NCBI GenBank assembly: GCA_965219995.1
Contig: CBDCOX010000002.1
Coordinates: 2,944,001-3,008,000 of the forward strand
Direction: 5' to 3'
Length of the DNA stretch: 64,000 nucleotides
DNA from: Candidatus Latescibacterota bacterium
GTDB lineage: Bacteria; Latescibacterota; UBA2968; GCA-2709665
The notes under the pieces: model-generated
Seen by the model: only the letters and a program-made list of their open reading frames with translations
Database searches by the model: none
What the model was told of the DNA's origin: nothing
Program-made: the position numbers and the translations under genes
Shown here: piece after piece, positions 1 to 64,000 of the stretch
Layout: each line of letters opens with the position of its first letter
How positions within the stretch are numbered: position 1 is the stretch's first letter

Positions 1-50
1 TTCTATTCGATGACCAGTGTCCGTGCGGTTCGGCAGACGGGATCAGGCTG

Positions 51-656
51 TCAGACCACCAACCCGACGTCCCTTCCTTCATTTTTCAGCTTTTGCTGCA
101 GTTTCAGACGAGCCCGGTTCACGCGGGACTTGACCGTACCCACCGGACACCGGCTGATTTTCGCAATCTCCTGGTATGACAGCCCCTCGACGTCTCGAAG
201 CAGGATGACCTGCCGGTAGTTTTCCGACAGCGACATGATGGCCTGATGAATCTGTACATCCGCGATTGAAGATTCGGTGATCCGGTCCGGCCGGTACGAC
301 TCATCGGGCAGTTCCATCCCTGTCTCGTTCTCGTCGTCCCGGTGAAGCGGAAACAGCCGCCAACGTTTTCGGCGTCTCAACTCGCTCTTGGCCAGGTTGC
401 CGGCAATTGTAAACAACCAGGTGGAGAAATTCGCGATTGCCCGATATTCGTTCCGTTTTCGATACGCCCTGAGGAAGGCCTCCTGAACAATGTCCTCGGC
501 TGTCTCCCGGTCGCCGACGAATCGAAAGACAAAGTTGTATAACCGTCCTCTGTAACGATTTACAATCTTTCCATAGGCTTCAATATCGCCATTCGCAACA
601 TCCGTCAGAATATCAACATCCGAAACCGTGCCGTTCTCCGTGCTTGCCATAAGCAT
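51..656 (-). CDS. ECF (sigma-70 group 4) RNA polymerase sigma factor, RpoE/SigW-like
   Basis: Region 2 (AEDIVQEAFLRAY, FSTWLFTIAGN) and region 4 (LSYQEIA, GTVKSRVNRAR); purine-rich RBS upstream of ATG 656. Confidence 0.95.
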   Translation of the reverse strand: MLMASTENGTVSDVDILTDVANGDIEAYGKIVNRYRGRLYNFVFRFVGDRETAEDIVQEAFLRAYRKRNEYRAIANFSTWLFTIAGNLAKSELRRRKRWRLFPLHRDDENETGMELPDESYRPDRITESSIADVQIHQAIMSLSENYRQVILLRDVEGLSYQEIAKISRCPVGTVKSRVNRARLKLQQKLKNEGRDVGLVV

Positions 657-736
657 TGACTTCCCCCCTTTCGCCTACTACGTCCTTCGGAACGGGGTCT
701 GCAGAACCCTCAATCCAGACGATTGCCAAACAGCTT

Positions 737-764
737 TTAAACCCTCTGGTTTGAGAAAAGTTCC
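737..764 (-). promoter_or_regulatory. Putative ECF/sigmaE-type promoter upstream of the ECF sigma gene
   Basis: Minus strand GGAACT-N16-GTTTAA about 80 bp upstream of the start codon. Confidence 0.65.
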
Positions 765-949
765 CGAAAAGCTAACTTTGATCCGTCATTTTCAGGAGAA
801 TCTCCACGCTGTCGATGCGGTTTCTCCGCTTGACATCCGGCATTGTTGTGGGTTAATTATAGCCGTTCCAGGAAGGAATTGCAAGACACTCCTTTACCGA
901 CGTCGAATCTGCCATTTCAACCGTTCAAAACCGAATGAGAGGGTTTTCA

Positions 950-2953
950 ATGGCGGCAAATCCAGACCGGACTCTAGAACAAGGCGGGCGATATTTCCCG
1001 CCTCAGGACCTCAGTGATCAGGCGCATGTCAGTGGTTTCGAAGCGTACGAGCGGCAGTATCAGGAATCCATCGGGGACGTCGAGGCATTCTGGGCCGACG
1101 TGGCGGGAGACTTTCACTGGTTCAGAAAATGGGATAACGTACGCGCATATAACTACAACCTTAATGAGGGGCCCATCTCCATCAGGTGGTTTGAAGGCGC
1201 GAAAACCAGCATCGCCTACAATTGCCTCGACCGCCACCTGCAGACACGCGGCGACCAGATTGCGATCATCTGGGAAGGCAACGAACCGGGTGAAGACGGA
1301 AAGCTGACCTACCGGGAACTTCACGAGCAGGTCTGCAAATTCGCCAACGTGCTGAAGTCTCGCGGCGTGAACAAAGGCGACCGGGTTTCCATATATATGC
1401 CAATGATCCCCGAACTGGCCGTCGCGATGCTCGCATGCGCCAGGATCGGCGCCGTACACTCCATCGTATTCGGCGGCTTTTCCGCCGATGCGCTTGCCGA
1501 CCGAATTGTCGATTCCACCTGCCAGGTTGTCATTACCACCGACGGCATGTTTCGAGGCGACAGGCCCATGGAACGCAAGGCTTTCGCCGATCACGCCATG
1601 GCCAATGCCGACGCTCGCATGGGCGGAAAATCCGTAGAAACCTGCATAGTCGTCCGACGCGTGGGCGAACACAAGGGTATTTCATGCCCCATGCAGGACG
1701 GCAGAGACATCTGGTGGCACGACGCCATGGCAACCGCCAGCCCGGATTGTCCCTGCGAAGAGATGGACGCCGAAGACCCGCTTTACATCCTTTATACCTC
1801 CGGGTCCACCGGCAAACCCAAGGGCGTGCAGCACAATGTAGGCGGATATATGGTATACACCGCCTATACCCACAAGAACATCTTCGACTATCATGATGGC
1901 GACATTTATTTCTGCGCCGCCGACATCGGGTGGGTCACCGGACACTCATACATCATCTACGGTCCACTGGCGAACGGCGCAACCTCCGTTATGTTCGAAA
2001 GCACACCGGTTTATCCCGATCCGGGGCGGTACTGGCAGGTAATCGACAAATACAAGGTCAATCAGTTCTATACGGCGCCAACGGCGATCCGGGCTGTTGC
2101 GAAAGAGGGAGAAGCCTGGCCGGCCAAATACGACCTCTCATCGCTGAAGCTTCTGGGGACCGTTGGCGAGCCCATCAATCCGGAAGCCTGGATGTGGTAC
2201 CACAACAACGTCGGGCGGGGCCGGTGTCCCATTGTCGACACCTGGTGGCAGACCGAAACCGGCGGTATTCTCATCACCCCGCTTCCGGGCGCAACCGCCA
2301 CGAAGCCCGGCTCCGCGACCTTTCCCTTCTTCGGTATCAGACCGGTCGTACTCGACCCGGAGACCGGAAAGGAACTGGAGGGTAACGGCGTCCAGGGCGT
2401 TCTGGCGATCGCTGAACCCTGGCCCGGCCAGATGCGCACCGTGTACGGCGACCACAAACGATTTGAGGAAACCTACTTCCAGCAATATAAGGGTTATTAT
2501 TTCACCGGGGACGGTTGTCGCAGGGACGAAGACGGCTATTACTGGATCACCGGTCGGGTGGATGACGTCATCAACATTTCCGGGCACCGCATGGGCACGG
2601 CTGAGGTGGAGTCCGCCCTGGTCTCCCACGAGGGCGTGGCGGAAGCGGCGGTGGTGGGTTTCCCGCACGACATCAAGGGCCAGGGAATCTATGCCTACGT
2701 AACCCTGAACGTGGGCGTGGAATACGTAGACGCATTGAAGGATGAACTGAAGGCATGGGTACGGAAGGAGATCGGTCCCATCGCCACACCCGACGTGATC
2801 CATTGGGCGCCGGGTCTGCCCAAAACCCGATCAGGCAAGATTATGCGCCGTATCCTGCGCAAGATAGCCGCCGACGACACCGGCGATCTCGGTGACACGT
2901 CAACGCTTGCGGAACCGGCGGTTGTGGATCAACTCCTGGAAAATCGGCAGTGA
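950..2953 (+). CDS. acs: Acetyl-CoA synthetase
   Basis: [32 protein letters not shown] motifs; RBS GAGAGGG before ATG 950. Confidence 0.97.
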
Positions 2954-2972
2954 AGTGTCCAACTCGATTTCG

Positions 2973-3012
2973 CAACGTCAAGAGGGAGCCGGATGGCTCC
3001 CTCTTGACGTTG
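2973..3012 (+). terminator. Perfect 18-bp hairpin after acs, probable terminator
   Basis: CAACGTCAAGAGGGAGCC-ggat-GGCTCCCTCTTGACGTTG; weak U-tract. Confidence 0.6.
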
Positions 3013-3035
3013 TATATGTGACGCATCGTACCTGC

Positions 3036-3743
3036 ATGAACCCGTCATCCCGTAAATCTCTTCTCCTGCTCTCCGGCGGCATGGATTCCACCACCCTGCT
3101 ATGGTGGATGCGTGACCGCGGCATCTCCGAAATCCACACCGTTTCGGTCGACTATGGCCAGCGCCACGCGGTGGAACTCGAATCCAGCGCGGCGCTCTCC
3201 CGGATGGCTGGCGCGGCGTCCCACCGCTGTCTGAAACTCGACCTTCGGCAGATTGGGGGGAATCCGCTCACGGACACAGGGCATGCGGTTCCCGCAGCGA
3301 ATCAGGGTAGGCAGACGCTAACCGTCGTCCCCTTCCGCAACATGCTGTTCGTGACACTGGCCGCCGCATGGGCAGAGCTGAAGGGTTGCGGGAATCTCTA
3401 TCTCTCGCCGGTCCGGAATGACTTTGAGATTTACCGGGACTGCCGTCGCGGATTTTACGATATGCTTGAAAAAACTCTGTGCCTGGGCGCCACGCGGAAG
3501 ACCGACTACCGGATCCACACCCCGTTTTTGGAGAAATGGAAAGACGAGGTCGTGAGCCTGGGTCTCGACCTGGGCGTGCCCTACGTCGAGACCCACACGT
3601 GCTACGAAGGCAGACGCCCCGCCTGCGGCCGTTGCGACGCCTGCGTGGAACGCATCGCCGCATTTCGCGCCAATCGCACCGTGGATCCGCTGCCCTACGA
3701 AATCGAAATCGACTGGACGCGACCCTCGACACCCCGTCAATAG
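3036..3743 (+). CDS. queC: 7-cyano-7-deazaguanine synthase
   Basis: SGGMDST PP-loop, DYGQRH, VPFRN, YxDCR, Zn motif TCY...CGRCDAC. Confidence 0.88.
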   Translation: MNPSSRKSLLLLSGGMDSTTLLWWMRDRGISEIHTVSVDYGQRHAVELESSAALSRMAGAASHRCLKLDLRQIGGNPLTDTGHAVPAANQGRQTLTVVPFRNMLFVTLAAAWAELKGCGNLYLSPVRNDFEIYRDCRRGFYDMLEKTLCLGATRKTDYRIHTPFLEKWKDEVVSLGLDLGVPYVETHTCYEGRRPACGRCDACVERIAAFRANRTVDPLPYEIEIDWTRPSTPRQ

Positions 3744-3773
3744 GCGGCCTCGCGCACCGTATCTCCTACCGGA

Positions 3774-4820
3774 CTATGCATTTTTCAGTGCCGTCACTGT
3801 TTCGATCAGACGACGGTCCGCGTTGTATCGAAGCTGCAGAATCTCATCGAGTTGCCCGGGGCTGGCGTTTCCGGACGACAGCCGATAGACCTCGAGTCTG
3901 TCCGCCAGCGCGTTCATGACCATATCGAGAAGGATGAGATCCGACGCGTCGTCCTCGACCATGCACTCATCCGCAAGCACGCGGCGAACCACTTTCAGGC
4001 GATCCCGCAATGCTTCCTCGTCTATCTGCTCGACTTTGGTCCGACTGACCAGCGGGGTGGAAAGCGTCGCCAGAAATCCTTCGCTCAGATATTTGCGGGC
4101 TTTCTCTTCGGTCCAGTTGTCCGCCAGGATTTCCACAACGGACTGCGGGACCCGCTCGGCCCGCTCCCGGTTCTCAGCAGACCCGCCGCCTTCGTTCTGC
4201 CGGCGCGGCTGCCGGCGCCGTCTGTTTCGGCGATGCTCCTGTGCGCCTCTGGCCTGCGGTTCCTGCGTCCTTTCGGCCGGGGCTTCGGACGGCGCGTCCG
4301 CTGCCGGTTCGGGAGGCGGCGTCTCCGCAGACTTTGTGGTTTCCGGCACAGGCTCGGCAACGGCTTCCCCAGCCTTCGCCGGCTCTGGGGATGCCGTTTC
4401 TGTTGTCGCGGCTTCCGGCGGCGCCGCGGCTTTGTCAGCTTCTTTCTCGGATTGAGTCTGCTGCTTGTCCTCCGCTTTCGCCCGTGTCGTGCGCTTCGTG
4501 GAGGTTGTCGATTTCCGGGGCCGTTTCGCGGGCCGCCGCGAAATCACGCGCTTCTCGGAAACATCCGCCGGTTTCTCGGCTGGCTGACCTGAATCTTCCT
4601 GGGGATCGCCTTCGGTCTTGTTGCCCTGTTCCTCCGCCGGAGCGGTCCGGCTTCGGGTTGTTCTCTTCGGTTTCTTGCTGCCGCTCCGGGTACGCTTGGC
4701 GGGCCGCCGCGAGACCACGCGCCTTTCAGAATCCGTGGGGTCTTCCTTCTTTTCCGTACCAGGGGCTTCCGATCCGGGTTGATCATTCTCCTCGGAAGGA
4801 GAATCCTGAATAACGTCCAT
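3774..4820 (-). CDS. Hypothetical protein: long low-complexity N-terminus with duplicated basic motif, helical C-terminal domain
   Basis: Strong RBS AGGGAGGT before ATG 4820; SE(R/K)RV(V/I)SRRPAKR occurs twice. Confidence 0.75.
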   Translation of the reverse strand: MDVIQDSPSEENDQPGSEAPGTEKKEDPTDSERRVVSRRPAKRTRSGSKKPKRTTRSRTAPAEEQGNKTEGDPQEDSGQPAEKPADVSEKRVISRRPAKRPRKSTTSTKRTTRAKAEDKQQTQSEKEADKAAAPPEAATTETASPEPAKAGEAVAEPVPETTKSAETPPPEPAADAPSEAPAERTQEPQARGAQEHRRNRRRRQPRRQNEGGGSAENRERAERVPQSVVEILADNWTEEKARKYLSEGFLATLSTPLVSRTKVEQIDEEALRDRLKVVRRVLADECMVEDDASDLILLDMVMNALADRLEVYRLSSGNASPGQLDEILQLRYNADRRLIETVTALKNA

Positions 4821-4951
4821 ATACCTCCCTTCGAGCCGTAGACGTCGCATCACCCGCGAATTCGTCTACAACCGTCCACAATATTGAGCCTGCCCGAAAA
4901 CATCGATCTAATTCGACAATATAAGCAAATGTGATCCTCGTTTACCAGATG

Positions 4952-4982
4952 AAAAAGGGCCGGCCAGTATCGGCCGCCCCTT
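4952..4982 (-). terminator. Rho-independent terminator of groESL
   Basis: GC-rich stem AAGGGcCGGCC/GGCCGcCCCTT with A-run on the left (U-tract on minus strand). Confidence 0.7.
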
Positions 4983-5011
4983 GAATTTCCGCGCGATGAT
5001 GCATGCACGGA

Positions 5012-6643
5012 TTAGTGATGTTCGTGGCCGTGGCCGTGACCCGGTGGCTCCTTTTCCTCTTCCGGGACTTCCGTGACAAGCGTCTCCGTTGTCAACAGCA
5101 GCCCGGCGATGCTGGCCGCGTTCTCAACTGCAGAACGCACGACCTTGGTGGGATCGGCCACGCCCGATTCAATCAGGTCTTCGTAGGTTTCGGTGAGCGC
5201 GTTGAACCCGAAAGCGCCTTCACCCTCCATGACTCGATGCACAACCAGACTGCCCTCGTGGCCCGCGTTATCGGCAATCTTCCTCAGTGGCGCCTCCAAC
5301 GCCTTGGCCAGCAGGTCCACGCCCGTTTTCCGGTCGCCGCGAACCCGGCTGCGAACCTTATCCAGCGAAGGAATGCACCTCACGAGGGCCACACCGCCGC
5401 CGGGCACGATTCCCTCCTCGACAGCCGCACGGGTCGCGTGCAGGGCATCTTCCACTCTCGCCTTTTTCTCCTTCATTTCGGTTTCGGTCGCGGCGCCGAC
5501 GTTTACCACTGCCACACCGCCGGCCAGCTTGGCGAGTCGCTCCTGGAGTTTCTCCCGGTCGTAGTCCGAGGTGGTCTCCTCAATCTGCATGCGTATCTGG
5601 CTGACGCGTCCCTGGATGTCGTCGGTGGCTCCGGCGCCCTCCACGATCGTCGTATTGTCCTTATCGATGACAATTCGCTTGGCCTGCCCCAGATCGTCAA
5701 GTTGTATATTTTCCAGCTTGATTCCCAGATCTTCGGAAATCACCCGGCCGCCGGTGAGAATCGCGATATCCGCAAGCATTTCCTTCCGACGGTCGCCGTA
5801 ACCGGGCGCTTTTACCGCTGCCGCCTTGATGGTCCCCCGGACCTTGTTCACGACAAACGTCGCCAGCGCTTCACCCTCCACGTCTTCGGCGATTACCAGG
5901 AGTGCCTTGCCGGCTTGCGCGGTTTTCTCCAGCAAGGGAAGGAGATCTTTCATATTGGAAAGCTTTTTTTCGTAGATCAGCAGATACGCATCTTCCAGAA
6001 TCGCTTCCATGTCGTCCTGGTCGGTCACAAAATACGGCGAAATGTATCCCCGATCGAACTGCATGCCCTCCACCACGTCCAGCGTCGTTTCGATCGACTT
6101 GGCTTCCTCGACGGTTATCGTGCCGTCTTTGCCAACCTTCTCCATCGAATCGGCGATAATTTCTCCTATGCTGCTGTCGTTATTGGCAGAGACCGTGGCC
6201 ACCTGCGCGATTTCCTTACGGCCCGTGACCTCCTGGGACTGTGCCCGCAGCGCCTCAGTCACTTCGCTGACACCCTCGTCGATTCCACGCTTGATGTCCA
6301 TGGGGTTGGCGCCGGCCGTCACATTCTTGAGCCCATCGCGATAGATGGCTTCCGCAAGGACTGTGGCCGTGGTGGTGCCGTCGCCCGCAACGTCGGACGT
6401 TTTGGAAGCGACCTCTTTCACCATCTGGGCGCCCATGTTCTCATAGGGATCGGGCAACTCGATCTCTTTGGCCACCGTCACACCGTCTTTGGTTACCGTT
6501 GGTGACCCCCATTTTTTGCCGAGAACGACGTTCCGGCCACGCGGGCCCAGCGTCGCTTTAACGGCTTTGCTCAGGATGTCCACGCCGTCGAGAACCTTTG
6601 ACCGGGCGTCTATCCCGTAGCTCAGTTGCTTGGCTGGCATCAT
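5012..6643 (-). CDS. groEL: Chaperonin GroEL (Cpn60) with His-rich C-terminus
   Basis: [29 protein letters not shown]; ends [11 protein letters not shown]. Confidence 0.98.
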
Positions 6644-6679
6644 GTCCCTCCTGTTTTCGGTTGTGTTCGCGGCGCATCG

Positions 6680-6970
6680 CTATTCCAGGATTCCCAGAAT
6701 ATCTTCTTCGGATGCAATGACAAGCTCTTCTCCGCCCACCTCCACCTCGGTCCCTGCAAATTGCCCGATCAGTACGCGGTTGCCCACGCTGACCGAAACC
6801 GGTACCGGATCGCCGGACTTGTCATTGACTTTGCCCGGCCCCACCGCGACGACCTCGGCTTCGAGTGGTTTTTCCTTGGCTGTATCGGGAATAATGATGC
6901 CGCCCTGGACCTGTTCATCGGCTTCAATCCGCCGGAGAAGTACCCGGTCGGCCAGAGGCTTCACTGTCAT
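6680..6970 (-). CDS. groES: Co-chaperonin GroES
   Basis: KPLADRVL, GGIIIPDTAKEKP, VVAVGPG; RBS GAAGGAGG. Confidence 0.97.
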   Translation of the reverse strand: MTVKPLADRVLLRRIEADEQVQGGIIIPDTAKEKPLEAEVVAVGPGKVNDKSGDPVPVSVSVGNRVLIGQFAGTEVEVGGEELVIASEEDILGILE

Positions 6971-7036
6971 CAGGCCCTCCTTCACAAGTATGCCGTTTAC
7001 GTTAACCCATTTATTAATATATGCTTCTTCAGACTA

Positions 7037-7063
7037 TTGGCACTCAACGGGACAGAGTGCCAA
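7037..7063. promoter_or_regulatory. CIRCE element (HrcA operator)
   Basis: TTGGCACTC-N9-GAGTGCCAA between the promoter and groES. Confidence 0.93.
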
Positions 7064-7070
7064 TAGACCA

Positions 7071-7099
7071 AATATACATGCTTTGATTTTGTGACGCAA
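7071..7099 (-). promoter_or_regulatory. Sigma70-type promoter of groESL
   Basis: TTGCGT-N17-TATATT immediately upstream of CIRCE. Confidence 0.7.
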
Positions 7100-7120
7100 G
7101 GACAAATTCCCTGAAAGCAC

Positions 7121-7149
7121 AAAAAAGCGCATTACGTATGGTAATGCGC
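7121..7149 (-). terminator. Rho-independent terminator after secA/rhodanese
   Basis: GCGCATTAC-N5-GTAATGCGC stem followed by U6 on the minus strand. Confidence 0.8.
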
Positions 7150-7198
7150 CCGGGCCCGATTTCCTGTTGCGGCCTGTTAGCCGTCCGCGGCATTCCCT

Positions 7199-7675
7199 CT
7201 ACGTTATCGAACGACCCAGCAGCTCTTTCTTCCGGGCAATCCGTTCCTGAAGGTGTTCTATTTCGGCTTCCAGCAGTTCAGGACGGTCCACATCGCCGGT
7301 CTCTTCCGGCGGGGGCGGCTGTTCCGACGGAAGGGATGCATCCGCCCAGTCGTCGTACCCGCCCTCCATTGAGATCACCCGCTCGTAGCCCAGTTCCTTC
7401 AGAGATTCCGCGGCCAGCAGAGAACGTACGCCTCCGGCGCAATACACCACCACTTCCCGGGATTTATCGGGAATCCTGGATTCGGCCTCGGCTTCAAGGC
7501 GTCCTCTGGGAATATGGACGGCCCCGCGCAGATGTCCGGACTCCCACTCGTCGAGGGCGCGCACATCCAGCAGAACGGGGGATTCGCCGCTGTTCAGATG
7601 ATGATGCACCTCCCGAACGCTCATTTCCGGAATCTGCCTGCGGGCCTCACTCAACAGGTCATCTCGGGATTTCAT
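7199..7675 (-). CDS. Rhodanese-domain sulfurtransferase with C-terminal coiled-coil-like tail
   Basis: LLDVR..EW..GHLRGA, active loop YCAGGVRS, MEGGYDDW. Confidence 0.88.
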   Translation of the reverse strand: MKSRDDLLSEARRQIPEMSVREVHHHLNSGESPVLLDVRALDEWESGHLRGAVHIPRGRLEAEAESRIPDKSREVVVYCAGGVRSLLAAESLKELGYERVISMEGGYDDWADASLPSEQPPPPEETGDVDRPELLEAEIEHLQERIARKKELLGRSIT

Positions 7676-7747
7676 CGCCTCTGAGCTCCTTTACTCGTTC
7701 CCGCAGGATTTCGTACCGGACTGCAACGGTTCTGCCGCCGCGGTTCC

Positions 7748-10700
7748 TCAGGCGGGTACCCGACCCGGCTGACCGTGACACTTCTTGTATTTCTTGCCGC
7801 TTCCGCACGGACATGGGCTGTTCCTGCCTACCTTCTGCACCCGTACCGGACGCTGTCTGGGCGGACCGCCTTCCGACGCGCTGGTGGAAGTATCGGCAAT
7901 CGGCGACGCCTCGCCGCCAATGTCAAAACCCATGCCGGTGGCATCCTGATGCACGAGCGAGACCTGCTGTGGCCGGCGGCCTCCGGGTCTTGTCATTTCC
8001 TCTTCGACCGGGATTCGAAACAGCGTTTTCAGCGTTTCCCTGTTGATCTCGTCCAGGAGATCGACGAACATCTGAAACCCTTCACGCTTGTATTCGATCA
8101 GCGGGTCCTTCTGCCCGTATCCGCGGAGACCGATGCCCTCCTTGAGGTCGTCCATTTCCCTGAGGTGGTCCTTCCACTTTTCGTCGGTAACCCCCAGGTA
8201 GACCATCCGCTCGATTTCCCGCATCCTTGCAGCACCGATCAGGCTTTCGCGTCGCCGATATGCCGACCTGATCCCATCGAACAACCTTTCCCGGAATCCA
8301 TCCTCTTTGAGCTCGGGCAACGTCTCCGGAGGCACTTCGGGGACCTGAAGGAATATCTGGCGCAGGTCGCGATAGAGTCCGTCAAGGTCCCAGTCGTCCT
8401 GGGTGCCTTCGTCCGGAAGGTGGCTCCCGAAGGAGGCGTTCACCACGTCCTCCATCTCTTCTTCGATCTGCTCGTAGATATTGTGTTGTTCCAGCGCATG
8501 GCGTCGCCGGTCGTATACGACCTCCCGCTGCTGGTTCATCACGTCGTCGTATTCGAGCAGATGTTTGCGCACCTCGAAGTTCCGCGCTTCCACGCGTTTC
8601 TGCGCCCGCTCGATGGATCGGGTGACCATCCGGTGTTCGATCACCTCGCCCTCTTCGGCTCCCAGCCGGTCCATGATCCGGGCAATCCGTTCTGATCCGA
8701 AGAGCCGCATCAGATCGTCTTCCAGTGAAATGAAGAACCGGGAATTTCCAGGGTCGCCCTGTCGACCGGCACGCCCCCTGAGCTGCCGGTCTATTCGCCG
8801 CGCCTCGTGTCGCTCGGTGCCGATAATGTGCAATCCGCAGGGTATTTCCTCCCGGCAACGGTATTCTTCCAGGTGCGGGCACAGCCTCCCCTCGCCATTC
8901 GCGCCGGGTATCAGCGCGCAATGATGGTCTTCAGGCGCCTTGACCACGCCGTCACCCAGCGTGATGTCCGTTCCGCGACCCGCCATGTTGGTCGCAATGG
9001 TCACCGCTCCCGGCTGTCCGGCCATTGCAACGATCTGGGCTTCCTGCTGGTTGTGGCGGGCGTTGAGCACAGAGTGTCTGATGCCCTTGCGTTTCAACAT
9101 GCGCGACAGCAGCTCGGAGACTTCGACGCTGATCGTGCCGACCAATACGGGCAGGTTCATGTGGTTCAACCGCTCGATCTCATCCACGATGGCGCTGTAT
9201 TTCTCACGTTTGGTCCTGAAGATCAGGTCCTCCGAATCGATCCGCCGCACGGGTTCGTTCGTGGGCAACACCACAACGTCGAGCTTGTAGATCTGAAACA
9301 GTTCCGCCGCCTCGGTCTCGGCGGTTCCGGTCATCCCCGCCAGCTTGTAGTACAGTCGAAAGTAGTTCTGCAAGGTGATCGTGGCAATCGTCTGGGTGTC
9401 CCGTTCCACCTTGACCCGCTCTTTCGCCTCCAGAGCCTGGTGCAGCCCGTCCGCGAATCGTCGACCCGGCTGGGGGCGTCCGGTGAATTCGTCCACGATA
9501 ATCACCTGGCCGCCGTCCACGATATACCTTACATCCTTTTCGTACAGCGTATGGGCGACCAGAAGCTGCTGCACACTGTGAATCGCCTCGCTCTTTCGGG
9601 CGTAGTCCTGGTACGCGTCGTCCTGGGCTCTGGCCTTTTCGTCCGGCGGCTTCGAATCGTCAGCTTCGATTTCGTGAAGAACTTCATCCAGGTCCGGCAG
9701 CACGAAGTCGTCCGGCTTTCTGCTGATTTCGACGCGACCCTTATCGGTCAGGTCGATCACATGGCTCTTCTCGTCAACGCTGAAGTACAGGTCCTCGTCG
9801 ATCTCGGCCATTCGCTTGTCGCGAAGGTAGTCCGCCTCAACCCGGCCGATCAGGCGTTTGGTCCCCTCTTCCTGCAACAGCTTCATGAACCGGCGGTTCT
9901 TTGGCATGCCCCGCTGGACCTGCAGCAACCGGATCCCGGCCTCGTATTCCTCCTCGTCGAGGCGTTCCTCCGCTTCGTTCAACGTCCCTGTCACCACGCG
10001 CGTCTGCGCCCTGACCAGCCGCTCCACAAGCGGCCGCATCTCATCGTACCGCTGGTTGTCGGCCTCCGCCACCGCACCGGAGATGATCAGCGGCGTCCTG
10101 GCTTCGTCGATCAGTATGCTGTCCGCTTCGTCGATAATCGCGAAGTAGTGTTCGCGCTGCATCAGGTCATCGGGGCGAACCGCCATATTGTCATAGAGAT
10201 AATCGAACCCGAACTGGTCCTTCGTGCCATAGATGATATCGGCCCGATAGGCCTCCTGATGATCGCATTCCCGCAGCCGGTACCCGCCCTGCCCATCCTC
10301 CTCCATGCGATAGGCCTCCGCCTCCATGGAGCGGTCCTGAATGATGCCCACGCTCATCCCGAGAAAGAGATAGACGGGCCCAAGCCACATGGCGTCTCGC
10401 TTTGCCAGATAGGAGTTCACCGTTACGAGATGGGCGCCGCGTCCCGTCAATCCGTTCAGATAAAGCGGCATGCCCGCCACCAGCGTCTTGCCCTCGCCAG
10501 TGGCCATTTCGGCAATTTTTCCCTGGTGCAGCACGATTCCGCCGAGCATCTGCACGTCGTAAGGCACCATATCCCAGACGATGGCTTCCCCTGCGCGCTC
10601 CCACTGCTTTCCCTCCGCCTTGAAACGGCGGCACGTCTCTTTATAGACCGCATAGGCTTCAGGTAAAACTTCCTCCAGTGTCTCCGCCTCGACTTCCCTG

Positions 10701-10978
10701 GCTTCCTCCTCCAGTTCCGAGATTTCGTCCAGCAGCGAGGAACGGTCCATTTCGTCCTCGCTCCTCAACTCCCCGCGCAGACGATCCAACTGTTCCGTAT
10801 ATTCGGCTGTCTCATCCGCCAACCTTCGCTTGAACTCCGCCGTCTTATCGCGGAGATCCGCGTCCGAAAGCGTGGACAGAGACTCGCAATGCCCGTTTAT
10901 ACCTTCGACCGTCGGCCAGAGCTTCTTCAGGTCTCGATCGTACTTGGTTCCGAATACTTTCTTGATCACACCCATCAT
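7748..10978 (-). CDS. secA: Preprotein translocase ATPase SecA
   Basis: MATGEGKT, DEADSILIDEARTPLIISG, ATNMAGRGTDI, QLRGRAGRQGDPG, C-terminal CPCGSGKKYKKCH. Confidence 0.98.
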   Translation of the reverse strand: MMGVIKKVFGTKYDRDLKKLWPTVEGINGHCESLSTLSDADLRDKTAEFKRRLADETAEYTEQLDRLRGELRSEDEMDRSSLLDEISELEEEAREVEAETLEEVLPEAYAVYKETCRRFKAEGKQWERAGEAIVWDMVPYDVQMLGGIVLHQGKIAEMATGEGKTLVAGMPLYLNGLTGRGAHLVTVNSYLAKRDAMWLGPVYLFLGMSVGIIQDRSMEAEAYRMEEDGQGGYRLRECDHQEAYRADIIYGTKDQFGFDYLYDNMAVRPDDLMQREHYFAIIDEADSILIDEARTPLIISGAVAEADNQRYDEMRPLVERLVRAQTRVVTGTLNEAEERLDEEEYEAGIRLLQVQRGMPKNRRFMKLLQEEGTKRLIGRVEADYLRDKRMAEIDEDLYFSVDEKSHVIDLTDKGRVEISRKPDDFVLPDLDEVLHEIEADDSKPPDEKARAQDDAYQDYARKSEAIHSVQQLLVAHTLYEKDVRYIVDGGQVIIVDEFTGRPQPGRRFADGLHQALEAKERVKVERDTQTIATITLQNYFRLYYKLAGMTGTAETEAAELFQIYKLDVVVLPTNEPVRRIDSEDLIFRTKREKYSAIVDEIERLNHMNLPVLVGTISVEVSELLSRMLKRKGIRHSVLNARHNQQEAQIVAMAGQPGAVTIATNMAGRGTDITLGDGVVKAPEDHHCALIPGANGEGRLCPHLEEYRCREEIPCGLHIIGTERHEARRIDRQLRGRAGRQGDPGNSRFFISLEDDLMRLFGSERIARIMDRLGAEEGEVIEHRMVTRSIERAQKRVEARNFEVRKHLLEYDDVMNQQREVVYDRRRHALEQHNIYEQIEEEMEDVVNASFGSHLPDEGTQDDWDLDGLYRDLRQIFLQVPEVPPETLPELKEDGFRERLFDGIRSAYRRRESLIGAARMREIERMVYLGVTDEKWKDHLREMDDLKEGIGLRGYGQKDPLIEYKREGFQMFVDLLDEINRETLKTLFRIPVEEEMTRPGGRRPQQVSLVHQDATGMGFDIGGEASPIADTSTSASEGGPPRQRPVRVQKVGRNSPCPCGSGKKYKKCHGQPGRVPA

Positions 10979-11430
10979 AAGCGTTTATCCACCGTTTCGC
11001 GACAATCCACGTTCTCTGCCATGATACCCTGTTGCCTGACCAGCGCATCAAGAATGCCGTTGATAAACGTCGGCGCCTTCTCGACACTGTACCGCTTCGC
11101 GAGTTCAATGGCCTCGTTCATGGAAACCCTGAACGGGATATTGTCGAATGCCAGCATTTCGGTAAGCGCCATCCACAGCAGGATGCGATCGATCCTCGCG
11201 ATGCGTTCCAATGCCCAGTTCCTGGAAATTCCTTCGACCATTCGGTTCAGTTCTTCTCTTCGCGCCCAGGTCTCCCGACCCAGCGCCTGCGCGAATTCCG
11301 CCGCGTCGTCCGACAGTTCCGCACGAATCGCCATGGTATGAAGCGTCTGGTGCACGGGGTCCCCCGAACTCTCGCTCCAATATAGCGCCTGCAGCGCAAC
11401 TTCACGGGCTTTTCGGCGCGAACCCGTCAT
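10975..11430 (-). CDS. nusB: Transcription antitermination factor NusB
   Basis: [31 protein letters not shown]; follows ribH. Confidence 0.95.
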
Positions 11431-11906
11431 TTCTGGTCGTCGTCCCAGGACGCCAGCAAATTCGCCATCTCCAAAGCGCCCATGGCGGCCTCCCATCCCT
11501 TGTTACCGGCCTTGGTTCCCGCCCTCTCGATTGCCTGTTCGACAGTGTCGGTGGTCAACACGCCGAAAAGACACGGCACGCCGGATTCCATCCCTGCCGA
11601 CGCGATCCCTCCGGAGACCTCGTTGGCCACGTAATCGAAGTGGGGCGTACTCCCGCGAATCACGGCGCCCAGACAGATCACGGCATCGTAACCTCCGCTG
11701 AGCGCCATTTTCTTTGCGATCAGCGGAATCTCGAACGCACCGGGAACCCAGGCCACGTCCACGTTTTCCGGATCGCATCCATGACGCGTCAGACAATCTC
11801 GGGCGCCTTCGAGCAATTGCTTGCTGACCAGCGCATTGAAGCGACTCACAACAATGCCGAAGCGTCTGCCGCCCGCATGCAATCCACCCTCATGCACTCT
11901 CGCCAT
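11427..11906 (-). CDS. ribH: 6,7-dimethyl-8-ribityllumazine synthase
   Basis: [35 protein letters not shown]. Confidence 0.97.
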
Positions 11907-13164
11907 ACGTTTCCTCCGGGCCGCCGTCGACCAACTTCAGATCTTCTTCGCTGAACATGTGTCCCATTTTCTTCTTTTTGGTGCGCAAATACCGGATATT
12001 CCATGGCGTTGGATCGATCCTGACGGGTACCCGTTCCACAATCTCGATTCCATATGCCTCCAGGCCCACCCGCTTGGCCGGGTTGTTGGTGATCAACCGC
12101 GCCTTCCTGATGCCGAGATCCAGCAGAATCTGGGCGCCGATGCCGTAATCGCGCTCGTCCATCTTGAATCCCAACTTCAGATTCGCCTCCACGGTATCGT
12201 AACCCTGTTCCTGCAGATGGTATGCTTTGATTTTTTCGCGAAGGCCGATACCCCGGCCCTCCTGCCGCATGTAGACAACGGCGCCGCGACCATCCCGTTC
12301 AATCAATTCGATCGCCGAGTGGAGATTCGTGTTGCAGTCGCACCTGAGCGATCCGAAGGTGTCTCCTGTAAGGCACTCGGAGTGCATCCGCACCAGCACG
12401 GGATCGGCTGCCGAGAGGTCTCCCTTGGTCAGTGCCACGTGTTCCCGCTGGTCGACTTCACTCTCGTACAGGTGAAGTTCGAACTCGCCGAACTGTGTGG
12501 GGAGGCGGACGGTCTCCAGACATTCGACCAGTTTTTCCGATCGGCGGCGATATGCGATCAGATCGCGAATGGTGATAATCTTGAGGTGGAACTGCAGGGC
12601 CATTTCCATCAGTTGCGGCAGCCGGGCCATCGTCCCGTCCGGATTCAGTATCTCGCACAGTACGCCCGCGGGGTAGAGGCCGGCAAGCCTTGCCAGGTCC
12701 ACCGTCGCCTCCGTATGGCCCGCCCGGCGCAATACACCTCCGGGACGTGCAGACAGCGGGAATACGTGTCCGGGTCTGGCGAAATCGGGTGCCTGGGCGT
12801 CCGGGTCGACAAACCGCCGTATGGTAACGGCCCGGTCCTGCGCCGAAATCCCTGTGGTGGTGCCCTCAACCGCGTCGATACTCACTGTGAACGGCGTTCC
12901 ATGCAACGCGGTGTTTCTGCCCACCATCATTTCCAGTTCCAATTCCCGTAACCGCTCCGGTGTTGCCGGCAGGCAGACCAGACCGCGCCCGTGAAGGGCC
13001 ATGAAATTGATAATCTCGGGCGTGACCTTTTCCGCCGCGGCGATCAGGTCCCCTTCGTTCTCCCGGTCCTCATCGTCCACGACGATCACCAGTTTTCCCG
13101 ACCGAATATCGTCCAGCGCCTCTTCGATGGACGCAATACGGAACCCGTTGTCGATCTCAGACAT
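11890..13164 (-). CDS. ribBA: Bifunctional DHBP synthase / GTP cyclohydrolase II
   Basis: [40 protein letters not shown]. Confidence 0.97.
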
Positions 13165-13198
13165 TTAATGCCACTCCCGGCGGAAATACGTTGAGATA

Positions 13199-13870
13199 TC
13201 AAACTCTGCGACTGTCGTCAAACCCTTTTTTTTCAACACCGTACCCAATGTCCGGTACCGCGGCCAATTCGCCGTTCGCCACGTGAGTTCCTGTCAGCCT
13301 CTCCAGATACCGCGCAACCATGTCGACCTCCAGATTCACCGCGTCGCCGACCCGGCGTTCGCCGATCGTTGTCGCTTCCATGGTATGCGGAATCACCGCT
13401 ACCGTGAATTCGCCTGCGCCCACAGACACAACCGTCAGGCTGATTCCGTCCACGGCGATCGAACCCTTTCCGGCCACATAACGAGCGAGCACCGCCGGCA
13501 TCCCGATCCGGAACACGACGTTGTCCGCCCATCGCCGCCGCTCCCGCACCCGGCCCACGCCGTCCACGTGTCCGGCCACCAGATGGCCGCCAAGGCGATC
13601 CGACAGCTTCAGCGACCGTTCCAGATTCACCCTGTCACCCGCCTTCAACCTCCCCAGGGTCGTGCGCTCAAGGGTCTCCTGGATGGACTCGAACGAGAAC
13701 CCCTGCCGCCCCACGTCGACAACCGTGTGGCAGGCGCCGTCGATCGATATGCTATCGCCGATGGCGACATCCGCCGGAACGCGGCTCGCCTCCAGCGCCG
13801 TACGCTGATACCCGGCCCGTCTTCGGACGTCGCAAACCAGCCCCACTTCCTCGACAATCCCCGTAAACAT
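13199..13870 (-). CDS. ribE: Riboflavin synthase (alpha chain)
   Basis: MFTGIVEE N-terminus, VNLER, GGHLVAGHVDG, KGSIAVDGISLTV. Confidence 0.96.
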   Translation of the reverse strand: MFTGIVEEVGLVCDVRRRAGYQRTALEASRVPADVAIGDSISIDGACHTVVDVGRQGFSFESIQETLERTTLGRLKAGDRVNLERSLKLSDRLGGHLVAGHVDGVGRVRERRRWADNVVFRIGMPAVLARYVAGKGSIAVDGISLTVVSVGAGEFTVAVIPHTMEATTIGERRVGDAVNLEVDMVARYLERLTGTHVANGELAAVPDIGYGVEKKGFDDSRRV

Positions 13871-13883
13871 CAATCCCTTCCTT

Positions 13884-14987
13884 TCACGGGGCCGCGGGTT
13901 CCCGTACCGCAGCATCCTTCACCCGCGCCGTGTAGAACAGATCGGGCCCGGACCAATCCACTTCCACGTCATGCAGGAGAATCGCATCGGCCATTCCTGT
14001 TATCCCCAGATCGCCTACCGAATCAATCCCTTTACCGAGAATCGCGGGGGCGATAAATACGGCCAGCCGGTCGATCAACCGGTCGCGCATCGCGGACGCC
14101 GCCACGGAACCGCCGCCTTCGATCAATACATGCGTGATTCCTTCGCTGCCCGCGCGGGAGAGTACCTCTCGCAGCAGTGGCCTTCCATCCATGTGCGAAC
14201 AGACCCAGACGCGAGCGCCGCATTCCTCCATCGCTTCGACTTTTTTTTTCGAGACCCCTTGCGCCGCGGCAAGAATCAGCGGCGCCCCGGCGAATACCCT
14301 TGCATCCCTTGACGTCTCAAGGCGGCCATCCAGCACGATCTTTATCGGATCAGGACCGTCCAGGTGACGGACCGTCAGCATCGGGTCGTCCGCGTCGACC
14401 GTTCGCCGCCCGACCATCACCGCCGTTGCCTCGGCACGCAGCCCGTGCGCGCGGATTCGGGACACGTCGGAGGAAATCCATCGTGATTCGCCAGTAGCGG
14501 TCGCGATCCGGCCATCGAGGGTCTGCGCCAGCTTCAGGGTAACGAAAGGAAACCCCGTCGTCCGGTGTTTGATGAAAGCCTCGTTCAGTCGCCGCGCCTC
14601 GCCCTCGAGCACGCCGACTTCCACCCGAATGCCCGCCTCGCGCAAGCGGCGGATTCCCCTGCCCGATACCCGTTTATCCGGATCCACCATCCCGCACACG
14701 ACCCGCGCCACCCCCTTCCGGATCAACAGATCGACGCACGGCGGCGTTCGGCCGGTATGCGCGCACGGCTCCAGCGTCACATAGAGCGTGACGTCCGGCG
14801 TTCCGACGGCCACGTCTTCGAGCGCATAAACCTCCGCGTGCGGTTTCCCGGATTCCGGATAATGCCCTTTTCCGATAATATGCCCGTTCCTGACGGCCAC
14901 AGCGCCCACCATCGCACCGTCCCCAATCCGACCGCGTCCTTTCTCGGCCAGCGACAATGCCAGCCGCATATAATCCGCATCCGTCAT
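13884..14987 (-). CDS. ribD: Riboflavin biosynthesis deaminase/reductase
   Basis: HAE...TLEPCAHTGRTPPC, KLAQTLDGRIA, LIEGG. Confidence 0.96.
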   Translation of the reverse strand: MTDADYMRLALSLAEKGRGRIGDGAMVGAVAVRNGHIIGKGHYPESGKPHAEVYALEDVAVGTPDVTLYVTLEPCAHTGRTPPCVDLLIRKGVARVVCGMVDPDKRVSGRGIRRLREAGIRVEVGVLEGEARRLNEAFIKHRTTGFPFVTLKLAQTLDGRIATATGESRWISSDVSRIRAHGLRAEATAVMVGRRTVDADDPMLTVRHLDGPDPIKIVLDGRLETSRDARVFAGAPLILAAAQGVSKKKVEAMEECGARVWVCSHMDGRPLLREVLSRAGSEGITHVLIEGGGSVAASAMRDRLIDRLAVFIAPAILGKGIDSVGDLGITGMADAILLHDVEVDWSGPDLFYTARVKDAAVREPAAP

Positions 14988-15025
14988 ATTCCACCCCGTG
15001 TGCCGGGGACGTGTATCCTTCAGCC

Positions 15026-17101
15026 TTACTTCACATCCACCATCGCCTTGCCCACCCCCACGTTGCCCAGCGCATCGGTCGCGCGGACCACCACCGTATT
15101 TTCTCCCGCCGCCAACTCCCGCAGTTCGAAACGCAAGGTCTCCGTCCTGGAATCGAAGATCCGGTCAGACGGAAAAACCACCTTCCAGTCTCCCGAATTC
15201 ACCGCGTAGTCCGCCTTCCACAGCGGGCTCGCAGCGTCATCAAGCGATCCCTCGACGATAACGGCCCCTCCCGCAACGGGCTGTATCTGAAGCCGGACGG
15301 TGGGCGGCGTGTGGTCGAGATCGAACGGTTCACTGATCTCTTCGCCGGCCATTGCCAGTTCTTCGGGATTCGCCAGCCGGTCCGACGCCACCACCCGGAC
15401 CAGCATCGTACCCTCGGGGGCAGACTCGGTATGCCAGTCGTAGGCATTGGCAATCAGGTCCTCCTTCAGGAGTTTCCAGGTTTTCTCGGAGCGACCCCTG
15501 TAATACAGCGCGTACACCAGCCGGTCGTCATTTGCGTCTTCCGCCTTCCAGGAGATTCGCCAGACGCCTCTGGCGTTCCCCTGCGCCTGCCTGCCGTTCC
15601 CGGCGTCTTTCGGCGCAGCGCCCTTACCCCGGGCGTCAAGTGGAGAAACCGCGAGTGCAGTCACCCGCGGGCCCATGTTTTCCTGCAGGCCCACCAGACT
15701 CACCTCTCGAATCATCGGCGTTGTCGCGCCCGTTGCCGAACTCAACTCGGCACGATACTGCAGGAATCGGGCGGGCGGGCTGGATATCTGACCGCCCTGA
15801 CCGACTGTGGACCATCCACTCCACGTATCGTCCGGTTTCTTGCTGTTTCCCGAACGGGTCCGGAATTGAATCGACGCACCCTCGGAGATCTCAGAATTCC
15901 ACCCGATCCTGCCCCACTTCGAAACCAGATAGAAATCTCTCGCCCTGGATTCCAGGCTGCCATTGCGGGCGTATGACGTACCCAACCGGTACACTTTCCC
16001 GGCGCCCGCGGTCCCCACCCAGAACTCGCCGGTCGCGGACCTGCAGAATGCCCATGGCTGTACGTCTTTCAGTCGGGTCAGCAGCGTGGCGCGACCCGTA
16101 AGGTCCACGCGATAAATGCTTCCACTGTCTCCCGTGAGCGCGGTAATCTCTCCATCGTCTGCATGTAATGCCAGGAGCATCGGCTCCTCCACGTCCCAGA
16201 GGCGAACCGTCGCACCCGACGGTCGTATGGCGTACAGCACGGAACCCTGTTGCGAGGCAGAGGATCCCTGACCCTTGGCGGCCTGCTGCGAGCCACCCTT
16301 TCCGCCCCCCTTGGAACGCCTGGACATCGCACCCGCAAACAGGATCCCGTCAGATCCCATCGCCAGTGCATGGATTTCATCTTCCGCCGCATCGTACAAC
16401 ACTTCCACTCGTCCCTGCGCGTTGATCCGGTAGACCAGCCCGCTCTGATCCGTACCCGCATACACCCGGCCGTCGGCGTCCCGAATCAGCGAAACCACAT
16501 TGTGGTCCTGGCTCTGATAGATCTCGTCGACCTTTCCGGCCGAAGAGATACGCAGAATGCGTCCGTGTCGCCCGCCCGTGGCCGCGTACAGGCCTCCCCG
16601 TCCATCCGGCGCCAGTGCCCAGACGTGCTCGTTTCCGGTCCGACAGAACATCTCCGGCTCCTTGCCCGGTACAACACGGTACACAATACCGTCCGGGGAC
16701 GAGCCGGCATAGAGCGTCCCGTCCGTTCCCACGGCGAGAGAAAAAATGGCCACTTCGGGAGAGTCGAACAGGAGCGTTGGCGCCTCCGAGCCGTTATACG
16801 CAAAGATCTTGCCGCTGTTGCCCGTCGCGATATACAACCGACCGCCTCTCCCTTCGGCGAGCGCCCAGACGAAATCTTCGCCCGTATCCGCTGCAATCTC
16901 CACCTCGGGCGCAAGTAACACCGTGCCGTCTCTGGTTATGGAGACGCCTTCGGCTTCGCCCCGGAGAAAGGCCTTATGCGACTGTTCGCGCCAGACGATC
17001 GGCTCAACGCCGCCTGCCGCACCCGGCAGGCAGTACAGTACGAAACAGAGGCACGCCAACAGTACGCGAACCTTCGGATGTGCGTTTCCCGTGTCCAACA
17101 A
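15026..17101 (-). CDS. Exported beta-propeller protein with C-terminal Ig/Fn3-like domains, function unknown
   Basis: Signal-peptide-like N-terminus; repeated blades of the form (V/I)xxLAxxxDGxLYAG(T/S); beta-rich C-terminus ending VVVRATDALGNVG. Confidence 0.8.
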   Translation of the reverse strand: MLDTGNAHPKVRVLLACLCFVLYCLPGAAGGVEPIVWREQSHKAFLRGEAEGVSITRDGTVLLAPEVEIAADTGEDFVWALAEGRGGRLYIATGNSGKIFAYNGSEAPTLLFDSPEVAIFSLAVGTDGTLYAGSSPDGIVYRVVPGKEPEMFCRTGNEHVWALAPDGRGGLYAATGGRHGRILRISSAGKVDEIYQSQDHNVVSLIRDADGRVYAGTDQSGLVYRINAQGRVEVLYDAAEDEIHALAMGSDGILFAGAMSRRSKGGGKGGSQQAAKGQGSSASQQGSVLYAIRPSGATVRLWDVEEPMLLALHADDGEITALTGDSGSIYRVDLTGRATLLTRLKDVQPWAFCRSATGEFWVGTAGAGKVYRLGTSYARNGSLESRARDFYLVSKWGRIGWNSEISEGASIQFRTRSGNSKKPDDTWSGWSTVGQGGQISSPPARFLQYRAELSSATGATTPMIREVSLVGLQENMGPRVTALAVSPLDARGKGAAPKDAGNGRQAQGNARGVWRISWKAEDANDDRLVYALYYRGRSEKTWKLLKEDLIANAYDWHTESAPEGTMLVRVVASDRLANPEELAMAGEEISEPFDLDHTPPTVRLQIQPVAGGAVIVEGSLDDAASPLWKADYAVNSGDWKVVFPSDRIFDSRTETLRFELRELAAGENTVVVRATDALGNVGVGKAMVDVK

Positions 17102-17141
17102 CCTTTCCTCCTGCTATTTGCATTCTCTGTTCGCTGCCGGA

Positions 17142-18953
17142 CTATTTCCCTTTACCGCCGGCGCCGCCGCCCTCGGCGAAAATAACGCCGTTTCGTTTTC
17201 TGTTCACGTCCAGGACAACGACCTGACTTCCCGAAAGCACGTAGTCCGTGGGAATCCGCGTCCTTTGTACAACGGTCTGCCGAACCGGTTTTACAGCATC
17301 CGACGAACGGGAAAACCTGAGCACCGAAAGTACCGAGGACGGCAGCCTTGACAGTTCGCGTCCCTCGATCGTCACACCCTGGGCGCCGGACAACAACTCG
17401 ACGACCAATTCATCGTTTCGGCGGACCTGCCCCAGCAGGCGGATGAGATGATCCAGATTTCCGGCGTTATGTTCACCCGGCGCCCGCTTGGCTTCCTGTT
17501 TGCCATGGGCCGATGCGCTGGAAACCCGAAGAATGAGCCGGCCTCCCGGCGTCTGACCGGGAATGACCAGCGCCTCCCGAATCTGCTCCAGGCCGCCCCA
17601 ATAGGGCCTCAACGAAACCGCGACGCGCACGGTATCGCCGGGCTGGTACGACGTCTTCTGCAAACCGACCGAATTGATGTGGGCGGTATGTGCCCGCTCG
17701 GCTTCAACATCCAGGTCGAAGGTGACCCTCTCGATCCGGACGGGCTCAAATGGATTCCGGATCAGTTGCGTCAGCGGCGTGGTGACCCCCGTCACCGCCT
17801 GCCCGAGGCCCAGCGGGCCGGCATAGACGTTCTCAGCCTCTATGGACGGACGTCCCTTCAGGTCAATTCTCACGCGGGATGTGACCGTCACCTCTCCCGT
17901 CAACTTCTCGGACGAAACCATCGCGCTGAATACGGCAATCCTCAAGAGCGCGGGGCTGAGGTCACGGTTTCGCAGGACCTCCATGCGGAACTGCGCCTGC
18001 TTTCCCGGGGAACGCAAATTGATCTGAGCAGGCATCATGTCCACGTCAAGACCGACGGTTCCCGCGATGCCCGGAGCGCGGTCCTGAACGATGGCGCCCA
18101 TGGTTTCACCGGCCACGCCCAGCTTGAATGACGCGTATTGGCTGGGCAACACTTCGTGAATATAGGCGGCTGTCATCGGCAACGCCGTGGCGCCGCCAAA
18201 AATCATGGAATGCCCGAAACCGACCACCCGGTCGCCGTCGCGATGGGTCAGCGTTCCAATTCCCGTAACGCTGAGATCGCCACGTACGAGTTGTACGCCA
18301 AGGGCGGCGCCGGGTTCGAACGCTCCCGCGGGCAGGCCGGTGTCCGCGCTACCGCCGCCTTGAACCGGCGTCCATCCCAACTCAGAGAATTCCCGTTGGA
18401 ATTCAGCCACCGCGCGCTGCGCGAAACCGGAGATAACGATCGGCAGGCTGATCGGCGTCAGCTCAGCTGGTTCCATCCCCGTCAGATCGAGCAGTCGTCG
18501 TGCGCCGGCTTCCGGCAACCGGGCCGCCGAACGGATGCCATCCGGCGCGGCCGGCCGATTGAACAGATCGACCATGGCCGCAATTGGCGTGATCCCGGCG
18601 ATGGGTTCCTTCGCAAAAGCGCCAACCCGATACGATACTGCGCCGATCAGCTTGCCATCGACGTAAACCGGGCTGCCGCTCATCCCCAGGATTACCCCCG
18701 TCCTGGACAACGGCCCGCCGGACAACCGGGCGAGAATCAGGTCGCTGCGAGGCCCGATCGCGTTGTGCAGTACACCCAGGATTTCTACCTGAAACGTATC
18801 GATCCGCGTACCCTGGAAGACCGTCCGTCCGAACCCCCTCATCCCCCTGCGGAGTTCTTTTACGGGAAGCGTGGCCACACTCCCCCAGGAATTGGCGACG
18901 ATTGCGCACCACAGCAGGGCGGGAAGCGTTGTTTTCAGAAGGCGCGCCACCAC
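17142..18953 (-). CDS. Exported SpoIVB-like peptidase (family S55) with long C-terminal extension
   Basis: GMRGFGRTVFQG, GVILGMSGSPVYVDGKLIGAV (catalytic Ser motif), GTLT...GFGH. Confidence 0.88.
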   Translation of the reverse strand: MVARLLKTTLPALLWCAIVANSWGSVATLPVKELRRGMRGFGRTVFQGTRIDTFQVEILGVLHNAIGPRSDLILARLSGGPLSRTGVILGMSGSPVYVDGKLIGAVSYRVGAFAKEPIAGITPIAAMVDLFNRPAAPDGIRSAARLPEAGARRLLDLTGMEPAELTPISLPIVISGFAQRAVAEFQREFSELGWTPVQGGGSADTGLPAGAFEPGAALGVQLVRGDLSVTGIGTLTHRDGDRVVGFGHSMIFGGATALPMTAAYIHEVLPSQYASFKLGVAGETMGAIVQDRAPGIAGTVGLDVDMMPAQINLRSPGKQAQFRMEVLRNRDLSPALLRIAVFSAMVSSEKLTGEVTVTSRVRIDLKGRPSIEAENVYAGPLGLGQAVTGVTTPLTQLIRNPFEPVRIERVTFDLDVEAERAHTAHINSVGLQKTSYQPGDTVRVAVSLRPYWGGLEQIREALVIPGQTPGGRLILRVSSASAHGKQEAKRAPGEHNAGNLDHLIRLLGQVRRNDELVVELLSGAQGVTIEGRELSRLPSSVLSVLRFSRSSDAVKPVRQTVVQRTRIPTDYVLSGSQVVVLDVNRKRNGVIFAEGGGAGGKGK

Positions 18954-18990
18954 TCAGACCCTTTCTCATCAAACGGTAAGGGAGCCACGA

Positions 18991-19019
18991 AATCTACGTT
19001 GCGCCTGCGGAAAAGTCAA
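18991..19019 (-). promoter_or_regulatory. Sigma70-type promoter of the S55 peptidase...secA run
   Basis: TTGACT-N17-TAGATT. Confidence 0.7.
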
Positions 19020-19175
19020 GCATTGCAAGGTCCTAATGTCCTGTCCGGGAATTAGATTGCCGAGATTCGGCAGGCAGGAAACAGCAGAAACAACCTTCCG
19101 TATACAGCAGTCAGCCAAACCTGGTCGCGCATATGGCAAGGCGATATCAATTCGCGGATTTCAGCGCCACAATCC

Positions 19176-19200
19176 GGGCAACCAGAAGGGTTGCCCCTAC
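19176..19200 (-). repeat. GTAG-family REP-like palindrome
   Basis: Minus strand GTAGGGGCAACCCTTCTGGTTGCCC: GTAG foot plus GGGCAACC/GGTTGCCC stem. Confidence 0.7.
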
Positions 19201-19350
19201 AGATACCGAATCGCGGTCTACGTCTCGCCCATCCGGAGGGCTTGCAGATCAATATCGGAGACCGGGTCCAATCACGCAGATATTATACCCGTTTTTGGAG
19301 AGTGGAACAAGCCCCTTGTGAAAACCCGTTCTTATCCGTATCATAATCCC

Positions 19351-19821
19351 ATGCAAATCATGTTGCTGGCGGTCGGCAGATGCCGCAATCCGTACCTGAG
19401 AGAAGGCGTATCGGACTATATCGAACGCATACAGAGATACGCCAGCCTGGAACAAATCGAACTGAAAGAGGAACGGACCCCGAAGAAGGGCGCGGCGCAA
19501 GGCAGTCTTGCCGTAGAGGCCAAACGCATTCTCCGCAGCCTTCCGGAAAAGACGTATCTTGTCGCACTCGATCCCGCCGGAGACGTTTGCACTTCCGACG
19601 CCCTCGCAAGCCGGATAAGAAAAATCGGTATTGACGGCACAAGCCGAATCGCGTTTGTCATTGGCGGCCCTGCGGGCCTTTCTTCACGGGTTACCGGCCG
19701 CGCCGACTGGCGACTTTCGCTTTCTTCCTTCACCTTTCCGCACGAAATCGCCCGTCTGGTGCTTCTCGAACAAATCTACAGGGCATATACCATTATACGC
19801 GGCGAGCCGTATCACAGGTAG
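19351..19821 (+). CDS. rlmH: 23S rRNA (pseudouridine1915-N3)-methyltransferase
   Basis: FVIGGPAGL, LSLSSFTFPHEIARLVLLEQIYRA, GEPYH. Confidence 0.96.
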   Translation: MQIMLLAVGRCRNPYLREGVSDYIERIQRYASLEQIELKEERTPKKGAAQGSLAVEAKRILRSLPEKTYLVALDPAGDVCTSDALASRIRKIGIDGTSRIAFVIGGPAGLSSRVTGRADWRLSLSSFTFPHEIARLVLLEQIYRAYTIIRGEPYHR

Positions 19822-19887
19822 GTTCCGTCACGGTCAATCCCTCAGAAACGCGGGGGGATTTCAGACCTCGCGCGTTCGGCAGTCAGA

Positions 19888-20129
19888 CGAGAAAAGCCCG
19901 GAAAACAGGTCCAACCGACAGCCGTGGAGAGATGATTCCGCCACCGGAATCCGGCTGCCGCGAACGTCTCCTGTTTCCGGGCTTTTTATTCAGACCGAAT
20001 TGCCTGGAACTACAGTTTCGGGGGGAACGGAAGAAATCCGGATCCGACAACCATGGTGAACGGCCGGAGGGGTATCGGCCAGAGGGATGCCGGAAGAGGG
20101 GTCGTCTCAATCGCATGCTTCCTGAAAGC
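19888..20129 (-). ncRNA. Candidate structured small RNA (or sORF transcript), unassigned
   Basis: Downstream of promoter 20136-20164; three C-rich repeats, then a ~95-nt rod-like hairpin ending in a U-run. Confidence 0.35.
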
Positions 20130-20135
20130 AATTGA

Positions 20136-20164
20136 AAGATAAGCCATAGTTTTTCCCCAGTCAA
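20136..20164 (-). promoter_or_regulatory. Sigma70-type promoter with no known gene downstream
   Basis: TTGACT-N17-TATCTT in an AT-rich patch. Confidence 0.6.
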
Positions 20165-20230
20165 GGGTAAGTTTGTCGTAATATACTGTTTTACATTATC
20201 TTGTGGTCTCCCTGCGGAGGTATACCTTAT

Positions 20231-20452
20231 ATGGATTTTCACGCGGCGAAGTCCGGCGAACCGCAGATCGGCCCGCGTTACGCGGCGGACATTTCTCAGT
20301 CGGATCAATGGCTCGACCCTTCCGCCGCGCCCGGATTCGAACGTACGTCCGCAATCCGGATTGGCGGGCCCCGTGAAAAGGACGGAAGTCCCCGCCTCTG
20401 GCGATATCACTGGACAGGTTTCGTGTCCGGCGCTATCTTCGACGTCCGGTAA
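20231..20452 (+). CDS. Putative 73-aa hypothetical protein
   Basis: GGAGG about 10 nt before ATG; possible promoter TTGTCG-N18-TATCTT at 20173-20202; no recognisable motif. Confidence 0.35.
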   Translation: MDFHAAKSGEPQIGPRYAADISQSDQWLDPSAAPGFERTSAIRIGGPREKDGSPRLWRYHWTGFVSGAIFDVR

Positions 20453-20512
20453 CGCGAGCCGGGTCTGCACAGACCGAACGTACACGCATTCGAGTTTCGA
20501 CGCGATTCCACC

Positions 20513-21865
20513 ATGCCGCATACCCTTACCATAACCCGGGCCGCTGCGGAAATCCGGGCGGGCCGTCTTTCTCCCATGGAACTGCTGCAAGCCTGTCTTG
20601 CGCGGATCGACGCCCTCGACTGCCTCCTGCACGCCTGGGCATACGTCGACAGGAAAGGGGCCGAGCATCGCGCGCGGCGTCTTCAGGAAGAACTGGCCCG
20701 CGGCAGGTACCGCGGTCCCCTGCACGGAATTCCGGTGGGAATCAAGGACATCATCAACGTGAATGGCCTGCCGACCACCGCTGGCGCAAGAGAACTCTAT
20801 AACCGGGTACCGAAAGAAGATGCCGCGGTGGTTGAACGCCTGCGCACATCCGGCGCCGTCATCCTCGGCAAGACGGTGACCACGCCCTTTGCATGTTTCG
20901 ATCCGGCCGAAACCAGGAACCCGTGGAACCCTGACCACACGCCCGGCGGCTCCAGCAGCGGTTCCGCCGCCGCGGTTGCCGCGCGTATGTGTCCCGCCGC
21001 CCTGGGCTCCCAGACGGGCGGCTCCATCAGTCGTCCCGCCGCGTATTGCGGTCTCGTGGGTCTGAAACCCACCTTCGGCCGCATCAGCCTGCGAGGAATC
21101 CTGCCCGTCAGCTGCGAACTCGACCATCCCGGTCCCATCACACGTTCGGTTGCCGATGCGGCCCTCATCCTGGCGACCGTGGCCGGCAAGGACGCAATGG
21201 ATTCGCTCAGTGCAGACGTCCCTGCCGGAGAATACCGCATCAACCCGTTGAACAGCCCGCCCCGCATCGGCGTTGTCCGCACTTATTTCCCCGAGCACGC
21301 CGACGAAACCATGCGTGCGGCGACCGACGACGCCATACAACGACTCGACGCCGCAGGCGCCGAATTCACCGACGTGCGCATGCCGGAAACCTTTGCGGAA
21401 CTGCACGATAATCATTCCCTGCTGCTCGCGGTTGGCGCGGCGAGCGTTCACGCGAACAGATATGACGCGCACCGCGACCGGTTTCCTCCCGGCCTGTGCG
21501 AAATCATCGAACGCGGCCGCTCGGCCGGCGCCGTAGCCTACGCCGAGGCACGACGCCACCAGATCGCGTTCAAATCGGAGATCCTTGCCGCTTTCGAAGG
21601 CGTGGACCTGCTCCTCACCCCCGCAACCCCCACACCGGCGCCGTCGGGCCTGGAGTCCACCGGCAGCCCCGGCTTCAACAGCCCCTGGAGCTACGCCGGC
21701 CTGCCCACGACGGTCCTGCCCGTCACATGTACCCCCCAAGGCCTGCCCGCCGGCATTCAGCTGGTCGCCCGCCCCTTCGCCGAGTCCCGACTGCTGGCTA
21801 TCTCCTCCTGGTGCGAAACCCGCCTCGAGTGGAACCGCGTCCCGTCGATTCTCGCGGTCAATTAA
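20513..21865 (+). CDS. Amidase signature family protein (GatA-like)
   Basis: GPLHGIPVGIKD, PGGSSSGSAAAVAA, GSQTGGSISRPAAYCG. Confidence 0.93.
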   Translation: MPHTLTITRAAAEIRAGRLSPMELLQACLARIDALDCLLHAWAYVDRKGAEHRARRLQEELARGRYRGPLHGIPVGIKDIINVNGLPTTAGARELYNRVPKEDAAVVERLRTSGAVILGKTVTTPFACFDPAETRNPWNPDHTPGGSSSGSAAAVAARMCPAALGSQTGGSISRPAAYCGLVGLKPTFGRISLRGILPVSCELDHPGPITRSVADAALILATVAGKDAMDSLSADVPAGEYRINPLNSPPRIGVVRTYFPEHADETMRAATDDAIQRLDAAGAEFTDVRMPETFAELHDNHSLLLAVGAASVHANRYDAHRDRFPPGLCEIIERGRSAGAVAYAEARRHQIAFKSEILAAFEGVDLLLTPATPTPAPSGLESTGSPGFNSPWSYAGLPTTVLPVTCTPQGLPAGIQLVARPFAESRLLAISSWCETRLEWNRVPSILAVN

Positions 21866-21869
21866 ACCC

Positions 21870-23081
21870 ATGTATCGGGTCCTCAAGCGTTGTACGTGGC
21901 TGCCGCTCGTTCTGCTTTCTTCCGGCGCCTTTTCAACTTCCCGCGCGGATGTCCCCAGGCACCACGCCGTCCGCCGGGGGATTGACTATATGCTCGACGA
22001 GCGGTATGCCCTGTCCCACGCCATCTTCGATTCACTCATCTCCGTCGAGCCTGAACGCCCGGAGGGGTATCTGGGCAAGGCCCTTTCGTACTGGAACGAA
22101 AGCATGCTTGTAGCAAACGGCGAACGGTTTGTCGACTCCGTGGACCACCTGACCGGGCGCGCGATCAAACTCGCCGAACGAGCGCTCAAGCGCGACAATG
22201 ACAACGCGGAGATGGTCTTTCTTCTCGGTAAGGCCTATGGACTTCTCGCGGGCCTGGCGCTCATCCACGGCAGCCCCATCGACGGCGTCCTTCACGGCTT
22301 GAAATGCCGCGATTACCTCGAGGAAACCATCCGGCTGGATCCGGACATGGCAGACGCCTATTTCGGACTGGGTCTCGCAGAATACGTCGCCGCCCGCCAG
22401 CCGCGTTTCCTCAGGATGGTGAGCCGGCTCCTGGCGCTTCCCGAGGGCAACCGAAAACGCGGGCTTGAGCGCCTGGAACGGGTTGCCCGGGAGGGGATCT
22501 ATACGCAACGGCACGCCGTTTCGAGCCGTGCCTACATCGCCCTGTACTACGAAAAAGACTACGACGACGCCGTGCTCCGGTTCGCAGACCTGCACAGCCG
22601 CTACCCCCACAGTCTGGATTACCGTATCCGATTCCTGGACGCCCTGTTCGGGCTCACCATCCGGGGCAGACGGGATCACCGCCAGGCCCTGATCGACTCC
22701 GCACGATCGATCCGTCGCCTGGCTGAATTGCGCGGTTTGGACCTGAACCGCTGGTCGCGTACCAAGCTGGACTTTGTCGAAGGCTTTGGTCACTTTCTCT
22801 CCGGAAACGCGGCCGAAGCGCGCGAACGACTGGAAATCTACATCGCGGAAGCTTCCGGAAAGAGCTGGCTGCTGGGACCCTCGCATCTCATTCTGGGCAA
22901 ACTGGCCGACACGCGAAACGACCGGGAAACCGCGATCCGCCATTACCGTAAGGCGCGAAAATACGAAGACGTATGGGGCGTACACGACGAAGCCGAATCC
23001 TACCTCCAGCAACCCTTCACCGGCGAGGAGCCCGTCCGGCGCCCTCCGGATACGGTCCGGCGATATCCGGAGAAACCCTGA
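21870..23081 (+). CDS. Exported TPR-repeat protein
   Basis: Signal-peptide-like N-terminus; helical repeats such as LDPDMADAYFGLGLAEY. Confidence 0.78.
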   Translation: MYRVLKRCTWLPLVLLSSGAFSTSRADVPRHHAVRRGIDYMLDERYALSHAIFDSLISVEPERPEGYLGKALSYWNESMLVANGERFVDSVDHLTGRAIKLAERALKRDNDNAEMVFLLGKAYGLLAGLALIHGSPIDGVLHGLKCRDYLEETIRLDPDMADAYFGLGLAEYVAARQPRFLRMVSRLLALPEGNRKRGLERLERVAREGIYTQRHAVSSRAYIALYYEKDYDDAVLRFADLHSRYPHSLDYRIRFLDALFGLTIRGRRDHRQALIDSARSIRRLAELRGLDLNRWSRTKLDFVEGFGHFLSGNAAEARERLEIYIAEASGKSWLLGPSHLILGKLADTRNDRETAIRHYRKARKYEDVWGVHDEAESYLQQPFTGEEPVRRPPDTVRRYPEKP

Positions 23082-23258
23082 ATCACGGTTGGACCTTGAC
23101 GCCAATCCGGGAATACGCGTTATTTTCTCGAAAGGAACATGGATTGCTGTCTCGAGCAGGACGAACCACGGAAGGGTGGCCGGCGACGGGATCCATAGAA
23201 AACCCCGTCCGCATTCCGTACGCGAATGTGCCGGGGTATATTGCCTCAAGGAATCGGT

Positions 23259-24065
23259 ATGGCGTTCGCGTCCTCGAACTTCCTGCGCAACGCGAGGCTC
23301 GTTCATTTCCGGGAGCGTATCCGTTACCCGGCCCCCCCGGCGGCGCCGTGGATCCTCCCCACCGTGGTCCGTTTCAAATTCCCGGACGCGGATATCAAGC
23401 GCCGCTACACGAAAAATCTCTGCGCATCCGTCGCCCTCTCAACAATACTCCTTGCGCTTCCCTGGCTTCTCTTTCCACGATTCGAGTTTCGCAGTCATCC
23501 ATCCTACACCACGCCGGTAATTATCACGCTCGAAGACATTCCCGAAACCTATCAGGCCCGTAGCCCCGAACCCGAACCGGTAATCCTGGGTGCAGGCGAG
23601 CCGGATGGCGTGGCCGTGGTTGACACCGTGGAAGACGAGGAGTCGGAACTCGACTTTCTCGCCAGTCTTCAAATCGATGACACGCTTGGCGATATGGGCA
23701 GGACGCTGAATGAGGAAGCCGTCGATTTCTGGGCCGTTTCAAAAGAACCCGTACTCGTGCGCGAGATCCTGCCCATCTATCCCAGGGACGCCCACGACTT
23801 GGGCCTCGAAGGGGTTGTCTTCGTCAAATTCGCCGTCGGTACCGACGGACGGGTCAAGGAAGCCTCCATCCTGAAAGGCCCCCGGATCTTCCACGCGTCC
23901 TCTCTGAATGCCGTCTACCAGTTTGTCTTCAGGCCGGCCCTTCAGAACGACAAGCCCGTCGCGGTCTGGATGACACGTCCGATCCGATTTCGCATTGTGG
24001 ACAATCTGCTTGAAGCGCGACCCGCACAACAGATTGAAAAGCTGCCCGCGGCCGTGTCACAATAG
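23259..24065 (+). CDS. Energy transducer TonB-family protein (orphan paralogue)
   Basis: One TM helix; C-terminal PIYP..A...GLEGVVFVKFAVGTDGRV...FRPALQNDKPV; start uncertain. Confidence 0.85.
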   Translation: MAFASSNFLRNARLVHFRERIRYPAPPAAPWILPTVVRFKFPDADIKRRYTKNLCASVALSTILLALPWLLFPRFEFRSHPSYTTPVIITLEDIPETYQARSPEPEPVILGAGEPDGVAVVDTVEDEESELDFLASLQIDDTLGDMGRTLNEEAVDFWAVSKEPVLVREILPIYPRDAHDLGLEGVVFVKFAVGTDGRVKEASILKGPRIFHASSLNAVYQFVFRPALQNDKPVAVWMTRPIRFRIVDNLLEARPAQQIEKLPAAVSQ

Positions 24066-24076
24066 AGGCGGCCCCG

Positions 24077-25081
24077 TCACTCCTCCCGGCCGCGACCGAC
24101 CGCCCCGCCGGAATAAATCACTTCCATCAATCGATCCCGTTCATCCAGCCGAACGCGCAGTGTGAACGCCCGCCTGCTCAGGAATTGCGGGTTATGGTCC
24201 AGCGCCATGCCCAGAACCAGCGAACCCAGCCACCCAAGGGCGTCTGCCCGGAACCCGAACCGCAAATCGTGGATCAGAAACTCCCGAGTGCTTTCGTCCG
24301 ACTCAATCACTGCCGGGAAGCGGGCGAACCAGCGATAGACCCGCCCGTCCCGCCGTTCCCACAGGCCTTCCAGACGGGGTTCTTCAAGTGCCGACGGGTA
24401 CGACCTGGGCGCACCGGCAACGCCCGAAAACAGCGATACCGGAACCTCGTACCAGTGTCCTTCGCCGGACGCGATTCCACGCCGGTGCAATGGAGAGAAA
24501 GGCACTGGAACCGCCGCCACCGCCGTAAGACCCTTCTCGGTTGCCCACCGGTCCAGATAATGGAGCGTCATGCCCGAAACGGCGACATTGAACGCCATAT
24601 AGACGGTCAACGCCGCCGCACCCAGGCGGTACCCGCCCGCTCCACGGCCCTTCCATCCGAGAACCAGTCCGCCAATTAGAATCAGATCCAGATACGGGTC
24701 GATAATGAACAGCACGTCGAACAACGCCCGGTACCTGGAAAACGGCATGAAGATCATCGTACCGTACGAGGTTACCAGATCGAAGAAAATGTGCAGCAAC
24801 AGGCCGGAAAGGGCGACGAAATACAGCTTTGCAAACGGGACCTCTTTCAGCAGGAATCGCCGGACGACCCACGCCACGACGACGGCGCCAATTGCGGCGC
24901 CGAACAGCGAATGTGTCATCCCGCGGTGCGTCTGCAGGCTGTCGAGCGCGTCGCCTGAAAAGAATACATCCAAGTCGGGCAATACACTGGTGACGGTAAC
25001 CAGGTTCACCAGTCCCCGTTCGCGCGGCCAGACCGATCGCGCGACCAGGCGGCCAACCAGGCCATGTGTGGGGGTATCCAT
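24077..25081 (-). CDS. Membrane-bound metal-dependent hydrolase (YdjM-like)
   Basis: MDTPTH, LPDLD, HRGMTHS, HIFFDLVTSYGT, FIIDP. Confidence 0.88.
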   Translation of the reverse strand: MDTPTHGLVGRLVARSVWPRERGLVNLVTVTSVLPDLDVFFSGDALDSLQTHRGMTHSLFGAAIGAVVVAWVVRRFLLKEVPFAKLYFVALSGLLLHIFFDLVTSYGTMIFMPFSRYRALFDVLFIIDPYLDLILIGGLVLGWKGRGAGGYRLGAAALTVYMAFNVAVSGMTLHYLDRWATEKGLTAVAAVPVPFSPLHRRGIASGEGHWYEVPVSLFSGVAGAPRSYPSALEEPRLEGLWERRDGRVYRWFARFPAVIESDESTREFLIHDLRFGFRADALGWLGSLVLGMALDHNPQFLSRRAFTLRVRLDERDRLMEVIYSGGAVGRGREE

Positions 25082-25174
25082 TCCATTTGCCCCGTTTAGA
25101 GAATTGCTTTCAAATCGCTGGCCACACGGAATATACCCAATGACGCGTCTGAATCAACCCCGCGCAAACGCCGC

Positions 25175-25204
25175 TTGACAGCGCGCGTCGCGCCGCCATA
25201 CCAT
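25175..25204 (+). promoter_or_regulatory. Putative sigma70 promoter of the SDR gene
   Basis: TTGACA-N18-TACCAT. Confidence 0.5.
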
Positions 25205-25278
25205 ATGGACGAATTTTCCGTTCAGAACGCTGACTTCCCCTTGCTCACACGCGAAGGGCTTCCGGGAGACTGAATGCA

Positions 25279-26010
25279 ATGTCAAAACTGAAGGGAAAGG
25301 CCGCGCTGGTAACCGGCGGAAATCAGGGCATCGGAAAGGGAATCGCGCGGGCGCTGGCCAAAGAGGGCGCGAACATCGTGCTGACCGCCAGAACGGTCGG
25401 TAAGCTTGAATCGGCGGCGGCAGAGATCCGGACGGAAGGCGTGGAGGCGCTGGTCGCCCCCGCGGACGTCACGGACGAGTCCCAGGTGGAGTCCGTATTC
25501 GCGCAGACGATGGAACGTTTCGGCAGGCTGGATGTTCTGGTGAACAACGCGGCCGCCTTTGACGGGGGAAGAATCGACGAACTTTCCGCGTCGTCCTGGG
25601 ACTGGGCGATGGCGGTGAATCTTCGCGGGCCCTTCCTGTGCACCCGGGCGGCGTTTCGCATCATGAAGGAACAGGGCGGTGGTCGAATTATTAATATAGG
25701 CAGTATTTCCGCGCAGAGGGTTCGCCCGAATTCGGCGCCGTACAGCACGAGCAAGTTCGGCATCACCGGCCTGACGCATGCCACGGCGCTGGACGGCCGG
25801 GACTACGGGATCGTATGCTCCTGCCTGCACCCCGGCAACACGCTGGTGGAACGACGCGAGGAATCCGACGCGCCCACGGACGACGAACCGATGATGACGG
25901 TGGATGAACTGGCGCAGGCCGCGGTGACCATGGCAACGCTGCCGCTCCATGTCAACATGCTGGAGGCGATCGTCCTGCCCGTCGGACAGCTGTACGTTGG
26001 CAGAGGTTGA
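25279..26010 (+). CDS. Short-chain dehydrogenase/reductase
   Basis: TGGNQGIG, LVNNA, YSTSK. Confidence 0.95.
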   Translation: MSKLKGKAALVTGGNQGIGKGIARALAKEGANIVLTARTVGKLESAAAEIRTEGVEALVAPADVTDESQVESVFAQTMERFGRLDVLVNNAAAFDGGRIDELSASSWDWAMAVNLRGPFLCTRAAFRIMKEQGGGRIINIGSISAQRVRPNSAPYSTSKFGITGLTHATALDGRDYGIVCSCLHPGNTLVERREESDAPTDDEPMMTVDELAQAAVTMATLPLHVNMLEAIVLPVGQLYVGRG

Positions 26011-26113
26011 ATGGGCAACTTATCTCCGGGACAGAACAATGGGAGTTTCTTTCGGCTTCCGGTTCTCTTCCTGTAAATCCCGTTCATCCATTTCATCCTG
26101 ATATGGATTTAGC

Positions 26114-26142
26114 TTGACACTCTCGATATGATTGTTTAATGT
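26114..26142 (+). promoter_or_regulatory. Sigma70-type promoter of the aromatic amino-acid cluster
   Basis: TTGACA-N17-TAATGT upstream of the leader peptide. Confidence 0.7.
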
Positions 26143-26222
26143 TAGACCGTTCCCGTTGGAAGGGCGGGTTTCCGCAACCCGGTACGCGACCCGCGGGACG
26201 CTGGATCATTGGAGGATTGAAC

Positions 26223-26330
26223 GTGACGGTTCGTGGTCGGAACAGGATTGCCTGGCGTGGATATTTTTACCGTTCCTACCGGTGGTATTACCGGGAGGCC
26301 GCGGAACGTCATGTCTGCCCACGCGAGTAA
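26223..26330 (+). CDS. Attenuator leader peptide, Trp/Tyr/Phe-rich, 35 aa
   Basis: GGAGG at 26211-26215, GTG start; MTVRGRNRIAWRGYFYRSYRWYYREAAERHVCPRE; overlaps the antiterminator arm. Confidence 0.85.
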   Translation: MTVRGRNRIAWRGYFYRSYRWYYREAAERHVCPRE

Positions 26331-26384
26331 ATCGTCAGCAAGTCTGAAAACCTGGCCGTGGGCATCTGCTCACGGTTTTTTTTT
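26316..26384 (+). promoter_or_regulatory. Transcription attenuator: antiterminator versus terminator
   Basis: Terminator CCGTGGGC-atct-GCTCACGG-T9 (26356-26384); TGCCCACG (26316-26323) is the exact complement of CGTGGGCA (26357-26364). Confidence 0.88.
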
Positions 26385-26419
26385 GATCTGCTCGAATTCA
26401 GTCCTGCCCTTGAAGACAG

Positions 26420-27910
26420 GTGAGATTCGTGAGTACGCCCGACCTGGAAATGCTGACGACGCTGGCTGACGGCCGGGGACTGGTTCCTATTTCCCGCGAG
26501 ATCCTCGGGGATACCGAAACTCCGGTGTCCGCCTATCTCAAGCTGCAGCCCGGGAGCCCCTACAGCTTTCTCTTCGAAAGCGTGGAAGGCGGAGAAAAGA
26601 TCGGGCGCTATTCGTTCCTGGGCGTGGCGCCGTTTCTTGCGTTTCGGTCGTGGAAATCCCGGATCGAGGTGCAGGATCTGAAGCGGGGCGGGATTCGCAG
26701 ATTCGAGGGATCGCCCATTGCCGAACTCCGGCGTCTGCTGAAGAAATATCGTTCTGCGCAACTGGACGGTCTGCCCAGGTTCACCGGCGGGGCGGTGGGC
26801 TACGTGGGCTACGACGCGATCCGGCTGATCGAAGATATCCCCGACCGAACGGATGACGACCACGGTCTTCCCGACGTTGTGCTGCTGTTCTACGATACGC
26901 TTCTTTGCTTCGATAACGCACGGCAGAAGATACATCTGATTTCCAACGTGCACACGTCCGGCGATATCGAGAACAACCGGCGTGAGGCGGAGGCGAGGAT
27001 CGACTCGCTGGAAGGGGCCTTGCGCGGGACGATTCCGGCGAACGGTGTTTCCCGGGAACCGCCGCGACGCGGGGCGCGCGAGATACGGTCCAACACGGAG
27101 CGATCGGTCTTCCTGGAGAAGGTGCGGCGCTGCAGGGAGTATATCGAGGCGGGCGATATTTTTCAGGTCGTCCTTTCGCAGCGCTTCGAGACGGAGGTAA
27201 CCGCCGGATCGCTGGACATCTACCGCGCGCTTCGGACGGTAAATCCGTCGCCGTACATGTTCCATCTGGATTTGATGGATGCGCAACTCGTCGGGGCATC
27301 GCCCGAACTGCTGGTGCGTGTCGAAAACGGCGTGGTACAGGTGCGCCCGATCGCGGGTACTCGCTGGCGGGGCGCCACGGAAGAAGAGGATGCCGCCCTC
27401 GAGGCGGACTTGCTGGCCGACGAAAAGGAACGCGCGGAGCACATTATGCTCCTGGATCTTGGCCGCAACGACGTGGGGCGGGTATCCCGATACGATACGG
27501 TACGGGTAACGGAACAGATGGTGATCGAGCGATATTCTCACGTTATGCATATTGTCTCGAATGTTCAGGGGCATCTCAGAGACGGCGTGGATGCGCTGGA
27601 TGCGCTCTATGCGTGTTACCCGGCGGGCACGGTATCCGGCGCGCCCAAGATCCGCGCGATGGAGATTATCGACGAGCTGGAGCCGACTCGCAGGGGGCCG
27701 TACTCGGGGGCGGTAGGCTATATTGACTTTTCCGGCAATATGGATACGTGCATTGCCATACGAACGATGGTGCTGCAAGGACGGAAAGCGTACGTCCAGG
27801 CGGGCGGGGGCATTGTGTTCGATTCCGTACCGGAATACGAGCACCAGGAAACGGTAAACAAGGCGAAGGCGCTGTTCAAGGCGGTCGAGTTGGCGGAAGG
27901 CGCGTTGTAG
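26420..27910 (+). CDS. trpE: Anthranilate synthase component I
   Basis: [54 protein letters not shown]; start may be GTG 26429. Confidence 0.96.
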
Positions 27911-27959
27911 CGGCAACCGTGGATGACGCGATTCCTCAGCAGTCACATTTCGGCGACCT

Positions 27960-28523
27960 ATGATCCTCGTAATCGACAATTACGACTCGTTCACGTACAA
28001 TCTGGTTCAGTACCTGGGTGAGTTGGGCGCGCGGATGGAAGTATTCCGGAACGACCGGATTGCAATGGACCGGATTGACGCGTCCCAACCCGAGAAGGTG
28101 GTGATTTCACCGGGTCCATGTACGCCGAACGAAGCCGGAATCTCCGTGGGCCTGATCCGGCGTTTTACCGGGCGGATTCCGATGCTGGGGGTCTGTCTCG
28201 GACATCAGTGCATCGGGCAGGCCTTCGGAGGCAGGGTCGTTCGGGCTCCCGCGATTCTTCACGGCAAGGTGTCCGAGATCCATCACGACGGTCGCTCGAT
28301 TTTCAAGGGGTTGTCGCAGCCCTTCATTGCGACGCGATACCATTCGCTGATTGTCGAGCGGGAGAGCCTGCCGGACTGCCTCGAGATATCCGCACAGACA
28401 CACGACGGTATCATCATGGGACTGCGGCACAGGGAGTACCCGGTCGAGGGCGTGCAGTTTCATCCGGAGTCGATTCTAACGGCCGAAGGCAAAGTGTTGT
28501 TGAAAAATTTCCTGGATGGCTGA
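27960..28523 (+). CDS. trpG: Anthranilate synthase component II (glutamine amidotransferase)
   Basis: [31 protein letters not shown]. Confidence 0.95.
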
Positions 28524-28583
28524 GTTGGCAGTCCGGGAATCGGAAGCCGGTTCCGGTCCCCGTTTGCGAGTTGGGAGACGGCG

Positions 28584-29597
28584 ATGGCAATACAGGATGC
28601 GATTGCGGAATTGATTGAGGGACAGGACCTGACCCGTGACCGGACGATCGGGTCGATGAGCCAGATCATGTCGGGTGAGGCGACCGACGCGCAGATCGGT
28701 GCGTTCCTGGCGGCCCTCCGGGTGAAGGGCGAGACCGCCGACGAAATTGCGGGCGCCGCGGAGGTAATGAGGGAAAAGGCGACGCGCGTCGTCACGCGGC
28801 ACGCCACGGTGGTGGATACGTGCGGTACCGGAGGCGACGGGGCGGGGACGTTCAACATATCGACAGCGGCGGCTTTCGTGGTGGCCGGCGCCGGGCTGTG
28901 TGTTGCCAAACACGGAAACCGCGCGGCGAGCAGCCTGTGCGGAAGTGCCGACGTCCTGAAGGAACTGGGAGTAAACATCGAAGCGTCGCCGGAGACGATG
29001 GGGCGGTGTCTGGATGAAGTTGGCATCGGGTTTCTGTTTGCTCCTGCTCTGCACGGCGCCATGAAGTACGCGATTGGTCCCAGACGCGAAGTCGGCATCC
29101 GTACGATTTTCAACGCTCTGGGGCCGCTGACCAATCCCGCGGGCGCAACCCGGCACCTGATCGGCGTCTACAGTCGATCGCTGACCGGCAGGCTTGCCGA
29201 GGTGTTGCGCACATTGAAATCGGAACGCGCGTTTGTTGTGCACGGGTTGGACGGGCTGGATGAAATCACCACGACCGGTCCGACGCGGGTGAGCGAGCTG
29301 AACGATGGAGCCGTAACAACGTACGAGATCCGGCCTGAGGATCTTGGCATCCGAAGGTCGACGCCCGGTGATCTGGCGGGGGGCAACGCCGAAACCAATG
29401 CGTCGATCCTGCGCAGGGTGCTCAATGGTGAGCACGGTCCGCGGCGGGACATCGTCGTTTTGAACGCGGCAGCCGCCATCGTAGCCGGTGGTGCGGCAGA
29501 CGATTTGAAGGCGGGTATCGAACTGGCCGCGGAGACCGTGGATTCGGGGCGGGCAATGGACAAGCTGGAAGAACTGAAACGGGCTTCTGCGGGATGA
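28584..29597 (+). CDS. trpD: Anthranilate phosphoribosyltransferase
   Basis: DTCGTGGDG, FNIST, KHGNR, GSADVL. Confidence 0.97.
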   Translation: MAIQDAIAELIEGQDLTRDRTIGSMSQIMSGEATDAQIGAFLAALRVKGETADEIAGAAEVMREKATRVVTRHATVVDTCGTGGDGAGTFNISTAAAFVVAGAGLCVAKHGNRAASSLCGSADVLKELGVNIEASPETMGRCLDEVGIGFLFAPALHGAMKYAIGPRREVGIRTIFNALGPLTNPAGATRHLIGVYSRSLTGRLAEVLRTLKSERAFVVHGLDGLDEITTTGPTRVSELNDGAVTTYEIRPEDLGIRRSTPGDLAGGNAETNASILRRVLNGEHGPRRDIVVLNAAAAIVAGGAADDLKAGIELAAETVDSGRAMDKLEELKRASAG

Positions 29598-29690
29598 AGC
29601 CGGCACCGAACGTTTACGATATCCTCGCCTTCGAGTTACGCCATGGACGGGACTGGCACCTGTTGGCGCGCGGAAACGAAGAAGGGGAAG

Positions 29691-30482
29691 ATGGCTACGA
29701 TTCTGGATGAGATCATCGCATATAAACGCCGCGTCGTGTCCGAGGCGAAGAAGCGGGTATCCCCTGAGGCGTTGCGGAAGCAGGCAAACCTGGTTCGTCG
29801 GCCGGACTCTCTGATGGACAGCCTGACTGCCGGGGAGGATATCGCGCTGATCGCGGAGATTAAAAAGGCATCTCCGTCCAAAGGGGTAATCAGGGAGAGT
29901 TTCGATCCTGTTGAAATCGGCCGATCTTACGAGAGAAACGGCGCGGCGGCCATTTCCGTGCTGACGGATGTAAAGTACTTCCGGGGCTCCGATGCCAGCC
30001 TGAGGGCGGTGAGCGAGGCCGTGGAATTGCCGGTGCTCCGGAAGGATTTCGTGGTTGATCCGTATCAGATCCACGAGGCCAGGACAATCGGCGCGTCCGC
30101 GGTTTTGCTCATTGTTTCAGCGCTTTCCCCGCGCGAATTGTCAGAGATGCTCACCGTTTGCAGGGAGTCGCAACTGGACGCGCTGGTGGAAGTGCACACT
30201 CCGGATGAAGCGAGGATGGCGCTGGATGCGGGCGCGGATCTCATGGGGGTGAATAACCGCGACCTGAAGACGTTTGCTACGGATTTGCAGACCACATTCG
30301 ATCTGCTTGAACACCTGCCGGACGATCTTGTCGTTGTGAGCGAGAGCGGCATCAGGACCAGAGACCAGGTCGTCCGGTTGAGGGATGCCGGCGTGGACGC
30401 GGTTCTGGTCGGAGAACATCTGATGCGCCAACCCGACGTGGGTCGGGAGCTTCGAGCGTTGCTGGGCATGGAAGGCGGCTGA
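29691..30482 (+). CDS. trpC: Indole-3-glycerol phosphate synthase
   Basis: IAEIKKASPSKG, LRKDF, GVNNRDL, SESGI. Confidence 0.97.
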   Translation: MATILDEIIAYKRRVVSEAKKRVSPEALRKQANLVRRPDSLMDSLTAGEDIALIAEIKKASPSKGVIRESFDPVEIGRSYERNGAAAISVLTDVKYFRGSDASLRAVSEAVELPVLRKDFVVDPYQIHEARTIGASAVLLIVSALSPRELSEMLTVCRESQLDALVEVHTPDEARMALDAGADLMGVNNRDLKTFATDLQTTFDLLEHLPDDLVVVSESGIRTRDQVVRLRDAGVDAVLVGEHLMRQPDVGRELRALLGMEGG

Positions 30483-30490
30483 TTCAACCT

Positions 30491-31153
30491 ATGGTTCGGG
30501 TGAAGATCTGCGGAATCACGAATCGGGAGGACGCGCTCTTTGCGGTCGCGCAGGGTGTGGACGCCCTGGGGTTCATCTTCTACGAGCGCAGCCCGCGTTA
30601 CGTGCATCCGGAACGCGTCGGCAGGATCGTGTCGGCGTTGCCGCCTTTCGTGACGCCTGTCGGGGTTTTCGTGAACACGGCCAGGGAGGAGATCCTGGCA
30701 ATAGCACGGATGACAGGGCTGCGGGCGGTCCAACTGCACGGCGACGAGACACCCGCCGAATGTCTGGGATATCCGATTCCGGTCATCCGGGCATTGCGGG
30801 TTGGCGACGGTTTCGACCCCGCTTCTCTGAGCGACTTTCCGGTCGACACGTTTCTGCTGGATACGGCCAAAAAGGGATGGTACGGCGGTACCGGAGAGAC
30901 GTTTGACTGGCGGGTCGCACGGGCGGCCGCGGCACACGGGCGGATCATTCTCTCGGGAGGAATCGATCCGTCGAACGTGGCGGACGCGGCGCGGACGGTG
31001 AATCCGTACGCGGTGGACTGCGGCAGCGGCGTCGAGGCCGCGCCGGGACGGAAGGACCACGACAGAATCGCGGAATTCTTCGAAGCGCTTCGCTCGGCAA
31101 CCCGCGACAACCGGCATTCCCGAACCCATCGTTCGAATTCATCCGGAGCCTGA
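30491..31153 (+). CDS. trpF: Phosphoribosylanthranilate isomerase
   Basis: VKICGIT, VQLHGDE, GGTGETFDW, SGVE. Confidence 0.96.
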   Translation: MVRVKICGITNREDALFAVAQGVDALGFIFYERSPRYVHPERVGRIVSALPPFVTPVGVFVNTAREEILAIARMTGLRAVQLHGDETPAECLGYPIPVIRALRVGDGFDPASLSDFPVDTFLLDTAKKGWYGGTGETFDWRVARAAAAHGRIILSGGIDPSNVADAARTVNPYAVDCGSGVEAAPGRKDHDRIAEFFEALRSATRDNRHSRTHRSNSSGA

Positions 31154-31157
31154 ACCC

Positions 31158-32420
31158 GTGGACATCATGAAAGATCTGGAGTTTCGGGGATACGTCTTTC
31201 AGGTAACGGACCCCGGCGGCCTTAAATCGCGACTCGACCTGGGGCCGATGACGCTGTATTCGGGGTTCGACCCCACGGCAGACAGCCTGCACGTCGGCAA
31301 CCTGATCCCAATACTGGGACTGCGGCGGTTTCAATTGGCCGGGCATCATGCAATCGGGCTTATCGGGGGCGGCACGGGTTTGATTGGCGACCCGAGCGGC
31401 AGCCAGGAAGAACGCCCGTTGAACCCGCCCGAGCTGATCGCGGAATATACAGGGAAGCTCACGGAGCAACTGGCCAGATTCCTGGATTTCGAAACGGGGA
31501 CCAATCCCGCCCGCGTGGTCAGCAATCTGGGCTGGCTTTCCGAACTGAAGGCGATCGACTTCCTGAGAGACACGGGCAAGCACTTCTCCGTGGGTTATAT
31601 GCTGGCGAAAGAGTCCGTGGCTTCGCGGCTGGAGTCCGGAATTTCCTTCACGGAGTTCAGCTATATGGTCATTCAGGCCTATGACTTCATGGAGCTGTTT
31701 CGGACGCACGGGTGTGAACTCCAGATCGGCGGAAGCGATCAATGGGGAAATATAACAGCGGGAATCGAGTTGATCCGACGGCGGCTGGGCGGACAGGCCC
31801 ACGGCCTGACGTTTCCGCTGCTGCAGAAAGCCGACGGCACCAAGTTCGGTAAGACCGCCTCGGGGACGGTCTGGCTGGACGCGGAAAAGACGTCACCGTA
31901 CCAGCTGTACCAGCACATGATAAATACCGACGACCGGGACGTGGTGACGTTTCTCAAGCTGTTTACCTTTCTATCCGAGGATGAGATCGGGAACCTGGAG
32001 CTGGAGGTGTCACAACACCCTGAGAAGCGGGAATCGCAACGCGTGCTGGCCGAGGAGGTCACCACTCTGGTTCACGACAGCGCCGCCACCGGGCGCGCGC
32101 ACAGGATTTCCGAGGCGTTGTTCTACGGTGATCTGCGCGATCTGAGTGCGAGAGAGATCGAGGAAGGGTTCAGCGACGTGCCGTCTCACGCGCTCAACGG
32201 CGTGGTGGAAGCAGGTCTGGTCAAACTTCTGGTGGATGCGGGCATTTCATCTTCGATGCGCCAGGCCCGCGAAGACGTCAGGTCCGGCGCCGTATATCTC
32301 AATGGACTGCGCTGCACCGATGTGGGCCGGACCCTCGCCCCTGACGACAGGCTCGCAGGCGGATACCTTATCGTACGACGTGGCAAACGCCGCTACTTTC
32401 TCGTACGCTGGAACCTTTGA
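31158..32420 (+). CDS. tyrS: Tyrosyl-tRNA synthetase
   Basis: GFDPTADSLHVGN, QIGGSDQWGNI, KFGKT, C-terminal S4 domain (RRGKR). Confidence 0.97.
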   Translation: MDIMKDLEFRGYVFQVTDPGGLKSRLDLGPMTLYSGFDPTADSLHVGNLIPILGLRRFQLAGHHAIGLIGGGTGLIGDPSGSQEERPLNPPELIAEYTGKLTEQLARFLDFETGTNPARVVSNLGWLSELKAIDFLRDTGKHFSVGYMLAKESVASRLESGISFTEFSYMVIQAYDFMELFRTHGCELQIGGSDQWGNITAGIELIRRRLGGQAHGLTFPLLQKADGTKFGKTASGTVWLDAEKTSPYQLYQHMINTDDRDVVTFLKLFTFLSEDEIGNLELEVSQHPEKRESQRVLAEEVTTLVHDSAATGRAHRISEALFYGDLRDLSAREIEEGFSDVPSHALNGVVEAGLVKLLVDAGISSSMRQAREDVRSGAVYLNGLRCTDVGRTLAPDDRLAGGYLIVRRGKRRYFLVRWNL

Positions 32421-32516
32421 CGGGCGGTTTCGGGACCGCTCTTGTATATGGGTATAGTAATCAGGTTCAGGATATTCGGAACCCGGCAGGAAAAACAAAA
32501 AGAGAGGATTCTTTCG

Positions 32517-33494
32517 ATGAAAGCACCGTGGATAACCTATCGGCCGGAACTGAAAGTACTCGATTGTACGATTCGTGACGGCGGATTGATGAACGACCAC
32601 CAGTTCTCCGATGATTTCGTGAGGGCGGTTTATGAAACCTGCGTCGACGCGGGTGTCGACTATATGGAAATCGGTTACCGGAACTCCAAGGAGATGTTTC
32701 CCAAAGACCAGTTCGGGGCTTTCCGACACAGCGACGAAGAAGATATCCGGAAGATTACAGGCGACCACGACCCGGAAACAACCGGCCTGAAGCTCGCCGT
32801 TATGGCGGACGCGGGCAAGAGTGACTGGGCGGAAGACATCCTGCCGGCAAGCGACAGCGTCGTCAGTATGGTACGGGTCGCCTGTTACGTGGAGCAGATT
32901 CCCGAGACCGTCGAAATGCTCTGCGACGCCCACGAAAAGGGATATGAGACCAGTTGCAATATTATGGCCGTCTCCACCGTGCAGGAGGTGGAGGTCGATC
33001 AGGCGCTGGAAGTCCTGATCGAGACGCCCGTCGGTACGATCTGCGTCGTTGACAGTTTTGGCGCATTGTACCGGGAGCAGGTGGATATGCTCATCCGGAA
33101 GTATATGGATGCCGTAAGCGGGACGGGGAAGGAAGTGGGTATTCACGCGCACAACAACCAGCAACTTGCATTTGCCAATACCATTGAAGCGCTCATACTC
33201 GGCGCAAACCGCGTGGATGCCACGGTGGACGGTCTTGGAAGGGGCGCGGGGAATTGCCCCCTGGAGCTGCTGCTGGGTTTCCTCCGCAATCCCAAATTCA
33301 AGATCCGGCCCGTCTACAAACTGCTGGAGGACCATTTTGTCAAATTGCGCGAAGAACTGACGTGGGGGCCTCTCGTTCCTTACAATATCACGGGGCAGCA
33401 CAATCAGCATCCACGCTCGGCAATGGCGCTGCTGGACGGGAAAGACCGCGATCGCTATCTGGCATTCTACGATCAGGTGATGAGGGACATCTGA
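32517..33494 (+). CDS. DRE-TIM (HMGL-like) metallo-aldolase, 4-hydroxy-2-oxovalerate-aldolase-like, substrate unknown
   Basis: LDCTIRDGG, GIHAHNNQQLA, GLGRGAGNCPLE. Confidence 0.85.
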   Translation: MKAPWITYRPELKVLDCTIRDGGLMNDHQFSDDFVRAVYETCVDAGVDYMEIGYRNSKEMFPKDQFGAFRHSDEEDIRKITGDHDPETTGLKLAVMADAGKSDWAEDILPASDSVVSMVRVACYVEQIPETVEMLCDAHEKGYETSCNIMAVSTVQEVEVDQALEVLIETPVGTICVVDSFGALYREQVDMLIRKYMDAVSGTGKEVGIHAHNNQQLAFANTIEALILGANRVDATVDGLGRGAGNCPLELLLGFLRNPKFKIRPVYKLLEDHFVKLREELTWGPLVPYNITGQHNQHPRSAMALLDGKDRDRYLAFYDQVMRDI

Positions 33495-33592
33495 TCGGGT
33501 GGCCCCTGCGCCGGCAGCTGGAAAACGGACTGACGCCCGCCCCGGCGAGGGTTTGAACCCACGCTGGGACCCCATCTCTACAGGATAGAAAA

Positions 33593-34804
33593 ATGGCACT
33601 TCCGAGAGCAGATGAACCATCCGGCACATTGCCCGACTCCGGGGGGCATTTCGGTCCCTACGGCGGGCGATACGTGCCGGAGACGCTGATGCCGTTGCTG
33701 GAGGACCTGGAGGCGGCGTACCGGGATAGCAGGGACCGTCCGGATTTCGTGAGTGAGCTGAACGGGTATCTCAGGGAGTTTGTAGGAAGGCCGACGCCGC
33801 TCTACTTCGCGAAGCGCCTGACCGCGGAACTGGGCGGCGCCCGAATCTATCTGAAACGGGAGGACCTCGCGCACACCGGCGCGCACAAGATCAACAACAC
33901 GATGGGGCAGATACTGCTTGCCAGACGGATGGGCAAGACGCGGATCATCGCGGAAACCGGCGCGGGCCAGCACGGCGTGGCAACAGCAACCGTGGCTGCG
34001 ATGTTCGGAATGGACTGCGAGATTTACATGGGCACGGAAGACATGGAGCGGCAGGCGCTGAATGTGTTTCGGATGCGGCTCCTCGGCGCAAGGGTGACGG
34101 GAGTGGATTCGGGCAGCAGGACCCTGAAGGATGCGATTAACGAAGCCATCCGCGATTGGGTGACGAACGTGGACGATACGTTCTACATTTTCGGATCCGT
34201 CCTGGGACCTCATCCGTATCCGATGATCGTTCGTGATTTTCAGCGCGTCATCGGAGTGGAGGCTCGAGAGCAGATCCTGCGGGCCGAGGGCCGGCTGCCG
34301 GAATGTCTTATCGCGTGCGTCGGCGGCGGCAGCAATTCCATCGGTCTGTTTCACGCATTTCTCGAGGACGCGGACGTACGGATGATCGGTGTCGAAGCGG
34401 GCGGGCATGGAATTGCCTCGGGCGATCACGCGGCGCGCTTTCAGGCTGGGGATCTGGGCGTGCTGCACGGGGCCAGGATATACCTCCTGCAGGACGAGGA
34501 CGGGCAGATCGCGCTGACCCATTCCGTTTCCGCCGGTCTGGACTATTCCGGAGTCGGTCCTGAACACTGCCATCTGCGAGACGCGGGACGGATCGAATAC
34601 GCGTACGCAACCGACGACGAGGCACTGAAGGCCTTTCAGCTGCTGAGCCGTACGGAGGGGATCATCCCCGCCCTGGAAAGCGCGCATGCGATCGCGTACG
34701 TGACAAGAGCCGCGCCTGAAATGGGCAGGGATGCCGTTGTCGTCGCGAATCTTTCAGGGAGGGGCGACAAAGACGTGCAGCAGGCGGCGAAGTTCCTCGA
34801 CTGA
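33593..34804 (+). CDS. trpB: Tryptophan synthase beta chain
   Basis: [40 protein letters not shown]. Confidence 0.98.
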
Positions 34805-34857
34805 GTGGAATCGTACCGCTCGTTCCAGGGCTGGAATCGACACACGGGATTGTTCGG

Positions 34858-35670
34858 ATGACAAGAATCGGAAAGCGGTTCGCATGGTTGAAGAAGACGC
34901 GAAGGACCGGATTCGTCGCATATATCACCGCGGGAGATCCGGACCTGGCAACCACCCGTAAACTGGCGCCGGAGCTTGAACGGCGCGGGGTGGACATTCT
35001 CGAGCTGGGTGTGCCTTTCTCCGATCCGCTCGCGGACGGACCGGAGATCCAGCGGGCGTCACAGCGGGCCCTGCGGCATCGGGTGTCGATCGGCGACGTG
35101 CTGGATCTGGTGTCGGACCTGCGGCGCGAGACGGAAATACCCATTGTGCTCTTTACGTATTTCAATCCTATGCATCGGTTCGGTCTTGAACGGCTCGTCG
35201 ACAGGGCGGCCGAAGCGGGGGTAGACGGCATTCTTGCGCTGGATCTTCCGCCCGAAGAAGCGGCCGAGTACAAGCGTCTGATGGGTAAACGGGGATTGGA
35301 CACGGTTTTTCTGATCGCGCCGACGAGCCGCGAGGATCGCATCCGTCGGATCGCTTCATCTACCAGCGGCTTTGTGTATTACGTGTCGCGCACGGGCGTT
35401 ACGGGGGAGCGGGACAGCCTGGAGGAGACACTCGGCGCAAGGGTGGCGACCATCAGACGACATACCTCGCTGCCGGTTGCGGTGGGATTCGGTATTTCAA
35501 CCCCCGAACAGTCCAGGGAGGTTGCGGGATACGCGGATGCCGTGGTCGTCGGCAGCGCAATCGTCCGACGAATCGCCGAGCGGCAGACGGACCCGGACCT
35601 CGTTCCCCACATCGGGGCATTCGTGGAAGAACTGGTGCAACCCCTGAAGGGAGCATCCAATGGACCTTGA
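34858..35670 (+). CDS. trpA: Tryptophan synthase alpha chain
   Basis: ELGVPFSDPLADGPEIQ, SRTGVTG, VGFGIS. Confidence 0.98.
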   Translation: MTRIGKRFAWLKKTRRTGFVAYITAGDPDLATTRKLAPELERRGVDILELGVPFSDPLADGPEIQRASQRALRHRVSIGDVLDLVSDLRRETEIPIVLFTYFNPMHRFGLERLVDRAAEAGVDGILALDLPPEEAAEYKRLMGKRGLDTVFLIAPTSREDRIRRIASSTSGFVYYVSRTGVTGERDSLEETLGARVATIRRHTSLPVAVGFGISTPEQSREVAGYADAVVVGSAIVRRIAERQTDPDLVPHIGAFVEELVQPLKGASNGP

Positions 35671-35953
35671 AGACTGGCGGAAGGAAATCGACGCCCTGGA
35701 TCGACAGCTCCTGGCGCTACTGAAACGACGCGCCGAATGTGCGCTTCAAATCGGCATGATCAAACAGACGATCGAACAGCCGATCTACGCGCCGGAACGC
35801 GAGACATCGATCCTCAACCGAATTCGCGAACTGAACGCCGGACCCCTGACCGACGAAGCGGTGCAACGAATATTTCAGCAGATTATCGATGAGTCCAGGC
35901 GGCTCGAACAGGAGCACGGCGAACGGCAGTCCGGAGACGTGAAACATCCCTGA
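35660..35953 (+). CDS. Monofunctional chorismate mutase (AroQ class)
   Basis: LEDWRKEIDALDRQLLALLKRR...ERE...IIDESR. Confidence 0.92.
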   Translation: MDLEDWRKEIDALDRQLLALLKRRAECALQIGMIKQTIEQPIYAPERETSILNRIRELNAGPLTDEAVQRIFQQIIDESRRLEQEHGERQSGDVKHP

Positions 35954-35967
35954 TTCATCAATGGAGC

Positions 35968-37005
35968 ATGCAGCGCATGGCGTTTACGAAAAACATGAAG
36001 ATTCCCACACCGGAAGCCGTGCTGGAGGAAATGCCGCTTCCGAAGAAACTGAAGGACGTAAAGGAGCAGCGGGATGCGGAGATCAGGGACATCTTCGCGC
36101 GCAGGAGCCGTAAATTTCTGCTGGTGATCGGCCCCTGTTCAGCGCACGATGAAGATGCAGTGTGCGAATACGTTTCCAGGCTGGCGAAACTGCAGGAGGC
36201 CGTCCGTGAAACGCTGGTTCTGGTGCCTCGCATCTATACCAACAAACCCCGCACGACCGGCGAGGGGTACAAGGGCATGGGGCATCAGCCGGACCCCCGA
36301 AAGGCGCCGGACCTGTCCGAAGGCATCTACGCGGTTCGTCAGATGCACATCCGCGCAGCCGAGGAGTCCCACCTGACGGCGGCCGACGAAATGCTGTATC
36401 CGGGCAATCTGCCTTATGTCGAGGACTTGCTGAGCTATATAGCCGTGGGTGCGCGGTCGGTGGAAAACCAACAGCACCGATTGACCTGCAGCGGCGTCGA
36501 CGTGCCCGTTGGAATGAAGAACCCGACGGCGGGCGATCTGTCTGTGATGTTGAATGCGATTCAGGCCTCTCAGATCCCACACGTCTTCATCTATAACGGA
36601 TGGGAAGTCAGCACCAGCGGCAATTCCCTGACACACGCCGTGCTTCGCGGCGCCGTGGACGTTAACGGGCGCAGTATGCCGAACTATCATTTCGAAGACC
36701 TGATGTACGCGGCGGCACTCTATGGTCAACGGCAGCTTGCCAACCCCACGATCGTCGTGGATACGAATCACAACAATTCCGGCAAGCAGTTCAGTGAACA
36801 ACCCAGGATCGGATTGGATGTGATCCGCAGCCGACGGAATTCAACAATACTGTGCGAAATGATCCGCGGGTTGATGGTTGAGAGCTATCTGGAAGAAGGC
36901 TCCCAGAACGTCAATGAAGGCGTGTTCGGCAGATCCATTACCGATCCGTGCCTGGGGTGGGAAGATACCGAGGCGTTCGTTAAGGAACTGGCGGAGGGGA
37001 TATGA
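35968..37005 (+). CDS. DAHP synthase, type I-alpha
   Basis: VIGPCSA, KPRTTGEGYKG, VGARS, VGMKNPT, SITDPCLGW. Confidence 0.95.
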   Translation: MQRMAFTKNMKIPTPEAVLEEMPLPKKLKDVKEQRDAEIRDIFARRSRKFLLVIGPCSAHDEDAVCEYVSRLAKLQEAVRETLVLVPRIYTNKPRTTGEGYKGMGHQPDPRKAPDLSEGIYAVRQMHIRAAEESHLTAADEMLYPGNLPYVEDLLSYIAVGARSVENQQHRLTCSGVDVPVGMKNPTAGDLSVMLNAIQASQIPHVFIYNGWEVSTSGNSLTHAVLRGAVDVNGRSMPNYHFEDLMYAAALYGQRQLANPTIVVDTNHNNSGKQFSEQPRIGLDVIRSRRNSTILCEMIRGLMVESYLEEGSQNVNEGVFGRSITDPCLGWEDTEAFVKELAEGI

Positions 37006-37083
37006 TAGCGAACGGGATCGGAAGACAGGAACGGAGCCGGACGTTCCGCAGGCGCCCCGGCCGCCGTTTCCGGGGATAACCGC

Positions 37084-38196
37084 ATGGCCAACGATCCTCC
37101 GTTTGCACGTGAGACCATTGCGATTGTGGGTGTCGGGCTGATTGGCGGTTCTCTTGGCGTGGGGTTCAAGAGTCTGGGCATCGGACGACGCATCGTCGGC
37201 ATCGGCAGGCGTGAGACGCTGGATGCGGCACGCAATCTGAACGTCATCGACGCGGGCTATCCTTACGAGGAACTCGCCGCCGGTATTCGCGAAGCGGCGC
37301 TCGTTTTCCTGTGCACCCCCATTGTACGTATTCTCGACCTGCTGCCGGAGGTGCTGGCGGCGGCGCGCCAGAATGCGGTCGTGACCGACGTTGGCAGCAC
37401 CAAGCACGCGGTTGTTTCCGCCGCGGCGGCCCATCGACGGGGCGGCGTGCATTTCGTGGGCGGGCACCCGATGGCGGGTTCCGAGCACCGCGGGGTTGGC
37501 GCGGCGGATCCGTTCCTGTTTCAGAATGCGATCTACGTACTGACACCCTCGCCGGACACGCCCGATTTCGTGGTCGATAAGCTCTCACGCCTCGTCAGGA
37601 CGCTCGGGGCGAGACCGATGAGGATGACGCCACGGGAACACGACCGGGCGGCGGCGGCGGTAAGTCACCTGCCGCAGATGATGGCCACAAGCCTCGTATC
37701 CATGATCGGACGGATGACCGAAGCCGAAGGGCTGCCGATCCGGATGGCGGCGGGCGGGTTTCGGGATCTCACGCGCATTGCTTCCAGCCCGTATGAGATG
37801 TGGCGGGATATCTGCCGAACAAACGCGTCCCAGATCCGTGAGATGATCGATCGGTATATCGAGTCGCTGGCGGCGCTTCGCGGGGCCGTGGACGGAGAAC
37901 GGCTGGAGCAGTCGTTTGCCTTTGCGAACCGGGTACGCGGTCAGATCCCGAAGGACTCCAAGGGGTTCTTGCATCCGCTGCACGAAATACTCCTGGTGGC
38001 GGAAGACAGGCCCGGCGTGATCGCCGACGTCGCCCGGACGCTGGCCGCGGCGAGAATCAACATCAACGACATCGAGGTGTTGAACGTCCGTGAGGGAGAA
38101 GGGGGCACCATCCGGATGGGTTTCGATTCGCGTCCATGCGCGGAACGGGCCGTGGACTTGCTGGGGAAGGCGGGATACAGCGTCAGATTGAGGTAA
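37084..38196 (+). CDS. tyrA: Prephenate/arogenate dehydrogenase with C-terminal ACT domain
   Basis: GVGLIGGS, TDVGSTK, GGHPMAGSE, SHLP, GFRDLTRIA, ACT motif EDRPGVIA. Confidence 0.94.
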   Translation: MANDPPFARETIAIVGVGLIGGSLGVGFKSLGIGRRIVGIGRRETLDAARNLNVIDAGYPYEELAAGIREAALVFLCTPIVRILDLLPEVLAAARQNAVVTDVGSTKHAVVSAAAAHRRGGVHFVGGHPMAGSEHRGVGAADPFLFQNAIYVLTPSPDTPDFVVDKLSRLVRTLGARPMRMTPREHDRAAAAVSHLPQMMATSLVSMIGRMTEAEGLPIRMAAGGFRDLTRIASSPYEMWRDICRTNASQIREMIDRYIESLAALRGAVDGERLEQSFAFANRVRGQIPKDSKGFLHPLHEILLVAEDRPGVIADVARTLAAARININDIEVLNVREGEGGTIRMGFDSRPCAERAVDLLGKAGYSVRLR

Positions 38197-38277
38197 ATGG
38201 ATGCATCCGGAACGGGAGACGATCGAGCGGAATCCATGTCCGTCCTGTAATGAATCCATTTTGAAAGTGGGGCGGTT

Positions 38278-39585
38278 TTGGAATTCACGGCCTTATTGAT
38301 TGCCGAAGGCGCGATCACGCCTTCATCCGGGCTGGTGGGGACGTGCGACCTCCCCGGCGATGCCGACGTGTCGATCATGGCCCTGGCGCTATCGTCCAAG
38401 GCCGATGGCGTCTCCCGGATTCACCGGTGTTCGCGAAAACCCGACGTCGAGCGTGCTGCGGGATTGCTGACGGCGCTTGGGATTTCGGTTGCGTGGGACG
38501 CCGAGACCGCGACGGTGACCGGCGGCCGCGTCCGGGCGCCCGCCGACGTACTGCATGTGGGTGGGTCCCTGGTTCTGTTCTCCTGTCTGGCGGGATTGCT
38601 GTCAAATGCGCCGTTTGTCACCAGACTGTCCGGGGCTTCGGCGGACGCCGGCGTCGACCGGTTATTCGAGGCGCTCCGCAGCCTGGGCGCCACCCCGGAG
38701 ATATCCCACGAGGACGGGATATCGGCGAGTGTCGGATTGGACAGGTTAACACCCGGATCCTACCGCGCGGGGCTTCCCGAACCGGCGGTGAAGTGCGGCA
38801 TGTTGATGGCCGGTGTAGGTGTGGACGGAATCGTCGAACTGGTGCAGGACAGCGGCGGAGATGACGATCTGGAAGTGTTGCTGCAAGCAGCGGGATGCGG
38901 TCTGAAAAAGGGGCGGATAAAGGGCGCCAGAGGTCGTCGGCTGACGTTGGAAGGCCCCGCACGGCTCCGCGGCGTGACTCACGTGTTGCCGGGCGGTTCG
39001 GATGCAGCGCTTGTTCTTTCGCTCGCGGCGGCGATGTTGAGCCGCTCCGAATTGACGGTAACTCATTTCGGACTGGATTCGAAGAGCCGCAGCATCGTGG
39101 ACCTGCTGCGCCGAATGAACGTGTCAATGGATATGGAGCAAACCCGGACTGAGTCCGGCTTTCCCGTACGACGCGTCCGGATCTGGTCGTCGGACTTGCG
39201 TGGCATAAAGATCGCCGGCGCGGCTGCCGGGCGCCTTTTGGACGAGCTCCCCATCCTGGCGGCCGCGGGCGCGGTTTCCAGGGGCGAAACGATCATTCGG
39301 AATGCCGAGGCATTGAGGGACGGCGAGGTAGACTGCATTTCAGTACTGGTGGAAAACCTGAGAAAGATGCAGGTTCAGGTCGGGGAGATGCCGGACGGAC
39401 TGGTTGTAAAGGGCGGTCAACCGCAGGGCGCCGAACTGGATGCCGCCGGCGACGCCCGCGTGACATTGGCGCTCACACTGGCTGCGCTTGCGAGCGAAGG
39501 GGAGACCCGTCTGAAGAACCCCGGCCCGGTGGACCGGATGTATCCCGGGATCATGGATAGATTGGCTTCGGTTTTGGACCGATAG
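38278..39585 (+). CDS. EPSP synthase (AroA)-fold protein with degenerate active site
   Basis: Full length and collinear with AroA (LPGD, VKCGMLMAG, LDELPILA, GETIIRNAEALR, PDGLVVKGG, MYPG), but most substrate-binding residues are replaced. Confidence 0.85.
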   Translation: MEFTALLIAEGAITPSSGLVGTCDLPGDADVSIMALALSSKADGVSRIHRCSRKPDVERAAGLLTALGISVAWDAETATVTGGRVRAPADVLHVGGSLVLFSCLAGLLSNAPFVTRLSGASADAGVDRLFEALRSLGATPEISHEDGISASVGLDRLTPGSYRAGLPEPAVKCGMLMAGVGVDGIVELVQDSGGDDDLEVLLQAAGCGLKKGRIKGARGRRLTLEGPARLRGVTHVLPGGSDAALVLSLAAAMLSRSELTVTHFGLDSKSRSIVDLLRRMNVSMDMEQTRTESGFPVRRVRIWSSDLRGIKIAGAAAGRLLDELPILAAAGAVSRGETIIRNAEALRDGEVDCISVLVENLRKMQVQVGEMPDGLVVKGGQPQGAELDAAGDARVTLALTLAALASEGETRLKNPGPVDRMYPGIMDRLASVLDR

Positions 39586-39669
39586 GCCGCGCAGGTCGTT
39601 CAAATGCCCGCCATGGATCGTCGCGGCACGATACGGTGTGGGTTAATCATCTGTACGAGGAGACTCCTT

Positions 39670-39810
39670 ATGAGACTGGTTGTCAGGTTGTTCCTCTTGG
39701 CGTTGCTCGTGTTTATGGGTGGTGTTGTTTTCATTCGGTACACCTACAAATGTTCCTGGAAAGAGAGTTTCGCAATTGCCGACCAGTTTGTGTCTGACCT
39801 GACCAGTTGA
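39670..39810 (+). CDS. Small single-TM membrane protein (46 aa)
   Basis: RBS GAGGAG; MRLVVRLFLLALLVFMGGVVFIRYTYKCSWKESFAIADQFVSDLTS. Confidence 0.65.
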   Translation: MRLVVRLFLLALLVFMGGVVFIRYTYKCSWKESFAIADQFVSDLTS

Positions 39811-39876
39811 ACGAGTGTCAGGACTTCGGCTGGCGGGACGCAGCCACAATAGAGTCCAAGTTTTGCGGGGCCCGTT

Positions 39877-40743
39877 TTGGGTATTGTCTCAACCACGCGG
39901 CTGCTGGGAGTGATTGGCGACCCGATTGCCCATTCGCTATCGCCGGACATGCACAATGCGGCCATCAGCGCTCTCGAAATGGACTACTGTTACGTGGCAT
40001 TCCACGTTTTGCCGGACGGGGTTGAACCGGCGCTCCGGGGAATGCGTGCATTGCAGATCCGGGGATTGAACGTAACCCTTCCCCACAAGACCGCGGTGAT
40101 TGGGCACCTCGATCAGACTTCGGAAGAAGCACTGGCCGTAGGTGCGGTGAATACGATCTCTTTCGAGGAGGGCGATCTCGTCGGCCACAATACCGATGTG
40201 TACGGGCTGGCCACCGCGCTGGAGCGGACGGCGGGCCTCGCGGTATTGCCGGAGCACTGCGTGATTCTCGGCGCGGGCGGCGTCGCGAGGGCCGCCGTTT
40301 ACGCGCTGGCAACGAATGACGACGTGCGCCGCGTGAGCATACTCAATCGGACCGTTGCCCGGGCGGAAGCGCTTGCGCATGACATGGAAAGGATCACGGG
40401 TAAGACGATAGACGCAGGCGACCTGACGGCAGACACCCAGTTGAGCGTGTTCGCGGATGCCGGCCTGGTTGTAAACGGGACGTCGCTGGGGATGGTTCCG
40501 GACGTGGAGCGGACGCCGCTGGCCGACACCTCTGCGATTCACTCTGAACTCGTTCTGTACGATACGGTTTTCAACCCGCTCGATACGCTGCTGATGCGGC
40601 AGTTCCGGTCCGCGGGCGCGCCGGCGTTTGGAGGACTTGACATGCTCGTGCACCAGGGTGCGCGTTCGTTTGCCATCTGGACGGGTGTCGAACCGCCCGT
40701 CGACGTCATGAAACAGGCGATTATCGGACGGTTTCGGGCATAG
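39877..40743 (+). CDS. aroE: Shikimate dehydrogenase
   Basis: HSLSPDMHN, NVTLPHK, GAVNT, GHNTD, GAGG, GLDMLVHQG. Confidence 0.96.
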   Translation: MGIVSTTRLLGVIGDPIAHSLSPDMHNAAISALEMDYCYVAFHVLPDGVEPALRGMRALQIRGLNVTLPHKTAVIGHLDQTSEEALAVGAVNTISFEEGDLVGHNTDVYGLATALERTAGLAVLPEHCVILGAGGVARAAVYALATNDDVRRVSILNRTVARAEALAHDMERITGKTIDAGDLTADTQLSVFADAGLVVNGTSLGMVPDVERTPLADTSAIHSELVLYDTVFNPLDTLLMRQFRSAGAPAFGGLDMLVHQGARSFAIWTGVEPPVDVMKQAIIGRFRA

Positions 40744-40745
40744 CG

Positions 40746-41471
40746 GTGGCGAGTTCCCATCTTCAGGAACGCAATGCCAGGCGGACATTCGTGCGTCAGA
40801 TGTTCGACGGCATCGCCGGCACGTACGATCTGCTGAACCACCTGTTGAGCGCCGGCGTGGATATTCTCTGGCGGCGATGGACCATCGACGCCCTCGAATT
40901 GAAAGCCGGCTGGTGGATCCTGGACCTTGCAACCGGAACGGGCGATCTGGGTCTCGAAGCGGCTGCCCGCGATTCGGGGGTGCGGGTTGTGGGTGCGGAC
41001 CTTTCCCGGCCGATGCTGCGGCTGGGAACCAGGAAAAAGGAGAAAAGACCCGGCCAGCTCTTTTTTCTGTGTGGAGACGCGGAGCGGCTTCCGTTCCCCG
41101 ATGCGCGGTTTCAGGCCCTGACCATTGGTTTCGGGGTACGGAACTTTTCGGACCTGGCGACTGGATTGCGGGAAATGCACCGGGTCCTCCGCCCCGGCGG
41201 CCGGCTGGCAATTCTGGAATTCTCCCGGCCCAGAGCGTTTCTTCTGCGCAGGGTCTACTTCTTTTATTTCAAATGCATCCTGCCCGGGATCGGCCGGCTT
41301 GTATCCCGGAATCCCCGGGCATATCGGTACCTTTACGAATCTGTAATGGGTTTTCCTGAAGGGGACGCATTCCTGAGACGTCTGGCGCGGGCCGGTTTTG
41401 TGGAACCTGAGGAACGCCGGTTCTCCTTTGGCATCGCCACACTCTACATGGCAAGGAAGAATGAAGAATGA
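40746..41471 (+). CDS. menG: Demethylmenaquinone methyltransferase (MenG/UbiE)
   Basis: MFDGIAGTYDLLNHLLSAG, LDLATGTGD, FGVRN, RVLRPGG, YLYES. Confidence 0.9.
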   Translation: MASSHLQERNARRTFVRQMFDGIAGTYDLLNHLLSAGVDILWRRWTIDALELKAGWWILDLATGTGDLGLEAAARDSGVRVVGADLSRPMLRLGTRKKEKRPGQLFFLCGDAERLPFPDARFQALTIGFGVRNFSDLATGLREMHRVLRPGGRLAILEFSRPRAFLLRRVYFFYFKCILPGIGRLVSRNPRAYRYLYESVMGFPEGDAFLRRLARAGFVEPEERRFSFGIATLYMARKNEE

Positions 41472-41483
41472 AGAAGGAGGAAT
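41456..41483. repeat. 7-mer tandem repeat (GAAGAAT-like, 4 copies)
   Basis: gaagaat gaagaat gaagaag gaggaat spanning the menG stop codon. Confidence 0.6.
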
Positions 41484-41884
41484 GGTTGGGTCCTCCTGAG
41501 GTTTATCCATAAGTATTCTGAAAGGTGACCTGCCGGCGGACGAACATCTGACAGCCAATCGCTGTCCTCGTCATTCAGACGCCAATCGGTCTACAATAGT
41601 ATTTCCTGATCGGAGGTCTCCCAGAGCAGAGCGCGCTGATCAGTCCAGCAACGCGGATTGTTGTTCTTCCGAGGATGTCAGGGCAGAGGATCCTGTGCAT
41701 CCTGTGAGGGGATTCGCGCGGTGCATATGGCAGGCCCCGCGCCCAGCGGCGACTATTCTAGATGCGGTAAGAGGGTAGCCGTGAGACGGTAGAGGATAGC
41801 GTTACCACAGTGTTTTCACGCTAACCGTGCCTGTTTCCCTACCGTTATCGTAACAACAAGAAATACGACAAGGCACTGAAACCA

Positions 41885-41912
41885 TCTCCCGTCTCCCGTC
41901 TTACGTCTCCCC
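41885..41912. repeat. 7-mer tandem repeat (TCTCCCG-like, 4 copies)
   Basis: tctcccg tctcccg tcttacg tctcccc. Confidence 0.7.
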
Positions 41913-41977
41913 GCCTTTAGGGAATTTGGGGAGATGTGGACATTGAATTTGAACTTGATCTTCGTCTCTTGCTTCAA

Positions 41978-42009
41978 GCTGACTGCTGATTGCTGACCGC
42001 TGATAGCTG
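41978..42009. repeat. 7-mer tandem repeat (GCTGAYN, 4.5 copies)
   Basis: gctgact gctgatt gctgacc gctgata gctg. Confidence 0.75.
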
Positions 42010-42040
42010 TTTCCGCTGCCGCGAGAAGAGGTACTCCTGA

Positions 42041-43741
42041 ATGGACAATCCGTTCATTGATGAAATCGTATCGCAGGTCTCAAGAGCGACTGACACGCGT
42101 CCCGATGAGGTGAGGCCGCTGATCGAAGTCCCTCCCAAACCCGAGATGGGGGATTACGCGCTGCCGTGTTTCGGCCTTGCAAGAACGCTTCGGAAGGCGC
42201 CGAATCAGATCGCGAGGGACCTTGAGGCGCGAGTGCGCACGAGCGCGCGCATTGCCCGGGTGAGCGCCATGGGCCCGTATCTCAATATCTTCCTGAGCCA
42301 GACCGAATTCGTCCGGGAAACGCTTTCGCAGATTCTCGCTGCGGGCAGGCAATACGGACACAGCAGCGAGGGCGCCGGGAAGACGGTCGTGATCGATTTC
42401 TCGTCACCGAATATCTCCAAGCCGTTCACGATCGCCCACATCCGTTCGACGGCGATCGGGAATTCGCTCTGCAGGATCTACGGGTCGCTCGGCTGGAACG
42501 TGATCGGCATCAATCACCTCGGCGACTGGGGGGCCCCGCACGGGATGAATATCGCGGCGTACAAGCGCTGGGGAGATGCGAACGCGGTCCGCAGGAATCC
42601 TCCCTTCGAGCTGTTCAATCTGTACGTGAAGTTCAATGCCGAGTTGGAAAGGGATCCGTCTCTCGGTGACGACGTCAAGCTCTGGACCAGGAAACTGGAG
42701 GCCGGCGATGCCGAGGCGCTGCGGCTGTGGAAATGGTTCCGGGAAGAGACCATAAGCGATTTCAAGCGAATTTACGAATTGCTGGACGTGACATTTACCG
42801 AATACACGGGTGAAAGTTTCTTTCATGACAAGGTGGGGCCGGTTGTCGACGAATTGAAGGGAAAAGGGCTTGCCGTCGAGAGCGAAGGCGCCCTCGTTGT
42901 CATGCTGGACGACGACATGCCGCCGGCCATCATCCAGACGGGGCACGATACCAGCGTCTATCTCACGCGGGACCTGGCCGCTGCGATTTACCGTAAAGAG
43001 ACCTACGACTTCGATAAGTTGATTTATGCGACCGACGCCGGGCAGTCCCTGCATTTCCGGCAGCTTTTCAAGGTGCTGGAACGGATGGGCTATGAATGGG
43101 CGAAAGACTGCGTTCACGTCCCGTTCGGCATTATCTCCTTTAAAGAGGGCAGGATGTCGAGCCGAAAGGGCAACGTGATTTTCCTGGAGGACGTGCTGAA
43201 CCGCGCTGTTGAGTTGACACGGGAAATCGTTGAGAACAAGAATCCGGATCTTCCGGACAAAGACGCGATCGCCCGGGACGTGGGCATCGGTGCGGTGGTC
43301 TACGCCGACCTGGATTCGCGCCGGACGCGGGACGTGGTATTCGACTGGGATGAGATCCTGAATTTCAATGGCGAGACCGGCCCCTACGTTCAATATACCC
43401 ATGCCCGCTATTGCAGTGTGCTGCGCAGGTACGGCGGCGCGGCGGCTCCGGCCGGGGCGGACCTTTCTCTGTTGACCGAAACCGAGGCCGTGGCCGTGGT
43501 CAAGTGCCTGGAGCGGTTTCCGCAGCGTATCCGGAACGCGGCCGAGGCCTGTGAACCGTCTCTGATTGCCGGGTACCTGATCGAACTCTGTGCAGAGGCG
43601 AACCGGTTTTACAACGCCCACCGGGTCATCTCAGAAGACGCGACCCTGACACGGGCGCGTATCGCCCTCGTTTATTCGATCACCGCCGTGCTGGCAGCCG
43701 GACTCCATCTGCTGGGCCTGAAGGCGCCGGAGGAAATGTGA
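42041..43741 (+). CDS. argS: Arginyl-tRNA synthetase
   Basis: GDYALPCF, IDFSSPNISKP, NHLGDWG, YLTRDLAAA, MSSRKG, GPYVQYTHAR. Confidence 0.96.
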   Translation: MDNPFIDEIVSQVSRATDTRPDEVRPLIEVPPKPEMGDYALPCFGLARTLRKAPNQIARDLEARVRTSARIARVSAMGPYLNIFLSQTEFVRETLSQILAAGRQYGHSSEGAGKTVVIDFSSPNISKPFTIAHIRSTAIGNSLCRIYGSLGWNVIGINHLGDWGAPHGMNIAAYKRWGDANAVRRNPPFELFNLYVKFNAELERDPSLGDDVKLWTRKLEAGDAEALRLWKWFREETISDFKRIYELLDVTFTEYTGESFFHDKVGPVVDELKGKGLAVESEGALVVMLDDDMPPAIIQTGHDTSVYLTRDLAAAIYRKETYDFDKLIYATDAGQSLHFRQLFKVLERMGYEWAKDCVHVPFGIISFKEGRMSSRKGNVIFLEDVLNRAVELTREIVENKNPDLPDKDAIARDVGIGAVVYADLDSRRTRDVVFDWDEILNFNGETGPYVQYTHARYCSVLRRYGGAAAPAGADLSLLTETEAVAVVKCLERFPQRIRNAAEACEPSLIAGYLIELCAEANRFYNAHRVISEDATLTRARIALVYSITAVLAAGLHLLGLKAPEEM

Positions 43742-44301
43742 GTCAGACCGCGCATGGTTCTCTGCTGCGGGGCAGGCAGATCTTCCTGACCGGTTTCATG
43801 GCGACCGGAAAGAGCAAGGTCGGCCCGATTCTGGCGCGGCGCCTGGATCGGCGATTCGTGGATACGGATGAGTTGATCGTGGAGACGGCCGGGAAGTCGA
43901 TCCCCCGGATCTTTGCGGAAGACGGAGAAGCCGCATTCCGTCGTATCGAACGCGGATGCGTGGCGCGTGCGGCCGGGATGCCCGATGCTGTCATCGCTCT
44001 GGGTGGCGGCGCCGTTACGCAGGAGGGCAACTGGGATACGATTCGCGCATCCGGAATCTGCCTGTGTCTGCGGGCATCGGCGGAGACCGTTTTCAAGCGC
44101 CTGCGAAGGACAGAGGGAGAACGGCCGCTGATGGCCGGTTTGACCGATGAAGGCCGGATGGCGAAGATCCGGTCGATGCTGGCGGCCCGGGCGCCGTTTT
44201 ACGACCGTGCGGACGCATTCGTGGAGTCGACGGAGTATCGCGCGCCGGAAGAGACGGTTCAACTGGCGGTGTCGGCATTGGAAGGCCTGCAATCGCGATA
44301 G
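43738..44301 (+). CDS. aroK: Shikimate kinase
   Basis: GFMATGKS P-loop, DTD, GEAAFR, GGG, RPL. Confidence 0.96.
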   Translation: MSQTAHGSLLRGRQIFLTGFMATGKSKVGPILARRLDRRFVDTDELIVETAGKSIPRIFAEDGEAAFRRIERGCVARAAGMPDAVIALGGGAVTQEGNWDTIRASGICLCLRASAETVFKRLRRTEGERPLMAGLTDEGRMAKIRSMLAARAPFYDRADAFVESTEYRAPEETVQLAVSALEGLQSR

Positions 44302-44349
44302 GGTGCTGGAAGGCCGCTGCTTATGGAATCTGAAGGCGAACTGAGCGGA

Positions 44350-45459
44350 ATGGAGACCGTACAGGTCGATCTCGGCAGTCGGAGTTATCCGATCCTGATT
44401 GGACACGGGACACTGTCCGATTTCGGCAGGTCGTACGCGGCGAAGGGGCTCGGGTCGGCCGCGGCGGTCGTGACCAACCATACCGTGGCGCCGCTCTACC
44501 TGGATCCGGTGAGGGCCGGTCTCGAGGCTCAGGGTGTGGCGGTAACGGTGGTTGAGGTCCCCGATGGAGAAGAATACAAGACACTGGGGACGGCCGGCCG
44601 GATATACGGCGAATTGATACAGGCGGGCCTGGACCGGCGCAGTTGCATCGTCACCCTTGGGGGCGGCGTCGTGGGCGACACGGCCGGATTCGTGGCGGCC
44701 ACGTATCTGCGCGGCATCGATTTCGTGCAGGTGCCCACCACCCTCGAGGCGCAGGTCGACGCCAGCGTGGGCGGAAAGACCGGGGTCGACCATCCGCTCG
44801 GCAAGAATATGATCGGAGCGTTCCATCAGCCGAAGCTGGTTTATATCGACACGGAAACGCTGATGACCCTGCCCCGGCGGGAGGTGGTTGCCGGGATGGC
44901 GGAGGTGATCAAGCACGGATTGATCCGTGATGGAGACCTCGTGCGATTCCTGGAGCGCGAGATCGAAAGCGTGGCGGACCTGGCGGTTGAACCGGAAAAG
45001 CTGGTGGGTCTGATCGCTCGAAATTGCCGAATCAAAGCGGACGTCGTGGCGGCGGACGAGACCGAAGCGGGATTGAGGGAGATTCTGAACTACGGCCACA
45101 CCGTTGGACACGCCATTGAGGCGGTGACGAATTACACGGATTACAAACACGGCGAGGCCGTTATGCTGGGCATGCTGGCCGCCGGCAGAATCGGCGTCAT
45201 CAAGGGGTTCTGGAAACCGTCGGAGCTGGAACGGCAGAACGCGCTGATCGAACGACTCGGGATCCCGTCCGGCGCCCGCGCACTTGAAGCGGACGAACTG
45301 ATCGGACGTATGGCGAGCGACAAGAAAGCGCGGGATGGGGTGATCCGGTTTGTGCTGCCGGAGGCGATCGGCCATGCCACGTCGTGCGACACCGTGACGC
45401 GGGAAGAGATCGGAGAGGGTATCCGGTATATGCAGAAACGCTCACCCGAATCGGCATGA
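44350..45459 (+). CDS. aroB: 3-dehydroquinate synthase
   Basis: PDGEEYK, GGGVVGD, PTTL..QVDASVGGKT, KNMIGAFHQP, LNYGHTVGHAIE. Confidence 0.97.
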   Translation: METVQVDLGSRSYPILIGHGTLSDFGRSYAAKGLGSAAAVVTNHTVAPLYLDPVRAGLEAQGVAVTVVEVPDGEEYKTLGTAGRIYGELIQAGLDRRSCIVTLGGGVVGDTAGFVAATYLRGIDFVQVPTTLEAQVDASVGGKTGVDHPLGKNMIGAFHQPKLVYIDTETLMTLPRREVVAGMAEVIKHGLIRDGDLVRFLEREIESVADLAVEPEKLVGLIARNCRIKADVVAADETEAGLREILNYGHTVGHAIEAVTNYTDYKHGEAVMLGMLAAGRIGVIKGFWKPSELERQNALIERLGIPSGARALEADELIGRMASDKKARDGVIRFVLPEAIGHATSCDTVTREEIGEGIRYMQKRSPESA

Positions 45460-45495
45460 AGAATGAAGCTCGCGGCAGCCGCGGGGCCTCCGGCC

Positions 45496-45999
45496 TCAGC
45501 GCGTCAGCCGCTCGATGACGGCGCTGTGTTCGGGAAAGCTCAGGATGAGGTCGGCCCGATTCGCCAGCTCGAAGTCTTCGAATTCGAATCCGGGAGCGAC
45601 CGTACCGCCCACAAGGGCGTATGAGTCGTAATCGTTCACCGTAGCGCCGTACCAGCAGCCGGCGTTGATGACAGTTGCGAACGATTCGTTGTTGTCGGGA
45701 TTGTTGCCGAGCACGATCCGGTCGTATGCGCCGTTGTGGTCGATCGTATGGACGGTGACGGACGATCCGGCATAGAAGTGCCAGACTTCGTCGGACTGAA
45801 TGCGGTGCAGGGCGGAAAAGTCGTTGCCCTCAAGCAGGAAGTAGATCGCCGTTGAGAATGTCCGTGGGCCGGGGAACCGCTTTGGGAGGGCCTGGCCCGC
45901 GACGGTCTCCTCCGAGCGGTATATTTCCCGATAGTAGCCGCCTTCGGGATGCGCCCTGAGATTCAGCCTTGAGATCCAGTAATCGGCATTCCGGTTCAT
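45496..45999 (-). CDS. Cupin DUF985-like protein
   Basis: AHPEGGYYRE, STAIYFLL, SDEVWHFYAG, VAPGFEFEDF. Confidence 0.92.
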   Translation of the reverse strand: MNRNADYWISRLNLRAHPEGGYYREIYRSEETVAGQALPKRFPGPRTFSTAIYFLLEGNDFSALHRIQSDEVWHFYAGSSVTVHTIDHNGAYDRIVLGNNPDNNESFATVINAGCWYGATVNDYDSYALVGGTVAPGFEFEDFELANRADLILSFPEHSAVIERLTR

Positions 46000-46020
46000 G
46001 GCAATTGAAAGACCCTGCGG

Positions 46021-46057
46021 AACAGGGGCGAGAAAACCTCGCCCCTGTTCTTTTTTT
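46021..46057 (+). terminator. Strong hairpin with U-tract on the plus strand
   Basis: AACAGGGGCGAG-aaaac-CTCGCCCCTGTT-CTTTTTTT. Confidence 0.7.
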
Positions 46058-46083
46058 CGTGACCGCGCGCTTCCGGGTTCAGG

Positions 46084-47178
46084 TCAGGAAACGGGAACGA
46101 TACGCCGCGAATTCGCCTGCGCAATAACACCGCCCCCCAGACAGGTCTCGCCGTCGTAGAAGACGGCCGATTGTCCTGGAGCCACGCCCGGGTCCGCTTC
46201 CGCCATCTGCACGGACAGGCCGTTCTTCCCGGCGGACGCGATGCGGCACCGGACGAGATGCGGGCCGTGTCGGATCTTGACCTGAACGTCGTGCCGATCG
46301 GGGACGCCGGAGATCCAGTTCGGGTTTGACACCGTGAAACGACTCAACGCCCGTTCGTCCCGGTGGGTCTTGTGGGACACGTAGATCGTGTTGCCGCAGA
46401 TGTCTTTCCCGACCACGTACCAGGGGCCCGCGGCCAGGCCCAGCCCTTCGCGCTGTCCGATGGTGTGGAACCAGTAGCCCCGGTGGCGGCCGAGCCGGGC
46501 GCCGGTCTCCAGTTCGACGATGTCGCCGGGCTGTTCTCCCAGGTGCGCCCTGACGAAATCGGGGTAGCTGATCTTGCCCAGAAAACAGATGCCCTGGCTG
46601 TCTTTGCGGTCCCGGTTCGGCAGGCCGAAGCTCCGGGCGTATTCCCGGACCTGCTTTTTGGTGAGATGCCCCACGGGAAAACGCGCGCGTTGGAGCTGAG
46701 CCTGGCTGAGTCCGGAAAGAAAGTAGGTCTGGTCCTTGACGGGGTCCGGCGCACGCTTCAAATAGCAGGTACCGCCGATTTCCGCGATCCGGGCATAGTG
46801 CCCGGAAGCGATCCTGTCGAAGCTGCTGCCGATCCGGGCGGCGAACTCGCCGAATTTGATGTGCCGGTTGCAGACAATGTCCGGGCTGGGAGTACGTCCC
46901 GCTCTGAGTTCGGACACGGCGTGCGAGACCACCCGTTCCAGGTATTCCGCCTGCAGGGGGACGATTTGAAGCGGTACCCCCGCCTGTTCGCAGACGGCGC
47001 GTGCGTACTTGAGGTCCTCCTCCCAGGGGCAGTCGCCCAAAAACGCAAGTTCGTCTTCAAGCCAGACCTTGAGATAGAAGGCCGTGATTTCGTGCCGCTT
47101 TTCCCCGCACAGCAGATGAAGGGCAGCGGAACTGTCGACGCCTCCGGAGAGCAGAAGGGCGATTTTCATGGCTCGCAT
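46084..47178 (-). CDS. mnmA: tRNA-specific 2-thiouridylase
   Basis: SGGVDSS, TPSPDIVCN, ASGHYA, KDQTYFL, DSQGICF, TIGQR, PGQSAVFY. Confidence 0.96.
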   Translation of the reverse strand: MRAMKIALLLSGGVDSSAALHLLCGEKRHEITAFYLKVWLEDELAFLGDCPWEEDLKYARAVCEQAGVPLQIVPLQAEYLERVVSHAVSELRAGRTPSPDIVCNRHIKFGEFAARIGSSFDRIASGHYARIAEIGGTCYLKRAPDPVKDQTYFLSGLSQAQLQRARFPVGHLTKKQVREYARSFGLPNRDRKDSQGICFLGKISYPDFVRAHLGEQPGDIVELETGARLGRHRGYWFHTIGQREGLGLAAGPWYVVGKDICGNTIYVSHKTHRDERALSRFTVSNPNWISGVPDRHDVQVKIRHGPHLVRCRIASAGKNGLSVQMAEADPGVAPGQSAVFYDGETCLGGGVIAQANSRRIVPVS

Positions 47179-48548
47179 CAAGTGTGATTACGGCACCGCT
47201 GCCGCGGCGACCCGCCGACGCATTCAAAGCCCGCCAGGCATTCGGCCAGCGGTTCGACTGTCTTCAGATTGGCGCAGCCCAGCACGGTCTCGACCAGATG
47301 CTCCGCATGGGATCTGTGCGCGACAGGATCGATGAGGCAACGGGATTTCGAGACGAGGTCGTCGAAGGTGATGCCGCTGCCCGGGTCTCCCGGGGCGGGT
47401 AGCGGTCCGATGGTATGTGTCCGCCCGTACCTGGTTGTGATGATTACCCTCGCCAGCGTTTCATCGGGAAAACGGGCCTCGATGGCGGGGTCGACGGACA
47501 TCTCAACGCGGTCCGACAGGGCGAGCACCGCCTGATTCTTCAGGCCGGGGCCGGCGATTTCGGACACGCCAACCCGGCCGTGAACGAGGGCGCAGGCCAC
47601 CGGATACGGCAGACTGTACTGAGCCTCTTCGGTGTTGGCGGGCCGGCGCGTTCCCAGGTGGGTCGCCGCCTCGAAGGTTTCGATCCTGACTGCGGCAATG
47701 TCTTCAGGACTCAGGCTGTGGGTCGTGCGCAACGCGAACGCTCCGGCGACGGCCGGCTGCGCCCAGCGGCAACACGGATGGAATTTGTAATAGACTCTTT
47801 CGATCCACCAGTCGGCGCCAAGGGTCCGCATCGACTCGCGGTACTCGTCAGTGCAGGGCGTCGCGGGCATGCCCGTGAATCCGCGCGCCGCCAGCTGAGT
47901 GGCGGTGACGCCCACAAATGCGCCCCAGTGGATACCGTCTTTCACCATGGCCGGATGTCGCACGCAGTCCATAATGGGCGCGAGGGGTGCGTGGTATTCG
48001 GCAATGGCGAGCGCGTGTTCCTGCTCCGGAGGCCCCAGTTTCAGCAGACGGGCACAGGCGGCCGCAGCGCCGATGCTGCCCCAGGATCCGGAACCGTGGT
48101 AACTGGGTCCCCTGTGGGGATGGTCGTGCCAGATCGTACCTGCGCGCATGCCGACTTCGTAACCGACGGCCACCGCCTCGAGGAAATCACGCCCCGAAGC
48201 TCTTTCGGCCTGGGCCATCGCCAGCGCCGCGGGAATGACGACGGCGCCGGGATGGCCTTTCGCCGGCCGGTACCCGTCGTCGACGTCCAGCGCATTTGCG
48301 GCGCAGGCGTTTGCCAGGGCGGCCCCCGGTGCGCTGCCGATCTTCCCTTTGCCCGCGATCGTGGATTCCTTGCCCGGAAACGCCGTTGCAGCGAAGTCCG
48401 CCATGATGCCCGCGGCAGGCGTGGCCAGGCCGGCGATGGTCGCGGTGAAGAGATCCAGAAGGTTCTTGCTCAGCTGCGTTTGGACGGATTCCGGAAAATC
48501 GCCGTATCGGGCGTGCGCAATGAATCCGTTGATATCACTTGTTGCCAT
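47178..48548 (-). CDS. MmgE/PrpD family protein
   Basis: AALANA..ANALDVDDG, GHPGAVVIPAALA, YKFHPCCRW, AQYSLPY. Confidence 0.9.
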   Translation of the reverse strand: MATSDINGFIAHARYGDFPESVQTQLSKNLLDLFTATIAGLATPAAGIMADFAATAFPGKESTIAGKGKIGSAPGAALANACAANALDVDDGYRPAKGHPGAVVIPAALAMAQAERASGRDFLEAVAVGYEVGMRAGTIWHDHPHRGPSYHGSGSWGSIGAAAACARLLKLGPPEQEHALAIAEYHAPLAPIMDCVRHPAMVKDGIHWGAFVGVTATQLAARGFTGMPATPCTDEYRESMRTLGADWWIERVYYKFHPCCRWAQPAVAGAFALRTTHSLSPEDIAAVRIETFEAATHLGTRRPANTEEAQYSLPYPVACALVHGRVGVSEIAGPGLKNQAVLALSDRVEMSVDPAIEARFPDETLARVIITTRYGRTHTIGPLPAPGDPGSGITFDDLVSKSRCLIDPVAHRSHAEHLVETVLGCANLKTVEPLAECLAGFECVGGSPRQRCRNHT

Positions 48549-48568
48549 ATGGATCCGTGCCGCCCGAA

Positions 48569-49483
48569 CTATGACCTCAGGATCTGACTTTCGACGTCCA
48601 GCCCCACCCGGTTGCTCCAGGCCGTGATAATCTCTCTGAATAGCGGGCCGGGTTCACCGCTGCCAACGGGAATGTTGTTGAACTTCGTACAGGGCGCGAT
48701 GCAATAGGGCGTGGTGGTCAGCCAGGCTTCGGCGGCATTCGCGACGTCGTATGGCTGAAGGTCCTTTTCAGTCCAGCCGAGACCGAGTTCCGCCGCAAGT
48801 TCCTTCACCGTGAGGAGGCTGACGCCCTGGAGAATGTTGCGCGTGGTGGGTGAGTAGACGGTTCGGTCCGAAACGATGACAAAGTTGGAACCCGCGCATT
48901 CCGTGATGTTTCCATCGAGGTCGAGAAGCAGCGTGATCGCTTCCGGGTCGACCGTGTGGGTCTGCTGGTCCGCCAGCCACCAGTGCAGGCGGGACCGGTT
49001 CTTGGATTTCGGATCCAGACACTGGGGCGGGACGTGGCGCACGGCCGGCGTGACCACGTGGGCGCCGGCCTCGAAGAGATGACGCCAGACGCGGAAGGGA
49101 AGCGGAAAGGAGTGGATACAGACGGTTGGCGTGAGGCGTACGCCGGCGGCGGCGCTGCCGGCGTAGATTTCGTTTTCACCCGGGGTGATGAAGTGAACGA
49201 TGCCAAGTTCGGCTTCGGGTTCGATCAGTTCCCGGTTCGCCTGTATGAGTTCGTGCGTCCTGTCCCGCATCTCGTCGCGCGTGAGTCCGGGATGAATGCC
49301 GGCGTACCTGCACGATCTGTAGAGCCGGTCCAGGTGATCGTCCAGGCGAAACGGCGCATGGGCGAAGGTGCGTGTCATCTCGGTGAGGGTGGCGCCCAGA
49401 ATGATGCCCAGATCGTAGATCCTGATCGCGGCCTGAGACGCGGGCACGAAATCTCCGTTCAGGTAGACGACAGGTTCCTTCAT
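48569..49483 (-). CDS. PLP-dependent aminotransferase class IV (BCAT/DAAT/PabC fold)
   Basis: YLNGDFV, HLDRL, KSKNRSR (PLP Lys), ITECAGSN, ILQGVS. Confidence 0.9.
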   Translation of the reverse strand: MKEPVVYLNGDFVPASQAAIRIYDLGIILGATLTEMTRTFAHAPFRLDDHLDRLYRSCRYAGIHPGLTRDEMRDRTHELIQANRELIEPEAELGIVHFITPGENEIYAGSAAAGVRLTPTVCIHSFPLPFRVWRHLFEAGAHVVTPAVRHVPPQCLDPKSKNRSRLHWWLADQQTHTVDPEAITLLLDLDGNITECAGSNFVIVSDRTVYSPTTRNILQGVSLLTVKELAAELGLGWTEKDLQPYDVANAAEAWLTTTPYCIAPCTKFNNIPVGSGEPGPLFREIITAWSNRVGLDVESQILRS

Positions 49484-49745
49484 AGACTCGCTCCAACCTT
49501 CGGATTACCGGAGTGACGTCGAAATGGGGTGACAGCTCGTCCATAATATAGCGGCTGGGTGACGTCAGGACAAACGGAAAGGGATTTTTCTGGGCTGCTT
49601 GAGAAAGGCACGCTCATGGGTGAAGGGCTCGTTTGCCTTCCACGCGGATAGATACACTACTCTCCGCAAGAAAGATGCCTCAGCGTTAAATGGACGAAAG
49701 GCCTGAGGCATCGATGGACAAAAACTATGATTGCGGAGGACGATC

Positions 49746-50156
49746 TCATTTCTGTCCACCTTCCGCGTCTTTCAGCATTTCGGCAATCTTCTCCCTTCGG
49801 GCTTTTTCTTCCTTTTGGTTTTTCTCCAATTCCTCCACGAGTGCGCTCAATCTTTCTTCGCGCATTCTGCTGGAAGCTTCCAACTCCCTTAAAGCCTTAA
49901 TTGCTCTTGCTCTCGTTTTTGCTTCGCTCTCCGTGATCCACTTATCGGCAAGCTTCATCATTGCACCCATGAAGTCGACTCCTTCTATGATGAAAAAGGA
50001 TAGCGTTACGGAGAAAATACCCGCCTCATACAGATTCTCGACCAGGTCTCTTTCAGGTGGCCTATATCGATCAGTCAGGGTGAACAGGAAAATGAGCAAG
50101 TTCAGCGCCCCAAAAAGAGCGCGGTCACTTACGCTCCAAATGGGCTCTCGTTCCAT
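49746..50156 (-). CDS. Hypothetical membrane protein: two hydrophobic segments plus charged coiled coil; lower GC than flanks
   Basis: 136-aa ORF with own promoter at 50205-50233. Confidence 0.65.
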   Translation of the reverse strand: MEREPIWSVSDRALFGALNLLIFLFTLTDRYRPPERDLVENLYEAGIFSVTLSFFIIEGVDFMGAMMKLADKWITESEAKTRARAIKALRELEASSRMREERLSALVEELEKNQKEEKARREKIAEMLKDAEGGQK

Positions 50157-50204
50157 TAATTCGTCATTTTCGTTCGGGGGTCCATCTTGTGGTGTATACG
50201 AAAA

Positions 50205-50233
50205 ATTAAATGCATATGCAAAAATAAAGTCAA
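50205..50233 (-). promoter_or_regulatory. Sigma70-type promoter with a palindrome in the spacer
   Basis: TTGACT-N17-TTTAAT; TGCATATGCA at 50211-50220. Confidence 0.55.
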
Positions 50234-50412
50234 GCGTTTTCTATACGAAACGAAGGACCATGTGATAGCCGGTATTTCGAGGATTGCCGGCCTGAATTCG
50301 CTGGGCTATGGGGTGCCCGCCCCTTCGCGGATTGCAGGTATTCATGACAACTGAACAACGAGGAACTGGAGTGAGGGGTTTGTACGTACATCTACACGGC
50401 CCTCGACGGACG

Positions 50413-51948
50413 TTACATCCAGAGATTCCGGTCGAGGCTGCGGTACTGAATGGCCTCTCCAACGTGCTGAGGTTTGATTTCAGGCTCTTCTTCCAGGTCG
50501 GCGATGGTGCGGCTGACTTTCAGGATACGGTCGTAGGCGCGCGCGGAAAGGCCGAGTTTCGTGATGGCCATCTTGAGAAGCTCCTCGCTTTTGCCGTCGA
50601 TTCGGCAATATTCCCGGATTTCCGCGGTGCCCATGTGCGCATTGCAGAACAGGTGCTTTTTTTCGCTGAAGCGACGAAGTTGCACCGCCCGGGCCGCATT
50701 GACCCCTTCGCGGATGGCATCGGACGATTCTCCCCCGGGATCATCGGCAAGCTCCGTGTAGTCGACCCCGGGTACTTCGATGTGAATGTCGATGCGATCC
50801 AGGAGCGGCCCGGAAATACGGGCCATATACCGCTGGATGATGGGCGGGGAACACGTGCATTCATTCCTGGAGTCGCCGAAATAGCCGCAGGGGCACGGGT
50901 TCAGGGCGCAGGCCAGCATGAACTGGGCGGGATAGGTCAGAGAGACCATGGCACGGGCAATGGTGACAAATCCGTCCTCGACCGGTTGGCGCAAGACTTC
51001 GAGAACGTGCTTTTTGAATTCGGGCAGTTCATCCAGGAAGAGAACGCCGTGGTGCGCGAGAGAGACTTCGCCCGGGCGCGGATGGGGGCCGCCGCCGATC
51101 AGACCTGCGTCGGAAATGGTGTGGTGAGGGGAGCGAAAGGGCCGGATCGCCACCAGTGTGGTATCCGGGGGCAGCAGTCCCGCCACGGAGTGAATCTTGG
51201 TGGCTTCGATCGCTTCATCGAGGGTCAGGTCGGGCAGGATGGTGGGCAGGCGGCGCGTGAGCATGGTCTTGCCCGAGCCTGGCGGGCCGATCATGATGAT
51301 GTTGTGGCCGCCGCTGGCGGCCACCTCCAGCGCACGCTTGGCGTGTACCTGGCCCCGGACGTCGCGGAAGTCAATCCGGTAGTCCAGGGCCTGACTGAAT
51401 ATCCGGTCGACGTCCACCTGGAGCGCCGGCACCGCCCGATAGCCTTCCAGGAAGTCCAGTGTCTCCATCAGGTCTTCGACCGGATGGACGTCGATACCGC
51501 CCGCAATGGCGGCTTCGCGCGCATTCTCCCGGGGGAGAATCATGCCCTTGAGACCTGCCTGACGGGTCTCCACGGCCATCGGCAGGACGCCGCGGACGGG
51601 CCGGACGGCGCCGTCGAGAGCGAGTTCGCCGAGAATCGCGTATTGGGAAAGGATTTCAGGCGAAATGTCACCCGCCGCCGCAAGAATCCCAACCGCAATG
51701 GGCAGGTCGAAGGCTGAGCCTTCCTTGCGGATATCCGCGGGAGCGAGATTGACGGTGACGCGCCGAACCGGAAAGGGTCGGCCGGTGTTTTTTATGGCGG
51801 CGGTCACCCGGTCCCGGCTTTCCTTGACGGCGTTGTCCGGCAGACCCACCACGGAAAACGCGGGAAGCTGGTAGTCCAGGTCGGTCTCGATGCGTACGAT
51901 ATAGGCGTCAATGCCCTGGGTGGCGCAGCTCAACACGCGGGACATCAT
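50413..51948 (-). CDS. comM: YifB/ComM Mg-chelatase-like AAA+ ATPase
   Basis: VGLPDNAVKESRDRV, NLAPADIRKEG, GPPGSGKT, PFRSPHH, LFLDELPEF, NPCPCG. Confidence 0.93.
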   Translation of the reverse strand: MMSRVLSCATQGIDAYIVRIETDLDYQLPAFSVVGLPDNAVKESRDRVTAAIKNTGRPFPVRRVTVNLAPADIRKEGSAFDLPIAVGILAAAGDISPEILSQYAILGELALDGAVRPVRGVLPMAVETRQAGLKGMILPRENAREAAIAGGIDVHPVEDLMETLDFLEGYRAVPALQVDVDRIFSQALDYRIDFRDVRGQVHAKRALEVAASGGHNIIMIGPPGSGKTMLTRRLPTILPDLTLDEAIEATKIHSVAGLLPPDTTLVAIRPFRSPHHTISDAGLIGGGPHPRPGEVSLAHHGVLFLDELPEFKKHVLEVLRQPVEDGFVTIARAMVSLTYPAQFMLACALNPCPCGYFGDSRNECTCSPPIIQRYMARISGPLLDRIDIHIEVPGVDYTELADDPGGESSDAIREGVNAARAVQLRRFSEKKHLFCNAHMGTAEIREYCRIDGKSEELLKMAITKLGLSARAYDRILKVSRTIADLEEEPEIKPQHVGEAIQYRSLDRNLWM

Positions 51949-52197
51949 ACAGGCCTCCTTAGCGTCTGCCGGGAACGCGTCTGAACTCCGCGGAAGCATG
52001 ACGTACTGCAGGGAGTCCGGTGTTGACAAAGCAAGTCCCCGACAGGCCCTCAGACGGCAAAGGGCGTGCCAGAGATATGGGAAAACCCTAACCTGCTGTC
52101 CGGAAAAGGGATGGGGCTGCCGGAAGGAAGATTGGAGCAGACGTCGGGAAAGGGATGTTCAATATTGGAGGAGCGGATTGAACAATTCGTCGATAAA

Positions 52198-53376
52198 CTA
52201 AAGGGGTTGGTCCGGGTCTACGTCGGCCGCATAGTCGACTGCCGGAAGTCCGAAGCCGAACAGTTTGAGGAATTCTGCGCGATAGTTCTGAAGGCCCGCT
52301 GTCGCTTCCAGGTTTTCGGTCGTTACGGATTCCCACAGGGATGCGATGCGTGACTGCACGTCTTCCCTGAGTTCGAGGTCGTCGACGCGGATCCGTCCCG
52401 CTTCGTCCGTGGGAACCCGCGTTCCCGTATAGATGCGATCCTTCAGGAGCCGGTACATCTGTTGGATACAGCCCTCATGAAGGTTCATTTCCGTCATGAC
52501 TTTGTAGAGCGTGGAAATATAGAGTGGTACGACGGGGATAGCCGCGCTGGATTGGGTGACCACGGCCTTGTTTACGGAGACGTGAGCGCTTCCGTTCTTC
52601 TCTTTCAGCCGGGCGTCCAACTCCCTGGCCGTGGCCTCAAGGTGCATTTTCGCTTTCCCGATGGTGCCCTCTCTGTAGAGCGGCCGGGTCAACTCCGGGC
52701 CTAAATATGTGAAGGCGACCGTTCGCACGCCCTCCGAGAGCACGTCGGCCGCTTCAAGGGCCCGAATCCACAGCTCCCAGTCTTCGCCTCCCATTACGGC
52801 CACGGTATTGTCGATCTCGTCTGCATTGGCCGGCTCGATGGCAACCTCCGAGACGACACCCGTGCGGACGTCGACCGTTTTGCCCGTGTAGGGTTCTCCC
52901 ACGGGTTTCAGTACGGACGTGTGTTGCGCTCCTGTATGGGGGTGCGTGCGCCGCGGCGATGCCAGGCTGTATATCACGAGGTCGACCTCGCCCAGGTCTT
53001 CCTTGATGGCGGAGATGGTCTGTTCCTTGATTTCATCGGAAAACGCGTCTCCGTTGATGCTCTTCGAATATTTCCCCGCGCCTCTTGCGGCGCTTTCGAA
53101 GGCGACCGAATTGTACCATCCTGCCGAGGCCGTGCGATTCCTCAAGGCCGGCCTTTCAAAGAATACGCCCACGGTACCGGCGTTCCCGCCAAAGCCGGCG
53201 GCAATCCGGGAGGCCAGGCCGTAACCGGTCGACGCGCCGACAACCAGGACGTTCCGGATGCCTTCCACGGGAGGCTGCCGCCCGACCCAGTCGATCTGTT
53301 CCTGGACATGCCGCGCGCATCCGACCGGGTGGGCGGTCGTGCAGATAAAGCCTCGAATCCTGGGTTTGATGACCAT
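52198..53376 (-). CDS. fabV: Enoyl-ACP / trans-2-enoyl-CoA reductase
   Basis: RGFICTTAHPVGC, GASTGYGLASRI, YSLASPRR, VMGGEDW, KAVVTQSSAAIP. Confidence 0.95.
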   Translation of the reverse strand: MVIKPRIRGFICTTAHPVGCARHVQEQIDWVGRQPPVEGIRNVLVVGASTGYGLASRIAAGFGGNAGTVGVFFERPALRNRTASAGWYNSVAFESAARGAGKYSKSINGDAFSDEIKEQTISAIKEDLGEVDLVIYSLASPRRTHPHTGAQHTSVLKPVGEPYTGKTVDVRTGVVSEVAIEPANADEIDNTVAVMGGEDWELWIRALEAADVLSEGVRTVAFTYLGPELTRPLYREGTIGKAKMHLEATARELDARLKEKNGSAHVSVNKAVVTQSSAAIPVVPLYISTLYKVMTEMNLHEGCIQQMYRLLKDRIYTGTRVPTDEAGRIRVDDLELREDVQSRIASLWESVTTENLEATAGLQNYRAEFLKLFGFGLPAVDYAADVDPDQPL

Positions 53377-53405
53377 GGAACCGTCCTTTTTCGTCTGTCA
53401 GGTTG

Positions 53406-54806
53406 TTATGTGGCGGGTCGTGACTCTGTCCACGGAGCGATCGACTCAAAGGCGGCCGATGCGCGCAGCACCCCCGCGTCGTCACGCCAGCGCCCGACGA
53501 TTTGCAGTCCAACCGGAAGCCCGTCGCCCGCAAAGCCGGCCGGAACGGTGGCCGCCGGCTGGCCGGTGACGTTGAACGGATAGGTGAAAGCCGTCCAGCC
53601 GAGATAGCTGGTCGGATGCCCCGCGACGTCACCGGGATGGTCTTCACCCGCGGAAAAGGCTGTGACGGGAAGCGTGGGGCTGAGAAACAGGTCATAGGAC
53701 TTCATGAATTCACGCCAGCCGTGGTAGTAGTCGTTGCGACGCGCGTACGCGGTTGCCAACTCGGCGCCGGAGACGCCCCGGCCTCTTTCGATCACGGCGA
53801 CGAGGCCGCGATCCAGAAGGTCGCGGACTTCGTTCAGGTTGTCCTTGAATACGCCGGCGAACGAGGCGGCCCAGACCGTGTCCGCGATATCCCAGGGGTC
53901 GGGCAGACCGGGATGGTCCTCTTCGACGTTGCAGCCCAGTTCCTGAAACCGGGCCGCCGCTGCCGTCGCGACCTTCTGAACGTCGGGGTCGATCCGGGCG
54001 TACCCGAGATCGGGAGACCACGCGATGCGCAGGCCGCCGATATCGCCGTCCATTTCGCTGAGATAATCGGTCGCATCCGGCAGTGACAGGCGGTCCATTG
54101 GGTGGGCGCCGGCCATGGCCGTGAGCATCATCGCGGCATCCTTCACGGTGCGGGTAATCGGACCCGCGTGGGAAAGCAATTCGACCACGCTGGCAGGGTA
54201 TTGTGGAATACGGCCCCAGGACGGTTTGAGACCGTAGAGACCGCAAAAGGCGCACGGGATGCGGATGGAGCCGGCGCCGTCCGTTCCCTGTGCGATCGGA
54301 CCCAACCCCAGGGCGACGGCTGCCGCCGCGCCGCCGCTGGACCCGCCGGCCGTACGGCCGTGCATCCAGGGATTGTGCACCGGACCGTTCACGCGGTTTC
54401 CGGAATCTCCCTTCCAGCCCAGTTCGGGAGTGGTGGTCTTGCCAAGAAGGACCATCCCGGCATCGTCCAGGCGTTCCGCAAGCGGCGCGTCGTAATCCGG
54501 CACCCAGTTCCTGTAGAGCAGGGACCCCCGGGCGGTGAGGATGCCTTTTGTGGGCGTGAGATCCTTGAGCGATCCGGGGATGCCCGCCAGAGTCCCGGCG
54601 TTTCCGTCCATATATGCGCGTTCGGCGCAGATTGCCTGTGCCAGGGCACGCTCGTGAGTCACGGTGACGTAGGGATTGAAGACGGGATTGACCCGTTCAA
54701 TCCGGTGCAGCAGCGCTTTCGTGACGTCGACGGGCGAGAGTTCCCGCGTCAGATACAGTTTGCGCAGTTCGAGTGCCGAAAGAAAGCAGAGATTGTCTGA
54801 ATTCAT
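53406..54806 (-). CDS. Amidase signature family protein
   Basis: GKTTTPELG, GGSSGGAAAAVA, GTDGAGSIRIPCAFCG. Confidence 0.93.
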   Translation of the reverse strand: MNSDNLCFLSALELRKLYLTRELSPVDVTKALLHRIERVNPVFNPYVTVTHERALAQAICAERAYMDGNAGTLAGIPGSLKDLTPTKGILTARGSLLYRNWVPDYDAPLAERLDDAGMVLLGKTTTPELGWKGDSGNRVNGPVHNPWMHGRTAGGSSGGAAAAVALGLGPIAQGTDGAGSIRIPCAFCGLYGLKPSWGRIPQYPASVVELLSHAGPITRTVKDAAMMLTAMAGAHPMDRLSLPDATDYLSEMDGDIGGLRIAWSPDLGYARIDPDVQKVATAAAARFQELGCNVEEDHPGLPDPWDIADTVWAASFAGVFKDNLNEVRDLLDRGLVAVIERGRGVSGAELATAYARRNDYYHGWREFMKSYDLFLSPTLPVTAFSAGEDHPGDVAGHPTSYLGWTAFTYPFNVTGQPAATVPAGFAGDGLPVGLQIVGRWRDDAGVLRASAAFESIAPWTESRPAT

Positions 54807-55432
54807 CCTGCCGCTCCGGGTTCTCTACAACGTGTGTCCGGGGTTGTCGGCGTTGGAGAGAACGGGTTTCCCGCAAGTGCAAGCAATTGCGCGACCAGGC
54901 GGTACGAAATGCCCCAGAGGATACGCCGGCCGGGACCCGGCAGATCGATGGTGGAAAAGCGGCGTTCCGCGTTGTCGATCCGGAAGCGGCGCTTATGGTG
55001 TCGTCTGGCGTCTGCGAGTTCGCTCAGACGGACCCAGAAGGCCTCTTTCACTTCGTCGTTCGGATGAAGGCGGCCGGCGGATCCGACATTGTAGACGAAA
55101 CACGATACGAGCACGGGGAGGGTGGCGCCGGTGACGTCGTCCAGGCGTCCGAGGTACTCGGCGCAACCGAGATCCAGGCCGACTTCCTCCCGTGTCTCGC
55201 GCTCGGCGGCAAGTCGCGTACTCCCGTCGAGGCGGTCGACCCTGCCGCCGGGGAACGCGACGTGGCCCGACCACGGATCGTCATCGCGCTGCGACCGCTC
55301 GATAAAGAGCAGTTGAACCGCTTCCTCCTGTTGATGCAGTACCATTGCGACGGCGGCGCGGGTCGCGTCTCGTGAGGCCAGACACGGCTTGTGACCCGCC
55401 AGAACCCGGCGGATGTCCTCGATCGAAGTCAT
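54803..55432 (-). CDS. Nudix hydrolase, CoA pyrophosphatase-like
   Basis: RAAVA, WSGHVAFPGG, AAERETREEVGL, LWGIS. Confidence 0.9.
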   Translation of the reverse strand: MTSIEDIRRVLAGHKPCLASRDATRAAVAMVLHQQEEAVQLLFIERSQRDDDPWSGHVAFPGGRVDRLDGSTRLAAERETREEVGLDLGCAEYLGRLDDVTGATLPVLVSCFVYNVGSAGRLHPNDEVKEAFWVRLSELADARRHHKRRFRIDNAERRFSTIDLPGPGRRILWGISYRLVAQLLALAGNPFSPTPTTPDTRCREPGAAG

Positions 55433-55863
55433 GAGGGCCTGTACTTCCGGTATAGGTTGTATATGAGAAATCCAATACCAAGACCCGCATTGACCAGCAC
55501 CGGGATGCGGTAAATGCTCACCACGTCATACCTGAACACGGCTCCGGATGCGCCCGCGGAGACGATCAGAAACGAGAGGACGATCAGGGGCTTGCAGATT
55601 GCCGGCGGTACAAACGCCGCCGTTACGATAGAAATGAGGGCCGAGTGGAAGATAAAGAACCCGGCGTAGCCGTTTCGGACCGCCATCGCGATCTGCCAGT
55701 CGTACCGATATGCCCAGACCAGGGTCACGTGGGCTACGGCAACCAGCGCAACCAGGGCGATGGCAGGGCGGTTGCAGGTACCTCTGGCGACGAGTACCAG
55801 ATTCACCGATAGGCCGAGATACCCGAGAAAAGCGAGAAGAAACGTGAAGTTTTCGAGCGTCAA
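55429..55863 (-). CDS. Hypothetical multi-pass membrane protein
   Basis: About 5 hydrophobic segments; stop overlaps the Nudix start (ATGA). Confidence 0.75.
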   Translation of the reverse strand: MTLENFTFLLAFLGYLGLSVNLVLVARGTCNRPAIALVALVAVAHVTLVWAYRYDWQIAMAVRNGYAGFFIFHSALISIVTAAFVPPAICKPLIVLSFLIVSAGASGAVFRYDVVSIYRIPVLVNAGLGIGFLIYNLYRKYRPS

Positions 55864-56000
55864 GATGAGGTCTTTGCCGGGAACGGTGAGGCAGGGCGCA
55901 GAACCCCGGACCGGTGGAGAGCGGGCCGGATGGTGCGCGGAAACCGTGAAAGGATATCGTACACCGGGACGGTTTGGCCGGGGGTACGGGAAGGCCGCCA

Positions 56001-56019
56001 GGAATTTTAAAACAGCTTC
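56001..56019. repeat. Solitary copy of the MITE right end
   Basis: GGAATTTTAAAACAGCTTC identical to 57506-57524. Confidence 0.7.
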
Positions 56020-56092
56020 TCAGGGAATGGGATTGAATCCGGGGGCGCGCCGGCGCAGGGAGATTCCCCGCCGGGTCTCTCGCTTCGTGCTG

Positions 56093-57307
56093 TTATTCTC
56101 CGGTATCGACCGGGTTCTTGATCCGGTCGATCTTGTCCTCGCAGTACTTTTTGAATTTTCGATCTCTCAGACCCCTCTGGTAGGCCTGTATCGCCTTGTC
56201 CTTCCAGCCCTGGGGCCGCCAGGCGTCGTAAACATCGCCGATAATGACATATGCCGGCACGCCGAATCTTCTGCTCGATGTGGCTCTCCGGGCGTTGTTC
56301 AGTGCATTCTGGTACTGTTTGAGTTCGAAGTAAGCCACCGCCGCCCGGTACTGGGCCTCGCTGTCTCTGGAATTCAGCGCGAGCGCCTGCCCATAGGCCG
56401 AGACCGCACTCTTGTAGTTCTTCCCCAATGCGTGGGAGTAGCCCAGCGCCGTGTAAATTCTGACTTTGTCTCTATTGGTGGGCGCCACCGCAACCGCTTT
56501 TCTCAGCGTCGTGACCGCTCTTGAATGTTGTTTTGTCGTATTGTATACGACCGCCAGGCTGCGATAGGCGTTGATGTTCTTCCTGTCTTTGCAGTTCGGA
56601 TCGCTGTCGATCGCCCGGCTGTAACTCCGGATTGCCCTGCTGTTTCTCTTGGTGAGACGAAACAGATCCCCAAGCTGCCTGTGGGCTTTGGCGTATTGGG
56701 GGTTGAGTTCGACGGCCGTTGAAAAAGCGTTCTCAGCCTGTTTGATCTTGCGCGCGTTTCTGGCGGCCAGCCCCAGATTGTAGTAATTGGTGGCGTCCGT
56801 CGGATCGAGTTGCGTGGCGTTTTCGTACTCCTCGATGGCCTTCCGGTAATTCTTGCGGAGGAGAAACTCCCTGCCCCGCCGCGCATACGCCGCTTTCAGA
56901 AGTTGCCGGGCGCGGCCGTCCTGAAAATTGCCGTCCAGCTTCACGACCGCTTTAAACGCCGCCTGCGCTTCCTTATATTTTTTCAGGTTGTAATAAAGGT
57001 TGCCCAATTCATAATGGGCTTCCACGTAATCCGGCTTTACCGAAGTCGCCATCCTGAAATTGCTGACGGCCTTGTCGGTATCCTTCAGCTTCTGGTAGGT
57101 CTTGGCGATGCCGCGATAGGCCTGGGCGTTGTTGCCGTCGAGTTTGACGGCATCTTCGAATGCCTGAAGGGCCTGCTGATATCGCCTCTTTTCGAAGAGG
57201 GCCTGACCGGCGTTGTATTTTTCCGCCGATTCGGGAGCCACCTGAGCCCACGCCGGCTGGCAGAACAGGAGACACAGAAGCAAGGGTAGACGCTGTCGAC
57301 AACGCAT
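56093..57307 (-). CDS. Exported basic TPR-repeat protein
   Basis: Signal peptide (..QPAWA/Q); many TPRs such as PDYVEAHYELGNLYY and PQYAKAHRQLG. Confidence 0.9.
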   Translation of the reverse strand: MRCRQRLPLLLCLLFCQPAWAQVAPESAEKYNAGQALFEKRRYQQALQAFEDAVKLDGNNAQAYRGIAKTYQKLKDTDKAVSNFRMATSVKPDYVEAHYELGNLYYNLKKYKEAQAAFKAVVKLDGNFQDGRARQLLKAAYARRGREFLLRKNYRKAIEEYENATQLDPTDATNYYNLGLAARNARKIKQAENAFSTAVELNPQYAKAHRQLGDLFRLTKRNSRAIRSYSRAIDSDPNCKDRKNINAYRSLAVVYNTTKQHSRAVTTLRKAVAVAPTNRDKVRIYTALGYSHALGKNYKSAVSAYGQALALNSRDSEAQYRAAVAYFELKQYQNALNNARRATSSRRFGVPAYVIIGDVYDAWRPQGWKDKAIQAYQRGLRDRKFKKYCEDKIDRIKNPVDTGE

Positions 57308-57338
57308 ATCCGGTGATCCTCTCGATAGTGCTGGTTAA

Positions 57339-57524
57339 GAAACTGCCTTAAAATCCCCAGCGGTCTTCGCGCGGCTGCAAAAGCGCCGGTCGGCGTTGGT
57401 CAAACCCACCCGTATTGAAAGGTCGAGGCTGCGCTCGCTCGCCTCTCTTAGGCGGATTCTCCCGCCTTGACCGCCACTTTTTCGCTCGCGCTCCGGAACT
57501 CACCGGGAATTTTAAAACAGCTTC
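57339..57524. mobile_element. Non-autonomous MITE-like element (~186 bp)
   Basis: Imperfect TIRs GAAACTGCCTTAAAATCCC / GGGAATTTTAAAACAGCTTC; non-coding; one end repeated at 56001. Confidence 0.62.
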
Positions 57525-57656
57525 AAACGAGAAAGCGAATTGCAGACGGGTAATATTGCCAATTACAGTGTTGATGTCAACCGAATTGGACATGCGGAAA
57601 GGCCACCACCGGTTGTGTGATGGCCTCCGCGGAACTGAAAGCTGCTTGAGTCGAGA

Positions 57657-58328
57657 TCAATCGTGCAGCTTGAATCGGATGCGTTGGGTCATCCAGACAT
57701 TGACGGGCTTGTCGTTCTGGATGGCCGGCTTGAAAACGAACTGTCTGACCGCATCGATGGCCGCCTGTCTGAATATTTCCTGGCCCTTCAATACCGAGAC
57801 CCTGTCCGTGCGACCGTCTTTGCGCACCATGAACTTGACGAATACATTGCCTTCCAACCCCGCTTTTCGCGCTATCTCGGGGTATTTGGGGCTGACCGCC
57901 CTGATCTGCTCCGGCTTCTCCTCCACGCTCCAGAACTCCATCACTTCTTCTTCCATCGGCGCTTCGGTAGCGCCCGGCGGCGGGGGCGGAAGGTCGACCG
58001 GGGCCTGATCCAGATCGAGGTCGGTCGTTTCGATGGTCACGTCGTCCGGTACGTCTTCGCTCTCGGTTTCAATCGGCATGGCCGGCCGCGGCGGCGGCGG
58101 CGGGCGCTGGATCTGCCGTGTCTCCGGAATTTCTTCCATCTGGATGATGATCTGGTCTTTCTTCCCCGCCGAGGCCCGTATATCGAACGTCGGGAAAAGG
58201 ATAGCCATAAACAGGTGCAGGGCGCAGGAAATGCCGACCGACGTCCAGAAGACCTTCGGATAACGCCGTCGGAGGTCGTGCTCCGGGTATTTCCTGCGGA
58301 CGATATCCTTTCCTTTGATATAGGCCAT
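57657..58328 (-). CDS. tonB: Energy transducer TonB
   Basis: TM helix with SCALH, Pro-rich linker, PKYPEIARKAGLEGNVFVKF. Confidence 0.92.
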   Translation of the reverse strand: MAYIKGKDIVRRKYPEHDLRRRYPKVFWTSVGISCALHLFMAILFPTFDIRASAGKKDQIIIQMEEIPETRQIQRPPPPPRPAMPIETESEDVPDDVTIETTDLDLDQAPVDLPPPPPGATEAPMEEEVMEFWSVEEKPEQIRAVSPKYPEIARKAGLEGNVFVKFMVRKDGRTDRVSVLKGQEIFRQAAIDAVRQFVFKPAIQNDKPVNVWMTQRIRFKLHD

Positions 58329-58333
58329 ATACG

Positions 58334-58744
58334 TTACCTCTCTCGATCCGTGGCGAAGTTGACGCGCAGGGCGTCCGCCTTGCGGAGTTCCTCGATCACT
58401 TCGGACACCAGCCCGTAGGGCGCCCGGGTATCGCATTTCAGGGAGACGATAAGACGCGGGTTCTGCACCCGGCGTTCGTAGAAAATGGGCGCAACCTGGT
58501 TTACCTGGGCGATTTTGTCGTCGATGTAGACTTTCCGGTCCGCGGAAATCCAGACGTAGGAAACGTGCCGGCGCGTCTTGATTTCCTCGACCTTTTCAGC
58601 CCTGGGCAGCACGATACCGGTGACCCGATAGCGGACGAATACCGTCGTGACCATGAAAAAGATCAGGAGGAGAAAGGCAATATCTGCCATTGAACCGGTC
58701 GGAATGGACGAATGCACCCCGGATTTTTTCGAAAAATCAGCCAT
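58334..58744 (-). CDS. exbD: Biopolymer transporter ExbD/TolR
   Basis: SMADIAFLLLIFFMVTT. Confidence 0.93.
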   Translation of the reverse strand: MADFSKKSGVHSSIPTGSMADIAFLLLIFFMVTTVFVRYRVTGIVLPRAEKVEEIKTRRHVSYVWISADRKVYIDDKIAQVNQVAPIFYERRVQNPRLIVSLKCDTRAPYGLVSEVIEELRKADALRVNFATDRER

Positions 58745-58772
58745 GCTGAAGGTCTCCTGTTGCCGGACGGGC

Positions 58773-59189
58773 CTACTTTTCCGGGGATGCTAGAGAGATC
58801 CGCGTTGCGCCGGAAAGCTTGATCTCATCCAGGACGTCTATGAACGCATTGTAGGGCGTTTCCTCGTCGGCCTTGAGTGAAACGATCAGCTTGTCGTTTT
58901 CGCTCAGGCGCCGCTCGATGTCGGCGCGGAGCTGGCTCAGAGGCATTTCCTGTTCCAGGTTGATCAGGATATCGCCGGCGGCATTCACCCAGACGTTGCA
59001 TATATTCTTCTTCTGGATCTTCTTGTTTTCTCCGGCGGGCGGAAGCTGCATCCCGATGCCCTTGTCCTGGTTCATCGTGGTGGTCACCAGGAAGAAGACG
59101 ATCAGCAGAAACGCAATGTCCGCCATGGACGAAGTCGGGATGTCAGGGTTGGACTTGTTCCGTCTTGCCAATACTGGCTTGCCTGCCAT
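58773..59189 (-). CDS. exbD: Biopolymer transporter ExbD/TolR (second copy)
   Basis: SMADIAFLLIVFFLVTT, LKADEETPY. Confidence 0.93.
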   Translation of the reverse strand: MAGKPVLARRNKSNPDIPTSSMADIAFLLIVFFLVTTTMNQDKGIGMQLPPAGENKKIQKKNICNVWVNAAGDILINLEQEMPLSQLRADIERRLSENDKLIVSLKADEETPYNAFIDVLDEIKLSGATRISLASPEK

Positions 59190-59192
59190 GGC

Positions 59193-59819
59193 TTATTCTC
59201 CCGCGGGCGTATCGTAGCCGGCCTGGATCAGTTCGTCGATGAACTGAGAGGAACTTTCCTGCATATCGATGATGATCTTATCGATCTTGGAGACGAAGAG
59301 GTTGTGGAGTGCCTGGATCGGAATGGCGATAACCAGACCGGAAGCCGTGGTGATGAGCGCTTCGGAAATACCCGCGGCCACAATACTGGGCTCGACGTCG
59401 CCGGCTTTTGCGATGGCGTCGAAGGCGCTGATCATACCGCTCACCGTCCCGAGGAATCCGAGCAGCGGCGCGATATTGGCTACGGTAGACAACCAGACCA
59501 TGCCTTTTTCCAGGAATGCCATTTCGATGGCGCCGGACTCTTCAATGGCCTTCTCGACGTGTTCGATCCCCCGATCGAGGCGAAGAAGCCCGGCGTGGAG
59601 AACCGAGGCGACCGGGCCGCGGTGACTCGCGCAAACCTCGGCGACGCCCTCGGGCCCCCGTTGTTTAAGCGCTTCCTGAATCGCGGTGAAAAACTCCCGG
59701 GTGTCGATTGACGAACGCCACAGCGACCAGAATCGTTCAATACTTACCGCGATACCGAAAAGCAACATCAGCAGAAGCGGGTGCATAAAGGGCCCGCCAT
59801 TGACATAAAGTTCAACCAT
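59193..59819 (-). CDS. exbB: MotA/TolQ/ExbB proton channel
   Basis: GGPFM, APLLGFLGTVSGMI, GISEALITTASGL. Confidence 0.93.
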   Translation of the reverse strand: MVELYVNGGPFMHPLLLMLLFGIAVSIERFWSLWRSSIDTREFFTAIQEALKQRGPEGVAEVCASHRGPVASVLHAGLLRLDRGIEHVEKAIEESGAIEMAFLEKGMVWLSTVANIAPLLGFLGTVSGMISAFDAIAKAGDVEPSIVAAGISEALITTASGLVIAIPIQALHNLFVSKIDKIIIDMQESSSQFIDELIQAGYDTPAGE

Positions 59820-60006
59820 GCTTCAATCCCCCAGTTGATGATGTGAATGCTCGCTGCGGTGGAAAAATGTGCGCCGGAAGCGCAGGCCCGGACAACTGTC
59901 TCGCGGTTCCGAGATGGATTGAGGTTCGTCGGAAGGCGTGGGTTTTCTTCGTTCTGCCGCGACGGAAGAAAGGAAAAAACGTCGCATATCCAGAGACCAG
60001 CTCCCC

Positions 60007-61209
60007 TTACTTTTTCCCTTCGATATCTACCTCCTCCTCTTTCTTCTTTTTGAAGAACTCCAGTCTCTTTTTCTCCTCTTCTGACATCGGCGGGTCGATT
60101 TCGTCGATCATCCGCTTGGCGTTTCCGGCCCAGAGTGGATCTTTCCCGGCCTTCTTGAACCATCTCAGCGCGCTGACGGAATCCCGGGCGGCATTGGACT
60201 TCTTCCACCTCTTGTAATGGTACTCTCCCCGCATGTAGTTGCATTTCCCGTTACCCGGGTCCAGCCTGAGGCACCTGTCGATCAGATTAATGTCACCTGT
60301 CATATCGACCAGTTGCTCGACGACGCTCAGGTTGTCGGGCTGCTGCCTGATCATCTTTCTCAGCAGGCCGATCTGAAACCGCCTGGATTTGCCGAGCTGT
60401 TTACCCAGCGTAAGCATCTGGTCCAGATAGAGAAAATCCTCCGGGTTATGGGCGTGGAGTTTCTCGTATGCGCTGAACGCCTTCCGGTCCATGCCCAGCC
60501 GGCTGTACATCCTGGCGAGATTGTCCAGGGTATTGAAATCGTCGGGGTTAATTTCGAGGAGGCGCTCCATCTCTTTCAGGGCTTCGTCTTCGTCGCCCAT
60601 GTGCAGGGTCAGCTTGGCGATCGCATCCTGGACGTCGGGATTATTCGGTTCCAGTACGCCCCAGCTGCGCGTGTGCTTCAACGCTGATTCGTAATCCTCT
60701 ATTTCAATATACAGCGCGACCAGCTGATGCAGGTATTGAATCTTCTGTTCCGGTTTCTTGGCAATGGCCAGAAGCTTTTCGTAGACCTCGATGGCCAACT
60801 CGGGCATCTGTTCCAATACGTAAAGCTGGCCGAGGTAATAGAGCGCGTTTCGCGCATTGGGGCCCATTGGATTCAGTTCGATCGCTTTCTTGAACCAGTC
60901 GATGGCGTCCCGGGGCTTTTCCGTCTCGTTGTACAACTTGCCCAGATAGTACGCGGTCTGGGCGTTCCGGGTATTGAAGTCCCAGGATTTCGTCAGCTGA
61001 ACGAGCGCGTCTTCGTATTGTTTGTTGTCCAGATACCGCTTGCCGAAGTAAACGTGTTTCCGCGACATCGCCGCCGAGTCGACGGGCGCTTCCCGTGGTT
61101 TGTGCTTGTCCTTCTTCGACTTTCTTCTGGCCTCCACCGGCGACAGCAGACCCAGTATCAGGAAGCCGCAGAGAAAAATGGTGACGCCGTCCGAAAGCCT
61201 GAATTTCAT
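60007..61209 (-). CDS. Exported TPR-repeat protein
   Basis: RBS GAGGAG before ATG 61209; signal-peptide-like N-terminus; TPRs such as AQTAYYLGKLY and NALYYLGQLY. Confidence 0.85.
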   Translation of the reverse strand: MKFRLSDGVTIFLCGFLILGLLSPVEARRKSKKDKHKPREAPVDSAAMSRKHVYFGKRYLDNKQYEDALVQLTKSWDFNTRNAQTAYYLGKLYNETEKPRDAIDWFKKAIELNPMGPNARNALYYLGQLYVLEQMPELAIEVYEKLLAIAKKPEQKIQYLHQLVALYIEIEDYESALKHTRSWGVLEPNNPDVQDAIAKLTLHMGDEDEALKEMERLLEINPDDFNTLDNLARMYSRLGMDRKAFSAYEKLHAHNPEDFLYLDQMLTLGKQLGKSRRFQIGLLRKMIRQQPDNLSVVEQLVDMTGDINLIDRCLRLDPGNGKCNYMRGEYHYKRWKKSNAARDSVSALRWFKKAGKDPLWAGNAKRMIDEIDPPMSEEEKKRLEFFKKKKEEEVDIEGKK

Positions 61210-61309
61210 GACAACCACTCCTCGGCGGGGCAGTCGCGCCATTCCGCCGATTCCACGTAAATCGCTGGCATCAAGACGTATAGACATCTGTAACACTTAG
61301 AAACATAGA

Positions 61310-61338
61310 AATCTAACGAATAGGAATTTGGATGTCAA
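61310..61338 (-). promoter_or_regulatory. Sigma70-type promoter of the TPR-exbBDD-tonB operon
   Basis: TTGACA-N17-TAGATT. Confidence 0.75.
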
Positions 61339-61467
61339 GGCAAAATCCATACCCGGTTGTTGCGATTCTGTTACGAATTGAAGACGGGACGCGGCAGGGA
61401 ATTTCACCCGCGCCAGGACGGTGGACGGGCCGACGGCCGCTTGCCGGCAATGGACTCCAGATGCCTG

Positions 61468-61496
61468 TTGACACAACCCGGCGAATCCGGTATATT
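61468..61496 (+). promoter_or_regulatory. Sigma70-type promoter upstream of guaB
   Basis: TTGACA-N17-TATATT. Confidence 0.75.
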
Positions 61497-61662
61497 CGGA
61501 TACTCTCGAACGCGAGGTGTTGCAACCCAGGCATTCACACCCGGGAAACCCACATGCGCAAGAGAATCAGGGCGTTGGGCCCTGCCATTAAGGACAGGTC
61601 TTCTCCGCCCCTGGTCGCCTGCACGCGGAGGAGGCGTCCGGCCTTGTAACGGGCGGTTGTGC

Positions 61663-61692
61663 AAACCCCTTGACACGTGTGTCAAGGGGTTT
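61663..61692. repeat. Perfect 14-bp inverted repeat in the guaB leader
   Basis: AAACCCCTTGACAC-gt-GTGTCAAGGGGTTT. Confidence 0.85.
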
Positions 61693-61786
61693 CCTGTATC
61701 CGGATACGTAGCGAAGGAAGCGAGCACATACAAGGAAAACCCTGCAGGGTCGCTGAGTTACGACACACGCCGTTTCGCATCGAACC

Positions 61787-61813
61787 CTTTTGTGCTTTTT
61801 GTGCTTTTTGTGG
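61787..61813. repeat. 9-mer tandem repeat (3 copies)
   Basis: cttttgtgc tttttgtgc tttttgtgg. Confidence 0.7.
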
Positions 61814-61869
61814 CCAATTCAGCGGTTATCTTTTATCCAATTTAAGAATATTAAATCGGGGAGCCATCT

Positions 61870-63342
61870 ATGGACAGATCCACGGAAAAAATCGCCAAAG
61901 AGGGACTCACGTATGACGATGTGTTGCTGATTCCCGGAAAATCCGAGGTATTGCCCGGCCAGGTGGATCTGACCACGCAACTCACCCGCGGGATCAGGCT
62001 GAATATTCCTCTGGTCAGCGCCGCAATGGATACCGTTACCGAAGCCCGGCTCGCAATCGCACTCGCCCAGGAGGGCGGTATCGGAATCGTCCATCGGAAT
62101 CTGTCCGTGGAAGAGCAGGCCGAAGAGGTGGCCAAGGTAAAACGGTCGGAAAGCGGAATGATCGTCGATCCGCTGACGCTTTCGCCGGACAATTATATCC
62201 GGGAAGCGCTGGAGATGATGTCCAAGTATCGAATTTCCGGCGTGCCGATCGTCGACGGGAGCAGGAGGCTGGTGGGCATCCTGACCAACCGGGACCTCAG
62301 ATTCGAGAAAAACGTACACCGCAAGGTGTCCGAGGTGATGACACACAAGGGGCTGGTGACGGCCCGGCTGGGAATCTCTCTTGAGGAAGCACAGGAAATC
62401 CTGCAGGAGCATCGCATCGAAAAGCTTCCCGTCGTTGACGATAAGGGCGTGCTGAAGGGCCTGATCACCGTGAAGGACATCGAGAAGAAAATCCAGTATC
62501 CGCACGCGTGCAAAGACGGGCTGGGAAGGCTCCGCGTCGGCGCCGCCGTAGGGGTCGGGAACGATCTGGAAGCCCGTGTCGGGACGCTGGTCGACAGGGA
62601 CGTGGACGTGATGGTCGTGGATACGGCGCACGGCCATTCGCGGGGCGTTCTCCAAGCGGTCGAACGGATCAAGAATGCCTTTCCCGAAACGGAAGTGATT
62701 GCCGGCAACATCGTAACCGCCGAAGCGGCGCGGGACCTGATTCTGGCCGGGGCGGATGCCGTCAAGGTGGGTATGGGCCCGTCGGCGAGCTGCACCACCC
62801 GGGTAATCGCCGGAGCCGGCGTACCCCAGATATCCGCGATTATGGACTGCGCGGACGTTGCGGAGAAGGCAGGCGTCCCCGCGATTGCCGACGGAGGAAT
62901 CACCCAGTCGGGTGATATCACCAAAGCCCTCGCGGCGGGCGCGAATTCCGTGATGATCGGCTTCCTGTTCGCAGGGACGGACGAGAGTCCCGGAGAAACG
63001 GTCATCTACCAGGGACGGACGTTCAAGGTGTATCGAGGTATGGGTTCGCTGGGGGCGATGCAGCGCGGCAGCAGGGACAGATATTTCCAGGGTGGCGTTG
63101 AAGCCAATAAGCTGGTCCCCGAAGGAATCGAAGGGCAGGTGCCATACAAGGGATCGATCTCGGGGTTCATCTATCAGCTCATTGGCGGTCTGAGGGCGGG
63201 CATGGGCTATTGCGGGACGAGAACCATCGCGGAGCTCCGGAGGAACGGTCGATTCGTGAAGGTGTCGTCCGCGGGTTTCAGGGAGAGCCACGCGCACGAC
63301 GTTTCGGTGACGAAAGAAGCGCCAAACTACCGGCTCGAGTAG
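61870..63342 (+). CDS. guaB: IMP dehydrogenase with CBS pair
   Basis: [43 protein letters not shown]. Confidence 0.94.
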
Positions 63343-63364
63343 AACGCCGATCCCCGAAAGGCAC

Positions 63365-63394
63365 ACGGCAGATGGTAATCTACATCTGCCGTTT
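63365..63394 (+). terminator. Probable terminator after guaB
   Basis: ACGGCAGATG-N8-CATCTGCCGT followed by TT. Confidence 0.6.
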
Positions 63395-63419
63395 CTCATG
63401 CATTTCCGGGGCCAGGGAG

Positions 63420-64000
63420 ATGAGCGTGCAGTTCGATATCGAGGACATCCGGGCTCGGTTTCCGGTGACGCGGAACTGGATTTACATGAACCACGCCGGA
63501 ATCGCGCCCATCTCTCAGTGCGTCTACCAGGCAATGGACGGCATGCTGCGGGACCTGACCCGCAACGGCATGGCGAACCTCCCGGAATGGGACGACGTTT
63601 GTATGCGGACGCGGGCATCGGCCGCCCGCCTGGTTGGCGCGAACGCGGCGGATATCGCCTTCGTCAAGAATACGTCTGAAGGTATCCTCACGGTCGCCAA
63701 CGGATTGGCGTGGCGGGAGGGCGACAACGTCGTGATCCCCGACCGGGGATTTCCAGCCAACGTCTACCCGTGGATCAATCTGGGTTCATTGGGCGTTGAG
63801 GTCAGGCGCGTTCCCGAGGTCGACGGCCGAATCCCGCTGGAGGGCCTGTTGAACGCCGTCGACGCCCGGACACGCGTGCTGTCGGTGAGTTCGGTTGAAT
63901 TCGCGAGCGGATTCCGTCACGACCTCCGGGAAATCGGCAGATTCTGTAAGGCGCGGGGCGTTCTCTTTTTTGTGGATGTCATTCAGAGCCTGGGCGTGCT
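63420..64000 (+). CDS. Aminotransferase class V / cysteine-desulfurase-like protein (partial, runs off window)
   Basis: Own translation: MSVQFDIEDIRARFPVTRNWIYMNHAGIAP...FVKNTSEG...FPANVYPW...FFVDVIQSLGV. Confidence 0.88.
   Translation, partial: MSVQFDIEDIRARFPVTRNWIYMNHAGIAPISQCVYQAMDGMLRDLTRNGMANLPEWDDVCMRTRASAARLVGANAADIAFVKNTSEGILTVANGLAWREGDNVVIPDRGFPANVYPWINLGSLGVEVRRVPEVDGRIPLEGLLNAVDARTRVLSVSSVEFASGFRHDLREIGRFCKARGVLFFVDVIQSLGV

Follow-up and report, generated by a model that had tools for sequence, protein, structure and literature searches.

A leader with mixed tryptophan, tyrosine and phenylalanine codons, a probable ribosome-mediated attenuator, heads the trp/tyrS operon of a Candidatus Latescibacterota bacterium

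How is a gene cluster controlled which unites the tryptophan biosynthesis genes with a tyrosyl-tRNA synthetase gene and with genes of the common aromatic pathway and the tyrosine branch? The question is raised by a locus of a Candidatus Latescibacterota bacterium, where a short open reading frame rich in aromatic codons and a terminator precede trpE. We analyzed a window of 64,000 nucleotides around this locus (contig CBDCOX010000002.1, positions 2,944,001 to 3,008,000), and all coordinates below refer to this window. In our view, and with a probability of about 0.8, the leader controls transcription by classical ribosome-mediated attenuation, with sensor codons for Trp, Tyr and, more weakly, Phe. 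Most likely it lets the bacterium switch on the trp/aromatic/tyrS operon when any of the three amino acids is short. The mechanism itself is classical attenuation; what appears to be new is the mix of Trp, Tyr and Phe codons and the lineage.

The features of the leader and of the operon are collected in Table 1. A first-pass annotation made from the DNA letters had described the promoter, the Shine–Dalgarno sequence, the 35-codon open reading frame, the aromatic block, the antiterminator arm and the T9 tract, and all of these are present base for base. It had also given the terminator an 8-bp stem. Terminator and T tract are indeed there, but the stem is slightly longer, with 9–10 bp including one G·U pair, and lies about 35 nt upstream of trpE. 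In a consensus scan of the 18-kb cluster (25900–44000) this terminator ranked first among 22 terminator-like sites. The same scan did not list the promoter because TAATGT fits TATAAT at three of six positions only. Support for the promoter comes instead from the conservation of TTGACA-N17-TA..(.)T across families. The −35 hexamer stands at the same position upstream of the leader in nearly all of the relatives' regions read (TTGACT in one relative of genus g1), and at equal spacing the relatives carry TAATCT, TATCTT or TAGAAT. The long 5′ UTR is specific to the genus of the window and is much shorter in other genera; its predicted stem–loop is absent from the minimum free energy (MFE) structure with a ribosome at the stop codon. 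A Shine–Dalgarno-like motif is found ahead of the start in most related leaders, and the position of the start is kept across genera as GTG, TTG or ATG.

Table 1. Coordinates of the leader features and of the downstream genes in the window
Feature	Positions	Strand	Remarks
−35 hexamer TTGACA	26114–26119	+	read in the sequence
−10 hexamer TAATGT	26137–26142	+	17-nt spacer from −35
Predicted stem–loop of the 5′ UTR	26151–26198	+	in the MFE structure of most folds
Shine–Dalgarno sequence GGAGG	26211–26215	+	7 nt before GTG 26223
Leader ORF	26223–26330	+	35 codons and TAA (26328), GTG start, reads (M)TVRGRNRIAWRGYFYRSYRWYYREAAERHVCPRE
Regulatory codon block WRGYFYRSYRWYY	26253–26291	+	codons 11–23
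Candidate region 1, GGCG of Trp-Arg codons	26254–26257	+	pairs with UGCC of region 2
Region 2, antiterminator arm TGCCCACG	26316–26323	+	inside the ORF, ends 4 nt before the stop
Region 3, terminator 5′ arm	26355–26364	+	
Region 4, terminator 3′ arm	26367–26376	+	
T9 tract	26376–26384	+	
trpE, trpG, trpD, trpC, trpF	26420–31153	+	NCBIfam equivalog matches
tyrS	31158–32420	+	TIGR00234, 377 bits
HMGL-like aldolase family gene	32442–33494	+	best match 4-hydroxy-2-oxovalerate aldolase
trpB, trpA, chorismate mutase, DAHP synthase, prephenate dehydrogenase (tyrA), aroA-like	33593–39585	+	
aroE, ubiE/menG, then 570-nt gap, argS	39877–43741	+	putative operon extension

The aromatic codons of the regulatory block are W11, Y14, F15, Y16, Y19, W21, Y22 and Y23, thus two Trp, five Tyr and one Phe. 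Against a rough genome background at least eight aromatic residues in 34 are expected with a probability of ~0.004. The commonest residue of the leader is Arg (9 of 35). Over 8 nt, region 2 is the exact complement of CGTGGGCA (26357–26364).

The genes behind the leader are assigned with differing strength. From trpE, which starts with GTG at 26420, to trpF, the genes trpE, trpD, trpC and trpF pass the family cut-offs, and trpG passes only the trpG_papA subfamily model of NCBIfam. The genes trpB, trpA and chorismate mutase are also above their cut-offs. For DAHP synthase the aroFGH model is passed, whereas the best-matching model stays just under its cut-off. Below their cut-offs are tyrA (302 bits, cut-off 414), aroA (144 bits, cut-off 287) and the HMGL-like aldolase gene (125 bits to 4-hydroxy-2-oxovalerate aldolase, cut-off 229). 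The tyrS gene is the sole copy in the genome (a single tblastn match). In several relatives argS follows 14–53 nt after aroE or ubiE. The pheA gene, 79 kb upstream of the window, is without a leader ORF.

The leader is a real, conserved element. Leader and terminator are found together in 29 of 30 upstream regions of trpE from relatives, and an automated search of a wider set from four families recovered the element from 63 of 64 regions. The covariance model built from it (R1) gives exactly one strong match per genome, upstream of trpE, in 52 of the 53 genomes of the order. Outside the order R1 yields weak matches only, with E values between 4e-4 and 8e-3 for 8 of 79 genomes, and the homologues of the families f3 and f4 were therefore located through trpE. 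Homologous leaders occur throughout the class, and four more families of the phylum contain homologues of the W type. Conservation across families extends to the ORF, its start site and the distance from stop codon to terminator, while the nucleotide sequence diverges; the stop codon lies 19–37 nt ahead of the terminator in 61 of 63 leaders.

The substitutions in the leader are of the coding type. The genus has 15 leaders, and among 14 of them (without L180, in whose fetched piece the anchor string was not found) the aromatic core has 2, 4 and 7 variable columns at codon positions 1, 2 and 3. The Tyr positions, retained in 13–14 of the 14 leaders, are invariant or change only between TAT and TAC or to Phe; of the Trp positions, W11 is retained in 12 and W21 in 9 of the 14. 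The proposed alignment of relatives' trpE upstream regions thus bears out the conservation of the aromatic codons. In several leaders (e.g. L015, L026, L027, L181, L188, L199) the automatically picked start lies too far upstream, and residue counts for those leaders are therefore slightly inflated. The sequence of the terminator stem is not diagnostic: a pattern scan of the collection matched at least 120 stretches, and among 80 of these 11 are the leader element and 69 are ordinary terminators in unrelated phyla. The 11 leader matches are recorded under Candidatus Latescibacterota (7), Gemmatimonadota (3) and uncultured bacterium (1). The chance estimate of ~2 stem matches is wrong because terminators form a selected class.

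We suggest that the attenuator works in the following steps. Transcription would start at about position 26149, and the leader would then be translated from the GTG at 26223. When aromatic aminoacyl-tRNAs are plentiful, the ribosome would reach the TAA at 26328 and its footprint would lie over TGCCCACG (26316–26323). Because this arm would then be covered, the nascent CGTGGGCA would pair with 26367–26375 into the terminator, and RNA polymerase would halt at the T9 tract, ahead of trpE. A shortage of Trp-tRNA or Tyr-tRNA, and possibly of Phe-tRNA, would instead stall the ribosome within 26253–26291. Its leading edge would stay at least 10 nt short of 26316, so that the antiterminator (26316–26323 with 26357–26364) could form first and allow read-through into trpEGDCF-tyrS-trpBA-CM-DAHPS-tyrA-aroA(-aroE-ubiE-argS). 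From this arrangement we infer that the ORF is translated, that the two helices compete kinetically, that the leader responds to each amino acid and that it acts as an OR-gate over all three. Sensing of Tyr and Trp is well supported on this reasoning. Sensing of Phe is weak, with a single Phe codon in the leader of this genome.

The logic of trpL and pheL, which the first-pass annotation had seen in this leader, fits the geometry, and folding with ribosome constraints gives the same picture: the arm is covered by a ribosome at the stop codon and free when a ribosome is stalled at any aromatic codon. In folds of the transcript without region 4 the probability of the 2:3 helix is 0.91–0.92, either without a ribosome or with one stalled at each of the eight aromatic codons; a ribosome placed at the stop codon brings it to 0.00. 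The predicted energies are −18.5 kcal/mol for the 2:3 hairpin and −12.9 kcal/mol for the 3:4 hairpin. Once region 4 is included, the equilibrium favours the terminator in every ribosome state (P = 0.94–1.00). The switch would therefore have to be kinetic.

Comparative evidence for the helices is uneven. In the alignment of 29 sequences the terminator helix is paired in 98.3% of the cells (slid controls 29–50%), an exchange between CG and UA is seen in 7 sequences, and RNAalifold finds the helix independently. The 2:3 helix is paired in 87.5% of the cells. The covariation that had been proposed as a check is thus present in the terminator and also in the sister family f4, where both arms differ and yet complement each other again (GCGTCC/GGACGC versus TGCCCA/TGGGCA), but the 2:3 helix shows no two-sided change within the order and all 500 shuffles reach the observed values. 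Duplexes between the ORF tail and the terminator arm beat those of shuffled tails only moderately (median −14.5 versus −10.0 kcal/mol, median z −2.2). At most 2 of 200 shuffles are as good as the real tail in only 13 of 63 leaders, and several leaders of f4 and of genus g6 show none of this effect.

A strong conserved 1:2 hairpin was not found in the 29-sequence alignment or in the folds. RNAalifold gives a 4-bp GGCG:UGCC helix kept in at least 28 of the 29 sequences; in a longer register of 9 bp, 68% of the cells pair, and P(1:2) is near 0 in most folds. The MFE of the whole leader does not stand out, being matched by 11 of 200 shuffles (z = −1.63). As no strong 1:2 hairpin is predicted, an untranslated leader should read through and not super-attenuate, and the folds thus predict that removal of the start codon would raise read-through rather than leave it unchanged.

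Why should the leader of a trp operon be rich in Tyr codons? In 48 of the 53 genomes of the window's order tyrS lies 3–7 kb downstream of trpE, inside the operon. The codon enrichments that follow are rough, because the background consists of all ORFs of at least 400 codons with spurious frames included (Arg 9.2%): Tyr is enriched about 6-fold in the leaders of the order's tyrS-containing operons, and the leaders of the window's family show 3.7-fold for W, 6.2-fold for Y and 1.9-fold for F, whereas those of f4 are Trp-dominated (YWWRF), with Trp 6.9-fold and Tyr only 1.7-fold enriched. In f4 trpS takes the place of tyrS in the operon in 13 of the 13 genomes having this trpE, although such genome counts are not independent because the tyrS/trpS contrast may represent one or two evolutionary events. 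The displaced synthetase genes fit into the same pattern. In the genome of the window the stand-alone trpS has its own WWW leader and terminator, and a WW(W) leader precedes stand-alone trpS in 17 of 20 loci of the family; the stand-alone tyrS of f4 is preceded by a short ORF of the YRYYY type and a terminator in 24 of 30 loci.

Exceptions occur. One genome (G034) kept a Y-rich leader though its tyrS is 1.85 Mb away, another (G053, family f3) has a Y2/F3 leader at a locus without tyrS, and in f4 and f7 a W-type leader heads operons which hold chorismate mutase and tyrA. The first-pass annotation had matched the codon mix to the content of the whole cluster. As f4 and f7 illustrate, the mix follows the synthetase gene but not tyrA or chorismate mutase. 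This apparent tracking of the operon's synthetase is supported by the sequence comparisons and is the best new evidence for the pan-aromatic reading. Most likely the Tyr block serves the embedded tyrS and the Tyr branch.

A more far-reaching possibility, which we consider tentative and rather doubtful, is that the leader is a modular and rewritable address list of codons which evolves with the synthetase genes of the operon. An ancestral Trp leader (F/Y-W-W-R) may have merged with the YRYYY-type leader of a formerly stand-alone tyrS when this gene moved into the trp operon, and Arg may be a fourth selected input. In that case a single attenuator would control the aromatic pathway along with synthetases of three specificities (Trp or Tyr, plus Arg). 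In the three families whose cluster ends in argS, Arg makes up 15–20% of the leaders, compared with roughly 8–12% in most outgroup leaders. The idea of Arg sensing is however weakened, since the stand-alone tyrS leaders are also interspersed with Arg and have no argS nearby, and the Arg codon after Trp sits in the conserved GGCG:UGCC helix.

The leader could also be an ordinary trpL which responds to Trp only and has kept its Tyr and Phe codons for RNA structure or by descent. Since the sister family and four other families carry W-based leaders (WxWR, YWWRF), the ancestral state looks Trp-only, and G034 has kept the Tyr codons without an adjacent tyrS. In genus g6 the Tyr run is always TAT, without synonymous variation, and its flanks could pair as a hairpin when inspected by eye; a constraint at the RNA level is therefore possible. 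In addition, the aroR leader of Corynebacterium glutamicum, with Phe-Tyr-Phe in its peptide, is reported in a review to respond to Phe and not to Tyr. We nevertheless regard a Trp-only attenuator as unlikely. In the window's genus the Tyr codons, which show TAT/TAC exchanges, are better conserved than those for Trp, and the 6-fold enrichment of Tyr is found exactly where tyrS is in the operon. The pure WWW leader of trpS in the same genome indicates that leaders there are not Tyr-rich by default. Finally, a shortage of Tyr-tRNA must stall ribosomes at the five Tyr codons which precede region 2.

Very unlikely, in our judgement, is a functional peptide, be it an arrest peptide for free aromatic amino acids like TnaC or a trans-acting peptide like peTrpL, with codon supply not being the signal. 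Several non-aromatic residues are conserved, namely the Arg that follows Trp or Tyr and a Cys-Pro or Cys-Val pair close to the C-terminus, and a Pro two to four codons before the stop codon is reminiscent of TnaC. A trp leader peptide with a function in trans has been reported in Sinorhizobium, which counts for this explanation. The Cys-Pro and Cys-Val codons, however, coincide with the antiterminator arm, and families which differ in them differ in the terminator arm as well (TGCCCA/TGGGCA versus GCGTCC/GGACGC), which offers an explanation at the RNA level. Moreover W, Y and F replace one another freely from lineage to lineage, a pattern more in keeping with codon counting than with a fixed contact of the peptide in the tunnel, and the ORF is followed by a strong intrinsic terminator and not by a Rho site.

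Does the leader belong to a known class of RNA? Rfam gave no match at E ≤ 1 for 25500–27000 and none at the gathering score in the whole window; in particular there was no covariance-model match to Trp_leader or other curated leader families, so the element, although it would work like these families, is a member of none of them. For a T-box there was neither an Rfam match nor the core GGTGGNACC, and for a TRAP array there was no run of five or more (G/U)AG triplets, with only 4 such triplets in 278 nt. Binding of the leader RNA by a protein or tRNA (TRAP-like, T-box-like or as a new riboswitch) with an incidental ORF is therefore exceedingly improbable: TRAP controls the Bacillus aro-trp supraoperon, T-boxes occur in many Gram-positive trp operons and GGTGGTA at 26281 faintly recalls a T-box core, but against this stand the Rfam and triplet results and an ORF, start site and stop-to-terminator distance which outlast the nucleotide divergence across families.

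We return to the attenuator with mixed aromatic codons and compare it with known systems. The trpL leader of E. coli (Rfam family Trp_leader) has the same order of parts, that is, a promoter, a Shine–Dalgarno sequence, a short ORF with control codons, an arm masked at the stop and a terminator before trpE; the Trp-Arg codons of our leader recall its WWR. Different from trpL are the lack of an Rfam sequence or structure match at E ≤ 1, the control block of two Trp, five Tyr and one Phe, the lack of a strong predicted 1:2 hairpin, and an operon which adds tyrS, common-pathway and Tyr-branch genes. Leaders which sense several amino acids through interspersed codons are known from E. coli thrL (Thr and Ile) and ilvL (Leu, Val and Ile). 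There the mixture reflects the branching of a pathway, whereas in the window, with other pathways, it also reflects an embedded aminoacyl-tRNA synthetase gene. In Bacillus subtilis the aro-trp supraoperon is under the control of TRAP, and in Firmicutes trp genes and tyrS are controlled by T-boxes. The supraoperon is similar in that trp genes are combined with tyrA, aroE and chorismate-pathway genes under one switch at the RNA level; our leader, unlike these systems, has neither a TRAP triplet array nor a T-box.

Mixed aromatic control codons have a precedent in the mentioned aroR leader, which attenuates the shikimate-pathway gene aroF (PMC11802643, PMC4046766). In contrast to the leader of the window, aroR has only three control codons and no Trp, controls aroF and not trp genes or a synthetase gene, and belongs to a different phylum. 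Synthetase genes under cognate leader codons are described for E. coli pheST and for Streptomyces trpS and leuS (PMC11802643, PMC1262725). Their leaders resemble those of stand-alone trpS (WWW) and stand-alone tyrS (YRYYY) in the present genomes; in the window, by comparison, the synthetase gene shares a composite leader with biosynthetic genes. The literature searched contained no leader with Trp, Tyr and Phe codons, no attenuator from Latescibacteria and no tyrS leader with Tyr codons, though two studies may be relevant to this claim of novelty, Lopatovskaya et al. 2010 and Vitreschak et al. 2004. The first-pass annotation's remark that it knew of no described equivalent in this lineage thus agrees with this literature for the pan-aromatic leader, but aroR is a precedent for mixed aromatic leaders as such.

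If our reading is correct, textbook attenuation is extended to a candidate phylum without a cultured model, in a form absent from Rfam. The swap of trpS and tyrS within an otherwise syntenic operon, accompanied by the swap of a Trp-dominated and a Tyr-rich leader, would be a natural experiment in which the displaced synthetase gains or keeps a single-amino-acid leader of its own. Three related switches (W, Y, and W with Y and F) are thereby supplied, and the idea that the regulatory codons are the demand list of an operon becomes testable. For these organisms it is predicted that limitation of Tyr induces the Trp biosynthesis genes, an unusual coupling across pathways. A covariance model would allow annotators to mark such leaders.

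Two minor observations may be added. The only RNA libraries that contain any part of the window are four runs of one marine metatranscriptome study, available as contigs. In three of these runs contigs with 90–95% likeness cover 26188–26384, 26196–26399 and 26189–26399, and one of them ends at the last T of the tract; such contigs do not reveal transcript ends or strand and could derive from carried-over DNA, and from this single study no inference is drawn. In the genome of the window a strict scan for a short ORF followed by a terminator with T6 or longer gave 28 candidates, of which only the trpE leader is convincing. An ORF with an Arg run (C2:3329249) was dropped as a leader because no biosynthetic gene follows it. 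With relaxed settings there were 176 candidates, and the ones filtered and listed included the trpS leader as an addition.

The leader ahead of trpE contains, at its place, each element listed by the first-pass annotation, as we found by reading the sequence from 25800 to 26700 and by a scripted coordinate check (see the table). Codons 11-23 of the leader ORF read WRGYFYRSYRWYY, and the leader has one Phe codon. Region 2, the antiterminator arm TGCCCACG, exactly complements CGTGGGCA. Its probable mechanism is attenuation of the classical kind. Of the defining features that could be checked, a convincing hairpin between region 2 and its candidate partner, region 1, was the only one not found. 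We put the probability that the leader is a working composite attenuator at about 80%.

Features of the leader and of the operon behind it (window coordinates)
Feature	Position	Strand	Basis or remark
-35 TTGACA	26114-26119	+	sequence reading and script
-10 TAATGT	26137-26142	+	17 nt from -35; sequence reading and script
SD GGAGG	26211-26215	+	7 nt ahead of GTG; sequence reading and script
leader ORF, 35 codons	GTG 26223 to TAA 26328-26330	+	sequence reading and script
region 2	26316-26323		complements 26357-26364
terminator arms (regions 3 and 4)	26355-26364 / 26367-26376	+	sequence reading and script
T9 tract	26376-26384	+	after terminator arms
trpE start GTG	26420	+
trpE, trpG, trpD, trpC, trpF			downstream of leader; NCBIfam
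tyrS	31158-32420		after trpF; NCBIfam
HMGL-like aldolase-family gene	32442-33494	+	best match 4-hydroxy-2-oxovalerate aldolase, below cut-off; NCBIfam
trpB, trpA, then chorismate mutase, class-I DAHP synthase, prephenate dehydrogenase, aroA-like gene			NCBIfam
aroE, ubiE/menG			past a gap after aroA-like gene; NCBIfam
argS			570 nt beyond ubiE/menG; NCBIfam

A consensus scan of 25900-44000 ranked the leader terminator first among 22 terminator-like sites; it did not list the leader promoter, since the -10 hexamer has only three of six matches to TATAAT. The leader belongs to no curated RNA family, as searches against Rfam matched nothing at the gathering score across the whole window and nothing at E<=1 in the leader region, and neither a TRAP-like triplet array nor a T-box core was found in the leader. 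The expression data for the region are contigs from one study and uninformative. The long 5′ UTR, occupied by a predicted stem-loop at 26151-26198, is confined to the window's genus and is much shorter in other genera.

According to the first-pass annotation, a ribosome reaching the stop codon would mask region 2 and one stalled on aromatic codons would free it; predicted folds of the transcript without region 4 agree with this. We placed a 30-nt footprint on the leader and ended the transcript at 26366, that is, without region 4. The antiterminator (26316-26323 with 26357-26364) has a probability of 0.91-0.92 without ribosome, keeps this value when the footprint sits on any one of the eight aromatic codons, and drops to 0.00 when it covers the stop codon. 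When region 4 is included, the terminator is favoured at equilibrium in every ribosome state (P 0.94-1.00), which means that the choice between the two helices has to be made kinetically, just as the textbook model has it. Folded on its own, the 2:3 hairpin reaches -18.5 kcal/mol and the 3:4 hairpin -12.9 kcal/mol. No strong 1:2 helix appears in the predicted folds, and thus, unlike in E. coli trpL, the untranslated leader should read through. The folding energy of the whole leader is ordinary (z = -1.63), and the antiterminator duplex gains only moderately over shuffled tails (median z -2.2; in 13 of 63 cases at most 2 of 200 shuffles were as good).

TrpE is present in all 41 relatives. Of 30 loci retrieved from them, 29 have a short aromatic-rich ORF ahead of trpE; the thirtieth locus ends 140 nt before trpE. 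At the loci measurable by script, 26-31 nt separate the leader stop from the terminator match downstream, and 19-27 nt separate it from the automatically called stem. The stem covariation for which the first-pass annotation had proposed to align relatives was found in the terminator, where a CG to UA exchange occurs in seven of the 29 aligned sequences, but the 2:3 helix, with 87.5% of cells paired, has no two-sided change within the order. In the same alignment the terminator helix is paired in 98.3% of cells (29-50% in slid controls), and RNAalifold recovers it independently. The 9-bp register of the 1:2 helix is weak (68% of cells paired); in its place RNAalifold predicts a 4-bp helix, GGCG:UGCC, that is conserved and takes in the Trp-Arg codons.

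The covariance model built from the 29 aligned leaders, R1, was run on 53 genomes of the order and in 52 gives a single strong match each, in every case next to trpE. Outside the order its matches are only weak, and leaders there were found via trpE. An automated search found the element in 63 of 64 regions, the sole miss being visible by eye. Homologous leaders occur in both f3 genomes examined and in all 13 f4 genomes with a close TrpE (f1 being the window's family and the other f numbers further families of the phylum). Sampled genomes of f7, f8, f11 and f14 have W-type leaders (WxWR); in those of f6, f9 and f10 trpE comes after another gene, without leader.

The aromatic codons were compared in 14 leaders of the genus. 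The variable columns of the aromatic core number 2, 4 and 7 at codon positions 1, 2 and 3, a pattern that favours translation of the ORF, and its Arg codons change synonymously. Tyr positions are invariant or change only between TAT and TAC or to Phe, while W11 is kept in 12 of 14 leaders and W21 in only 9, so that constraint on the Tyr codons is no weaker than on the Trp codons. Across genera the start codon, GTG, TTG or ATG, keeps its position.

We then mapped the operons by tblastn and family scans. In the window's order the arrangement is trpEGDCF-tyrS-...-trpBA-CM-DAHPS-tyrA-aroA-aroE-ubiE-argS (CM, chorismate mutase). Of its 53 genomes, 48 have tyrS at 3-7 kb downstream from trpE; in G034 it lies elsewhere, and in four it could not be placed for lack of a match or because of contig breaks. 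The f4 arrangement is trpEGDC-trpS-CM-tyrA-aroA-aroE-argS, and in each of the 13 genomes with a close TrpE trpS follows trpE at 2.5-3 kb. Relative to genome background, rough residue ratios in the leaders were obtained for f1 (W 3.7x, Y 6.2x, F 1.9x, R 2.2x), f2 (W 4.5x, Y 6.0x, F 3.1x, R 1.6x), f3 (W 4.1x, Y 4.3x, F 3.3x, R 1.2x) and f4 (W 6.9x, Y 1.7x, F 0.9x, R 1.9x). Thus, a Tyr-rich leader accompanies tyrS and a Trp-dominated leader accompanies trpS. The proposal that the codon mix matches the cluster held where tyrS is in the operon, but chorismate mutase and tyrA sit behind a W-type leader in f4 and f7; Tyr enrichment therefore follows tyrS, not the Tyr branch.

There are two counter-examples. 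In G034 the operon breaks off after trpD, and tyrS, 1.85 Mb distant, follows a repeat-rich region and has no leader (L306, L307), yet the trpE leader is still Y-rich; G053 (f3) has a Y2/F3 leader and no tyrS in the locus. The tyrS/trpS contrast may moreover reflect one or two events, and the genome counts therefore overstate the support. A close TrpE (E<=1e-120) was seen in only 13 of 41 sampled f4 genomes and trpS in 40 of 41; much of f4 may lack the trp operon or have another in its place.

The stand-alone synthetase genes serve as reciprocal controls. In the window's genome, which has one copy each of tyrS and argS, trpS (TIGR00233, 313 bits) lies elsewhere. It is preceded by a TTGACA promoter, a short leader ORF that includes the run WWW (G000:C2:3706281-3706358, minus strand, outside the window; L241:1182-1259, minus strand) and a terminator 28 nt past the stop codon, and judged by this arrangement it has its own putative leader-peptide attenuator. 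Of the trpS loci of f1, 17 of 20 have a WW(W) leader with terminator; of 10 loci of the sister family f2, none has. Upstream of stand-alone tyrS in f4, a short ORF with a YRYYY-type motif and a terminator was found at 24 of 30 loci by a permissive automated criterion (L242, L247-L275; for example MTRTIAYRYYYYASGG and MTTHRLRAYYRYYRSPGAFD), and one such leader is also a weak full-length R1 match. Read from sequence, these candidate leaders agree with the codon-synthetase pairing. No leader precedes pheA, which is located at a distance of 79 kb.

Arginine might be a further input. It is the commonest leader residue (9/35), makes up 15-20% of leaders in f1, f2 and f4, 11% in f3 and, for most outgroup leaders, roughly 8-12%. 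In f1, f2, f3 (G053) and f4 the last gene of the cluster is argS. A shortage of Arg-tRNA should likewise stall ribosomes before region 2, and Arg starvation has been reported to relieve E. coli trp attenuation in part. Arg as a selected input is weakened because the Tyr-type leaders of stand-alone tyrS are also interspersed with Arg, and because the Arg codon after Trp falls in the conserved GGCG:UGCC helix.

Multivalent leaders alike in logic are thrL and ilvL. In Acholeplasma a Phe uORF lies ahead of aroF. Published work describes leader control of synthetase genes for pheST and for Streptomyces trpS and leuS (PMC11802643, PMC1262725), and a mixed aromatic leader, Phe-Tyr-Phe, for C. glutamicum aroR (PMC11802643, PMC4046766), which a review says answers to Phe and not to Tyr (PMC11802643). 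The present leader is akin to all of these by logic. Our literature search turned up no Tyr-codon leader ahead of tyrS, no attenuator in Latescibacteria and no trp-aro-synthetase operon headed by a Trp+Tyr+Phe leader, findings which two further comparative surveys could alter.

Within the operon, the HMGL-like gene stands between tyrS and trpB in the window and in genus g6, and its role there is unexplained. Nothing in the 570-nt gap ahead of argS (41472-42040) is convincing as an ORF, a promoter or a terminator; several relatives have 14-53 nt between argS and the preceding aroE or ubiE.

As a leader marker we rejected the imperfect stem CCGTGGGC...GCTCACGG plus T-run, which, among the matches listed, serves more than 100 unrelated genomes as an ordinary terminator, recurring after rpmJ, thioredoxin and other genes. 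Among the matches listed in this terminator-pattern scan, records with the same leader were titled Candidatus Latescibacterota (7), Gemmatimonadota (3) or uncultured bacterium (1). By chance we also picked up three loci titled Treponema sp. (L071, L073, L089), where short ORFs with runs of 2-4 His codons before the same stem look like His-type leaders. At seven loci of other genera (L015, L016, L018, L020, L021, L022, L027) two further features, absent from the window, lie between terminator and trpE: TTGACAAAT...TTATT, which resembles a promoter, and the conserved block ATAGAATTCTTACAGTTAT. They may form a second promoter with operator.

Follow-up and report, generated by a model that had tools for sequence, protein, structure and literature searches.

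EPSP synthase (EPSPS) is the target of glyphosate, and surveys sort every PF00275 protein by its predicted sensitivity to this compound. To our knowledge, EPSPS is regarded as universal and as having a single enzymatic function. Its chemistry needs both lobes of the protein, and a single lobe cannot form the active site. Among catalytically dead paralogues of other housekeeping enzymes, HisZ, a relative of HisRS, regulates ATP-phosphoribosyltransferase.

An enolpyruvyl-transferase-fold protein that acts by direct binding is MurA of P. aeruginosa, which binds and activates LpxC (PMC9995270). One EPSPS classification places non-conforming sequences under "unclassified", and the words non-functional, pseudogene, and paralog are absent from the portion of its text consulted (10.1101/2020.05.27.118265). 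No description of EPSPS or enolpyruvyl-transferase pseudoenzymes, or of inactive paralogues of the kind presented here, was found in the literature. Publications on shikimate and aromatic amino acid biosynthesis in Latescibacteria, judged partly from titles and the openings of abstracts, held nothing obviously relevant.

Here, we describe aroAx, an aroA homologue of Candidatus Latescibacterota. We hold it moderately likely that aroAx encodes a non-catalytic EPSPS derivative whose function, probably a binding or scaffold role in the aromatic pathway, lies in the C-terminal lobe, while EPSP is supplied by another gene.

Genomic context of aroAx

The window, that is, the whole stretch of DNA analysed, comprises 64,000 nucleotides, and all positions given here refer to it. 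Pfam and NCBIfam scans outline an aromatic supraoperon at 26420..45459 on the + strand, which starts with trpE-G-D-C-F, tyrS, a gene for an HMGL-like aldolase, trpB-A, and the genes for chorismate mutase and DAHP synthase. These are followed by tyrA, aroAx, a small ORF, aroE, ubiE, argS, aroK, and aroB. The gene order is conserved across loci, and aroC, aroQ/aroD, and pheA lie outside the operon.

aroAx (38278..39585, +) is an intact ORF of 435 amino acids that encodes an EPSP-synthase fold without the S3P- and PEP-binding residues. The initial annotation had described it as full length, free of frameshifts, and directly following tyrA. The ORF indeed contains no internal stop, and the end of tyrA (37084..38196, +) lies 82 nt ahead of its start. 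The tyrA product is a prephenate dehydrogenase that carries an ACT domain at its C-terminus (Pfam PDH_N, PDH_C, and ACT). The two genes are separate ORFs (38196 / 38278), and the TTG start codon of aroAx is common to the 13 closest loci. The shikimate dehydrogenase gene aroE (39877..40743, +; Pfam/NCBIfam) lies downstream. The slot tyrA, aroAx, 46-aa ORF, aroE was found in 28 Candidatus Latescibacterota genomes. In this arrangement, aroE is downstream in 28/28 loci and tyrA is the upstream neighbour in 27, the remaining locus ending at a contig end. This synteny holds even though identity among the neighbouring genes has dropped to 55-65%. Rfam gave no match over the whole window; the gaps flanking aroAx thus hold no RNA element known to Rfam. 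A promoter and terminator scan of 35500-42200 returned counts close to shuffle expectation, with nothing that separates aroAx from its neighbours.

The small ORF between aroAx and aroE (39670..39810, +) is conserved and may be an operon partner. It directly follows aroAx in 28/28 loci and encodes 46 aa in 25 of them. An ATG start with an upstream Shine-Dalgarno sequence of the GAGG/GGAG type is present in 27/28 loci, whereas the remaining locus (L028) has only a GAGGA located further upstream. The product consists of a hydrophobic N-terminal helix followed by a FIRYTYxCSWKESFxIADQF tail, and its dN/dS is 0.00-0.28 in 12 of 13 pairs and 0.51 in the other. Because this conservation extends over the entire amino-acid sequence, the hydrophobic helix included, the product is unlikely to be an attenuator leader peptide. 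It matched no Pfam family. Its match in the ESM Atlas, a hypothetical 46-aa cluster of 115 members (score 0.84), is apparently its own cluster and gives no functional lead. A complex prediction that paired a natural short form of aroAx (alignment A2) with the small ORF product (A3), run without controls, scored 0.00 and argues neither for nor against binding.

Fold and evolutionary origin

The initial annotation had proposed an HMM alignment and a structure model as checks, and both place aroAx within the EPSPS fold. The Pfam EPSP_synthase profile aligns from position 2 to 417 of its 417 positions with residues 14-429 of the protein (157 bits). AF2 models the protein as an EPSPS fold with high confidence (pLDDT 92.6, pTM 0.91), and the top Foldseek matches to the model are all EPSPS structures, with TM-scores of 0.74-0.81. 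The full-length, two-lobed enolpyruvyl-transferase fold is thus present. At the level of the equivalog, aroAx scores 144 bits on the NCBIfam aroA model TIGR01356, below its cut-off of 287.25, whereas its canonical relative P0083 reaches 395.8 bits. Nor does it belong with MurA. The MurA models score 50-53 bits (TIGR01072, 50.2 bits against a cut-off of 392.7), and Foldseek ranks EPSPS structures above MurA. The ESM Atlas match of aroAx is a cluster of 117 members in which Latescibacterota is the commonest phylum; this is apparently its own cluster and offers no functional lead. A "permanently closed" conformation of the model was considered and dropped. The best TM-scores are to 3roi_B (0.80) and 5buf (0.79), with lower values for ligand-bound entries such as 1g6s, 2gg6, and 1rf4 (0.69-0.75) and 0.53-0.54 for fully open plant structures.

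The closest canonical relative of aroAx is P0083 (33% identity, 184 bits), whose own relatives are named Latescibacterota AroA and with which aroAx shares VGEMPDG, ENLRKM, and AEGET. Canonical AroA is present in other Latescibacterota MAGs, and P0232, P0239, and P0244 are canonical AroAs from this phylum. The best reading is that aroAx derives from a class-II-like EPSP synthase of the Latescibacterota type and still occupies the ancestral aroA position after tyrA.

Other degenerate EPSPS-fold proteins occur in metagenomes, namely P0082, P0085, P0087, a group of P0093/98/103/109, and a group of P0108/121/183/184. Like aroAx, they keep at most 6 of 12 scored catalytic residues and share R-x-G-x-x-D and VGE[MFYL]P[DE]G; they form clades separate from that of aroAx. 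Against NCBIfam, none of them exceeded the cut-off of any named family. In a phylogeny built with FastTree alone, a branch with good support has 29 of 30 degenerate sequences on the same side, a grouping that long-branch attraction may explain. These further degenerate clades suggest that the phenomenon is wider.

Loss of substrate-binding residues

Motifs were compared by HMMER alignment to solved EPSPS structures (3rmt, 1rf4, and others) and by MAFFT alignment with 34 canonical relatives. Residue labels such as K22 follow what we take to be the E. coli numbering of the EPSPS literature. Both alignments reproduced every motif change listed in the initial annotation. In aroAx, PGDKSISHR has become PGDADVSIM, GNSGTTxR has become GGSLVLFS, and the arginine of the RP motif is replaced by alanine. 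Likewise, ASAQVK reads PEPAVK, RDHTE reads DDDLE, RVKESDR reads RDGEVDC, and DHR reads DAR. The residues lost in this way bind S3P and PEP in EPSPS. Among the fifteen positions considered (K22, S23, R27, N94, G96, R100, R124, S169, Q171, D313, K340, E341, R344, H385, and R386), only the equivalents of D313, E341, and R386 are left in aroAx, as D322, E350, and R394. The initial annotation had also noted these three.

Across the clade of 33 sequences, the canonical residue is kept at K22 in 0/30, R27 in 0/32, N94 in 0/33, G96 in 1/33, R100 in 0/33, R124 in 1/33, Q171 in 0/33, K340 in 0/32, R344 in 3/32, and H385 in 0/32. The E341 equivalent is found in only 7/31. The losses are not due to chance, because they are shared by all 33 clade members (41-93% identity), whereas the 33 canonical sequences aligned with them have retained these residues. 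aroAx therefore combines homology to an enzyme with the loss of catalytic and substrate-binding residues, a mark of pseudoenzymes. The fold itself is retained, with 48 structural positions conserved in common between the clade and canonical EPSPSs.

The former active-site positions are under no special constraint, being no more conserved than the protein average. The mean entropy of the 17 former ligand positions is 1.58 bits, against 1.29 bits protein-wide, a variability that no more than 7% of random site sets reach. These values bear on an alternative in which the long form was neofunctionalised. In such a protein, a remodelled acidic and hydrophobic cleft would bind a ligand of positive or no charge (metal, amine, or amino acid), serving as a sensor or supporting new chemistry. 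Several features of the long forms speak for such a change. A conserved acidic cluster lies near the old cleft, with acidic residues where phosphate was once bound (D in place of S169 in 25/33; RDHTE to [DE][DE]DLE, within the conserved N-lobe motif G[DE][DE]DLE, which is accompanied by PDxAVK). K172, E199, D352, and D392 are invariant in the same region, and R394 is nearly so. At sixteen positions, the clade and the canonical enzymes are each conserved but for different residues, and the N-lobe is still under purifying selection. The acidic cluster and invariant residues could, judging from the sequences, still bind something, which also counts against a function confined to the C-lobe. However, average variability is higher at the former ligand positions than in the remainder of the protein, and the candidate general base, the D313 equivalent, varies among 32 sequences (D in 23, N in 5, H in 3, and Q in 1). 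Moreover, single-lobe forms that lack a cleft persist at this place in the operon and are constrained at least as strongly, as discussed in the following section. A new function of the cleft thus appears unlikely.

Single-lobe forms and selection

The aroAx product can be divided into an N-terminal strand (residues ~12-28; 38311-38361, +) that folds with the C-lobe, the N-lobe (residues ~29-237; 38362..38988, +), and the C-lobe (residues ~238-435; 38989..39582, +). The N-lobe is missing from short forms and is the more relaxed half, whereas the C-lobe is kept in all lineages and is better conserved. A shortened aroAx is present in 5/28 loci. In four of these (L025-L028), ORFs of 216-227 aa run from the N-terminal strand straight into the C-lobe, with the deletion junction visible; the fifth (L024) is a short ORF of 160 aa. 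According to the tree of neighbouring genes, the lobe spanning residues ~29-237 was deleted at least twice independently, and the alignment of long and short forms (A2) shows that the deletions are clean, in frame, and located at the domain boundary. The short form is predicted to fold alone (pLDDT 94.4). Its model corresponds to one EPSPS lobe, matching half of EPSPS structures with TMq values of 0.77-0.81 and a TMt of about 0.41. A homologue search limited to shorter proteins returned 12 matches, mostly fragments from short contigs, and did not recover the single-lobe forms.

Selection on aroAx is purifying and roughly twice as relaxed as on most neighbours. Its dN/dS is 0.23-0.32 in 10 unsaturated pairs, compared with 0.04-0.37 for nine neighbouring genes. 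With residues 1-225 taken as the N-lobe, dN/dS is 0.27-0.43 in nine unsaturated pairs, whereas the C-lobe gives 0.19-0.26 in eight of nine and 0.43 in the least diverged pair. Mean entropy follows the same division (1.48 bits for the N-lobe versus 1.10 bits for the C-lobe). Among short forms, dN/dS after the deletion is 0.17-0.22. Whole-gene and per-lobe values, together with intact ORFs in all 22 complete long-form loci, which lack frameshifts and stops, amount to purifying selection across species, another mark of pseudoenzymes. The earlier proposal that the fold is under selection is borne out by these data. Orthologues with dN/dS near 1 and frameshifts, the pattern that the initial annotation associated with simple decay, were not seen.

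A slower decay must nevertheless be weighed, in which aroAx would be a relic made redundant when another EPSPS took over and now disappearing bit by bit, constrained only against misfolding or for operon expression. Few genes of the cluster are less conserved than aroAx, which has, for example, 69-75% identity where most neighbours have 81-94%. Besides its relaxed dN/dS and the recurrent shortening described above, one metagenome contig carries the gene split in two (P0070 and P0072). Repeated lobe loss is also the pattern expected of progressive decay, a point that also weighs against the preferred reading. On the other hand, dN/dS remains at 0.2-0.3 over divergence down to 40% identity. The long forms are uninterrupted, the deletions left a lobe that is predicted to be foldable, and the short forms stayed constrained afterwards. 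Because the dS of aroAx is similar to that of neighbouring genes, there is no nucleotide-level constraint on the gene. Taken together, a decaying relic is quite unlikely.

The single-lobe forms also restrict where a function could lie. Because the N-lobe is deleted while the rest is intact and constrained, the inter-lobe cleft cannot be the preserved feature in short-form lineages.

Possible functions of aroAx

Considering the lost residues and the need of EPSPS chemistry for both lobes, the preserved function would be neither EPSP synthesis nor one that depends on the cleft. It would reside in the lobe formed by the N-terminal strand and residues ~238-435. The preferred reading, a non-catalytic derivative acting through this lobe, would make aroAx most likely a protein-binding, structural, or regulatory subunit for at least one co-expressed protein of the aromatic pathway. 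If aroAx is not an EPSP synthase, EPSP must come from a gene outside the operon, and such a gene would make it in these bacteria. The initial annotation had judged EPSP synthesis unlikely and offered a regulatory, scaffolding, or new role, possibly alongside a real AroA encoded elsewhere. Apart from this second AroA, the view is supported in general by residue losses, dN/dS, intact ORFs, and the fold model. Its individual options fared differently: because the ligand positions are not newly conserved and single lobes persist under selection, a binding or scaffolding role away from the cleft is favoured, and a new substrate is disfavoured.

Two observations weigh against the preferred reading. 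First, only 8 positions are conserved in ≥90% of the clade but in <40% of canonical sequences; with so few newly constrained surface positions, no clear new interface emerges. Residues D267, R271, R308, G349, and Q383 are invariant and specific to the clade. Second, canonical aroA was found neither in the 64-kb window nor within 10 kb of aroAx in the 28 related loci, and none of the best 120 relatives of canonical Latescibacterota AroA is encoded on the 14 complete chromosomes with aroAx. Complete chromosomes with the gene include OZ241917.1, OZ244744.1, and OZ250150.1 for long forms and OZ251458.1, OY282377.1, OZ242010.1, and OZ240239.1 for short forms.

Carriers of aroAx may be devoid of any canonical EPSPS, with EPSP coming from another enzyme, for example a promiscuous MurA, or from an unrelated protein. 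The dead lobe would then be an obligatory non-catalytic subunit or regulator of the EPSP step or of a neighbouring operon enzyme. A promiscuous MurA that makes EPSP is described for Marchantia (PMC11588093). We regard this scenario as rather improbable; if true, a stand-alone EPSPS lobe would represent a new kind of protein-binding module. Finally, it is very improbable that aroAx is still the cell's EPSP synthase with radically different binding residues. In favour of this, it holds the exact aroA slot in a pathway operon that is otherwise functional, and no other aroA appeared in the sequence searched. Against it, the PEP site and the two sites for phosphate have given way to neutral, hydrophobic, or acidic side chains, which would repel S3P and PEP, and the replaced positions are not conserved within the clade. 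In addition, genomes with single-lobe forms, which cannot build an active site, keep aroB, aroE, aroK, DAHPS, and trp genes intact, and pathway genes elsewhere are expected because aroC, aroQ/aroD, and pheA lie outside the operon.

On the preferred reading, a dead EPSPS is conserved in the aroA slot over a large part of a phylum, and an EPSPS fold, even one lobe of it, can persist for a non-catalytic role. For aroAx carriers, automated reconstruction will list the shikimate pathway as complete in error, or wrongly call the organisms glyphosate-insensitive. Where these uncultured bacteria obtain their EPSP becomes a directly testable question.

Comparison with known systems

Canonical class-II-like EPSPS (AroA, EC 2.5.1.19; PF00275, TIGR01356; 3rmt, 1rf4, 3tr1, P0083/P0232) is the closest described system. 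aroAx has the same full-length, two-lobed fold and the same operon position after tyrA. In contrast to the canonical enzymes, its clade has lost the S3P- and PEP-binding residues and includes single-lobe derivatives, and aroAx itself scores below the equivalog cut-off. The bifunctional TyrA-AroA (NF011381 / PRK14806) is similar in that tyrA and an aroA-like gene adjoin here and that its AroA half is the best-scoring NCBIfam model for aroAx. This score (178.7 bits) is far below the cut-off of 902. Here the two genes form distinct ORFs 82 nt apart, TyrA carries an ACT domain, and the catalytic residues are lost.

HisZ offers an analogy of mechanism only. Like aroAx, it is a dead homologue of a housekeeping enzyme kept under selection in the context of amino-acid biosynthesis. 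Its fold is unrelated, and its partner and regulatory role are known, whereas those of aroAx are inferred. The interaction of MurA with LpxC differs in that P. aeruginosa MurA is also a working enzyme. It nonetheless presents an enolpyruvyl-transferase-fold protein that acts by directly binding a pathway enzyme, and it may serve as a model for the putative role of aroAx.

Genomic context and occurrence of aroAx

The AroA-fold gene that follows tyrA in the window, aroAx (38278-39585, + strand), is a 435-residue open reading frame (ORF) that starts with TTG, is free of internal stops, and begins 82 nt after the tyrA stop. Pfam and NCBIfam scans show it to be part of a + strand aromatic supraoperon, which runs trpE, trpG, trpD, trpC, trpF, tyrS, an HMGL-like aldolase, trpB, and trpA, and then AroQ-type chorismate mutase, DAHP synthase (DAHPS), tyrA (with an ACT domain), aroAx, a small ORF, aroE, ubiE, argS, aroK, and aroB. 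No aroC, aroD/aroQ, or pheA occurs among the scanned ORFs, which include only a minor part of the first 22 kb, and the window has no Rfam matches.

In the protein search, the relatives of aroAx (P0002-P0033, within a clade of 33) run from 93% down to 41% identity, followed by a drop to canonical AroA at 30% or less; one clade member is named "hypothetical protein" by NCBI. Screening one genome for each GTDB species yielded 28 loci with the aroAx slot (L001-L028), 14 of them complete chromosomes. All are Candidatus Latescibacterota metagenome-assembled genomes, a few of which are labelled Gemmatimonadota. The order of the trp genes, chorismate mutase, DAHPS, tyrA, aroAx, aroE, ubiE, argS, aroK, and aroB is conserved across loci, with tyrA upstream of aroAx in 27 of 28 (the last ends at a contig end) and aroE downstream in every one.

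The embedding of the aminoacyl-tRNA synthetase genes tyrS (31158-32420, +) and argS (42041-43741, +) and of ubiE (40746-41471) in the supraoperon is likewise conserved in the 28 loci. The HMGL-like/DmpG-like aldolase between tyrS and trpB (32442-33494, +) falls under every NCBIfam cut-off and has a "putative aldolase", 3dxi, as its best PDB match. Close loci share 90-96% identity in this gene, above most neighbors, whereas L015, L016, and L020-L022 have a larger insert instead. Directly 3' of aroAx lies an unannotated 46-residue ORF (39670-39810, +) without a Pfam match, whose product combines a hydrophobic helix with a FIRYTYxCSWKESFxIADQF tail. It occupies the same position in all 28 loci, always with an ATG start and in 27 with a Shine-Dalgarno sequence; its dN/dS is mostly 0-0.28, and in 10 of the more divergent loci its start lies within 1-7 nt of the stop codon of aroAx. 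In six-frame reading, the gap between this ORF and aroE is enlarged and seemingly internally repetitive in L025 (10760-11130) and L027 (10810-11400), with GETGDGRRE- and GQAPVPVRR-like strings.

Loss of catalytic residues in an intact EPSPS fold

Pfam EPSP_synthase aligns to aroAx over profile positions 2-417 of 417 (157 bits), the NCBIfam aroA equivalog TIGR01356 scores 144 bits, below its cut-off of 287.25, and NCBIfam MurA models score about 50 bits. The full-length structure model (pLDDT 92.6, pTM 0.91) bears out the proposed AroA fold as a confident prediction: EPSPS entries make up all of its best PDB matches (3roi_B, TM 0.80; 5buf, 0.79; 3tr1 and 3rmt, 0.74-0.75), with MurA ranked below. 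The shape and electrostatics of the cleft would be those suggested by its sequence.

The initial annotation had listed changes in the canonical EPSPS motifs, and all are confirmed by residue-by-residue alignment to solved EPSPS structures (best 3rmt, E 8e-45, then 1rf4 and others) and by a MAFFT alignment with canonical relatives. The same losses occur in all 33 clade members, whereas the 33 canonical sequences of that alignment keep the residues. In the E. coli labels of the EPSPS structural literature, K22 (0/30), R27 (0/32), N94, R100, and Q171 (each 0/33), H385 (0/32), and K340 (0/32, always G) are never kept, and G96 and R124 (each 1/33), R344 (3/32), and E341 (7/31) seldom are; D313 (23/32), R386 (31/32), D343, and D384 (each 32/32) are retained more widely. 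Where canonical enzymes have basic and polar ligand-binding residues, the clade has hydrophobic residues at some sites (R27 to M/I, T97 to V/I/L, G96 to L), small ones at others (R100 to S/G/A; Q171 to A; H385 to A/V/P), and acidic ones at the rest (S169 to D; S23 to E/D; RDH to [DE][DE]D).

At the 17 positions that formerly bound ligand, entropy averages 1.58 bits versus 1.29 at all positions, a variability matched by only 7% of random site sets, which indicates that the old active site is relaxed rather than re-purposed as a conserved pocket. Exceptions are R386, which is retained, K340, which is invariably G, and S169, which is D in 25/33. Relative to 52 canonical sequences, the clade shares 48 conserved positions, mostly structural; 16 more are conserved in each group with different residues, eight are newly constrained in the clade, and canonical constraint is gone at 29, five of them in a clade-only N-terminal extension. 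With a few conserved substitutions on one side and a variable site on the other, it is unlikely that the long, two-lobe form binds a ligand at a remodelled site.

Selection on the long form and on natural single-lobe derivatives

Among orthologues, aroAx dN/dS is 0.23-0.32 (pairwise Nei-Gojobori, 10 pairs with dS below 1), compared with 0.04-0.37, mostly 0.1-0.2, for nine neighboring genes in the same pairs, and its dS is similar to theirs. The ORF is intact in 22 of 22 complete long-form loci (430-467 residues). The weak TTG start is kept in the window and its 13 closest loci (L001-L012 and L014; the codon is at locus position 10001, except in L003, where it is at 2778); in distant lineages the first in-frame start is mostly ATG. 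One relative is represented by two adjacent pieces of 197 and 130 residues, P0070 and P0072, on the same 6413-bp metagenome contig, which reflects a frameshift in that copy or else misassembly.

Five loci carry a shorter intact ORF in the same slot. In L025 (9956-10606), L026 (9956-10600), L027 (9995-10645; each about 214-216 residues), and L028 (9953-10636; 227 residues), the N-terminal strand (GLVGECEVPGD...) is fused directly to the equivalent of residues ~238-435, so that exactly the ~29-237 lobe (N-lobe) is gone, and in L024 (10010-10492; about 160 residues) residues 277-435 remain. Pfam matches the EPSPS profile only in its C-terminal half. A tree of concatenated neighboring genes pairs L024 with the long-form L017 as sisters, apart from L025-L028, so shortening by in-frame deletion occurred at least twice. 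A ~1.3-kb insert with a long ORF, seen in six-frame reading, separates tyrA from the short form in L028 (8668-9953).

Between short forms dN/dS is 0.17-0.22, implying that constraint persisted after deletion; the L017/L024 value, 0.19, spans time before and after truncation. In nine unsaturated long-form pairs, dN/dS is 0.19-0.26 for the C-lobe (0.43 in one low-divergence pair) and 0.27-0.43 for the N-lobe, with mean entropies of 1.10 versus 1.48 bits. The short form is predicted to fold alone (pLDDT 94.4, pTM 0.90), its model superposing on one EPSPS lobe (TMq 0.77-0.81, TMt ~0.41), and long and short forms, including the 215-residue short-form representative P0081, top the matches of a C-lobe profile among 1.84 billion representatives. 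Selection thus keeps mainly the lobe formed by the N-terminal strand and residues ~238-435. Slow decay, to which the conservation of aroAx, one of the lowest in the cluster, might point (for example, 69-75% identity vs. 81-94% for most neighbors), is quite improbable in view of the intact ORFs and persistent constraint.

Origin of aroAx and the source of EPSP

The canonical AroA nearest to the clade, P0083, has 12/12 catalytic residues, scores 395.8 bits on TIGR01356, and is 33% identical to aroAx (184 bits). The two share VGEMPDG, ENLRKM, AEGET, and DLLRRM-like motifs, and close relatives of P0083, namely P0232 (80% identical to it), P0239 (65%), and P0244 (63%), bear the name 3-phosphoshikimate 1-carboxyvinyltransferase and are ascribed to Candidatus Latescibacterota or Latescibacteria; aroAx thus derives from the phylum's own AroA lineage.

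With four canonical AroA queries, tblastn of the whole 64-kb window matched only aroAx, and the 10-kb flanks of aroAx contain no canonical aroA in any of the 28 loci. None of the best 120 P0083 matches (to ~50% identity) is assigned to the 14 complete chromosomes or other contigs with aroAx, so canonical and dead types may be alternative occupants in different genomes. A more distant aroA (below ~50% identity to P0083) may be present in aroAx genomes. EPSP synthesis requires both lobes and the residues lost in aroAx. Because single-lobe genomes still have well-conserved DAHPS, aroB, aroE, aroK, tyrA, and trp genes, they must obtain EPSP from another gene, and the same reasoning carries over to the long forms, which are not the EPSPS either. 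Residual EPSPS activity is highly improbable. Marchantia MurA converts S3P and PEP to EPSP (PMC11588093); by analogy, a MurA-type activity is plausible in principle as a non-canonical source for aroAx genomes. No murA was found in the sequence examined.

Wider occurrence of degenerate EPSPS-fold proteins

The full-length sequences scored were 120 of the best 150 C-lobe-profile representatives, plus 15 first-search proteins, a sample biased towards sequences like the query profile; 30 of the 120 full-length rows keep six or fewer of 12 catalytic residues. These include 11 of the Latescibacterota clade, 10 of a second clade (among them P0093, P0098, P0103, and P0109), a four-member clade (P0108, P0121, P0183, P0184), and the singles P0082, P0085, P0087, and P0222. 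One well-supported branch side holds 29 of the 30, in a tree built by FastTree only and thus open to long-branch attraction. Degenerate metagenome clades share R-x-G-x-x-D and VGE[MFYL]P[DE]G. No NCBIfam family names such proteins; their top-scoring model is the AroA half of PRK14806, except that P0093 scores slightly higher on TIGR01356.

Literature searches outside subscription journals found no paper that links the term "pseudoenzyme" to either EPSP synthase or enolpyruvyl transferase, no use of "EPSP synthase domain-containing", and nothing else apparently relevant to dead EPSPS. An EPSPS classification preprint leaves many sequences "unclassified" and does not consider loss of function (10.1101/2020.05.27.118265).

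A probable non-catalytic role in the aromatic pathway

The initial observation is borne out: throughout a large Latescibacterota group, the aroA slot holds a dead EPSPS that is conserved and that has given rise to natural single-lobe derivatives. The initial reading, that the fold is under selection and EPSP synthesis unlikely, is supported by dN/dS, intact ORFs, residue losses, and the single-lobe forms. The preserved function is independent of the cleft, and lost catalysis combined with a cleft-independent lobe favors a non-catalytic role in the aromatic pathway. As to mechanism, we infer that aroAx may serve as a binding, structural, or regulatory part within that pathway; binding to a pathway protein would be a step beyond "non-catalytic". 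HisZ provides an analogy for such a role. Within the same fold, Pseudomonas aeruginosa MurA binds and activates LpxC (PMC9995270), a precedent for the non-catalytic role favored here.
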